Positions 1 to 33,993 of a stretch of 33,993 nucleotides of DNA are shown here, piece after piece. The stretch covers positions 1 to 33,993 of the forward strand of contig CAWJBB010000064.1 of assembly GCA_963840855.1 (NCBI GenBank), read 5' to 3'. The first letter of the stretch is position 1, and each line of letters opens with the position of its first letter. The stretch is from an uncultured delta proteobacterium (lineage in GTDB: Bacteria; Desulfobacterota; Binatia; UBA9968). Below the pieces are notes generated by a model. It did not search any database, had not been told where the DNA came from, and saw only the letters and a program-made list of their open reading frames with translations. The translations under genes and the position numbers were made by a program.

Positions 1-6
1 CTAGAA

Positions 7-1080
7 TTACTTCCCCGTGGGAAACCCCCACACCGCGGCGATTTTCTTAATCATTCCGGGTTCGTAGTCCTGGCGATCCCAGCCCTCGAAGACGGTCTTG
101 GAACCCGCTTTCTGAATGAGCTTCCATTTCTCACTCTCTTTGATGAAGGGTGAGCCTCTGCCGACTTGGTCGTACGCTTTCTGTCCGTCAGGTCCAGCCA
201 ACCATCCGGCCAAGAGCAGTGCGGCATTCGGATTTGGCGAACCTTTAATGACACCCATGATCTCGCCCAGACTTACAGGCACCTCTTTCGGCAGAGCCAT
301 CGCGATCTTCGCCTTGGGATCGCTCCGCAACAGCGAAAAGACCGTCGCATAGTGCGCGCCGCAGATTATCGGATATTCGCCGGCGGCAACTTGGATCACC
401 GCTTCGCTCTGGCCCTGCTTCCAGATCGGTTGATTGTTCTTGAATTGCGCCGCATATTCGAGAATTTTTGCCTCCCCCCAGGATTTGTAAAGTCCACTCA
501 AGAAGCGCGGGTGCACGTCCACCGAGATTTTGCCCTTCCATTGCGGATCGAGGCAGTCCGACCAGTCTTTGGGTACCCGGTTCGGTGGAACCAATGTTGG
601 GTTATAACCGATAAGACGCAAATTAAATCCAGACGCATTGAAATAGCCGTCGGGGCTGAAGTGAGTCTCCGGCACATTCGGAAAGAGCTTGCGCCATTCG
701 ATCGGACCGGTGACGGCTCCGCCCTTGATGAAGCGATTCTGCATCGCGGCCGGAACATCGTACAGATCAAACTCGACCACCCCCGCCAACGTTTCGCTGA
801 ACAATCGCTCGGCCCGCGCGGTACCGCTAACATAAGTGAAATCGACTTTGATCGTGGGATATTTCTGGTTGAATCCCTTGAGCACCATGGGCGCCTCTTT
901 TTCGGTTAATCCCGTACCGACGCGCACCTTGCCCTCTTTGGCCGCTGACTTGACGATTTCGTCGAAGGTCTTGCCGATGGCGGCCTGCTGCGATTCGGCG
1001 GCCCCGTAAAAACTCAACATGCCAACGAGGAAGCCCGTCATGAAGACCGATAACTTAAACAACATTGCCGTCCTGGTCAT
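7..1080 (-). CDS. ABC transporter substrate-binding protein, AfuA/FbpA-like (SBP_bac_6)
   Basis: 357 aa; hydrophobic signal peptide; family motifs AAKEGKV, IGYNPTLV, PKDWSDCLDPQWKGK, SPNPNAALL; GAGGTG RBS upstream. Confidence 0.88.
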   Translation of the reverse strand: MTRTAMLFKLSVFMTGFLVGMLSFYGAAESQQAAIGKTFDEIVKSAAKEGKVRVGTGLTEKEAPMVLKGFNQKYPTIKVDFTYVSGTARAERLFSETLAGVVEFDLYDVPAAMQNRFIKGGAVTGPIEWRKLFPNVPETHFSPDGYFNASGFNLRLIGYNPTLVPPNRVPKDWSDCLDPQWKGKISVDVHPRFLSGLYKSWGEAKILEYAAQFKNNQPIWKQGQSEAVIQVAAGEYPIICGAHYATVFSLLRSDPKAKIAMALPKEVPVSLGEIMGVIKGSPNPNAALLLAGWLAGPDGQKAYDQVGRGSPFIKESEKWKLIQKAGSKTVFEGWDRQDYEPGMIKKIAAVWGFPTGK

Positions 1081-1369
1081 GGAATCACCTCGCTAATCCG
1101 TTAGGTCTCGTACCGAATCTGCCATTGCCAGAAAACTGCGCCGGCGGGATCCGAACTTGGTCATCAACTACTTTAATATCGATGACTATCAAAGGAGACA
1201 ACCCGCCGTCAACGGAAAAGTGAGACAAATCCATCGCCGCGGTTGCAACGCGCGGCGACCGGAGCAGGATTGTTCAACCGAGATCGTTTTCGCCCCGAGG
1301 AATTGCCTGCAAGCGCTGCTCTATGATATCGAACAGACTTGAATAATCCGCTTGATAGAAGGAGAGAAT

Positions 1370-2488
1370 ATGACCACACAGGATCGCAGACGGATCATCA
1401 AGTTAGTCTCATATGTTTTTGTAATTTTGTTTCTGCTCCAGCCCCAGTCTCGCGAGGCCGTGTCGGCAAATGCCCCGGCCCAGTTGGCCAACGATCCCAT
1501 CGCCAAAGCGCTGGGTGCCGATGTCATGAACGCCGCCCTCAAAGAAGGCCGGGTGCATTGGTACGCCGGAGACAATACCGCAGAATTCTTCAAGGCCGGC
1601 GGGAAAGCCACCTTCGAAAAACGTTTTGGTATCAGGATAGAACCCTTGGCGGGCCGTCTGCGCGAACACACCGACAGGGTGCGGGCGGAGCAGGCGGCGG
1701 GAAGGGTCAATGTCGATATATTCGACGGGGTTGATCAGTATTTGATGGAGCTGCACCGTTACGGAGCCCTCGAGAAATTCAGACCTCCGATCACGACGCT
1801 GGATGCTTATGACAAGAGCGTTTTTACCAAAGAACCGGTCGGTTTCTGGACGCCGCTATTCATCAGCGCGCAAGCCCTGATCGTCAATACCAACATGGTC
1901 AAGAAAGAAGAATATCCGAAATCCTATTTGGACATTGCGCATGCCAAATGGAAGGGCCGGGTGGCCACGCGCGACCCAAGAAGCGCGGGCGGAGGCGGAT
2001 GGCAGTTCCTGCAAATTTATAATCACCCCAAATTGGGCATTGAGTATATTCGCCGGATAAAGGAAGTAGTCGATCCTTTTATCGTTCCCGGCGGAAGCCG
2101 CGAGATGCGCGACGCGATCTTGCTCGGGCAATTTGCGCTCGGCTTCAGCGGCCGCCCTGAATTCCTCACCGATGTCCCGAAAGGTTCCCCGTTGGCTTAC
2201 ATCGTCCCCCAAGAAGGAGTAACCTGGTTGCCCCACTCTACGGCGTTGATAAAGAACGCGCCGCATCCGAACGCGGCCAAGGTTGCGCTGACCTGGTTTT
2301 ACGAGCTCCCCAACCTGCAGCTCCTGGCTAAAGAAGGCGGGCGCATGATCCCACATCCAAAAATCAAGATGCCTATTCCTGAAATGGATTTGTCGAACAA
2401 TATCATGATGGAAGGAATACCGTCGCAGCAGCTTGCCGACCCAGGCTTCTTCTTCAAGGAAATGGAAAAGATATTCGGGAGACGCTGA
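1370..2488 (+). CDS. ABC transporter substrate-binding protein, AfuA/FbpA-like (SBP_bac_6)
   Basis: Start moved to ATG 1370 (AAGGAG RBS upstream); signal peptide; motifs ALKEGRV, VNTNMV, PKSYLDI..KWKG, APHPNAAK. Confidence 0.88.
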   Translation: MTTQDRRRIIKLVSYVFVILFLLQPQSREAVSANAPAQLANDPIAKALGADVMNAALKEGRVHWYAGDNTAEFFKAGGKATFEKRFGIRIEPLAGRLREHTDRVRAEQAAGRVNVDIFDGVDQYLMELHRYGALEKFRPPITTLDAYDKSVFTKEPVGFWTPLFISAQALIVNTNMVKKEEYPKSYLDIAHAKWKGRVATRDPRSAGGGGWQFLQIYNHPKLGIEYIRRIKEVVDPFIVPGGSREMRDAILLGQFALGFSGRPEFLTDVPKGSPLAYIVPQEGVTWLPHSTALIKNAPHPNAAKVALTWFYELPNLQLLAKEGGRMIPHPKIKMPIPEMDLSNNIMMEGIPSQQLADPGFFFKEMEKIFGRR

Positions 2489-2615
2489 TCCCACGCAAGA
2501 ACCTGGAACAGCCGATTATCGGAGCAACGGAATTTTGGGTCGACGATCCCGCTTCTCCGAATCCATCGCTCTCAAATTTTTGCCGCCTGACGGTCGCATG
2601 AGTTTTTGACCATCG

Positions 2616-4322
2616 ATGCTCTCCAAGTTAAAGTTTGCTACGCGCTCCTTCGAGGGGATCACGCTCCTATACTATCTTCTTTTCGCTGTCGTGATCGTCC
2701 TCGTACTGTATCCAACCCTGATGCTGCTGTCGGCGAGCTTCTTTACGGGACAACCGGGCGCATGGGGAAAATTTACCCTCGAGGGATATCAGGAGTTATT
2801 GAGCGGCGAAGGAATCGGCGAGATTATCGTCAATAGCATTATTTATGCGACGGCCCGGACGGGAATCAGCCTCATTCTGGCCCTGACCTTTGCCTGGGCC
2901 GTGGCGCGCGCCCACGTACCATGCCGGGGCCTGATGGAGTTGCTGATCCCGATTCCCTTCTTCATTCCGGACATCCTCACCGCCATTTCCTGGGTCATGC
3001 TCGGCAACCCACAAAACGGGCTCATCAACCAGTTCTTTATTCGGTTTTTCGGCGCGCGCGGTCCCGTCGTCGATATTTATGGCTGGGATGGCCTGCTCTT
3101 CCATTCCGTCTTGAGCACTACGTCTTTTCTGTACCTCCTTCTGATCGGCTTTTTCTACAACATGGACCCAGCTTTCGAGGAAGCATCCGCTGCGTCCGGC
3201 GCAACGCCGTCCCAAACGACATTCAGGATTACCCTGCCGATGATCCTGCCAGCGATTTTGGGCGTATCCATCTTGTCCTTTATTCGCGCTCTGGAATCCT
3301 TCGAAGACCCCTACCTGTTCGGTACTCCGGGCGGCGTCTACGTCTTTGCCAATGAAATCTATCGCGTGCTCAGACACCGCCATCCGCCGCAGTACAACGC
3401 CGCCACAGCGCTGGCCGTCATCCTTATGATCATCACTTTTGTCATGGTTTCCGTGCAGTGGAGGATATTGGGCAGGCGCGAATTCACCACGATCAGTGCC
3501 AAGGGTTACCAACCGCGCCGCGTCACGCCACATCGCTTCGTTCGCTGGGGCATCTTTGCGCTCTTCGTGATCTATTTCACTCTGGCCATCTTAATCCCCT
3601 TGACCCAGATCTGCGCCAGCTCATTCTTCAAAGTATTCGGCTTGTACAAGCCGGAGCACTTTACCTTCGATAACTGGCTCACGGTTTTCCGCGACCCGCG
3701 CACCATGGGAGGCCTGCGCAATACAATTCTCTTTTCCACCGCGGCGGCCGCGGGTGTAATTGCATTAGGCGGCCTTATCGGTTACATCCGCATCCGGACG
3801 CGCCACTGGTTGGGCCCGACTCTGGAGCTCACGGCCTGGCTGCCGTGGACGATGCCGGGAATCGTCCTGGGCCTGGCTTTGCTCTGGGCCTGGATATCTC
3901 TTCCCCAACCGATCAATCTCTACGGCACCTCAATGATCGTGATTCTGGGCTTCGTCGTGAATGGCTTGCCTCTCGGCACCCGCACCATGCAATCGGCCAT
4001 CATGCAGGTGAGTAAGGACCTGGAGGAGTGTTCGATGGTCCACGGCGCGTCTTGGCTTCAGACCATGACCCATATCGTGTTGCCGCTCCTGCGCATCGGA
4101 ATTGCCGCTGCGTTTGTGATCGTCTTTGCTCTGTCGGCGCGCAGCCTTACCATTCCTCTATTGCTCTATTCTTATGGAACGGAGACCCTGACGATCGCGC
4201 TTTTGTATTATTATGAGGAGGGATATCGCAACATCACGGCCGTGATCGCCATGATCCAGCTCGGGCTGGTGATGGGTTTGCTCGTGTTAGAGCGGCTGAC
4301 GCGGCCGCGTCAACCGAGCTAA
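2616..4322 (+). CDS. ABC transporter permease, FbpB/ThiP-type with two fused BPD_transp_1 modules
   Basis: 568 aa, highly hydrophobic; two EAA loops (MDPAFEEASAASGA, VSKDLEECSMVHGA); follows the SBP gene. Confidence 0.92.
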   Translation: MLSKLKFATRSFEGITLLYYLLFAVVIVLVLYPTLMLLSASFFTGQPGAWGKFTLEGYQELLSGEGIGEIIVNSIIYATARTGISLILALTFAWAVARAHVPCRGLMELLIPIPFFIPDILTAISWVMLGNPQNGLINQFFIRFFGARGPVVDIYGWDGLLFHSVLSTTSFLYLLLIGFFYNMDPAFEEASAASGATPSQTTFRITLPMILPAILGVSILSFIRALESFEDPYLFGTPGGVYVFANEIYRVLRHRHPPQYNAATALAVILMIITFVMVSVQWRILGRREFTTISAKGYQPRRVTPHRFVRWGIFALFVIYFTLAILIPLTQICASSFFKVFGLYKPEHFTFDNWLTVFRDPRTMGGLRNTILFSTAAAAGVIALGGLIGYIRIRTRHWLGPTLELTAWLPWTMPGIVLGLALLWAWISLPQPINLYGTSMIVILGFVVNGLPLGTRTMQSAIMQVSKDLEECSMVHGASWLQTMTHIVLPLLRIGIAAAFVIVFALSARSLTIPLLLYSYGTETLTIALLYYYEEGYRNITAVIAMIQLGLVMGLLVLERLTRPRQPS

Positions 4323-4339
4323 TAGAGCGGCATTAAAAG

Positions 4340-6031
4340 TTAGCTCATGGATACGCGCAGCAGGTACCTTCTACCGATGAAAGTGACGATCCCCAGCAAC
4401 GCCACCAGGATGACGGATATAGCTCCCACTTGGGCAATGGTGCCCGCCTGCCAGAGCTCCCAGATGACCACGGCGAACAAATTGCTCTTTGGCGAATAAA
4501 GCAGGATCGCCAGCGAGATGTCTCTGACGATGTGGGAGAAAATATACAGAAAACCGGAGATAAACGCCGGCACCAACAGCGGCGCCAGCACGCGCCCGAA
4601 AGTCTGCAACCAGGAAGCGCCGCTCACGCGGGAGGCTTCTTCCAGCTCTTGATGGATTTGCAAGAGCGCCGCGTTGGTGTTGCGCGTGGCCCAGGGCATG
4701 TATTTGGTGACAAAAGCAATGAGCAGAATCCATAGCGTGCCATAGATCGGCACGGGAAGGCTCAAATAAAGAAACACCAGAGCCATGCCCAGAACGATAC
4801 TTGGAGTTGCCAGAGGAGCGAACGCGAGAAAATCCAAGAGCTTTCGGCCCCGCACGCGGGAACGCACGACTATCCAGGAGATCATGGCGGCAAGGAGCAT
4901 GGTGAGGCCGCCGCCGATGATGGCCAGGAAGAGGCTGTTCTTTACGGCGTTGAGCACGCCGGGATACTGCCATGCCGCATGGTAACTAGCGAGAGAGACA
5001 CTCTGAAAAGCTTTCAACGACGGCACCTGATAGAATGGCAGCAGCGAAGCCCAGATGAGTGCGAGCATGGGCAGAATGACATCGAGAAATAAGAAGCTAA
5101 AAAGAAAGGCCGTTCCCAGATATTTCCACTTGCCGAGGTCGATGGGCCGCGGCCGATACCCCTTGCCGGTGACGGTTACATATCTTTCGCTTTTGCGCAG
5201 GATGCGCAGATAGCACAAAGTCGCCACAGCGCTGATCGCCAACACAGTGGTGCCGAGCGCAGCCGAGACGCCGTAATTCGGCGGCGACTGGTGCATGGCC
5301 AGGTAGATCTTGGTGGCGAAGACGTAGATCTTCACCGGCATACCGATCAAAGCGGGAATCTCAAAGGCTTCCACTGCGTTAATAAAGCTATAAATCATCG
5401 CAGCGGCGGACGCGGGCAACATGAGCGGAAATGTAATGCGGCGCATAGTCGAGGAATGGCCCGAGCCGCAGGCCGCGGACGATTCCTCCAGCGAGGGATC
5501 CATGGAGCGCAGCGCCCCGGCCAACAATAAAAACATCACCGGCACTTGACGCAACCCGGCCACAAAAATCATCCCATACATCGAATGAATGTTGAGGGGC
5601 GCTTCACTAAAACCGAAGCTTTTAATCAAGGCTAGGTTTATCAGTCCAATGCGCGGATGGAGCAGCATGATCCACGCGATCGAGGCAATCATGCCGGGGA
5701 TGATAGTGGCGACAATGGCAATGACGTAGGCGAGATCACGCAGCGGCGCATTGGTGCGCTCGACCAGCCAGGCCATCGCAAAGGCAAAAAAGAACGCAAA
5801 GGCCGTGCTCCCCGTTGCAAACACCAGGCTATTTAACAAAAGCGGATATAGGGTCGGATCCGAATAGGTGCTGGTGAAGTTTGCCAAGGTCAAAGTCCCG
5901 GGGACGCCCGGCGGGGTGGTTTTCAAACTGTTCCAGAGGAGCATACCGAGCGGGGCCAGGACGAGATAAACGACCAGGACCGTGACGCCGATCAGAATCA
6001 GCGTATCGGATTGCAGTTTTGGCCGAACCAT
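4340..6031 (-). CDS. ABC transporter permease, FbpB/ThiP-type with two fused modules
   Basis: 563 aa; EAA loops MDPSLEESSAACGS and IHQELEEASRVSGA; linker YVTVTGKGYRPR. Confidence 0.92.
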   Translation of the reverse strand: MVRPKLQSDTLILIGVTVLVVYLVLAPLGMLLWNSLKTTPPGVPGTLTLANFTSTYSDPTLYPLLLNSLVFATGSTAFAFFFAFAMAWLVERTNAPLRDLAYVIAIVATIIPGMIASIAWIMLLHPRIGLINLALIKSFGFSEAPLNIHSMYGMIFVAGLRQVPVMFLLLAGALRSMDPSLEESSAACGSGHSSTMRRITFPLMLPASAAAMIYSFINAVEAFEIPALIGMPVKIYVFATKIYLAMHQSPPNYGVSAALGTTVLAISAVATLCYLRILRKSERYVTVTGKGYRPRPIDLGKWKYLGTAFLFSFLFLDVILPMLALIWASLLPFYQVPSLKAFQSVSLASYHAAWQYPGVLNAVKNSLFLAIIGGGLTMLLAAMISWIVVRSRVRGRKLLDFLAFAPLATPSIVLGMALVFLYLSLPVPIYGTLWILLIAFVTKYMPWATRNTNAALLQIHQELEEASRVSGASWLQTFGRVLAPLLVPAFISGFLYIFSHIVRDISLAILLYSPKSNLFAVVIWELWQAGTIAQVGAISVILVALLGIVTFIGRRYLLRVSMS

Positions 6032-6054
6032 TGAATTCGCCCAGGCCGGAACGA

Positions 6055-6153
6055 TTGTTCAAATCGTTCGACAGGTTGCAATCGTTCAAGCGTTTTGAAC
6101 TAGTTGAACGCTTTGAACGTGTTGAAACCCCATACTCCAGTACTCCAATAATC
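6055..6153. repeat. Intergenic imperfect inverted array of 9-bp units plus short TACTCC repeats
   Basis: Four GTTCAA-like units at 9-nt period (6055-6090), then four TTGAAC-like units at 9-nt period (6095-6130), then CATACTCC/AGTACTCC/AATAATC. Confidence 0.65.
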
Positions 6154-6185
6154 GGCTGGGTCGCGCCCAGAGCGGCAAGGAGATT

Positions 6186-7250
6186 TTATTTCAAGAACAA
6201 GTCGCGCCAAATGGCTTCGGCCTCGCCGCCATATTGAGCCATCTCGGGCGGAGGCACAGCGAGTTTTTGTCCCCTGACCGCGTCTGCCGTCGGGCCCTTG
6301 ACTCTGCTATCAGGAACGAGCCGACCGGTGATATCGGTAAATGTTTGCTGTCCTTCCAAAGAAGTAAACCAGTTGGCAAATAGCAAGGCCGTATTGGGAT
6401 GGGGAGCTCGCTCCGCAATCAACATCGGAGTGGCCTTGGCTAAAATCGGATCGGTTCTCACCCATTCAACCGGCGCGCCTTTTTTTTGATACTGAAGAAC
6501 GCGATACAGATTCAACCGCAAGTCTATCTTGAATGCCCCTGCGCCCAGCATCTCCAAACGCGCGGTTTGGCCCGCGCCAAAGACTATGTTGTTTTTGGCG
6601 AGCGCCTTGAGATAGTTCAAGGCTTTTTCCTTTCCCCACGCATTCCAGAGCATGAGCACCCACTCGGCGGCGTCCCGGTCCATCGATATCGCGCCTTTCC
6701 ATTTTGGGTTGAGCAAGTCATCCCATCTCTTGGGAGCCTCGGCGGCGGAGATCAAATTGGTGTTGTAAACCACCACAATGCCATTGACGTTGCTGGCAAC
6801 CCAATAGCCTTCGGGATCTTTATGCAGCGGCGACCAAGCCGCGGCGTTGGGCCAATGGTATTTCTTTACCACTCCCGCTTTTTTCAGCTCGGCAATAAGG
6901 TTGATTTCGCTCGACGCGATATCGACGTTCTGGATGCCGGCTCGCGCTTCAGATAACATCTTTTGGTGCAGTTGCGTGTCTTCGGAGGCGCGCCAGTATT
7001 CAACCGTGACGAAAGGATATCTTTGGCGGAATTTACCGAAGAGTTGCTCCAGTTCGCCGGCGGTCCAACCATTGATCCAGAACGCGAACTTGCCCTCCTT
7101 TTTCGCGCCGTCGATCAGACGCTTCTCATTCTGCGCGTCGGATTCGTGTGTTGCCGCGAGCACAGGAGTTATTCCCAGCAGGTATTCACCGGGAAAAATC
7201 AGGCCGGATAGCACTAAGAGTGCGTGCGCGAGCTTTCCTATCCGTTGCAT
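6186..7250 (-). CDS. ABC transporter substrate-binding protein, AfuA/FbpA-like (SBP_bac_6)
   Basis: Start moved to ATG 7250 (AAGGAG RBS at 7259-7264; removes overlap with the upstream gene); motifs GAKKEGK, VYNTNL, PKRWDDLLNPKWKG, APHPNTALLF. Confidence 0.88.
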   Translation of the reverse strand: MQRIGKLAHALLVLSGLIFPGEYLLGITPVLAATHESDAQNEKRLIDGAKKEGKFAFWINGWTAGELEQLFGKFRQRYPFVTVEYWRASEDTQLHQKMLSEARAGIQNVDIASSEINLIAELKKAGVVKKYHWPNAAAWSPLHKDPEGYWVASNVNGIVVVYNTNLISAAEAPKRWDDLLNPKWKGAISMDRDAAEWVLMLWNAWGKEKALNYLKALAKNNIVFGAGQTARLEMLGAGAFKIDLRLNLYRVLQYQKKGAPVEWVRTDPILAKATPMLIAERAPHPNTALLFANWFTSLEGQQTFTDITGRLVPDSRVKGPTADAVRGQKLAVPPPEMAQYGGEAEAIWRDLFLK

Positions 7251-7318
7251 CTTAGAGTCTCCTTTCTGGCGTGAAAAATTTAACTGCGTTTTTTCAACTA
7301 ACGCGGATCGATGCCAAC

Positions 7319-9310
7319 TCATATGGGCGCAAAAACGGGGTTCGTCTTCGCCGTTTCAATAATCCGTTCAGCGTCTTCGGGCAACAGATATCTATCGTTG
7401 ACGAGCGCGCGCGCCGCGCGGCTGACCTTTTGGACATAGTCCGCGTGATCTTTGTATCTCTCTTCGATTGAAGGGCGTGGATCAGCGGTTTTGGTTCTTT
7501 CTTCCTTTGTCCTGGCGATCGGAATATAGGAGCCGAACAATCCGCAAAGCTCGTCTTCCGCTAACCCTTCGATCCAAAGATTCCATCCCGTGTAAGTAGC
7601 CAGGGGGACGCGAATCGCAGGCAAGCGTATGCCTGCGAGGTCGTTTCCATCGGCGTCTACCTTCGTTACCAAGATTTTGTATTCCCCTTTTTTGATCTGT
7701 TTGGGGGGATGACTTTCAATCTTTCCGCGTTGCAGGTTCGGTCCGTAGTCTAAGAATAGCTGGCGGTTGAAGAGCGAAGTGTAGCGCAGCCCGGGAATAT
7801 TTGGGAAGCCGGTGTGTCTTTGGTCGGACGGAACTAAGGTGCCGTCTTTTACACGGGGAATCTGACTTGGTGGCGGCGGCGTTCCATCGCACACCCACTG
7901 ATCCATCGCCACCATGAGAGCGCGCAGGACCTCGCCATGGGGGAGGGGATTCGTCAGGTTCTGAGAATTGTATCTTTTGGGTATGAGACCGGGCGCAAAG
8001 CGGTGCGGCGCGCTCGATATCATATAGATTCGTACTTTTTCGGGAACAACGATGTCCTTGCCTTTCCCGTCGGTGTGCACAAGCCCGCCCCGCTTTTGCC
8101 GGTACTCTGTCGAGGTCTGAACATGCATGACGTAGGGGTCGGTTCTGGGACGTTTCATGATGCCGTCTTTTCGTCCTGTCTGGGGGTCTCTCAGCACATT
8201 GTAGGCGAAGGGAAACAGTTCTGGGTCCGGCTGGTCGTTGTGTTGCTGCGAGGATGTCACCGGTCGGGCGAACTCGTAGTTGAGAAACATTCTGCCGCCT
8301 CCGGCCACGTAAGGGCAGACCGCCTCGAAAATTTGGCGGTGAGATTCGTCTTCATTGGCCCCATGATAAATAAAATCTCGAATGAACCTGGCGCTCACGG
8401 AACGGCCCCAGGCATAGGCTCGGCAGATACCCGTCCCATTCTTACCGAAAGCCAACGGGTTTTGGTTCCCCGCTTTGTCTTTCCTTTCGTAGCGGAGAAA
8501 GGAAACCGTGTCCCGCACCGCCGCGAAACCCAGACCTAGGACCAGAGGATTCTTAGCCGGGTATATAAACTCGTAGATGTGATTGGGCTCAAACCCCGAA
8601 CGGAGATAGAGATCCGTCGTGCTCGGACGGATTAGGTTTTTTCCCGTGTCATCTTTTTCGCAGGCCGCATATTCCCAATCTGAGGCCGGGATCGGCATTC
8701 GAGCTTCATAGGATTTCTCCCGAACCGTTAATGACGCCGCCGATTTATCGGTGCTCGCGGTCTCGTAGCTCGCGATTCGCGGATCGGCGCTGAGCGGCAT
8801 GGAGAAAACTCCGGTTTCGTCGGCAACGATTTCAGTGCGCACCACGCCGACAATCTCTTTTCCTTTATTCGTCGCCGCGGGCACGTCCATGACGACAAAA
8901 TTTTTCCCGCTCAAACCGCCATGCCATCCTCCCCAGACGACGGTGTAACCCTGCCGCATGAGAAAGCCATTCCCCGCGTCTTTGAGCGTGGTCGGGTCGT
9001 TATTTTGCGGCGCGTCGTTAAGCAACGCTAGAATGTGCTTGCCGCCGCGGTTGGGAGGATCAAAGAAGATTTTCTTGTTGCCGCGCTCCATATCCAGCGG
9101 CTTGAGAATGTAAAGGTCGGCGCTATATTCCACGCGCCGCCGAGAATTTGTCGGCGCCTTGTCCAGATTGACGATGACCTTATTGAGCGGATTTTTGGCA
9201 TCCACTTCTCCATAGACTTTGCCCACGAGCTTTTCATAGGCCCCTGTGATCGGGAATTCATATCCTTCAGCAAAAATCTCCCTTTTCTCTATAGTGATTC
9301 TGGTGATCAT
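7319..9310 (-). CDS. Alpha/beta hydrolase domain protein (ABhydrolase_10-like)
   Basis: 663 aa; motifs NRGGK, GFLMRQGYTVVWGGW, GLGFAAVRD, nucleophile-elbow-like WGRSVSARF, VDADGND.AGIRLP...VPLATYTGWN, DPRPSIEERY; AAGGAGG RBS; no signal peptide. Confidence 0.8.
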   Translation of the reverse strand: MITRITIEKREIFAEGYEFPITGAYEKLVGKVYGEVDAKNPLNKVIVNLDKAPTNSRRRVEYSADLYILKPLDMERGNKKIFFDPPNRGGKHILALLNDAPQNNDPTTLKDAGNGFLMRQGYTVVWGGWHGGLSGKNFVVMDVPAATNKGKEIVGVVRTEIVADETGVFSMPLSADPRIASYETASTDKSAASLTVREKSYEARMPIPASDWEYAACEKDDTGKNLIRPSTTDLYLRSGFEPNHIYEFIYPAKNPLVLGLGFAAVRDTVSFLRYERKDKAGNQNPLAFGKNGTGICRAYAWGRSVSARFIRDFIYHGANEDESHRQIFEAVCPYVAGGGRMFLNYEFARPVTSSQQHNDQPDPELFPFAYNVLRDPQTGRKDGIMKRPRTDPYVMHVQTSTEYRQKRGGLVHTDGKGKDIVVPEKVRIYMISSAPHRFAPGLIPKRYNSQNLTNPLPHGEVLRALMVAMDQWVCDGTPPPPSQIPRVKDGTLVPSDQRHTGFPNIPGLRYTSLFNRQLFLDYGPNLQRGKIESHPPKQIKKGEYKILVTKVDADGNDLAGIRLPAIRVPLATYTGWNLWIEGLAEDELCGLFGSYIPIARTKEERTKTADPRPSIEERYKDHADYVQKVSRAARALVNDRYLLPEDAERIIETAKTNPVFAPI

Positions 9311-9366
9311 AGGGTGAGTGTGATCCTCCTTGTGGCGCTTCGGTGATCTGCCTCGGCTCGCGGCGA

Positions 9367-9396
9367 ACTGTACTAGGGGGCGTGGTTCTTTGTCAA
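9367..9396 (-). promoter_or_regulatory. Putative sigma70 promoter for the hydrolase-SBP-permease unit
   Basis: Minus strand TTGACA-N18-TACAGT, ~55 bp upstream of the 9310 start. Confidence 0.55.
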
Positions 9397-9514
9397 ACTA
9401 ACGGGCGAAAAAGGGGCGTTTCACGATTCCATCAGACCTGTGCGGAAAGGCATTCGTAAGCACGCGAACGCTGGGCAAGAAGGACGCCAGGGGGGGCCCG
9501 CGCGGGCGCCGGCC

Positions 9515-9544
9515 TTGACACAAAGTGGAACGCGATGTTACAGC
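9515..9544 (+). promoter_or_regulatory. Possible sigma70 promoter for the 9627 SBP
   Basis: Perfect TTGACA at 9515-9520 with a weak TG-extended -10 (tgtTACAGC). Confidence 0.35.
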
Positions 9545-9626
9545 TCGGCGGAAAGGGTATCTATACGCGCGCAACTCTTTGCTCTGTCACTCGGGCGCGT
9601 AAGACCCAAAGGCTGCGGGAGGTAAA

Positions 9627-10649
9627 ATGACTCATGCTATGTTGCGCGGAATCGTAACGGTGACGGTTCTGGCGGCCGTTTGGCTCCATCGCATTGACCA
9701 GGCAAGGGCCCAGCCAATTGATACGGCGAAGCTAATCGAAGGCGCGAAAAAGGAAGGCGAGCTGGTAATCTACGGGACCACCGACCTGCGACAGGCAACG
9801 CTGCTCAACGACAAATTCCGTCAGAAGTATCCCTTTATTGACGTCAAATTGAATCGTCTAACCAGCGACAATCTTTACCCCAGGGTGATCGCTGAAACTC
9901 GGTCTGGCAAATTTTTGAGCGACGTGTTGCAGAATAACGCTCTGGGCATGTACTTCCTGAAGAGAGGAAAATTCTTCGCCCACTACCTCTCGCCAGAGGA
10001 TCGCTTTTACTCCAACGAGTTCAAAGACCAGGGCTATTGGACCACCAGCAGCACAAACGTCCACGTCATAGGCTACAACACCCGAGCAGTTGCCCGCGAC
10101 AAGCTTCCCAAGAGGTGGGAGGATCTTTTAAACCCTGCTTGGAAAGGGAAAATGTCGGTCAGTCCGAGGGAGCAATGGTTCGCGTGGATCCTGCAAATCA
10201 TGGGTAAAGAAAATGGCCTCAACTACATGCGCGCGCTTGCCAAACAAAACCCGGCGGTTCGCCGCGAATCCACCGCGATGAGGGCTCAACTCGTTATCGC
10301 CGGCGAATCCGACCTCGATATCGACTCGACTTTCAGCGTTCTTACTCCATTGATGAGAAACGGAGCCCCGGTCGCCTGGACGACCCTCGGCCCCACTCTC
10401 GTCGTTCCGGTCGGGCACGGCGTGGCGACTCGCGCCCCCCACCCCAATGCGGCAAAGCTATTTATCGATTTTGTTCTGTCGAGAGAAGGACAGCGATTGA
10501 TTCTGACTTTTGATCGAAACTCCGCCCGCTCCGACCTCGCTCAGGAGCAGGGCGCCATGAAAGATGTCAAGTTGATTCCCCTTGATCCCTCGCTGGGTGA
10601 TAATATGGAGTTCTACGCGCGCCAGGCTCAAGAGATCTTTGGCAAGTAA
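9627..10649 (+). CDS. ABC transporter substrate-binding protein, AfuA/FbpA-like (SBP_bac_6)
   Basis: 340 aa; GGAGGT RBS; signal peptide ending ARA; GAKKEGEL, IGYNT, PKRWEDLLNPAWKGK, APHPNAAKLFIDF.LS.EGQ. Confidence 0.9.
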   Translation: MTHAMLRGIVTVTVLAAVWLHRIDQARAQPIDTAKLIEGAKKEGELVIYGTTDLRQATLLNDKFRQKYPFIDVKLNRLTSDNLYPRVIAETRSGKFLSDVLQNNALGMYFLKRGKFFAHYLSPEDRFYSNEFKDQGYWTTSSTNVHVIGYNTRAVARDKLPKRWEDLLNPAWKGKMSVSPREQWFAWILQIMGKENGLNYMRALAKQNPAVRRESTAMRAQLVIAGESDLDIDSTFSVLTPLMRNGAPVAWTTLGPTLVVPVGHGVATRAPHPNAAKLFIDFVLSREGQRLILTFDRNSARSDLAQEQGAMKDVKLIPLDPSLGDNMEFYARQAQEIFGK

Positions 10650-10659
10650 ACTTGCCGTG

Positions 10660-10974
10660 CCGTCGCCTCTGAATGGACGGTGACTCTCTAGCGGTGGGCC
10701 CGCAATAGCCGCTCGCAACGCGCCGCCCATGGCTGCCGAATAGTCCACATCGCCGCTCATCAGTCCCTTGGCCGCGATGCTCGCGGACATGTCAATCATC
10801 TTCACGCCCAGGTTATGCCCCTTGAAATATCCTTTTTTTGAAGCTCATGCATACGGCGTCTCGGCAATGGTACGGCCCGATAGCCGATGGCGACATATCG
10901 CGCCTCGGACGAGCCCGCGCAGGTAAACAAGCAGGCAAGCGCACCAATGGCAGTTTTTTCAAAGTAGAACGCAT
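10660..10974 (-). pseudogene. Decayed NitT/TauT (SsuA/THI5-like) substrate-binding protein, N-terminal remnant
   Basis: With two frameshift corrections and one in-frame TGA it reads MRSTLKKTAIGALACLFTCAGSSEARYVAIGY/SGRTIAETPYA*ASKKGYFKGHNLGVKMIDMSASIAAKGLMSGDVDYSAAMGGALRAAIAGPPL, i.e. signal peptide plus the KGYF..GL.V and ..LxSGDVD NitT/TauT motifs; truncated at the 9627 gene end. Confidence 0.72.
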
Positions 10975-10978
10975 GCGT

Positions 10979-11506
10979 TCATTTCCTAAAGCTGACGTAG
11001 ACAAAGGGGACCGAGTAGAAGTTTTTCTCCACTTGGATATGGCAGTCGGGATGGACTTTAGCCTGGCGCCACTCGCTTAACTCGAAGGGAGAGGGTGGCA
11101 GGGCCTTTAATTGCTTTTTCTCTTGCTCGAAGCGCTGGTTGCGGCTCACCCCGTAGTCTTTCATCACCTCGCGGTTCAACCGATGAAGATATTCCCTGAG
11201 GGTTTGATTGAGATCTTGGAGAGAATAGAAGACCCGGTTACGGACCTCCTGGAAAAACCCTCTTTGGATCACTCCGATGTGGCATTCCCCAGAGCCCTTG
11301 TCCCGGGCCTTGTAGGGTCTGGCCGGCAGTACCGCAAAGCCCATGTGATTGGCAAAATCACAGTAGGTGGGATTTACATCGGGGTCGTACAGATCGGCCT
11401 TGTGGACACCGCTCTTGAGATTGTCCACCACTACGTAGGGGGTTATCCCACCAAAGTAGGCGAACATGCGCTGCTGGACCCCGATGAAGGTGGAAAGTTT
11501 GGCCAA
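10979..11506 (-). pseudogene. istA: IS21 transposase IstA fragment (part of the rve/DDE core)
   Basis: Motifs FAYFGG, VVDNLKSGV, YDPDVNPTY.DFANHMGF, PARPYKARDKG, KVHPDCHIQV..NFYSVP; N-terminal HTH/first Asp and the C-terminus are missing. Confidence 0.85.
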
Positions 11507-11550
11507 GGTAGCATCGTTCGTCGGCTCGCTCAGAAACGAAGGGGACCACC

Positions 11551-11634
11551 TGAAATTGGGTGGGTCCCTTCCTTGAAATCAGGTGGGTCCCTTCGTTGAA
11601 ATTGGGTGGGTACGTTCCGTGAAATCGGTCAGCA
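11551..11634. repeat. IS21 subterminal 23-bp tandem direct repeats (3 full plus 1 partial)
   Basis: TGAAATTGGGTGGGTCCCTTCCT / TGAAATCAGGTGGGTCCCTTCGT / TGAAATTGGGTGGGTACGTTCCG / TGAAATCGGTCAGCA; inverted partial copy at 11538-11550. Confidence 0.88.
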
Positions 11635-11821
11635 TGCGTCCTCCTCGGCTTATTCCGGCATTATTTGGCGCGACAGGTTCGGGTTTGGGGGTGTACATCC
11701 GTAAAGCGCGAGGACAGTAAAGGGTAAAAAAAACCAGGCTGTCGACAGTGGGATGCAAAATCCCGTGGCAAAAGCCTTCCTTTGATGGGTGAAAATTTCG
11801 TAAAATTCCCTAGAATTTCCC

Positions 11822-11850
11822 TTGACAGAAAAGTAAGTAAATGCTAACTC
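11822..11850 (+). promoter_or_regulatory. Putative sigma70 promoter with overlapping TetR-type operator
   Basis: TTGACA-N17-TAACTC (TG-extended); imperfect palindrome AGTAAGTAAATGCTAACT (11832-11849) spans the spacer and -10. Confidence 0.55.
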
Positions 11851-11857
11851 ACCGCAC

Positions 11858-12547
11858 ATGAACAATTCTTCCCGCCTAACCGCCGACGAAAGGCGTAACG
11901 CCATCGTAGCGGCCGCTACCGAGGTCTTCGCCGAGAAGGGCTTTCATGGGACGACTACGCGCGAGTTGGCAAAGGCAGCGAGAGTTTCGGAGGCATTGCT
12001 ATACAAACATTTCCCGAGCAAAGAATCTCTGTTCAGTGCCATGCTCGCTAGCGGGGCCAACGGGGCTTTGTCCACGGCGTTCAAACGCATTATTACTCTC
12101 GAGCCATCCACCGCGACCCTGATCATCATGGTGCATTTCATGATCTCATACTATGTACTCAGGGATGCCGGTGCCTCTTCCACCTCCGCGTTGAACATTT
12201 TACAGGTGCGCAGCCTGCTCGCGGATGGAGAATTCGTACGGATAAGGCACAAGAGATTCGCGCCGACATGGATCGCGAAATTCGATGAATGTCTCAAGCA
12301 TGCAGCCGAGGCGGGCGATCTCAGGGAAGCTCCCATGCGTCGAGACCTTCGTGTGTGGTTTGTCCAACATATAGCGTTCTCGCTAATGCTAAACCTTCAT
12401 CCCAAGGTTCCCGCCATCGACTATGACGCCGACCGGGAGACTCTGATAGAACAGGCGACTTGGTTCGCGTTACTCGGCGTCGGCCTAGAGGAAAGGGCGA
12501 TCCGGCGCTACTTTGATCCGAAGGCACTGGCGTTGTTAACAAGTTGA
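11858..12547 (+). CDS. TetR/AcrR family transcriptional regulator
   Basis: N-terminal HTH AATEVFAEKGFHGTTTRELAKAARVSEALLYKHFPSKESL. Confidence 0.95.
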   Translation: MNNSSRLTADERRNAIVAAATEVFAEKGFHGTTTRELAKAARVSEALLYKHFPSKESLFSAMLASGANGALSTAFKRIITLEPSTATLIIMVHFMISYYVLRDAGASSTSALNILQVRSLLADGEFVRIRHKRFAPTWIAKFDECLKHAAEAGDLREAPMRRDLRVWFVQHIAFSLMLNLHPKVPAIDYDADRETLIEQATWFALLGVGLEERAIRRYFDPKALALLTS

Positions 12548-12611
12548 TTTCGCGCCGTGATTAATGAGTGGTCATCTACTGAACCTTTTGCATCGAAACT
12601 GGAGGAAAAGA

Positions 12612-13037
12612 ATGAATCTGCAAAATAGCCACGCGATTTCGCCGGTGGAGGAAACCGGCTCTGCATATGAGCGGGTGAGCTCGCTGTTCCAGGTGGATAG
12701 CCTGGCCGCGACGCAGTATCACGACACCTATCGCCGAAAAATCCCGCAGCAGTCGGAGATTCGCCTTATCCTTGCCGTCCTCGAGGATGCGGTTAACTGC
12801 TTCCAGGACAACATCTTCGCAGTGAACAAGAAGAGGATTCAACTCTTCAAGGAAGCGGAGGATTGGTTCATCAGCGATGACGTGACCTGGATCTTCTCGT
12901 TTGTGTCGATCTGCTCACTTCTCCAACTGGATCCGGGGTATTTTCGGCAGGGACTCAATCGCTGGGCTGCCAAGCAAAGGGCCGCTCGCAAGGGGAAACC
13001 TCGGCTGGTCGCCATTCAGGACCGGCTGGTAGCATGA
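12612..13037 (+). CDS. Conserved hypothetical protein
   Basis: GGAGG RBS before ATG 12612; motif E.RL.LAVLEDA..CFQ...F.EAEDW......FSF..IC..L.LDP.Y.R.GL..W resembles an uncharacterised helical family recalled from deltaproteobacterial genomes. Confidence 0.75.
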   Translation: MNLQNSHAISPVEETGSAYERVSSLFQVDSLAATQYHDTYRRKIPQQSEIRLILAVLEDAVNCFQDNIFAVNKKRIQLFKEAEDWFISDDVTWIFSFVSICSLLQLDPGYFRQGLNRWAAKQRAARKGKPRLVAIQDRLVA

Positions 13038-13076
13038 AGCTCACACGAACCTTCCGATAAGGGACTCTCCTCAAAT

Positions 13077-13104
13077 GGTTAGCCCTCCGAATGGAGGGCT
13101 AACC
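13077..13104. terminator. Hairpin between convergent genes, likely bidirectional terminator
   Basis: Perfect 12-bp stem GGTTAGCCCTCC-GAAT-GGAGGGCTAACC; no strong U-tract. Confidence 0.6.
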
Positions 13105-13142
13105 CACTGGCAATGCAACCGGCCGAACATGCCAACTAAAAT

Positions 13143-14519
13143 TTACGTCCCTTGCTTCTGCACTACCTGCTTGAAGACATCCCAGCTCTTGAGAAGATCC
13201 AGGGCCCGTTTGAGCTGCTGATCTTTATCTATTGTATCATCCCCCGTCGGGCCGGTTGACGGTACCAAGCTGTCCTTGTTCCCTTGCTCCGGGTTCCCTT
13301 GCTCCGGTTCCTGGGTCGGTGTCTTTTGTTGGTTCTGTAGGTGGCCGGGCAAATTCTCTTCCCGAACGCCAGGCCGTTTCCTCTCTTCGGCCTTACTCTC
13401 CTGCGCCGGCGCGCTATCGACGACGATGTCCGGTACGATACCCATAGCTTGAATCGAGCGCCCCTTCGGCGTGAAATAACGGGCGGTGGTCAATCGCAAA
13501 GCAGAATTGTCATCCAACGGCAGGATAGTCTGGACCGAACCCTTCCCGAAGGTTTTTGTCCCAAGGACGACGGCCCGCTTATGGTCCTGCAGCGCACCCG
13601 CGACGATCTCCGATGCGCTGGCGCTACCGCCGTTGACCAAAACAACGACGGGAAAATCCAACCACGACCCATTCTTTTGCGAAAAATATTTCTGCTTCTG
13701 AGACTCGATTCGGCCCTCCGTGTAAACAATCATACCCGCCTCGAGGAACAAATCCGAAACTCTGACTGCCTGAGTCAAGAGTCCGCCGGGATTATTTCGA
13801 AGGTCAAGAACCAACCCCTTGAGCCCGCCTTTCTCCGCGGCCAGCTTCTCTAAAGCTCGTTGAACGTCTCGGTCGCTACGTTCCTGAAATTGCGCCAGCC
13901 GGATATAACCGTAACCCAGGTCAAGTACCCGGCTGCGCACGCTTTGAACGCGAATCGTATCGCGGACCAGCGTGAAATCGATCAGCTCGGGCACCCCCTC
14001 CCGCTTAATTGAAATATTGATTTTTGTTCCCTTGAGACCACGCATTTTTTTCACCGCGTCCACGAGGGTCATGTCCTTAGTGAATTCGTCTTCAATCTTA
14101 AAGATCATATCACCCGGCTGGATTCCTGCTTTGTATGCGGGAGTGTCTTCAATGGGGGAAACGACCGTGAGCACGCCGCCTTTTATGGTGATTTCGATAC
14201 CCAGACCGCCGAATCGCCCCTGGGTATCCATCTGCAAATCTTTATAATGTTCCGGCGTCAAGTAAGCGCTATGGGGGTCGAGGGAATTGAGCATGCCGCT
14301 GACGGCGCCGTTGACTAAATTTTTGGTATCCACCTCTTCAACGTAATTCTTCTTGACGATGGAAAGAATGTTGGTAAACAACTCCAGGCTCTCATAATCC
14401 TGACGAGGCACCGCGGACACACTGGGCACCCACTGGCCCGCGAGAAAAAACCCGAGCGCCACGCCGACGATCAATACCACCAGAGTCGAACCATGCCTGC
14501 CGAACAAACGCATAGACAC
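13143..14519 (-). CDS. ctpA: Carboxyl-terminal processing protease, peptidase S41A
   Basis: N-terminal TM/signal, LDPHSAY, PDZ (FGGLGIEI), LDLRNNPGG, catalytic SASASEIV and TFGKGSVQ; AGGAG RBS; start 14519 or 14513. Confidence 0.95.
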   Translation of the reverse strand: MSMRLFGRHGSTLVVLIVGVALGFFLAGQWVPSVSAVPRQDYESLELFTNILSIVKKNYVEEVDTKNLVNGAVSGMLNSLDPHSAYLTPEHYKDLQMDTQGRFGGLGIEITIKGGVLTVVSPIEDTPAYKAGIQPGDMIFKIEDEFTKDMTLVDAVKKMRGLKGTKINISIKREGVPELIDFTLVRDTIRVQSVRSRVLDLGYGYIRLAQFQERSDRDVQRALEKLAAEKGGLKGLVLDLRNNPGGLLTQAVRVSDLFLEAGMIVYTEGRIESQKQKYFSQKNGSWLDFPVVVLVNGGSASASEIVAGALQDHKRAVVLGTKTFGKGSVQTILPLDDNSALRLTTARYFTPKGRSIQAMGIVPDIVVDSAPAQESKAEERKRPGVREENLPGHLQNQQKTPTQEPEQGNPEQGNKDSLVPSTGPTGDDTIDKDQQLKRALDLLKSWDVFKQVVQKQGT

Positions 14520-14689
14520 ACTCCTGTTTAAACGGTCACGTAAATGAGCAACAGCGTACCTGAATATTAATAAAATAGCTATAAGCGCACTATGGTTAGA
14601 TTCTTAAATGGCTTGACAGGTAAGATCGAGGGCCGCCCCAGCCAGCCCATGACCCGGAGAACCCGATGATGACAGCGTTGCCACGGTAG

Positions 14690-15955
14690 TCACATGCTGG
14701 TGAGGGACACCACCGGCTTTGCCTTTACCTCCCGCGGGTGCTTGCCCGGCTGGCCGGACGCCAAATCGTTCCATAAAATATCGACGATTCGCTCGGCAGC
14801 CCGACCATCCCAGCCCCAGGGCGGCACGGGGCGCGAAAACGTTTCTTGAATCGCTTTAGTAAACTCGTCCACAATGCGCTCTGGATCGATTTCGGCGACG
14901 ACATTAGCTCCACCTTCTAGAGTCACCGGCCTGGAATTGTGATCTGATAAAGTGATACAGGGAATACCAAGGACTCCACTTTCCTCCCTTACACCACGGG
15001 AGTCCGCCAGCACGACCTTGGCCGCCGTCATCAGCCGGACAAAATCGAAATACCCTAGGGGCGGAATTAGACGTATGCGCACGCGCGCATCCCAGGGCTC
15101 CGGTCCATCGAAGAAATGGTCGATAAAGTAGTCGCCTAGGTCCGCCTCGTGGATACTCTTCATGACCGCTGGACTCGCCGGGAAAACCACCGGCATGTGC
15201 TGCGCAATTTGGGAGAACGCCCGTTGCAGCCGCGACAACTTGCCTCTACCGGCGGTGTCGGACAGATGCTGTAACGAAAGCAGCGCGAACGGCCTAATGC
15301 TCGATCCGTTGCTCAACTGCAGGTCACTGAGGATAGAAGAGTCCGTCACCCGGGGGCGATGGCGTAACAGCGTGTCGATCGCTATGCTACCGACGAAATG
15401 GATTTTGTCCCGCGAAACTCCCTCTTGGAGCAGATTTCGATTGGCGCTCTCTTCAGTGGTAAAAAGATAGTCGGACAACAAATCGACGATGGCGCAATTA
15501 ACCTCTTGGGGCGACGTGCGGTGAAAACTTCTCTGTCCGGCTTCGATGTGAGCAAGCGCTGGAACTAAACTTTGCGCCTCGCCTTCGCAATGGAGCCTTG
15601 CCCGTTTGGCTACCAAGGCGCAATCGAGAGCCAAATCAACATCACCGATGACCATGACCACCGCAGGCTGCTCTTGCATTAGCACGTCCGCGAGTCGTTC
15701 GCTAATTTTGGCGCTTTTCTCGAATGGATTAGCCGCGCCTGCTACATCAAGAAACAACTGGGGTTGGGGCAGCTCTAAATCATTAAAGTAAAGATCAAAG
15801 CCACGGGTGTTACAGAATTGCCCCGTGTGCACAAGCACATGGTCGATTGGGCTATGGGGCGACCCGCGGTTGAATCGTTCGATAGCGTCGCAAATGGCCG
15901 CGGCTTTGATTAAACCCGACCTAGTATCGACTACTGATAATATCTTGAGGGACAT
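14690..15955 (-). CDS. UDP-N-acetylglucosamine 2-epimerase-like protein (WecB fold, degenerate motifs)
   Basis: Start ATG 15955 with GGGAG RBS; VHTGQ, VIGD, AHIEAG.RSF, PLGYFDF, DS.G..EE, WDGRAAERIV; several conserved residues substituted. Confidence 0.82.
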   Translation of the reverse strand: MSLKILSVVDTRSGLIKAAAICDAIERFNRGSPHSPIDHVLVHTGQFCNTRGFDLYFNDLELPQPQLFLDVAGAANPFEKSAKISERLADVLMQEQPAVVMVIGDVDLALDCALVAKRARLHCEGEAQSLVPALAHIEAGQRSFHRTSPQEVNCAIVDLLSDYLFTTEESANRNLLQEGVSRDKIHFVGSIAIDTLLRHRPRVTDSSILSDLQLSNGSSIRPFALLSLQHLSDTAGRGKLSRLQRAFSQIAQHMPVVFPASPAVMKSIHEADLGDYFIDHFFDGPEPWDARVRIRLIPPLGYFDFVRLMTAAKVVLADSRGVREESGVLGIPCITLSDHNSRPVTLEGGANVVAEIDPERIVDEFTKAIQETFSRPVPPWGWDGRAAERIVDILWNDLASGQPGKHPREVKAKPVVSLTSM

Positions 15956-16106
15956 GCCAAACTCCCGGTGTCGTCTATGTAACGCACTCGCGTTTAGGTT
16001 AACCAACGAGATAGCGTTAAGAATTTCCATCGACAGTGGTAACCATAAGGCCCCGACCACAGTTGAATTCGAGGAATGGGCTCTCCGTCTGAGCAGCTAA
16101 CTTCAG

Positions 16107-16122
16107 TGCAATCTTCGTACCA
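16107..16122 (-). promoter_or_regulatory. Sigma54 (-24/-12) promoter for the wecB-like gene
   Basis: Minus strand TGGTACG-AAGA-TTGCA matches consensus TGGCACG-N4-TTGCW; ~150 bp upstream of the start. Confidence 0.78.
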
Positions 16123-16230
16123 CTGATGAATTCTTGTTGCCCCAGAGATAATCTATCTAAGAGTTCTAATTTCCCTAAAGAAACTGCTCCAGAGAAAGGG
16201 TACGCCTCGGGGTCGAGAGTGACAACAGGA

Positions 16231-16288
16231 TTGCCGAAGTTGCCCTAACCCCTCCCTCCCGCTCTGTCGATTGGCAATACTGCCCTAA
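16231..16288. promoter_or_regulatory. Candidate upstream activator sequences for an enhancer-binding protein
   Basis: TTGCCGAAGTTGCCCTAA (16231) and TTGGCAATACTGCCCTAA (16271), exactly 40 bp apart and 110-165 bp upstream of the -24 box. Confidence 0.45.
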
Positions 16289-16522
16289 TTTTGGAGTAAT
16301 AACGCACCCGCGCTCGGCCGAGCAAACCAGCGCCGGGAACAGGTACGAATGACGATCAATCGAACCAGGGCCGCGGCCGCCGCACGGGCGCCCTAAGGCC
16401 TGGCGCGTTTGGAGGCTTAGCCCTGGACCAATCGCGTTAAATATCTCGCTTGTTTTGGGAGCGGAGAGCGCGGGCAGCGCGCCGCCGACGTTCCGTCTTT
16501 CCCGAGTGGAAATCGAAGGGGG

Positions 16523-17908
16523 CTATTCAAAGTCCTTAAAGGACTCTTTATGCAGACCATGGCGCCGCATTTTTCGGTAAAGTGTCTTATTATCCACTTT
16601 TGCCTCCTTAGCGGTTGGCCCAATTCCACCCTTATATTTGATCAGCAAGCCGCGCAGATAGTCTTTTTCACTATTCAGCAAATATTGCTTCAATGACTTT
16701 TCGTCGCCGCCGTTTCCGTCCACGAAATACGTATCAACCACGCGCTGGGGCGGAGCCGGCAAATCGACTTCTTCGAGCACCGTGCCGGCGCATTTCACAA
16801 TGGCACGTTCGAGAATATTCTCAAGCTCCCTGATATTTCCCGGCCAGTGGTAAGCGAGCATTTGGTCCAAGACCTTGGATGACACCTGTCGAATGTTGCG
16901 TTCACGGGCAAACGGATGGCGTCCGAGAATGTATTCGATCAATAGCGGCAGGTCTTCGAGCCGATCACGCAGCGGCGGCAACTGCACTGGGATAACGTTG
17001 ATACGGTAGTAAAAATCCTCCCGCAGCATGCCGCGCGCCAAGCACAGCGACAGATCCACATTGGTAGCGGCGATAACCCGCATGTCTATCTTAACTTTGC
17101 GATTGCCTCCCAGACGTTCGACTTCGCGTTCCTGCAGGACGCGCAGCAACTTCACTTGCATCGGCGGCGCCATGGTTTCGATTTCGTCAAGAAACAGAGT
17201 GCCGCCGTCGGCGGTTTCTATTTTGCCGGCCCGGCTCTGTACGGCCCCAGTGAATGCACCTTTTTCGTAACCGAACAACTCGCTTTCCAACAGCGTATCG
17301 GGAAATGCGCCGCAGTTGATGGCGACGAATTGCTTCGTCCTTCTGCGGCTCAAATTGTGAACCGCCCGCGCCACCAGCTCCTTCCCGGTACCGGTCTCTC
17401 CGGTAATCATCACTCCGGAATCCGTTTCCGCCAGCGACCGTATAAGATCGAACACCTTTAGCATCTTGGGACTCTTGCTCAATATATTTTCGAACTTGTG
17501 TTCGTCGTGAACCCGTTCGCGCAGCTCCCTTACCTCCTGAAGCAACCGTCTTCTTTCAATCAGCTTTGCACTGACCAGTCGAATCGCTTCCGGCTGAAAC
17601 GGTTTGGTGATGTAATCGCTGGCGCCGAGCTTCATCGCCTCCACCGCCTGTTTGATATTGCCAAAGGCCGTAATCAGGATGACATCGGTGTCGGAATATT
17701 TTTCCCGGATGTGACGCGTCAGTTGAAAGCCATCGATGCCGGGCATCTTCACGTCTGAGACGACGATGGCGAATCGTTGCTGGGCAAGCTTATCCAAAGC
17801 TTCTTCCCCGGAGGCCGCGGTCGTAACACGGTAGCCTTCTTCTTGGTAAAAGCGAGCCAGTTGTTCGCGCAACTGGTCATAATCTTCGACGATAATGACG
17901 TTGTCCAT
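16523..17908 (-). CDS. Sigma54-dependent response regulator (NtrC/AtoC family; REC-AAA+-Fis HTH)
   Basis: REC with SDVKMP and KPF; Walker A GETGTGKE; ESELFG...GAFTGA; FLDEI; YHWPGNIREL; C-terminal HTH KTLYRKM. Confidence 0.95.
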   Translation of the reverse strand: MDNVIIVEDYDQLREQLARFYQEEGYRVTTAASGEEALDKLAQQRFAIVVSDVKMPGIDGFQLTRHIREKYSDTDVILITAFGNIKQAVEAMKLGASDYITKPFQPEAIRLVSAKLIERRRLLQEVRELRERVHDEHKFENILSKSPKMLKVFDLIRSLAETDSGVMITGETGTGKELVARAVHNLSRRRTKQFVAINCGAFPDTLLESELFGYEKGAFTGAVQSRAGKIETADGGTLFLDEIETMAPPMQVKLLRVLQEREVERLGGNRKVKIDMRVIAATNVDLSLCLARGMLREDFYYRINVIPVQLPPLRDRLEDLPLLIEYILGRHPFARERNIRQVSSKVLDQMLAYHWPGNIRELENILERAIVKCAGTVLEEVDLPAPPQRVVDTYFVDGNGGDEKSLKQYLLNSEKDYLRGLLIKYKGGIGPTAKEAKVDNKTLYRKMRRHGLHKESFKDFE

Positions 17909-17964
17909 CGGCTTCTATCACCTACAATGCGTAATGCGCGTCCATCCTACCTATTGAGCTTGTA

Positions 17965-19116
17965 TCAAATGCAATGAATATCCGGTCCCCGTTCGATCGG
18001 CAGCAGGATTTCCACTTCGGTACCCACCCCCTCGCCGCTCTTGATCCGCAGGGTCCCGCCGTGCAGCTCGATGAACCGCGATGCCACCGTCAATCCCATG
18101 CCGTCATGACCCTTCTTGGTGGAGAAGAACGGCAGCGCCACCTGCTGCATTTCGCGGGCGGGAATACCGCACCCCGTATCTCTAACATATATTCTCGCCG
18201 CGCCGCGCAGGCCGTCGGGTATCAAACAGCCGCCAACTTCTACATTACCAGTACCGCCAACTGCTTCCAAGGCATTTTGCAAGATGTGACCGAGCGTCGT
18301 TACTAACAAGAATTGGTCGCTGGCGATGGTCGCGTCGTCGGGAATTTCCTCGAAATTCATTTGCAGCCGCACGCCGTTAGCGGCAAACTGGGATACTCGG
18401 CTCTCTGCGGCGGCCTTCATTACCTCGAGCAACTGCACTTGTGACGCCAATGAAGGCGTCTGATTGCAATCCGAGAATATCCGCGTGAGATCGATCGCCT
18501 TGTCCAAAGTCTCTTGGAGAAGTTCATTGTCTCGAGAATCGGGAAGCGATTTCTTCAGTGAATTGACAACCAGATTCAGCAATTGAAAATGATTACCCAG
18601 CTTATGAATAAAGCGGGCGACTGTTTCTTGATCTAGGGCGAGTATCCGGGGTTCCCCATAGATAGGAATCAGACAGCCATGAACCGAAGTTTCGCCTTTC
18701 CGTTCCACTTTTTGCAGGGTATGGGTGAACCAGATGGGCAAGCCAAACACATCGGCAATTCGGTGAATAAATGATGCGGCGCCACGGCTCTCCAATTCCG
18801 AGAGTTTCTGTTGAAAGAGTGGCCAGTCTTGAGCGGCGACTCTCTCCTGCCAAAACTGCGGGCGCCCAATCACAGCCTCATTATTCAGGCCAAGCAAGTC
18901 GGTCACGTTTTTTGAGACGGAAATGATTTCCAGCGAAGGCTTGGCTTCAAAGATCACACGGGGGGGGAAATCTGAATTATCATTGGATCGCTCCCCCGTG
19001 CCCGCCTCTGATTCCATTACGGATAGAGAATCAGGCTTCGCTGCTTCCCATGATCCCGCTCTGACCTCAGCGGTATGCCCCCATTGCCGCCGCCCTCGGT
19101 AATTAGGCATCACCAC
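17965..19116 (-). CDS. Cytoplasmic PAS-domain histidine kinase-like protein with atypical H-box
   Basis: PAS-like segment (VSKNVTDLLG...FWQERV); H-box ARFIHKLGNHF; HATPase boxes ILQNALEA, DTGCGI, PFFSTK, GMGL; no TM; start uncertain (19116/19110/19017). Confidence 0.8.
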   Translation of the reverse strand: MVMPNYRGRRQWGHTAEVRAGSWEAAKPDSLSVMESEAGTGERSNDNSDFPPRVIFEAKPSLEIISVSKNVTDLLGLNNEAVIGRPQFWQERVAAQDWPLFQQKLSELESRGAASFIHRIADVFGLPIWFTHTLQKVERKGETSVHGCLIPIYGEPRILALDQETVARFIHKLGNHFQLLNLVVNSLKKSLPDSRDNELLQETLDKAIDLTRIFSDCNQTPSLASQVQLLEVMKAAAESRVSQFAANGVRLQMNFEEIPDDATIASDQFLLVTTLGHILQNALEAVGGTGNVEVGGCLIPDGLRGAARIYVRDTGCGIPAREMQQVALPFFSTKKGHDGMGLTVASRFIELHGGTLRIKSGEGVGTEVEILLPIERGPDIHCI

Positions 19117-19673
19117 CGTTTATCCTCGTGTATCGAACAATTAATTCTTGCGTCAAAAAGCGATCACACATTGCCATACGAAATCATTTGGAGTCAAGGA
19201 GTTGTTATCAAAGTGTACAACTTTTCCAATACGCGAACCACATATATAGTGGTGATATTATCAGATCCGCCAAATCTAGGAAACTACACTGGTTTTCAAG
19301 GTTGTTTAACTTTATTCCACTTACCCATTATCGGCCATTTGTATCATTCACTTACTTCGCTGCGCGAACACCCGCCCGATCCAAGCTTGAATCCTCTGCA
19401 ACTATTGGCTTTTTTAGGAAATTCCCGTAAGTATAAGGTAACTACCCAACGGAGAACGTCGCCCCTGGGGGCGCAAACCGTGCTTTGCACTTAAACGATT
19501 TACAATCCGCGATGAATCGTATTGTGAATACGGCTTGCAAACATGCCGGATTGGATCATACCAAATTGCCTACAATTGTAATTGTTTTTGCTAGTTCAGG
19601 TGTAATGACCTGAAAACCGCCGGGGCTGATCGGTTAGAATGGGATTATTTGAGAGTTTTGCAGACAATTTGAA

Positions 19674-19688
19674 TGGCACTCGAATTGC
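19674..19688 (+). promoter_or_regulatory. Sigma54 (-24/-12) promoter for the regulator-dehydrogenase operon
   Basis: TGGCAC-TCGAA-TTGC with correct GG-N10-GC spacing, ~215 bp upstream of 19905. Confidence 0.72.
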
Positions 19689-19904
19689 GGTACAACCGGC
19701 ACTGATCTGATTTCGTAACATTAGGTTACATCGCGGAAGGGGATCTTGGCGGGAAAAAATTCAACGGCTGACTCCGGTCAAAAGGACCAAACGCGACGTG
19801 GAAACAAATCCAAAACACGTTGAGGGACGCCTGATTCAAGCCAACTTCTGCCAAATTTATAGTTTTTGTCGCCGTTAACCGTAATAGCGAGAGGTGCCTA
19901 ACAC

Positions 19905-20615
19905 GTGAAACCAAAAATTCTGCTTGTGGATGACGAAGACCAACTGCTCGCCCAAATGCGCTGGGTTCTGGATGGGGACTATGAAATTCTTACCGCAACC
20001 AACGAGCGTGACGCGCTAAACGCGTTCGCGGCGGAACGGCCTTCGGTGGCCGTAGTCGACTTGTCCCTGAACCGGGCGAGCCCACTAGACTTGGGCGGCT
20101 TACGCTTGATCGAGAAGTTTCTCGAGCAGGATCCCGCTACCCGAATTATCGTTGTCACCGGCATTGAGGATGACACCAACGCGCTGCAAGCCGTACGCCT
20201 GGGGGCCTATGACTACTATTCGAAGCCCATCCGACTCGCCGATCTCAAGGTCATGATCCAACGCGCCGTCGAGGTCCACCGCATTCATCAACGGCTGAAT
20301 AGTATTCAAGCTGGAGCCAATAAGACTCTTGAGAACCAAATTCAGTCGGGACCGTTACCGCTGCTTAACGGTCCCGGCCGGGAAATCGAATCGATTGGCA
20401 ACGAGGTCAATCTTAAGCTCGCCAAAAGGGCGATTGAGTTGGAGTTCGTGAAAAAAGCGCTCGCAAAAAACAACGGCATTGTAAGCCGCGCTGCCAGAGA
20501 ACTGGGAATTAGCCGCGTCAACCTCTATGAGCTCATCGAAAAGCACAACATAGGAATCAATGAGTTTAAGGCGGTTAGACCGCGCACCATACGACACAAC
20601 ACCCCGGAGGCATGA
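19905..20615 (+). CDS. PrsR-like response regulator lacking the AAA+ domain (REC + Fis-type HTH)
   Basis: REC LLVDDE..QMRW.L...Y, VDLSL, VVTG, GAYDYYSKPI resembles the PEP-CTERM regulator PrsR; directly followed by LK.AKR.IE..FV.KAL..NNG.VSRAARELGISRVNLYEL; no Walker A or GAFTGA; GAGG RBS before GTG. Confidence 0.8.
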   Translation: MKPKILLVDDEDQLLAQMRWVLDGDYEILTATNERDALNAFAAERPSVAVVDLSLNRASPLDLGGLRLIEKFLEQDPATRIIVVTGIEDDTNALQAVRLGAYDYYSKPIRLADLKVMIQRAVEVHRIHQRLNSIQAGANKTLENQIQSGPLPLLNGPGREIESIGNEVNLKLAKRAIELEFVKKALAKNNGIVSRAARELGISRVNLYELIEKHNIGINEFKAVRPRTIRHNTPEA

Positions 20616-20619
20616 GTCG

Positions 20620-22002
20620 ATGGAACCACTGAAACAAAAACTCGAAGGGCGCAATGCGACGGCGGCCGTTATCGGCCTGGGCTATGTAGGGTTGCCGCTA
20701 GCGATGGAAATCGCGGCTGCGGGATTCAAAGTCGTCGGCATCGATCTCGACCGGAACAAAATTGCCGACCTTAGGGAAGGAAAGTCTTATATATTGGACG
20801 TGCCGTCGGCTACCGTCGCCGATGCGGTGAAAGCTGGCAGGTTCACTCCGACAACCGATTTCAGCGCGCTCCGCGATGTGGACGCCGTTAGCATCTGCGT
20901 GCCGACTCCTCTCAGTAAAAGCCGCGACCCCGATATTTCGTTTATTCTCGCCGCGACGGAGGAAATTCGAAAGTATCTGCACAAGGACCAGTTGATCGTG
21001 CTGGAGAGCACTACTTATCCGGGCACCACCGAGGAATTGATTCTGCCGGAACTGGAGGCTGGGGGCCTGCGCGCCGGCAGCGACTTTTTTCTCGCCTTTT
21101 CACCAGAACGTATAGACCCTGGAAACGTATCGTTCAATACCCACAACACTCCAAAAATCGTTGGCGGTATCACCCGGAACTGCGGCGAAATGGCGCATGT
21201 TTTCTACTCGCAATTTATCGAGCGGGTCATTCCCGTCAGCAGCAGCAAGTGCGCCGAAATGGTGAAGCTTTTGGAAAACACCTTCCGTAGCATCAATATC
21301 GGCATGATCAACGAAATGGCCTTGATGTGCGATCTGCTTGGCGTCGACGTGTACGAGGTGATTGACGCGGCGGCGACCAAGCCATTCGGGTTCAGCCCTT
21401 TTTATCCCGGCCCCGGCCTTGGCGGACACTGTATCCCTATCGATCCACATTACCTCGCCTGGAAGCTCAAGGCGCTCAATTTTCAGGCGCGATTCATCGG
21501 CCTGGCCGCCGAGATCAACGGCATGATGCCAACGGTAGTAAACAGCATGGTCGCCGATGGACTCAACCTACATTCGAAAAGTATCCGAGGGTCAAAAATC
21601 ATGATCCTCGGCGTCGCTTACAAAAAAAACGTCAGTGACTGCCGGGAATCGCCCGCACTGGATGTCATGCGCCTCCTTAGCCAAAAAGGAGCTGTGCTTT
21701 CCTACAACGATCCGTTTGTGCCAAGTATGCGTTTGAACGGGGAAGTTCTCCGATCGCTGGAGTTGTCGCCCCAGTCAATCGCAAACCAGGACTGTCTCAT
21801 CATTCTCACCGACCACAGCATCTACGACTTCAAAGCAATCATCGCGTCGGCAAAATTAGTGATCGATACCCGAAACGCCACCAAGGGATTCGATGAATTC
21901 AAGGACCGAATCATCAAACTCGGCGCCGGTAACAAAGCTGCGGTAGTCGGTCACCACGAAGACGAGCATGACATGGACGGGCCAGTCCAACTCAGGCATT
22001 AG
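20620..22002 (+). CDS. Nucleotide-sugar 6-dehydrogenase (WbpA/WecC family; probable UDP-GlcNAc dehydrogenase)
   Basis: Start ATG 20620; GLGYVGLPLA, ICVPTP, ESTTYPGTT, FSPERIDPGN, KLLENTFR, catalytic GGHCIPIDP, LGVAYK...D.RESP. Confidence 0.92.
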   Translation: MEPLKQKLEGRNATAAVIGLGYVGLPLAMEIAAAGFKVVGIDLDRNKIADLREGKSYILDVPSATVADAVKAGRFTPTTDFSALRDVDAVSICVPTPLSKSRDPDISFILAATEEIRKYLHKDQLIVLESTTYPGTTEELILPELEAGGLRAGSDFFLAFSPERIDPGNVSFNTHNTPKIVGGITRNCGEMAHVFYSQFIERVIPVSSSKCAEMVKLLENTFRSINIGMINEMALMCDLLGVDVYEVIDAAATKPFGFSPFYPGPGLGGHCIPIDPHYLAWKLKALNFQARFIGLAAEINGMMPTVVNSMVADGLNLHSKSIRGSKIMILGVAYKKNVSDCRESPALDVMRLLSQKGAVLSYNDPFVPSMRLNGEVLRSLELSPQSIANQDCLIILTDHSIYDFKAIIASAKLVIDTRNATKGFDEFKDRIIKLGAGNKAAVVGHHEDEHDMDGPVQLRH

Positions 22003-22201
22003 CCCGTGTATAATTCCGTAAATTTCGCTTAACCTTCTGTCAAGAAACCATCGAGCGGAGGACGGCCTGAGCTACACCGGCCGCCCGCCGCGACATGAGT
22101 TTTTAATTTCTTGCCGCGCGATGGGATCGGGCCGCGGTCAACCGGCTTCTTCCCGAGCATCGGGTTCGGCGCGATCACGACGCGGATGAATTGGCGGCGC
22201 G

Positions 22202-25200
22202 CTACTTACCGTGGCAGCGCTTGTACTTTTTGCCGCTGCCGCAGGGGCAGGGATCGTTGCGGCCGATCTTTTCACCTTCGCGTTTTACAGGCGTGGCGCG
22301 GCCGGCATCTAGATTTTCACCGCCGTGACTGAGAACCATTCTTTGCGGGCGGGTTTGCCGTACTTCTAGTTCCTGAGCGGCGCTCTCGCGCGCGATTTCT
22401 ACCGTGAAGAGCTTTTGCACGACGTCTTCCTGGATGCGGTGGGCCATTTCCTCAAACATGTCAAAGCCCTCTTTTTGGTATTCCTGGAGAGGGTTTTTCT
22501 GCCCATATCCGCGCAGGCCGATGCCCTCCTTCAGATGGTCCATATTGAGTAGATGGTCCTTCCAGAGGCCGTCGATGGTTTGGAGCATGATGATCTTTTC
22601 CAGCTGGCGGAGCATCGGCGCTGTAAAACGTTTCTCTTTGTCTTCGTAAGCCTGGTTGATTCTTTCCATCGCCAGTTCCGTCAGAGCATCCAGCTTTAAC
22701 CCCTCCGCCGCTTCGGGTAATGGATCGAAACGTAAATTGAACTGGTGCAACAATCCTTCGCGCAGCCCGTTCCAATCCCAGTCCGAAGCGTGGTCGTCCG
22801 CTTCAGCGTAACGCGACACGACTTCGGTGGCGAGGCCTGCGGCCATGTCCAACACCTCCGCCTTCAGCGTCTCACCCTTGAGCACTTCGCGCCTTTGATT
22901 GTAAATGACCTCCCGCTGCTTATTGAGCACATCATCGTACTCCAGCAGGTGTTTGCGGATATCGAAGTTATGCGCCTCGACCTTCTTCTGGGCGTTTTCT
23001 ATGGCCCGCGTCACTAAGCCGTGCTCGATGGGTTCTCCTTCTTCCATGCCCAACCGGCCCATGATCCCCTGAATCCGGTCGGCGCCGAAAATGCGCATCA
23101 GGTCATCTTCTAAGGACAGATAAAATCGCGATGAGCCAGGATCGCCTTGGCGTCCCGCCCGGCCGCGCAACTGGTTATCGATGCGCCGGCTCTCGTGGCG
23201 TTCCGTGCCGAGAATATGCAAACCGCCCGCGGCGATCACCCGGTCATGTTCCGCGGCACAAACCTCGTTGTAGCGCGCTAGAATCTCGTGGAAACGGTGG
23301 CGGTACTCATCCGGCGCCTTTTCCAACTGCTCCCGGATTTCTTCCACGACGCGTAGATACTCTTGCCGTTTGGTTTCGTAGGTTAGCTGCGCTTCCTGCA
23401 CCGCCGCTTCATAGGGCTCGCGGACTTCATCGCAGCGCAGTTCGGCTTCTTCGAATGCGCGGTGAACGGTCTCATATTCCCGCGCCAACGGCGCATGTTC
23501 TCCTTCGGCGAACTGCTCCAAAGTCCTTTCAAACTCCAGATCGATCAAGCGCTGCTCGTAATTGCGCCGCTGGTCGTCGAGGGCTTCGACCAAGTCCTGG
23601 CGCTCGCCATTTTTCTTCTGCCAACGGTCAATCAACTCACCGAACTTTTGGCGCGCATCCTCGAAGTCATCGTCCTCATCGCCGCCGTTCGATTCCAACA
23701 GCGCTCCTTCGAACTCTTCCTTTGCTCTAAGATATCCACTGGGAATCTGCTGCATGCCGTGCAACGCTTCGATCAGTTCGGTGGACGAAAGGTCTTCGTA
23801 ACGTTGCCGCGCCTCACGGAATGGCGAAACGCCGCGAATCTCTTTCTGGAGTTCCGTGGAGCGCTTGAGGGCGTCGCTGCGCTGCTGCTGATAGACCTCG
23901 CCCTCCGTCAGATAGCGCTTTTCCGCCTTCTGGATATCTTCCTCGTATTTTTCGCGCAATTCCCGGAGCGCGTCTTCGTAGCGCGCCGCGCCTTGCGCGG
24001 GCAATTTGGTCGCCCGGCTGATCCACTCATTCTCCATGTCCGAGCGGGCCAAAAATTCAGGGTTCCCGCCCAAAAGGATATCTGTTCCCCGGCCCGCCAT
24101 GTTGGTGGCGATGGTTACAGCGCCGAAACGTCCCGCCTGCGCGATGATCGATGCCTCGGCCTCATGGTTGACGGCGTTGAGAACGTTGTGTTTGATCCCT
24201 TTCTTCTTGAGCAAGCGCGAGAGCTTCTCCGATTTCGCCACCGACGTGGTGCCCACCAGGATCGGCTGGCCCTTCGTATTGCGCTCCTCTATCTCGTTCA
24301 CCACCGCGTCGAATTTTTCCCGCTCCGTGCGATAGACCACATCAGCGTTATCCACACGAATCATATCGCGATGGGTCGGCACCACGACGACGTCGAGCTT
24401 GTAAATTTTCTTGAACTCCGGAGCCTCGGTGTCCGCCGTGCCGGTCATGCCGCCGAGCTTTTTGTACATCCGAAAATAATTCTGGATCGTGATCGTCGCC
24501 AGCGTCTGGTTTTCTTCGCGGATGCGCACGCGCTCCTTGGCCTCCACCGCCTGGTGCAGGCCATCGGACCAGCGCCTTCCCGGCATCAAGCGCCCGGTAA
24601 ATTCATCGACGATGAGCACTTCACCTTCCTTGATGACGTAGTCGACGTCGCGTTTAAAGATAGCGTGGGCCTTGAGAGCCTGCTGCACATGGTGCAATGT
24701 GTCGATCTGCCGCGGATCGTAGAGGTTGTGCACGCCGAGCAACCGTTCCACCTTCGCGACGCCCGTTTCCGTCAGGGTTACCGCGCGGCTCTTTTCATCA
24801 ACGGTGTAATCACCCTGTTTCTCGATGGCGGCACGGTCTTCCTGGTTGGGATCGCCCTGGATCACCGCTCCGCGCTGCAATTTCGGGATAATGCGGTCGA
24901 TGTTGTAATATTTGTCCGTGGATTCCTCCGCCGGTCCGGAGATGATCAGCGGCGTTCTCGCTTCGTCGATCAGAATATTGTCTACCTCGTCCACGACGGC
25001 AAAATTAAGCTCCCGCTGGACGTAATCCTCGATGGAGAACTTCATGTTGTCGCGCAGGTAGTCGAACCCGAACTCGTTATTGGTGCCGTAAGTAATATCG
25101 GCGCGGTAGGCCTCTTGCCGCGATATCGGACGTAGATTGAGATAGCGGTAATCCTTTGTGATATAAGTGGGGTCGAAAAGATAGCTCACGTCGTGCACGA

Positions 25201-25792
25201 TGGAGGCCACCGACACTCCCAATTTGTGATATATCGGCCCCATCCACTGCACGTCGCGCCGGGCGAGATAATCGTTGACGGTAATCAAATGGACACCACG
25301 CCCGGTGAGGGTGTTGAGATATAACGGCAAGGTCGCTACTAGCGTCTTACCTTCCCCCGTGCGCATCTCGGCGATGGTGCCGCCGTGTAGGACAGCCCCG
25401 CCGATCAGCTGCACGTCGAAATGGCGCAACCCAATGGTGCGGCGCGACGCTTCGCGCACCGCCGCAAACGCTTCCGGCAACAGTTCGTCCAAAACATCCG
25501 CTTCAGCCTGACGCAGCTGCTTGTCCAACTCCGCCACACGCTCTTGGTGCTCCTCACGCTGCTCCGCCTCCAACGATTCGAACCCCGCCTCGGCCTCCCC
25601 AAGCTCCTTACGCACCGCGGCAGTGGACTCCTGAAGTCGGTTCTTGAACTGCTCGGTCTTGGCCCTGAGCTCGTCATCCGTGAGCTTTTGATATTCCGGT
25701 TCGAGCGCATTGACCAGCTCCACCAAAGGACGAAGCCGTTTAATTTCGCGCTCGTTCTTGGTCCCGACGACTTTCTTTATCCAGCTCAACAT
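22202..25792 (-). CDS. secA: Preprotein translocase ATPase SecA (enlarged, 1196 aa)
   Basis: [83 protein letters not shown]-terminal [19 protein letters not shown]; GAGGAG RBS. Confidence 0.98.
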
Positions 25793-25894
25793 TTTTAAGC
25801 TTCAACTCCTCGCCGGCTGTCACGCCGCCGCTCCTTTTAAAATACACGATTTCGGCGACTTGTGACAGCATTATGAAGCAGACGAATCGATCAT

Positions 25895-26695
25895 TCAACG
25901 CTCGATACGCACCGCTGATTCGACTTTTTCGCCGAGAAACCTCTGGCCAACCTTGACGAAGCGATCGGGCGCGTCGGTCACAAAGAACCCATGCGCGCCT
26001 TTGCCTTTTTTGCGCGCCAGGGATCGCCGCCTAAGTAGCGCGGCCACTTCGATGGCAATCTCTTCAGCCGAATCCACCAACCGCATCGCTTTGCCCATAA
26101 ATCCGCGAATCGCCTTTTTTAGCAAGGGGTAGTGCGTACAGCCAAGGATCAGGGTATCGATACCGCTCTGCTTGAGGCTGCCCAGATAGTTCTTCACGGT
26201 CAGCTCCACCACGGCGTTGTCGGTCCAGCCTTCCTCTACCAACGGGACGAATAACGGGCACGCTCGGCTGTAGACCTCGATGGCGGAATCGGCGGCTTTC
26301 AACGCGCGCGTATAGGCGCCGCTCTGGATCGTGGCGTCCGTACCGATGACGCCGATCTTCTTATTCTTCGTGCTTTTGACAGCGCGCCTTACGCCGGGCT
26401 CGATGACGCCGATCACTGGGACCGCAAAACGCTCGCGCAAGCGACCCAGAGCGATAGCCGTTGACGTGTTGCATGCCACGACGAGGAGTTTGACGTCCTT
26501 TTCGACGAGGAATTCCCCGTTCTCGAAAGAGTATCGCAAAACGGTTTCAACGGACTTGGTGCCGTAGGGCGCGCGCGCGGTGTCGCCCAGATAGACCGTA
26601 TTTTCCCTGGGCAGCGCCTCGATAATCTTGTGCAGGACCGTTAGTCCGCCGATGCCCGAGTCAAAGACGCCGATGGCGCTGTCGCGATTGGCCAT
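25895..26695 (-). CDS. murI: Glutamate racemase
   Basis: IGVFDSGIGGLTV, GDTARAPYG, catalytic VACNTS and LGCTHYP. Confidence 0.97.
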   Translation of the reverse strand: MANRDSAIGVFDSGIGGLTVLHKIIEALPRENTVYLGDTARAPYGTKSVETVLRYSFENGEFLVEKDVKLLVVACNTSTAIALGRLRERFAVPVIGVIEPGVRRAVKSTKNKKIGVIGTDATIQSGAYTRALKAADSAIEVYSRACPLFVPLVEEGWTDNAVVELTVKNYLGSLKQSGIDTLILGCTHYPLLKKAIRGFMGKAMRLVDSAEEIAIEVAALLRRRSLARKKGKGAHGFFVTDAPDRFVKVGQRFLGEKVESAVRIER

Positions 26696-26704
26696 GAAAG
26701 ACCG

Positions 26705-27799
26705 CTAATGGGTCGGCGCCAACTGCAAGCCCAGCTCTTTTTCACAGCTGGGAGCATAACCGAACACCTGTTTCCAAACTTCCCGTGACTCCATGCAAAG
26801 GTACACTTTGACCGTCGGCGCGGCCCGGCGAATCCAGCCGAACATTGTCCGGTACATGGCGACGCGCAACGGCTGGAAGTAACGCAGCTTGCCATCGGGA
26901 CAAAGCACCTGTTCACCTGTGATCAGTGACGAACGGGGAAAGCGCTCGCGCATGATTCGCTTCAAGTCCGGCGTGATGCGCACGACGCCCATGCTGAGCC
27001 ACGCAATACGCCGCCAGTCGACGGTGGCGAACAACTGCTCCAGCATATCCTGGTAGTCTCTCTCCCAGCCGGGGTACTCGATCATGGGGTCGAAATGAAA
27101 TCCCAGACGGTAGCCGGCCTCCTGGCAGCGGCCGGCGGCGCGCAAGCGCTCCTGGAGAGTGGCTGTCCCCTGTTCATGGAGGTCGATAACCCGCTCCGGG
27201 TTCATTGACCAGGCGACTACGACCCGGTCTTTGGGATCCAGCGCCAACAGCTCATCAACGCAGTCGCTCTTGGTTTTCAACTCCAGCAGCGTGTTGGGCT
27301 GCTCGGCGAAAAAAGGAACGATTTCCCGGCTGAAGCCGATGTAGGGGTCGAGGGCGAGACTATCGGTGATCTCGCCTGTGCCGATGCGAAAAAAGAAACG
27401 GCGATGCTTGGATAGCAACTCGTCGGCCTCACGCAGTAGATCCCCGGTGTTGCTGAACACTGTCAACGCCGGGTTGTCGCTCAGATACTCTTGCAGATAG
27501 CAGTAGCTGCAGTCCATCGTGCAGTTGCTGGCGAAATTGATGACGAAGTAGTTGCAACAAACCTGTCCGTCGCTGCCGGGGCACTTTTTTAGAAACTCGC
27601 CTTTATGCGCGGCGACGAAAAGTCTTTTTTTGGCCGCTCCGAAAGAAGCTTCGGCGAGCCGCACACGCCCGTTGGCCGCCACGCCGTCGTCAAGTATCTT
27701 GAACGGCACTGCGGGCAACCTTTGGCGCAGCCGCTGAAACACGGGGCTTGCCAGGGAAGCGTGCTCAACGATGATTTCTTCGGGATCGAAACAATGCAT
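26705..27799 (-). CDS. Spore photoproduct lyase-like radical SAM protein
   Basis: CxxxCxxC as CTMDCSYCYLQ; GTGEITDSL, LELKTKS, RL.AA..C...GY..G.HFDP, DGKLRYF, YLCME are typical of SplB-like proteins of non-sporulators. Confidence 0.85.
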   Translation of the reverse strand: MHCFDPEEIIVEHASLASPVFQRLRQRLPAVPFKILDDGVAANGRVRLAEASFGAAKKRLFVAAHKGEFLKKCPGSDGQVCCNYFVINFASNCTMDCSYCYLQEYLSDNPALTVFSNTGDLLREADELLSKHRRFFFRIGTGEITDSLALDPYIGFSREIVPFFAEQPNTLLELKTKSDCVDELLALDPKDRVVVAWSMNPERVIDLHEQGTATLQERLRAAGRCQEAGYRLGFHFDPMIEYPGWERDYQDMLEQLFATVDWRRIAWLSMGVVRITPDLKRIMRERFPRSSLITGEQVLCPDGKLRYFQPLRVAMYRTMFGWIRRAAPTVKVYLCMESREVWKQVFGYAPSCEKELGLQLAPTH

Positions 27800-27805
27800 G
27801 GGTTC

Positions 27806-28357
27806 TCAACCGTCTGTCTTCGTATCCGCCGCGGTACCGGCCAATAACGCGAAAGCTTCTCTGATCGCTTCTTGATCGGCGGCATCGGCCAGCTTGGCGG
27901 CGAGTCTTTTTAGTTCTTGTTGGCTCGACGCGCTGAACTCAACTCGCAGTCGGCCGCCCTCGAGTCCGATCGGCGCTGAGAGTGTGATCTCAGGCTGCAA
28001 TTTCAGCGCGGCGATGCGCGCCCTGAGCGCATCCTCGGTCTGGGCGAGCCGGGGGAATCTTTGCCGTCTCACCTCTTCCTTAATGCGCTTGAGCTTGTCG
28101 GCGCGGCCCAAGCGCGGGTCAGTTTGGATATCCGCGATGACTCTGTCCGCCAGGATCGCGTCGATGGCGCGGCCATCGCGCAGCGCGATCTCCTCGAGCC
28201 AGTCCATGAGATCGCGCAAATGATTTTCACCGATCTTAAGTGCCAGGGCGAGCCGGCACAGCGCGGCGCTAGCCGGCGGTTCCCAGCCCAACCAGCGCGT
28301 GAGAGTCCGCGGATGAAATCCCCGCGCCTTGGCGTACTCCCGAACTTGGTCCTGCAT
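27806..28357 (-). CDS. Hypothetical protein resembling the C-terminal half of ParB-like proteins
   Basis: 183 aa, helical; GGAG RBS; C-terminal EGGRLRVEFSASSQQELKRL resembles the ParB dimerisation beta-beta-alpha pattern; no GxxRxxA CTPase motif. Confidence 0.6.
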   Translation of the reverse strand: MQDQVREYAKARGFHPRTLTRWLGWEPPASAALCRLALALKIGENHLRDLMDWLEEIALRDGRAIDAILADRVIADIQTDPRLGRADKLKRIKEEVRRQRFPRLAQTEDALRARIAALKLQPEITLSAPIGLEGGRLRVEFSASSQQELKRLAAKLADAADQEAIREAFALLAGTAADTKTDG

Positions 28358-29273
28358 TATTTACCGGCTCCAAAATGGACTGGTCAAACTCATCCCGGAT
28401 TGCTTCAAAGGCCAGCGCATCGCCTTCGCGGCCCCGTTTTCTCGCGCCCGCCGCGAGAACGGAAACTTTGCGCTCTAACTCGGCCAGAACCCACTGGCGG
28501 CGCTCGCCTGCGAGACCGGAACGCAATAGTTTTTGCAGCGACGCGACGCGAAAGCGGTCCATGCCCCACACGGAATGTGAAAGCTGGTCTATATGCCCTC
28601 CCCGTTTGACGACCAGCGCTTGCGCCAACAACGGCACCGTATGATCGACGGCGGTGCGCAGCCAGAGATCGTAGTCTTCACACACCGGCAGCGCTTCATC
28701 AAATCCGCCGACCTTGTGAAACAACGCGCGCGTGATCATGACCGCCGAAGGGCTCACCAGGCAGAGTTCGAGACTGCGCTTAAAAATATCGCCGGAGGGT
28801 TTGCGATGCCTGGCTTTGGGATTGACGCGCGCGCCGCCGCGAATCCAGATCTCTTCGGTTTGGCAAATGCCGACTTCGGGATGTTCTTCCATGAACCCCA
28901 TTTGCGCCGCCAACTTCTCTGGCAGCCATAGATCGTCCGAATCCAAAAAAGCCAAATAACAACCTTTGGCGGCACTCACTCCCACATTGCGCGCCGCCGC
29001 GACACCACGGCGCGGCTGGCGGATGACCCGAATCGGGGCGCCCAGCCGGCGTAATTTCACTTCAGACTCATCCGTGGAACCATCATCGACGACGATCAGC
29101 TCAAAGTCAGTGAAAGTCTGCGCCAGCACGGATTCCACCGCTTCCCGGAGCATGGGCCAGCGATTATACGTCGGAATGATGACGCTTACGCAAGGTGACA
29201 AGAGCTGCTTTGTACCTTTCACTGATTTGGCGTCCGCGATGTAAACCAACCCTGAGGCAGGGAAGCCGGTCAA
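28269..29273 (-). CDS. Glycosyltransferase family 2 (GT-A)
   Basis: VSVIIPTYNR, VVDDGSTD, AAARN.G, AFLDSDD, GGFDE...CEDYDLWLR; TTG start overlaps the upstream TGA; no TM segments. Confidence 0.92.
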   Translation of the reverse strand: MTGFPASGLVYIADAKSVKGTKQLLSPCVSVIIPTYNRWPMLREAVESVLAQTFTDFELIVVDDGSTDESEVKLRRLGAPIRVIRQPRRGVAAARNVGVSAAKGCYLAFLDSDDLWLPEKLAAQMGFMEEHPEVGICQTEEIWIRGGARVNPKARHRKPSGDIFKRSLELCLVSPSAVMITRALFHKVGGFDEALPVCEDYDLWLRTAVDHTVPLLAQALVVKRGGHIDQLSHSVWGMDRFRVASLQKLLRSGLAGERRQWVLAELERKVSVLAAGARKRGREGDALAFEAIRDEFDQSILEPVNNAGPSSGVRQGAGISSADSHALVGLGTAG

Positions 29274-29701
29274 AGAAAACTTTCCATCTTTTTGAAAAAC
29301 TGCTCCACCATCATCTTAGTTACGCCGTTTAGCATCCGCTGGCCAATGGCGGCGATCAGCCCACCCACCTGGGCATCGGTGCTGTACTTGAGCAGCGTTT
29401 TGCCGCCCAGTTCTTCAAGATCAATGGCCAAATCGCCGCGCATGAAGCCCGGCCCCCCCTGGCCTTCACCGCTGAGCACGTAATGCGACGGTGCCTTTTT
29501 ATCTTTGATGCTGACTTTGCCTTTGTATGTTCCCTTTACCGAGGCAATGCCCACCTTCATGACGGCTTCGTATTGATCCGGCGCTATTTCGTTCATGCTT
29601 TCACAACCGGGCATACACTGCTTCATGGTCTTGGCGTCGAGCAAAACCTGCCAGACCCGCTCCCGCGGCGCATTCAGCGTATAGCTACCTTCGATCTTCA
29701 A
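29270..29701 (-). CDS. coxG: CoxG/SRPBCC family protein
   Basis: APRERVWQ.LLD....QCMPGCE, VGIASVKGTY.G, AQVGGLIAAIGQR; strong GAGGAGG RBS before TTG. Confidence 0.85.
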   Translation of the reverse strand: MKIEGSYTLNAPRERVWQVLLDAKTMKQCMPGCESMNEIAPDQYEAVMKVGIASVKGTYKGKVSIKDKKAPSHYVLSGEGQGGPGFMRGDLAIDLEELGGKTLLKYSTDAQVGGLIAAIGQRMLNGVTKMMVEQFFKKMESFL

Positions 29702-29986
29702 GCTGCCCTTCCTCCTCGTTTAAGCGGCCCGCGGCTTCTATTCGCGCCGATAAACACATAATAAACGAAGCCGCTTCGCGGGCGAGATTTTGACCCCGCC
29801 CTTGAACAAAGGGGATGCTCGTCCCCTTCGGAAACCCCATAATGTTGGTCTCGTCACAAGAGGCGGAGTCTACATAGAATAATTGTGCAAAAACAATAAC
29901 GTTCAGCGCGGGAAAACACAACCCTGGCGCGCCGCGCAGATTGTTATTGAATAGGCGCTTTAGGTTCGCTACACTTGACTGAAATC

Positions 29987-32023
29987 ATGCGTTCTTTCGC
30001 CAGCTTACTCATCGCAATTTGCATGATTGCCGGATTACCGGCGGCACTCCATGCCGACGAAATGGAGCAACTCGCAATTTTCGCCAAGGCCCACGCGCTC
30101 TACACGCAGGGAAACAACACCGGCGCGCGGGATCTTTTTCGCCAGACTCTAAGTGAAAAATTCCCCCTGGCCGACTACAGCCTCTATTATCTGGCAACGA
30201 TCGCATTTGCCGAAAAAGCCTGGGACGAGTGCCGGCGCATGGTCGCCCGCCTCAAGCGCGAATTCCCGCAGAGCCTGTGGGTCCATGCCGCGGAGCTGCA
30301 ACAGGTAAAGGCCGACCTCGCCGAGAAAAAATTCTCTGAAGCGGCGGCGGTGCTTCGTTCTCTGCGCTCAAAAAGAGCGGTAAAGAACGATATTCTCGAA
30401 GAAGCATTGTTTCTCCAAGCCCAGACGTCAGGCGATACCAAGCAGGCCTACGATCTCTACCAGCAATTGCGCGAGCAATTCCCGAACTCGCAGTGGACGC
30501 CTGCGGCGCGCCGCGAACAGGCGCTCCTGAGAGAAAAACAGCCGGAGAATTTCCCTTTCCACACGGTCGCCTCATCGATCGCCGATGCCGATCAGTTGAT
30601 CCGCGAGCACGCCTACGGCGAAGCTGAAATCATGTTGAAAAGACTCCTGAATAACGCCGAAGATCCCGATCTCAAGCTCCGCCTTTTGAACAAGCTCTCA
30701 GGACTCTACCTCACGGTGCGCCGGAGACCCGACGCGGTCCCGTTGCTGGAACAGATCGCGCGCGATTACCCTGAAACCACCGACGCCCCCAAGGCGCTCT
30801 ATCAGATCGGCCAGATCCTCTGGAATCGCCACGACAACGCCGCGGCGTTGGAGGTTTTCAAGCAGCTCATGGCGCGCTATCCGACTAGCTCCGTCGTCGA
30901 TCGAGCCTTCTATGCCGCCGGTGATATCCAAGAGTGGATGGGAAACAAAGACCAGGCTGTCGCGCACTACAATATCTTGAGGGTGGAATTCCCGGGTAGC
31001 CAGGTGCGCGACGACGCCACCTGGCGGCTCGCTTGGCTGTATTACCGCGCCGGTGAACTGTCTGAAGCCTATCGAACCTTCAAACTCCTGGCCTCGGAGG
31101 CGCGCGAGAGCGCGCTCAAAACCGCGGCGCATTATTGGCAAGGGCGTGCGGCCGAAAAGGCCGGCGACGGCGAACTCGCCAAGCGGATTTACAGCGAGGT
31201 TTACGAGGCCGGCGCGGAAAGTTATTACCAGGCGCTCGCCGCCAACGCCCTCGCCAAGCTTGGCGCCCCGGTGCGACAGCAAAATTTCGACCGGCCTCGG
31301 CGCGGCCGCGATCCCGACCCCCCCAACACGCCTCGTATCGCTTTTCACCTCGTGCGGGCGCGGGCGTTATCGGCGCTGGCACTGCGCTCGCTGGCCGCGG
31401 CGGAGATCGGTGCCATCGAAGATCTTGCGGGAACCGACAACGAGGCGCGGCTCTTTTTATCGCGCGAGTATTTCAAAAATCAGGCTTATCGCAGAAGCCT
31501 CGCCCTGGCCACACAGCTTCCCGTTTCCGAAACCGAACGCGACTATTACCGTTTTCCACTGGCCCACTGGGATTTGATCCAAAGCAAGGCCCATGAACTT
31601 GGAATGGACCCTTATTTGATTCTGGCGCTGATTCGCCAGGAAAGCCTGTTCGACGCCCGCGCGCGCTCGCCCGCGGTTGCTCTCGGTTTGATGCAGCTCC
31701 TGCCATCGACCGCCGCCCGCGTGGCTAGCCGCATCGGCATGCCTGCGCCTTCCAATGAAAAGTTGTTCGACCCCGAGGTCAATCTCACCCTTGGGACGCA
31801 ATACTTGAAAGACCTAATGCAGCGCTATTCCAATAGTTGGTTCAAGGCCATCGCCGCCTATAATGCCGGCGAGGCCGCGGTGGACCGCTGGGAAAAAGAA
31901 ATCATCACCGACGACATCGAAGAGTTTGTCGAGCGCATCCCCTATCTCGAAACCCGCGGCTATGTAAAGCTGGTGATGCGCAATCATCGCATTTACAAAA
32001 GACTCTACGAGCAAAAGAAATGA
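29987..32023 (+). CDS. TPR-repeat soluble lytic transglycosylase (Slt family)
   Basis: Signal peptide, many TPR-like repeats, SLT motifs ALIRQESLF (catalytic Glu), GLMQLLPST, AAYNAG, ETRGYV; start 29987 or 29975. Confidence 0.92.
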   Translation: MRSFASLLIAICMIAGLPAALHADEMEQLAIFAKAHALYTQGNNTGARDLFRQTLSEKFPLADYSLYYLATIAFAEKAWDECRRMVARLKREFPQSLWVHAAELQQVKADLAEKKFSEAAAVLRSLRSKRAVKNDILEEALFLQAQTSGDTKQAYDLYQQLREQFPNSQWTPAARREQALLREKQPENFPFHTVASSIADADQLIREHAYGEAEIMLKRLLNNAEDPDLKLRLLNKLSGLYLTVRRRPDAVPLLEQIARDYPETTDAPKALYQIGQILWNRHDNAAALEVFKQLMARYPTSSVVDRAFYAAGDIQEWMGNKDQAVAHYNILRVEFPGSQVRDDATWRLAWLYYRAGELSEAYRTFKLLASEARESALKTAAHYWQGRAAEKAGDGELAKRIYSEVYEAGAESYYQALAANALAKLGAPVRQQNFDRPRRGRDPDPPNTPRIAFHLVRARALSALALRSLAAAEIGAIEDLAGTDNEARLFLSREYFKNQAYRRSLALATQLPVSETERDYYRFPLAHWDLIQSKAHELGMDPYLILALIRQESLFDARARSPAVALGLMQLLPSTAARVASRIGMPAPSNEKLFDPEVNLTLGTQYLKDLMQRYSNSWFKAIAAYNAGEAAVDRWEKEIITDDIEEFVERIPYLETRGYVKLVMRNHRIYKRLYEQKK

Positions 32024-32775
32024 ACCGCCGCGGGACTCCTGTCATCGGCATTACCGCCGATCTCGATCAGGCGAAACGCGATGAGAACGGCGCTCACCGC
32101 GAGGCGACCCATTTTCTCCCCCACCGCTACTGTCGCGCGGTTGAAAACGCCGGCGGGGTGGCGCTGATATTGCCGGCCATGAATTCCAGAGCCGCGCTGA
32201 AACGGCTCTTTGACCTGGTGGACGGCCTTTTGATCAGCGGCGGCGATTTCGACATTCATCCGAGTTTTTACGGCGAAAAACCGATTCCCGGTCTCGGCGT
32301 GATCAAACAGGCGCGCACCGAGTTCGAGCTCGATCTTACCGCTGCGGCGCTCAAACGCGACCTTCCGGTGCTCGGGTTATGCGGCGGCGAGCAGGCGATC
32401 AACGTCGTCTTGGGCGGCTCGCTTTACCAGGACATCCCGACACAACTGCCCCAGGCCGCCAATCATCAACAAGGTCATAAGAAAAATGCCGGAGGCCATC
32501 GAATCCTCGTCCATCAGCGCACGCGGCTCCGAGAAATCCTCCGGCGTCCGAGCGTCGGAGTGAATACCACGCATCATCAAGCGGTGAAAGATACCGGCAA
32601 GGGATTGATCGTCAACGCCACGGCGGAAGACGGATTGATCGAAGGGATAGAGAGCGAACGGCACTCATTCGTATTGGGACTTCAGTGGCATCCCGAGGTG
32701 CTGGCGGCCCGCTACGAGCATCAGCGCAGGATATTCAAATCCTTTATCCGCGCCTGCAGGCACCCTCAAAGCTAA
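32020..32775 (+). CDS. Peptidase C26 / gamma-glutamyl-gamma-aminobutyrate hydrolase family (class I glutamine amidotransferase fold)
   Basis: PVIGIT, DGLLISGG..DI.P, LGLCGGEQ (catalytic Cys), VNTTHHQAV, GLQWHPE; ATGA overlap with the slt gene. Confidence 0.9.
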   Translation: MNRRGTPVIGITADLDQAKRDENGAHREATHFLPHRYCRAVENAGGVALILPAMNSRAALKRLFDLVDGLLISGGDFDIHPSFYGEKPIPGLGVIKQARTEFELDLTAAALKRDLPVLGLCGGEQAINVVLGGSLYQDIPTQLPQAANHQQGHKKNAGGHRILVHQRTRLREILRRPSVGVNTTHHQAVKDTGKGLIVNATAEDGLIEGIESERHSFVLGLQWHPEVLAARYEHQRRIFKSFIRACRHPQS

Positions 32776-32900
32776 AGCGCGCGGCGGGCGAAGGCGTAAG
32801 TGAAGTCGCTGACTTCTACGTAAAACAATCTTAAAATAGTCTAAGAATAAAAACCCGACCGAGTTTCCAACGCCAGATACCTCGAGCAATTCCACCGTCA

Positions 32901-33710
32901 CTAAGAGCTTCCGATTTCAGAGTTCTCCTGTAGCAAACGCCGGAACCTTGCCTTATGTATCGCCGCTTCGAACTCATTGCGGAGCTTTCCGTTCGTAATT
33001 TCCCGGCTGATGAGTCCGATTAGATTTTCGAGTTTGGCCTGTGGAAATTTGTCGTGAGATTCGCCTAGGGCGCGAATTTGATCGCGTACGACGAAGGGAG
33101 CCATCGGGCCCATGACTTCGGTCAGGCGCCCCACCAGGACAGTTAGCAGCTCCGTAGAGACGATGTTTTCCGCCGTTGAGGCGACTACAGCCACGAGCCC
33201 TGCCTTGCATAGATCGGAAAATAATTTCAATGTCTCCGCGTATGGAGCTTTGAGAGCTGCGGCGATTTCCTCAACGGTGTGCCGGGCATCGACCTTGCAC
33301 AACACCTGCCACGCGGCATGTGGGATCGTAATGGGACCAGCACCTTCCTCGGCTAAATCGGAAAGCTGAAACACGCATTGCGGTGATGGGATCACTTCGC
33401 GGGCGGATTCCAATTCCCGACGCATCGCTCTTACAGCCTCTAAGATCTGTTCGGAGCTTCTCTGAATTGTCCTGGCGGACGCGCTCCGATTAGCTTGTAA
33501 CGCGAAGAAGCCCTCATCCCACGTGATCGGGTAATAAATAGCCTTTTCTCCGTCACCGATAGGCGAAGTCGCGTGCACTATGTCGCCGTCTTTAAAAAAA
33601 CCCTCGACCGTTTCGTCGCCGCGGCGCAACATGAGACCGCCAGTTCTCATACCTGCCGTAGCGAGCAACAGGATTTCGAACAAGTCAAATTCCGAAAGCT
33701 TGCCTTGCAT
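32901..33710 (-). CDS. DUF4388 (PatA_N) domain protein
   Basis: Start moved to MQGKLSEFDLFEIL (33710, GAGGA RBS); TG.L.L.....G.FF.DG.IVHA and W.EG.F motifs; central W.VL..VD...TV.EIA wHTH-like segment. Confidence 0.82.
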   Translation of the reverse strand: MQGKLSEFDLFEILLLATAGMRTGGLMLRRGDETVEGFFKDGDIVHATSPIGDGEKAIYYPITWDEGFFALQANRSASARTIQRSSEQILEAVRAMRRELESAREVIPSPQCVFQLSDLAEEGAGPITIPHAAWQVLCKVDARHTVEEIAAALKAPYAETLKLFSDLCKAGLVAVVASTAENIVSTELLTVLVGRLTEVMGPMAPFVVRDQIRALGESHDKFPQAKLENLIGLISREITNGKLRNEFEAAIHKARFRRLLQENSEIGSS

Positions 33711-33993
33711 AGGCCATTCCTCATCAATTGAGTTTTGCTTTTCTGGGTCGTTGAAAAGACCTGGGGCTCTAAGACAAGACTTGACATAGCAGACTACCTC
33801 ACATTGTGCCAGAGTCGCTCGGGCGCAATCACCAGATCGGCTATGGCTAGGCACCGGACACTGCAATTTGTACAAATCTCCATATCGACTTCGAGGTGTC
33901 CCCTGTACCGTTTCGGGCAACGTTTCCTGAACCGGTCGATCGATTCGATCAGGATACTGAATGGTCATTGGTCGGCGTACAAGATGGGGAAAA

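Follow-up and report, generated by a model that had tools for sequence, protein, structure and literature searches.

A predicted stalk-and-head domain inserted in the VAR subdomain of the housekeeping SecA of Candidatus Binatia

Bacterial protein export is driven by SecA, an essential motor that has been studied intensively. The VAR subdomain of its second nucleotide-binding domain (NBD2) is one of the few variable regulatory elements known in it. In E. coli, VAR reportedly tunes the ATPase activity and the release of ADP, and it is said to be dispensable. Stalks coupling the binding of a partner to ATPase control are known from other motors, namely the middle domain of ClpB/Hsp104 and the stalk and tip domain of dynein. 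Among SecAs, a 76-aa insert at the periphery of NBD2 characterizes the Thermales protein and, according to the accessible parts of its description, may help dimer formation (Khadka, Persaud, Gupta 2019, PMC7023208). We found neither a large helical VAR insertion nor a Binatia SecA described in the literature searched, and the accessible parts of PMC3101351 and PMC7503281 do not mention VAR.

The window, a stretch of 33,993 nt from an uncultured delta proteobacterium of the class Binatia, encodes on its minus strand a SecA of 1196 aa plus stop (22202..25792), recognized from the list of ORFs and from Pfam and NCBIfam matches. Like that of the Thermales (structure 2ipc), as far as the accessible parts of PMC7023208 describe it, this housekeeping SecA carries a lineage-specific, surface-exposed insertion in NBD2. 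However, the Thermales insert is three times shorter, with about 77 aa from LGG to GTERHE in 2ipc, and no homology was detected between the two inserted parts, as our profile A3 matches only the flanks of 2ipc (profile positions 1-32 and 273-302). We found no counterpart to the 240-aa stalk and head among solved SecAs. The long-form SecA described by NF009536 (PRK12901, 1118 profile positions) likewise lies far above the norm of 800-900 aa. The window protein reaches 969 bits against this model, under the cut-off of 1493, and the extra length of NF009536 is located upstream of the NBD2 motif GTDI and not in VAR, as residues 364-575 of the window protein align to profile positions 489-700.

The five Pfam domains of SecA were all found. 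They comprise the DEAD-like NBD1 (SecA_DEAD, PF07517, E = 1.2e-122), with MRTGEGKT (Walker A GEGKT) and VDEVDN (DEVD) in the translation, the preprotein cross-linking domain (SecA_PP_bind, PF01043, E = 1.1e-43), NBD2 (P-loop_SecA, PF21090, E = 5.3e-89, matched in two stretches with the insert between them), the helical scaffold and wing domains (SecA_SW, PF07516, E = 1.7e-74), and the C-terminal zinc-binding motif SEC-C (PF02810, E = 8.2e-10; aa 1178-1196, 22205..22261, minus strand). The motor motifs and the zinc-binding tail are intact, as the earlier note had stated. Other Pfam matches in the whole protein were three weak ones below cut-off: DEAD, DUF6374, and Helicase_C. The protein exceeds the cut-offs of the NCBIfam equivalogs NF009538 (1209.9 bits, cut-off 814) and TIGR00963 (1089.5 bits, cut-off 800), and stays under the curated cut-offs of all four accessory SecA2 families searched (TIGR03714, TIGR04221, NF012136, and TIGR04397). 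It is encoded by a single-copy gene, with one PF07517 match in its own genome, which is 94% complete. The protein serves as the housekeeping SecA of a soil bacterium of the Candidatus Binatia type.

The earlier note had described an insertion of about 270 aa in the VAR region of NBD2, where E. coli has about 40 aa. Exactly 273 residues (aa 581-853; 23234..24052, minus strand) do separate the two flanking motifs, one of 12 residues at aa 569-580 and one of 14 residues starting at aa 854, and the E. coli segment from LGG to GTERHE measures 39 aa in 2fsf, versus 285 aa here. The location in VAR was thus correct, but not the size: about 240 aa are truly added, since the two ends of the stretch are ordinary VAR helices also present in short sister SecAs from the same class. 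Residues 599-847 correspond to residues 531-535 of E. coli SecA (2fsf), leaving about 244 extra residues in the loop that joins the two helices of the canonical VAR subdomain (NBD2/IRA2). Both helices are kept. VAR helix 1 (aa 578-593; 24014..24061, minus strand), an AF2 helix supported by the sister alignment, is common to short-VAR sister SecAs. VAR helix 2 (aa 827-854; 23231..23314, minus strand) is common to these and to solved SecAs, profile A3 matching residues 548-589 of the M. tuberculosis structure 1nkt at this helix. From GTDIxLGG to GGLxIxGTERHE, the two helices align with those of short sisters and of E. coli and M. tuberculosis SecA, and the loop between them is expanded. Among 21 sequences, the LGG-to-GTERHE spacing is 282-338 aa in insert-bearing SecAs versus 46-50 aa in short sisters. 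The richness of the stretch in E, R, Q, A, and L and its poverty in Pro were borne out by its computed composition (E 18.3%, R 11.4%, A 9.5%, L 9.2%, Q 7.0%, and Pro 2.2%, i.e. 6 residues), and the net charge ranges from -10 to -23 in 29 of 29 inserts. A possible internal repeat (aa 611-630 versus 789-808) is marginal, scoring 46 against 30 +/- 4.4 for shuffled sequences (maximum 42).

That the insert is an artefact, whether of mis-assembly or as an intein or other mobile insertion, has a negligible probability. Contigs of two independent runs cover the junctions: in X8, one 915-nt contig spans 23171-24085 and hence both of them; in X2, two contigs bridge positions 23234 and 24052, one each. 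A further X2 contig joins 23211 to 24076 and skips 864 bases, as expected of an artefact. However, this contig is single, has 31 letters on its shorter side and 90% likeness, and falls in bins where depth jumps, many organisms having these conserved motifs in common; the simplest explanation is the short SecA of another organism. No Hint or intein Pfam domain was detected in the whole protein at E <= 0.1 or in the insert alone at E <= 10, in agreement with the absence of intein signatures noted earlier, and the GC content of the insert is similar to that of the rest of secA. Relatives from 11 families carry the insert in frame and in colinear order. At E <= 1e-3 it is matched by 493 database proteins, and the best 120 of these are all SecAs with 64-100% identity over the insert. 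In our view, these matches, the distribution over families, and the coverage of the junctions refute the artefact reading. In run X1, bins at 23920-24021 are without cover, which carries no weight either way. Contigs of the RNA library X15 cover parts of the insert (23211-23840); as DNA carry-over is possible, this is no proof of transcription.

Sequence comparisons indicate a single gain of the insert, in the common ancestor of roughly half the families in the class. The insert was found in 11 of the 20 families sampled. Among 401 genomes, the P-loop_SecA match is split in families f1, f112, f113, f114, f3, f4, f5, f117, f118, f121, and f123, and unsplit in f2, f8, f115, f6, f116, f7, f119, f120, and f122. 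In the 11 families with the split match, profile A2 recognizes 213 of 235 genomes (E <= 3e-76 in 205), and in each family the number recognized is the same as the number that have a SecA P-loop match of any kind. The short form alone occurs in none of the sampled genomes of these 11 families where SecA was found. A few genomes of the families with short VAR (e.g. G478, G494, G785, and G727) gave split or partial P-loop matches; G494 is matched by profile A2 at the level of the flanks only (3.0e-11), and the other three are not among its matches. In a sample of the phylum, 6 of 401 genomes match the insert, one of them from outside the class. At least five named records with the insert are labelled Candidatus Binatia. 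Among the 74 named loci listed, 69 non-Binatia records have an LGG-to-GTERHE spacing of 40-114 aa, often of low complexity. When VAR length was set against the SecA phylogeny, the 12 insert-bearing rows of a tree built on the core only formed one side of a branch (SH-aLRT 100), with one change.

An AF2 model of aa 569-867 (pLDDT 85.2, pTM 0.64) contains eight helices: two at the VAR base, two in the stalk (50 and 59 residues), and four bundled at the distal end. The insert is thus predicted to be an antiparallel two-helix stalk capped by a four-helix bundle. The outgoing stalk helix (aa 605-654; 23831..23980, minus strand), modeled mostly with pLDDT above 90, pairs in VIA with the returning one (aa 767-825; 23318..23494, minus strand), whose alignment shows the conserved motifs PYE..A...YE.KR...VREQLEKAP. 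The head (aa 659-761; 23510..23818, minus strand), delimited by AF2, VIA, and conservation, comprises helices 659-678, 685-700, 708-726, and 731-761. In VIA, model residues 38-253 were matched as a pair of long antiparallel helices (rmsd 2.8 with 110 residues aligned), and the best matches to model residues 84-192 were four-helix bundles (Z 8-9.7). From helix lengths alone, the stalk would be roughly 75-85 Angstrom long.

Of the long antiparallel coiled-coil arm proposed earlier, the antiparallel helix pair is retained in the predicted stalk, but the predicted fold is not a single simple hairpin, given the eight helices and the four-helix head. The central acidic stretch of 11 residues (aa 702-712; 23657..23689, minus strand), previously read as the turn of the hairpin, is instead placed by the model in the head: by DSSP, its first residues make up the loop that joins the second and third head helices, and the remainder opens helix 3 (708-726). 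The heptad-like pattern is weakly seen, with Pro or Gly every 20-35 residues; a crude a/d score, computed with no shuffle control, is 0.35-0.70 in the stalk helices, which AF2 pairs in antiparallel. The full-length AF2 model is mediocre (pLDDT 69.2, pTM 0.43).

Searches with the insert alone matched no described domain. Nothing meaningful was obtained against PDB sequences (best E 0.9), NCBIfam, or the ESM Atlas, and the best Pfam match, the GMIP-like FCH domain, reached 17 bits for a cut-off of 27. A representative library gave 72 matches, of which the five inspected were four SecAs or SecA fragments and a repeat protein of 2194 aa, P0154, whose match was judged compositional. Foldseek of the arm model against the PDB returned no match at E <= 0.001, the best being an SMC coiled coil (E 0.11, TM about 0.2). 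Against FAT, vinculin/alpha-catenin, and talin rod domains, the head gave matches at Z 8-9.7, with an rmsd of 3.1-5.6 across 100-119 residues and sequence identities of 4-15%; this is a generic level, since Z below about 13 is common for helical bundles.

By the ratio of substitution rates, the insert evolves under purifying selection: for 82 pairs of 28 sequences, the median dN/dS reaches 0.17 in mid-insert and 0.09 at the base of the insert, compared with 0.10 for the core. This does not prove a specific role, because any folded segment within an essential protein should show such selection as well. The length of the insert, its acidic charge, and its helix boundaries are conserved among relatives, and indels fall in predicted loops, including the acidic stretch at aa 702-712. 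The head is the least conserved part, with a top-residue frequency of 0.38-0.44 versus 0.57-0.78 for the stalk and base. As the head would be the natural docking tip, a conserved partner fits poorly with this.

We lean slightly toward the view that the VAR-tip loop has given way to a folded, acidic domain (about 240 aa), with a stalk and a head, acting as a rigid arm with a regulatory or docking role on VAR. This all-helical, strongly acidic domain would take the place of the loop; the two VAR helices would run on into the stalk, out through aa 605-654 and back through aa 767-825, with the bundle of aa 659-761 on top. The arm would project from the motor, probably toward the cytosol, and may connect the VAR element to a lineage-specific contact, which would be either another protein or SecA itself, through a different part or a second copy. 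A domain of about 240 residues, with its predicted stalk and head, has long been fixed at exactly this loop in a large, uncultured, soil-abundant lineage, which shows that the SecA motor tolerates, and perhaps uses, a large NBD2 appendage. Should the arm bind a partner or affect nucleotide exchange, it would add a new layer of Sec regulation. By analogy, it might more specifically be a regulatory stalk like that of dynein or the ClpB middle domain, with a lineage-specific partner, a second protomer, or the extra N-terminal NBD1 hairpin binding the head or the stalk, and the two-helix stalk passing this on to the VAR base, so that ADP release is gated; we regard this specific version as unlikely. 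ClpB/Hsp104 and dynein share the plan of a nucleotide-binding domain from which an antiparallel helical stalk rises, with a small domain at its far end. This is an analogy of design only: they are AAA+ proteins, whereas SecA is a superfamily-2 helicase-like motor, and there is no sequence or significant fold match. Were the regulatory-stalk reading true, Binatia would control or target SecA in a way that has not been seen in model bacteria.

Alternatively, the insert might be a structural passenger, a helical module lodged in a permissive VAR-tip loop and kept because its loss or misfolding harms an essential protein, with no specific activity. The VAR loop is indeed a hot spot of lineage-specific length change, as seen in the 69 non-Binatia records listed, the head is poorly conserved, VAR is reportedly dispensable in E. 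coli, and the SecAs of this lineage also contain helical inserts elsewhere, one N-terminal and one within PPXD. We find this doubtful though credible, in view of the lack of any short-form-only genome among the sampled SecA-positive genomes of the 11 families, of the conserved length, charge, and helix boundaries, of a dN/dS of 0.17 even in the most variable part, and of the confident AF2 fold. A passenger would reveal a very permissive insertion site, useful for SecA engineering; in both cases, the insert can serve as a clean molecular marker of roughly half the families in the class. An oligomerization arm, in which the stalks of two protomers pair and stabilize a lineage-specific dimer, would be in keeping with the frequent pairing of long helical stalks and with the aid to dimers suggested, in the accessible parts of the article, for the Thermales insert (Khadka et al. 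2019, PMC7023208). It seems improbable, the strong negative charge disfavoring self-association without counter-charges; a two-copy complex prediction of the arm (A3) scored 0.00 and weighs neither way. Very improbable is the proposal of the earlier note that the arm is a built-in chaperone or a ribosome tether, and so is the related idea of a substrate-holding arm. SecB was not found in the same genome, and an acidic arm could bind the basic N-regions of signal peptides. However, SecB was equally not found in five of five insert-bearing and five of five insert-less genomes of the class, so a tie between the insert and SecB loss is not indicated. As for the ribosome, a strongly acidic arm would poorly mimic the contact presented in a 2019 paper, and rRNA is anionic too.

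Beside the proposed VAR arm, motif spacing and the full-length model point to another helical insertion specific to the lineage, which is smaller and lies close to the N-terminus, at about aa 55-98 (25499..25630, minus strand). The spacing from G..N.R to PEAFA is 88-95 aa in SecAs with this insertion versus 46 aa in relatives without it, and the full-length model has helices 39-69 and 76-119 in this region (pLDDT 74-91). The same lineage carries a further helical insert in PPXD.

The secA ORF (22202..25792, minus strand) encodes a 1196-aa product with the complete set of SecA Pfam domains: SecA_DEAD, PPXD, P-loop_SecA, wing/scaffold, and the SEC-C zinc motif. It passed the NCBIfam SecA equivalogs NF009538 (1209.9 bits, cut-off 814) and TIGR00963 (1089.5, cut-off 800), and fell below the cut-off of every NCBIfam SecA2 model and of the long-form model NF009536 (969 vs. 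1493). The genome (7.1 Mb, 93 contigs, 94% complete, 8% contaminated) contains a single SecA_DEAD match. Judging from the translations, nothing about the neighbors is unusual: a nucleotide-sugar dehydrogenase-like ORF is followed by glutamate-racemase-like and radical-SAM-like ORFs. Two antisense open frames over secA, at 23462–25135 (+, 557 aa) and 23131–23730 (+, 199 aa), were treated as non-genes; their translations, rich in Arg, Ala, and Leu, are shadows of the kind that GC-rich coding DNA typically produces.

The P-loop_SecA profile matched this protein in two pieces. Between a 12-residue N-terminal flank (aa 569–580) and a 14-residue C-terminal flank starting at aa 854 lie 273 residues (window 23234–24052), with 18% E, 11% R, and 2% Pro. 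In an alignment with Escherichia coli SecA (2fsf), aa 599 and 847 correspond to residues 531 and 535, so that about 244 residues are extra; the LGG-to-GTERHE distance, our measure of VAR length, is 39 aa in 2fsf. The earlier note, which described a charged insertion of about 270 aa in the VAR subdomain of NBD2, was therefore correct. When the window's SecA was compared with those of 20 further genomes of the class, this distance was 282–338 aa in families f1, f112, f113, f114, f3, f4, f5, f117, f118, f121, and f123 and in G036, a genome of another class, and 46–50 aa in families f2, f8, f115, f6, f116, f7, f119, f120, and f122. These short SecAs carry NPEFLARAELG, a short loop, and then DxxWxxxLxKYRxQCxxEREEVLxAGGLHI, which form the ordinary two-helix VAR hairpin. 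As both helices align and are retained in the window's SecA, the net addition is about 240 residues (roughly aa 588–828), in the loop at the VAR tip.

The possibility that the insert is an assembly artifact, envisaged when it was first described, is ruled out by database matches, sequencing runs, and base composition. A search with the insert alone recovered 493 proteins; every one of the best 120 is a SecA or a fragment of one, with 64–100% identity over the insert. Among these 120, complete SecAs measure about 1195–1200 aa and named records are labeled as Candidatus Binatia or Deltaproteobacteria MAGs. In the public run X8, one 915-nt contig spans 23171–24085 and both junctions, and in run X2 two contigs each bridge one junction. 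The GC content of the insert is similar to that of the remainder of secA. One X2 contig runs directly from 23211 to 24076, its shorter side having 31 letters at 90% likeness; we read it as a short SecA from another organism. Depth jumps in the bins around this joint because the flanking motifs are common to many organisms.

Across the class, for which 401 genomes were sampled, the 11 insert-bearing families show a split P-loop_SecA match and the other nine an unsplit one. Profile A2, made of the VAR plus the insert, matched 213 of the 235 genomes of these 11 families (210/232 without the three unpublished genomes G728, G738, and G570), with E ≤ 3e-76 in 205; the eight weaker matches look like fragmented genes. 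Family by family, these counts equal those of genomes with any P-loop match. In the nine short families, A2 matches reach just 1e-11 to 1e-16 and are confined to the flanks. In the phylum sample, the insert was matched in 6/401 genomes, G036 being the only one outside the class. As the earlier note had proposed, VAR length was mapped on a SecA phylogeny: in an unrooted maximum-likelihood core tree (21 rows, VAR/insert columns removed), the 12 insert-bearing rows lie on one side of a single branch (SH-aLRT 100, one change). The simplest reading of this tree is one gain of the insert.

A few genomes show particular situations. The sole SecA of G036 (loci L033, L154) nests within the insert-bearing clade (SH-aLRT 93) despite its different class assignment, possibly through transfer, mis-binning, or classification. 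G411 (family f1) has, beside its insert-bearing copy, a further SecA P-loop match that is short and unsplit and lies on a frame of 968 aa. In G744 (family f112), two contigs each hold an insert-bearing copy. These extra copies could be paralogs, strain mixtures, or contamination.

Lineage-specific SecA inserts are already known (PMC7023208): Thermotogales and Aquificales have one of 50 aa, and Thermales have one of 76 aa on the NBD2 periphery. Thermus SecA matches the Binatia arm profile at the flanks only, and the NF009536 long-form family, unlike the Binatia arm, has its extra length upstream of NBD2. Solved SecAs contain nothing at the insert site beyond a short VAR, and no description of the arm was found in the literature searched, most subscription journals lying outside its coverage. 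We therefore see it as a variant within this known type of SecA insert: a predicted stalk-and-head expansion of the VAR, which marks a large part of Candidatus Binatia. Among the matches listed, 74 named genome loci with the GTDILLGGN motif, a convenience sample and no census, comprise 69 non-Binatia SecAs with 40–114 aa at the VAR site and five Binatia-type ones with 287–336 aa. Smaller, unrelated expansions of the same loop occur in other phyla (L076–L150): Acidobacteriota-type MAGs, for instance, have Ala/Gly/Ser-rich stretches reaching 114 aa, and a Myxococcales MAG has a Gly/Pro/Ala-rich loop of 111 aa. From these sequences, the VAR loop appears to be generally prone to insertions.

The AF2 model of full-length SecA was mediocre (pLDDT 69.2, pTM 0.43, 41-row alignment), and that of aa 569–867 alone was good (pLDDT 85.2, pTM 0.64, 29 rows), with helices at aa 578–593, 605–654, 659–678, 685–700, 708–726, 731–761, 767–825, and 827–854. 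We read the arm as a predicted antiparallel two-helix stalk (aa 605–654 and 767–825) bearing a four-helix head (aa 659–761). From helices of 50–59 residues at 1.5 Å per residue, the stalk would measure about 75–85 Å. Foldseek returned no match to the arm model at E ≤ 0.001. VIA aligned model residues 38–253 with two long helices in antiparallel orientation (110 residues, rmsd 2.8), 63–222 with short helical hairpins (51 residues, rmsd 1.3), and 84–192 with the four-helix bundles of alpha-catenin VH1 (Z 9.7) and of p130Cas, FAT, talin, and vinculin (Z 8–9.3), a Z below about 13 being generic for helical models. The antiparallel helices of the originally proposed coiled coil are predicted, but in the model the 11-residue acidic stretch is not the turn of a single hairpin: it starts in the loop that connects helices 2 and 3 of the head, and extends into helix 3. 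Aa 611–630, at the start of the outgoing stalk, weakly resemble aa 789–808, in the middle of the returning one (score 46; shuffles 30 ± 4.4, maximum 42), which could reflect an old duplication or convergent packing.

The head is the least conserved part. When 12 diverse sequences with the insert were compared with the window's SecA, identity was about 0.6 at the base (aa 580–619 and 820–859) and 0.25–0.40 mid-insert; the top-residue frequency is 0.78 and 0.64 in the VAR helices, 0.57–0.58 in the stalk, and 0.38–0.44 in the head. Relatives carry indels after aa 599, 657, 676, 697–702, 726–733, and 761–764, all predicted loops or helix ends. The inserted part has a net charge of −10 to −23 in 29/29 sequences. 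Median dN/dS (Nei-Gojobori; 82 non-independent pairs from 28 sequences, core dS 0.05–1.2) is 0.105 in the core, 0.173 for aa 620–780, and 0.089 at the insert base.

The E. coli VAR is reportedly dispensable, yet is said to tune ATPase activity and ADP release. Since the Binatia arm leaves the two VAR helices in place and simply lengthens them, we prefer to see it as an accessory that would couple some contact to the VAR element; the main rival is a passenger domain lodged in a permissive loop. The poorly conserved head argues against a universally conserved partner, and the suggested ribosome tether fits poorly. Replacement of SecB by the arm gains no support, as SecB was equally not found with and without the insert (five of five genomes each, and the window's own genome).

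The same SecA carries two further extras, located by motif spacing. A second helical insertion of about 42–49 aa lies near the N-terminus of NBD1 (aa ~55–98, window 25499–25630, minus strand), where the full-length model places helices 39–69 and 76–119 (pLDDT 74–91). It is present in f1, f117, f118, f3, f123, f121, and, by colinear match, f4, and absent from f112, f113, f44, f5, and every short-VAR SecA that could be measured; it is therefore limited to the VAR-arm clade and patchy within it. The PPXD region contains about 18 additional residues (aa ~306–327, window 24812–24877, minus strand): the IISGP-to-DYxxDE spacing is 37–40 aa in f1, f112, f113, f117, f118, f3, and f121, and 22 aa in f114, f123, f4, f44, and several short SecAs.

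Follow-up and report, generated by a model that had tools for sequence, protein, structure and literature searches.

Why would an enzyme of the spore photoproduct lyase (SPL) family be encoded next to a glycosyltransferase and a small ParB-related protein in an apparent non-sporulator, and do the three proteins act together? The question arises from a stretch of 33,993 nucleotides (hereafter the window) of an uncultured delta proteobacterium. The host was described as an apparent non-sporulator in a first-pass annotation, which fits the absence of SASP and Spo0A_C from its genome (94% completeness). The ORF list bears out the five co-oriented genes and their positions:

29270-29701, minus strand: coxG-like SRPBCC protein, 143 aa (Pfam COXG, E 2.4e-27)
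28269-29273, minus strand: GT2, 334 aa from a TTG start in the longest ORF (Pfam Glycos_transf_2, E 1.8e-37)
27806-28357, minus strand: p183, a 183-aa ORF matching no Pfam or NCBIfam family
26705-27799, minus strand: SPL-like radical SAM enzyme, 364 aa (Pfam SPL, PF20903, E 2.4e-35, 122.5 bits against a cut-off of 27)
25895-26695, minus strand: murI (glutamate racemase), 266 aa (TIGR00067, 258 bits against a cut-off of 146.65)

By ORF coordinates these genes are separated, as first described, by overlaps of 4 and 89 nucleotides followed by gaps of 6 and 9 nucleotides. However, the 4-nucleotide overlap between coxG and GT2 depends on the longest-ORF TTG start of GT2. The alignment places the GT2 start 25 codons further in for six relatives (L002, L004, L006, L009, L028 and L036), so that the start in the window is likely the in-frame TTG at the matching position, 29198; this would give a protein of 309 aa and, probably, a 71-nucleotide gap in place of the overlap. 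The 89-nucleotide overlap between GT2 and p183 is real, since all 17 aligned relatives keep residues 1-30 of p183 and its start at 28357 is preceded, 10 nucleotides upstream, by a GGAG. The overlapping tail of GT2 (its last ~30 codons) is not conserved beyond the close clade, and even some near relatives such as L003 lack it.

A survey of gene neighbourhoods around p183 and the SPL-like gene delimited the conserved unit. All 42 related loci have a co-oriented GT2 immediately before p183, and in all 39 that extend far enough the SPL-like gene comes directly after it, an arrangement beyond chance. Elsewhere in the phylum, a full-length ParB-like gene stands between GT2 and the SPL-like gene in 17 of 29 further loci, the rest being partly cut by contig ends; among 16 extended loci, six show the trio order and four more have the ParB-like and SPL-like genes adjacent. 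The association persists when the genes are unlinked: the five genomes without an adjacent GT2 all hold an ortholog elsewhere (49-56% identity, paralogs reaching 43% at most), and where the ParB-like gene stands alone, in five genomes, an SPL-like gene is always present at another site. In a sample of 151 genomes, which are related and partly incomplete so that the counts are not independent, 78 hold both GT2 and the SPL-like gene, one GT2 only, 10 the SPL-like gene only and 62 neither; for the ParB-like C-terminal half and the SPL-like gene the corresponding numbers are 65, 1, 23 and 62, and in 43 of the 65 genomes with both, the two genes are neighbours. Two fusions complete this picture, each a single frame verified with Pfam: ParB_N joined to SPL in 639 codons (L109), and GT2 joined to ParB_N in 617 codons (L116). 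The conserved unit is thus the trio formed by GT2, p183 or a ParB-like protein, and the SPL-like enzyme, and it is widespread in non-sporulating soil and sediment bacteria. Such neighbourhoods had been suggested for deltaproteobacteria in the first-pass annotation, correctly as the related and phylum loci indicate, and the locus survey, the co-occurrence and the fusions bear out the trio as a module. Our literature search found no paper describing it.

How much of the surrounding region belongs to this unit? Of the 37 class-level loci whose sequence continues downstream, 33 have murI after the SPL-like gene (the exceptions are L034, L037, L041 and L042), but murI takes this place in none of the 10 further phylum loci where the SPL-like gene is beside a ParB-like gene. 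The coxG-like gene is upstream in most class-level loci and absent from L034, L037, L038 and L040-L042; loci of the L041 type have a Rho_N-like, lysine-rich small protein in its place. The two genes are therefore lineage neighbours outside the conserved trio, so the initial reading of a five-gene operon was too wide, and the proposal that the genes modify the cell wall together with MurI loses its main support. The whole block from coxG to secA is syntenic within the window's class, slt (lytic transglycosylase) lies divergently upstream of the trio, and genes for a UDP-GlcNAc 2-epimerase and a UDP-sugar dehydrogenase are found elsewhere in the window. Neither a flippase nor a polymerase or priming transferase was seen beside the trio in its loci, and the hydropathy scan showed no membrane segment. 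PADLOC returned no match for the module, and viral contigs gave a single weak match. The module sits on chromosomes, in conserved synteny and with vertical inheritance, which sets it apart from the DNA hypermodification systems known so far. As for habitat, the 14 DNA runs holding at least 34% of the sampled words of the stretch are labelled 'metagenome' or 'soil metagenome', contigs 90-99% alike occur in four soil or unspecified metatranscriptome libraries, and many trio carriers are labelled as sediment-type anaerobic groups (Thermodesulfobacteriota, Syntrophobacter, KSB3).

The SPL-like protein belongs to the SPL family, but it scores far under the SPL equivalog TIGR04070 (139.6 bits, cut-off 400). 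It had been called a non-canonical SPL; this does not hold for its cluster motif, a canonical CX3CX2C (C93/C97/C100). The family profile aligns with the solved SP lyase at E 5.3e-42 over profile positions 3-297. R274 aligns with SPL Arg273, the Tyr96 equivalent is retained, and the invariant C73 aligns with position 76, the site of the clostridial hydrogen donor Cys77; R306 and Y307 fall at the expected hairpin tip by position alone. The roles of Arg273, Cys77 and the hairpin tip are those given in the portion of PMC3467042 that concerns SPL residues. Other positions depart from the known enzymes: the Bacillus-type Cys140 is replaced by Glu143, and the Tyr98 site is Tyr in the window's clade and Val, Ile or Ala elsewhere in the family. 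Three cysteines, C81, C82 and C335, are invariant in our alignment of 28 sequences (A5) and have no counterpart in the aligned part of the solved SPL, the first two lying within a CC-containing insertion. These extra cysteines hint at chemistry beyond that of SPL.

The intermediate protein p183 had been described as ParB-C-like. This is right in substance, although no match was found in Pfam or NCBIfam, including the Pfam ParB C-terminal dimerisation domain. p183 itself has neither a ParB_N domain nor an HTH core. It has 988 close homologs, and a profile search yielded 1826 relatives; among the best 150 of these, 51 are 314-351 aa long and are matched in their C-terminal half, with p183 aligning to the final ~170 residues of ~320-aa proteins. 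ParB_N was detected at the N-terminus of 9 of the 12 long relatives scanned. The p183 family profile matches solved ParB/Noc/Spo0J structures (E 1e-23), with weak matches to SbnI and SerK, and residues 1 to ~30 of p183 align with the end of the ParB DNA-binding region. The profile of the long forms matches the N-terminal and DNA-binding domains of Myxococcus ParB, Noc and Spo0J (E 7e-24 to 3e-14), and the long forms retain the G-x-R-R and E-N-x-x-x-R motifs. Judged by homology, p183 is a stand-alone counterpart of what forms the C-terminal half in ParB/Noc-like proteins of ~320 aa, and this half is a family-specific domain without a Pfam model. The host genome encodes a separate, canonical ParB of 303 aa. 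Because the short forms lack the N-domain and HTH, and because the stretch of the long forms aligned to the ParB HTH is acidic and hydrophobic, not basic, DNA binding by the ParB-derived partner may be dispensable.

A complex of the three proteins had been suggested for checking at the outset; one of p183 with the SPL-like enzyme was predicted. The model scores 0.73 (0.73, 0.73 and 0.74 in three runs), against 0.00 for the best of three controls, with at least 96% contact agreement between runs and a partner pLDDT of at least 86. Of 157 solved complexes 116 attain the tool's mark, as do 2 of 215 mismatched pairs, counts that hold only roughly for the custom alignments and three chains used here. 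In its AF2 model (mean pLDDT 83.7), p183 is helical over residues 1-117 and has a small alpha/beta domain at 120-175; the modelled contacts cover residues 55-60, 100-107, 130-136 and 171-175, ranges which contain the invariant motifs E55/E56/I57, R100-L104 (RFPRL) and G131-G135 (GLEGG). On the enzyme side, they involve conserved residues between 284 and 344 in the C-terminal subdomain; none falls in the cluster, GTGE, ELKTK or HFDP regions, which form the lining of the SPL active site. We thus predict that p183 is a binding partner of the radical SAM enzyme.

GT2 is a GT-A family member without predicted membrane helix. None of the three proteins has a 19-residue window with Kyte-Doolittle hydropathy above 1.4 (the signal region of the neighbouring Slt reaches 2.17 in the same scan), in agreement with its initial description as soluble. 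Against NCBIfam equivalogs, every score is under the cut-off (best TuaG, 101.9 bits versus 400; EpsD, 99.3 bits). The nearest named families are TuaG, EpsD, EpsE, PglI and WcaA, and the best PDB match is chondroitin synthase (E 3.3e-28). Four motifs, DDGS, DSDD, CEDY and GGHxDQLS, are invariant in an alignment of 25 sequences (A4). Across the phylum, 75 of 79 matches are 48-86% identical, the remaining four 43-47%; by these identities GT2 makes up a separate, tightly conserved group of orthologs, whose presence tracks the SPL-like gene. Its nearest named families act on lipid-linked or polymer glycans and not on DNA, an observation that counts against a DNA substrate.

What might the trio do? 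Conserved linkage, genome-wide co-occurrence, two fusions, the homology of the parts and the retained residues are observed and the contact between p183 and the enzyme is predicted, while a DNA substrate, the chemistry and the role of the sugar are what we infer. The reading to which we give a probability of about 0.4 is that GT2, p183 and the SPL-like enzyme work as a single functional unit on nucleic acid, probably DNA, with ParB assistance and sugar transfer; our best guess is a ParB-assisted pathway of DNA base modification or repair that includes sugar transfer. The DNA part is supported indirectly by the retained SPL substrate-handling residues and by a phage precedent, as some phage thymine dioxygenases require a ParB homolog on dsDNA according to the part of PMC13229309 dealing with these enzymes. 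p183 would be the remnant of a ParB/Noc-like protein that lost its nucleotide-binding N-domain and HTH core. Its conserved motifs are modelled to dock on the C-terminal subdomain of the enzyme, flanking the hairpin, which in true SP lyase is thought to aid flipping of the lesion out of duplex DNA. The ParB-derived partner could then serve as an activator or delivery subunit for the radical SAM enzyme, and the full-length ParB-like forms would probably add nucleotide-gated DNA association, paralleling the ParB-dependent thymine dioxygenases of phages. With a retained catalytic kit made up of the cluster cysteines, the equivalents of Tyr96 and Arg273 (the latter holding the inter-nucleotide phosphate) and the Cys at the clostridial position, the enzyme would generate a 5'-deoxyadenosyl radical and, in the manner of SPL, abstract hydrogen from a flipped-out pyrimidine or pair of pyrimidines. 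GT2 would most likely work in the same pathway, transferring a sugar onto the product or substrate of the enzyme. Points against this reading are the glycan-directed relatives of GT2, the short forms without N-domain and HTH, the chromosomal and vertical mode of inheritance, the variable Tyr98 site, the replacement of Cys140 by Glu and the three extra invariant cysteines.

Could the trio belong instead to an envelope or small-molecule glycoconjugate pathway? GT2 would work on a glycan, a nucleotide sugar or a precursor of the cell wall, either making or decorating it; the SPL-fold enzyme would tailor the sugar or nucleotide moiety, and the ParB-derived protein would be only a scaffold, its long forms possibly binding NTP. 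The glycan-building relatives of GT2 speak for this, as do murI and the lytic transglycosylase at the borders of the trio, the two nucleotide-sugar enzymes of the window, the short forms operating without the ParB DNA-binding part, and the small-molecule kinases among ParB/Srx-fold proteins, to which the weak SbnI and SerK matches belong. However, murI, slt and coxG adjoin the trio in few lineages besides that of the window, and the trio lacks the flippase, polymerase, priming transferase and membrane segment looked for. The enzyme also retains the equivalent of Arg273, which binds the dinucleotide phosphate in SPL, and the Arg-Tyr pair placed at the hairpin tip by position alone; to our knowledge, no SPL-family member acts on sugars. 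We regard this pathway as possible but doubtful. Plain DNA repair we consider unlikely: the enzyme, recruited or activated by the ParB-derived partner, would act as a lyase on lesions resembling the spore photoproduct or on other intrastrand cross-links between pyrimidines, such as may arise when cells are desiccated or irradiated, and GT2 would be co-selected, for instance to supply a sugar protectant, without touching DNA. SPL is the sole characterised activity of the family and its catalytic and substrate-holding residues are kept, the stretch recurs in data partly labelled as soil, and other SplB-like enzymes go with the repair adaptors ImuB-C and NreA (in the relevant parts of PMC3765255 and PMC4929162). 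Yet the GT2-ParB-like fusion, the 89-nucleotide overlap and the co-occurrence in 78 of the 79 genomes holding GT2 suggest that GT2 works with the other two; many carriers are labelled as sediment-type anaerobes, where UV photoproducts are unlikely, and the cut-off of the SPL equivalog is missed by a wide margin.

It is also conceivable, though quite improbable, that the target is a protein, either the ParB-like one or some other, which the radical SAM enzyme modifies and to which GT2 attaches a sugar. The most conserved loops of p183, RFPRL and GLEGG, are predicted to touch the enzyme, and the L116 fusion joins GT2 to a ParB-like protein; but the modelled contacts avoid the active-site regions, so that p183 is modelled as a subunit and not as a pocket substrate, and we know of no SPL-family enzyme with a protein substrate. 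Finally, vertical descent might merely hold three unrelated genes together, since synteny from coxG to secA could reflect inertia. To this we give hardly any credence: the trio recurs in differing contexts and co-occurs when unlinked, pairwise fusions exist in two genomes, and the controlled complex prediction passed.

Which known systems does the preferred reading, a DNA-directed module, resemble? The closest enzyme is SplB of Geobacillus thermodenitrificans (PDB 4FHC-4FHG, 4RH0), along nearly the whole of which the SPL-like profile aligns. The two have in common PF20903, CX3CX2C, the Tyr96 and Arg273 equivalents, a Cys at the clostridial donor position and the Arg-Tyr pair; the enzyme described here differs by its sub-cut-off TIGR04070 score, the change of Cys140 to Glu and the extra C81, C82 and C335. 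Unlike SplB, it is accompanied by a ParB-derived partner and GT2, in a host without SASP and Spo0A_C. The CTP-dependent clamps ParB, Noc and Spo0J (PDB 7BNK, 7NFU, 6SDK) are matched by the long relatives of p183, motifs included, whereas p183 itself lacks ParB_N and the HTH core, and the C-terminal half is family-specific. TuaG, EpsD/EpsE, PglI, WcaA and the C-terminal domain of K4CP share with GT2 the GT-A fold, a DxD motif (here DSDD) and a downstream acidic motif, but GT2 is far under every equivalog cut-off of these glycan-building families and forms a separate orthologous group.

SplB-like enzymes have been tied genetically to DNA-repair adaptors, ImuB-C in bacteria (PMC3765255) and NreA in archaea (PMC4929162), their substrates not being known in the sections of these papers that present them. 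Like the trio, these systems pair an SPL-related radical SAM enzyme with a DNA-associated partner in non-sporulators; compared by description, the partners are of other families than p183, and the systems as outlined in those sections include no glycosyltransferase (PMC3765255, PMC4929162). A parallel by role is 5mYOX176/ParB176, where, in the account given in part of PMC13229309, a ParB homolog without obvious DNA-binding domain is the cognate partner of a pyrimidine-C5 DNA enzyme, and where the C-terminal extension of the enzyme matters for partner dependence. Glycosyltransferases are the commonest co-occurring genes there: in the same part of that source, the most frequent neighbours of phage thymine dioxygenases are glycosyltransferases (31%) and ParBs (27%). 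The phage enzyme is an Fe(II)/2-oxoglutarate dioxygenase and ours a radical SAM protein, and the ParB-dependent dioxygenase systems are phage-borne (PMC13229309), whereas the trio is carried on chromosomes.

The conserved unit at this locus is a trio of genes, encoding GT2, p183 (a 183-aa ParB-remnant protein) and an SPL-like radical SAM enzyme related to spore photoproduct lyase (SPL, SplB), and not the set of five that the first-pass annotation read as one operon. The five ORFs themselves are as it described them, co-oriented and with the overlaps and gaps that it claimed. They are listed here with their outer neighbours.

29270-29701, minus strand, coxG-like gene (Pfam and NCBIfam family agreement)
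28269-29273, minus strand, GT2 gene (Pfam and NCBIfam)
27806-28357, minus strand, p183, ORF of 183 aa (no Pfam or NCBIfam match)
26705-27799, minus strand, SPL-like radical SAM gene (Pfam and NCBIfam)
25895-26695, minus strand, murI (Pfam and NCBIfam)
22202-25792, secA, after murI
29975-32023, lytic transglycosylase, divergent, upstream of the coxG-like gene

The 4-nt overlap between coxG and GT2 holds for the longest ORF. In six relatives (L002, L004, L006, L009, L028 and L036), GT2 starts at a site matching a TTG at 29198, which is probably the true start and would replace the overlap by a gap of 71 nt. The p183 start at 28357 is sound, since all 17 relatives conserve the N-terminus and a GGAG lies 10 nt upstream, and the 89-nt overlap of GT2 with p183 is therefore real; in the part of the GT2 tail that overlaps p183, conservation is confined to close relatives. 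The description of GT2 as soluble agrees with its hydropathy profile, in which no 19-residue window exceeds 1.4, nor does any in p183 or in the SPL-like enzyme. Between 25600 and 30100, four promoter-like sites (1.6 expected from shuffles), none of them upstream of the trio, and five terminator-like sites (6.1 expected) amount to no useful excess. Metatranscriptome contigs 90-99% alike cover parts of all five genes (four runs, three studies); in two runs they cross from SPL into murI, and in one from p183 into SPL. They are weak evidence of expression: such contigs do not demonstrate a single transcript, may reflect DNA carry-over and are uninformative for uncovered bins.

Elsewhere in the window, positions 1-10649 hold a transporter-rich block unrelated to the trio, with four genes for solute-binding proteins, two long genes for ABC permeases and one for an alpha/beta hydrolase. 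A 175-aa ORF at 10979-11506 is probably what is left of a transposase, its only match being to the Mu transposase C-terminal domain (E 4.6e-11). GC content falls to 0.46 at 19001-20000 (0.52-0.61 elsewhere), around the place where the genes for a histidine kinase and a response regulator diverge.

We scanned species-representative genomes and identified neighbours by tblastn with the window proteins. The record titles of the 42 loci obtained name Candidatus Binatia, Deltaproteobacteria, Syntrophobacter(aceae), Thermodesulfobacteriota, Myxococcales and some further groups. In all 42, the gene immediately upstream of p183 is GT2, and in the 39 long enough to show it, the gene immediately downstream is the SPL-like one (L005, L029 and L035 stop at p183 and were left out of this count), so that the linked module proposed earlier stands with its gene order. 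The five-gene operon stands for its trio only: murI follows the SPL-like gene in 33 of the 37 loci with downstream sequence, the exceptions being L034, L037, L041 and L042. At the last two, the middle gene encodes 320-338 aa, and in place of coxG and murI stand genes for a small, lysine-rich, Rho_N-like protein and for an SDR; the L041 genome belongs to the same phylum as the window's. This longer middle gene represents a ParB/Noc-like form of about 320 aa, the C-terminal half of which is homologous to p183, the short form.

Among 29 further long-form loci, 17 have the order GT2, ParB-like, SPL-like; three have the ParB-like gene with SPL (two cut by the contig start), two have GT2 with the ParB-like gene (one cut by the contig end) and seven a lone ParB-like gene. 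The 16 loci of an extended set comprise six trios, four ParB-like-SPL pairs, one with the SPL-like gene 6.4 kb away and five lone ParB-like genes. The neighbours vary by lineage. In L041 (4243-4560), L042 (4179-4526) and L051-L062, the gene just upstream of GT2 encodes a protein of 105-115 aa that has a Rho_N-like N-terminus and ends in a lysine-rich tail; among these small proteins, only the L080 ORF has a Pfam match to Rho_N (E 6.8e-06). In the lineage of L082, L083, L084 and L086, a gene for a 394-aa metallo-beta-lactamase-fold protein follows the SPL-like gene with a 4-nt overlap (for example, L082:5209-6393) and makes a four-gene cluster; L082 and L086 also have DUF218 and SDR genes close by. 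In five loci (L087, L089, L090, L093 and L095), purC (SAICAR synthetase) directly precedes the ParB-like gene, regardless of SPL-like adjacency, and the two overlap by about 11 nt in three of them (L089, L093 and L095). In L064-L070, a single lineage, the genes on either side of the lone ParB-like gene encode a 366-aa cysteine-rich Fe-S-type protein and, judged by eye from N-terminal sequences, a Sir2-like deacetylase; the two genomes of this lineage in the sample described below (G017, G130) carry SPL-like and GT2 genes on other contigs.

Separation of the genes does not mean their loss. All five genomes lacking an adjacent GT2 carry an ortholog elsewhere, 49-56% identical (paralogs reach at most 43%), and all five with a lone ParB-like gene have an SPL-like gene elsewhere. 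In a fixed sample of 151 genomes queried for the C-terminal half, the SPL-like enzyme and GT2, matches were found in 66, 88 (E 1e-20 or better) and 79 genomes (E 1e-60 or better, a threshold set after the identity gap between orthologs and paralogs was seen), respectively. The gene-neighbourhood survey that the first-pass annotation had suggested thus bears out co-occurrence: 78 of the 79 GT2 genomes and 65 of the 66 ParB-like genomes also have the SPL-like gene, which occurs without GT2 in 10 genomes and without the ParB-like gene in 23, neither gene of the pair being found in 62 genomes in each comparison. A single genome, G076, has GT2 and the ParB-like gene without SPL-like, and its genes lie at a contig end. 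The 'SPL only' genomes include some with a diverged ParB-like gene beside the SPL-like one that the C-half query missed (G005, G051, G123; loci L111-L113). ParB-like and SPL-like genes are adjacent in 43 of the 65 genomes holding both. Fisher values computed on these counts overstate independence, since the genomes are related and partly incomplete. A tally of 318/401 for the full-length ParB-like query was set aside as a prevalence figure, because that query also matches canonical ParB. In the window's class, p183 homologs occur in 43 of 81 genomes, mostly as short forms and all-or-none by family (9/9, 9/9, 0/9 and 0/9, for example); several of the carriers are single-contig genomes, G554, G565, G578 and G594 among them. 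The SPL-like subfamily numbers 2542 proteins or more at a threshold of E 1e-40, and a search of viral contigs with the SPL-like alignment returned one weak locus only (29% identity over 80 residues).

Reading-frame tests and Pfam identified two gene fusions, ParB_N with SPL in a single frame of 639 codons (L109) and GT2 with ParB_N in a single frame of 617 codons (L116). Five other candidates, in L110-L113 and L117, among them an SPL-murI fusion in L110, were rejected because the matches lie in different frames; the long open frames behind the five false fusions are a high-GC effect. Of the same type is a 557-codon open frame antisense to secA in the window (23462-25135, plus strand), a high-GC artefact and no gene. 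In L107 (235-2652), the SPL-like sequence ends an 806-codon open frame whose first 420 or so codons have no Pfam match, and the next gene (2670-3353) is a staphylococcal-nuclease homolog.

The p183 protein has no Pfam match at E 0.01 or better, hence no PF02195 (ParB_N), and no NCBIfam match. A profile of 17 homologs retrieved 1826 proteins at E 1e-3 or better among 1.84 billion representatives; by hand count, the best 150 include 51 proteins of 314-351 aa that match in their C-terminal half. On the C-terminal halves of the ~320-aa proteins this profile gives E 1e-16 to 4e-23, and the LRD/E, R-F/Y-P and E-G motifs are invariant columns common to two of our alignments (A2 and A6). The protein is thus homologous to the C-terminal ~170 residues of an unnamed ParB-like family. 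ParB_N was found on nine of 12 long relatives scanned (eight above cut-off), the three without it being 236-272 aa long, so the 'ParB-C-like' label given earlier to p183 was apt. Over the N-domain and the DNA-binding region, a long-form profile aligns at E 7e-24 to 3e-14 with the solved Myxococcus ParB, Noc, Caulobacter ParB and Spo0J; long forms keep the G-x-R-R and E-N-x-x-x-R motifs, and the stretch that they align with the ParB HTH lacks a basic character. p183 begins just past this stretch and has no central HTH; it is therefore a ParB/Noc-like protein minus the N-domain and the HTH core. The only ParB_N gene of the window's genome is its canonical 303-aa ParB.

The AF2 model of p183 (pLDDT 83.7) is helical through residue 117 and ends in a small beta-alpha-beta-alpha-alpha unit (residues 120-175, pLDDT 68-83) with no Pfam ParB_C match. 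Foldseek against the PDB, a check proposed with the original claim, gave no match at E 0.001 or better, and phmmer one match at E 0.063. VIA-align over 48,161 chains gave a best Z of 7.3, to a designed helical protein; the VirB core domain was considered and rejected (Z 5.5, rmsd 3.1 over 84 residues). We assign no fold, as both scores lie within the stated background.

Apart from SPL, no member of this radical SAM family is known to have been characterised. The SPL-like enzyme scores 122.5 bits against Pfam PF20903 (cut-off 27) and falls short of the TIGR04070 equivalog (139.6 bits, cut-off 400), as does its L041 ortholog (135.9 bits); its family profile matches solved SPL at E 5.3e-42, with positions 3-297 of the profile covering residues 30-323 of the chain. 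The earlier label 'non-canonical' has to be dropped for the cluster motif, a canonical CX3CX2C (C93, C97, C100) invariant in all 28 sequences of alignment A5. Also invariant there are Y99, Q103, G-T-G-E, E-L-K-T-K, W-S, H-x-D-P, R274, D302, K304, R306, C73, C81, C82 and C335. Neither SASP nor Spo0A_C was found in the window's genome (94.17% complete, 8.27% contamination), in line with the apparent non-sporulator that had been supposed.

Several of these residues can be set beside SPL residues discussed in passages of PMC3467042. There, Arg273 and Lys309 hold the intra-lesion phosphate, and R274 aligns with Arg273. Arg304 and Tyr305 tip a hairpin that may flip the lesion out; the invariant R306 and Y307 (at least 90%) fit this tip by position alone, the hairpin being beyond the HMMER alignment. 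The H donor Cys140 (Cys140/141 in the Bacillus type) is replaced in clostridial SPLs by a cysteine at the Ser76 position (Cys77). By hand count on the alignment, Glu143 occupies the Cys140 position in the window's enzyme, and C73 aligns with 4RH0 chain residue 103, native position 76 (27-residue offset), so that C73 is a putative donor at the clostridial site. The Tyr98 equivalent, Y101, varies across the family. C81 and C82 lie in an insertion absent from the solved SP lyase, and with C335 they could be ligands of a second Fe-S cluster.

GT2 scores 129.3 bits against PF00535 (cut-off 23.3), with an invariant DSDD (DxD). Compared with named equivalogs (TuaG, EpsD, MftF, WcaA and others), its best score is 101.9 for TuaG (cut-off 400), and none of the NCBIfam equivalogs among the best 25 of 28 matching families exceeds its cut-off. 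Genes for a UDP-GlcNAc 2-epimerase and a UDP-glucose/GDP-mannose dehydrogenase-family protein (14690-16060 and 20560-22002) lie 6-14 kb from GT2, with secA and two-component regulators between, and could supply a uronic-acid sugar donor.

A prediction of the three-protein complex, another check suggested at the outset, supports binding of p183 without showing it. With GT2 residues 24-306, the SPL-like enzyme and p183 entered as alignments and p183 as partner, the score was 0.73 (runs 0.73, 0.73 and 0.74), the best of three controls giving 0.00; the predictor's mark, attained for 116 of 157 solved complexes and for 2 of 215 mismatched pairs, is a rough guide here, with our own alignments and three chains. 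At least 96% of contacts recur between runs, and partner pLDDT is 86 or higher. In the model, p183 residues 55-60, 100-107, 130-136 and 171-175, which hold its invariant motifs, contact SPL-like residues 284-344, flanking residues 302-307. No GT2-p183 contact is listed with an expected error below 8 Å, which speaks neither for nor against GT2 binding.

On what substrate would such a trio act? We rank first, at a probability of about 0.4, a ParB-assisted nucleic-acid pathway including sugar transfer, because SPL and ParB, the two families here with a known substrate, both act on DNA, and because some phage thymine dioxygenases depend on a ParB homolog. According to passages of PMC13229309, these dioxygenases need that homolog on double-stranded DNA and mostly lie beside glycosyltransferases and ParBs. 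Against DNA, short forms are devoid of any ParB DNA-binding part, named relatives of GT2 build glycans, and the module is chromosomal, with almost no viral match and no PADLOC match (anti-phage defence and DNA modification; 0 families for the three window proteins, and for the long form only a weak MTase_II match, E 6e-06, over the ParB_N part). A glycan or small-molecule pathway ranks second, a possible though less probable reading.

Repair of DNA and nothing else appears rather unlikely. In its favour, SplB-like enzymes with other repair partners are on record (passages of PMC3765255 and PMC4929162); against it stand the fusion of GT2 with ParB_N, the overlap of GT2 with p183 and the presence of the SPL-like gene in 78 of the 79 GT2 genomes. 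Modification of a protein is improbable. Least credible of all is that the genes are chance neighbours; the recurrence of the trio among differing neighbours, the co-occurrence and the two fusions tell heavily against it.

A more daring reading, to which we give only a small chance, makes the trio an oxygen-independent, chromosomal counterpart of the base-J or glycosyl-5hmU route. The SPL-type enzyme would abstract a hydrogen at a flipped-out thymine, with the allylic or C6 radical chemistry that SPL carries out in the opposite direction; an auxiliary Fe-S cluster carried by C81, C82 and C335 would oxidise the substrate radical so that water adds; the co-evolving GT2 would glycosylate the new hydroxyl; and the ParB-derived subunit would open or target duplex DNA, as phage ParBs do for thymine dioxygenases. 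If so, many anaerobic and soil bacteria would have a housekeeping glycosylated DNA base.

We found no description of the GT2, ParB-like and SPL-like trio in the literature; in the text of PMC12704722 that was searched, the terms radical SAM, glycosyltransferase and photoproduct have no occurrence. The purpose of SPL-like enzymes in non-sporulators is posed as an open question in a passage of PMC4929162. The present analysis defines a large SPL-like subfamily with two genetic partners and a predicted interface. Should the sugar end on DNA, bacteria would have a widespread DNA modification that forms without oxygen; should the substrate be something else, the SPL fold would have a second chemistry. 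The trio also adds a chromosomal example to the recent idea that the ParB fold is reused as a partner for base-modifying enzymes, the dominant partner form in the window's class being a remnant without the nucleotide-binding domain.
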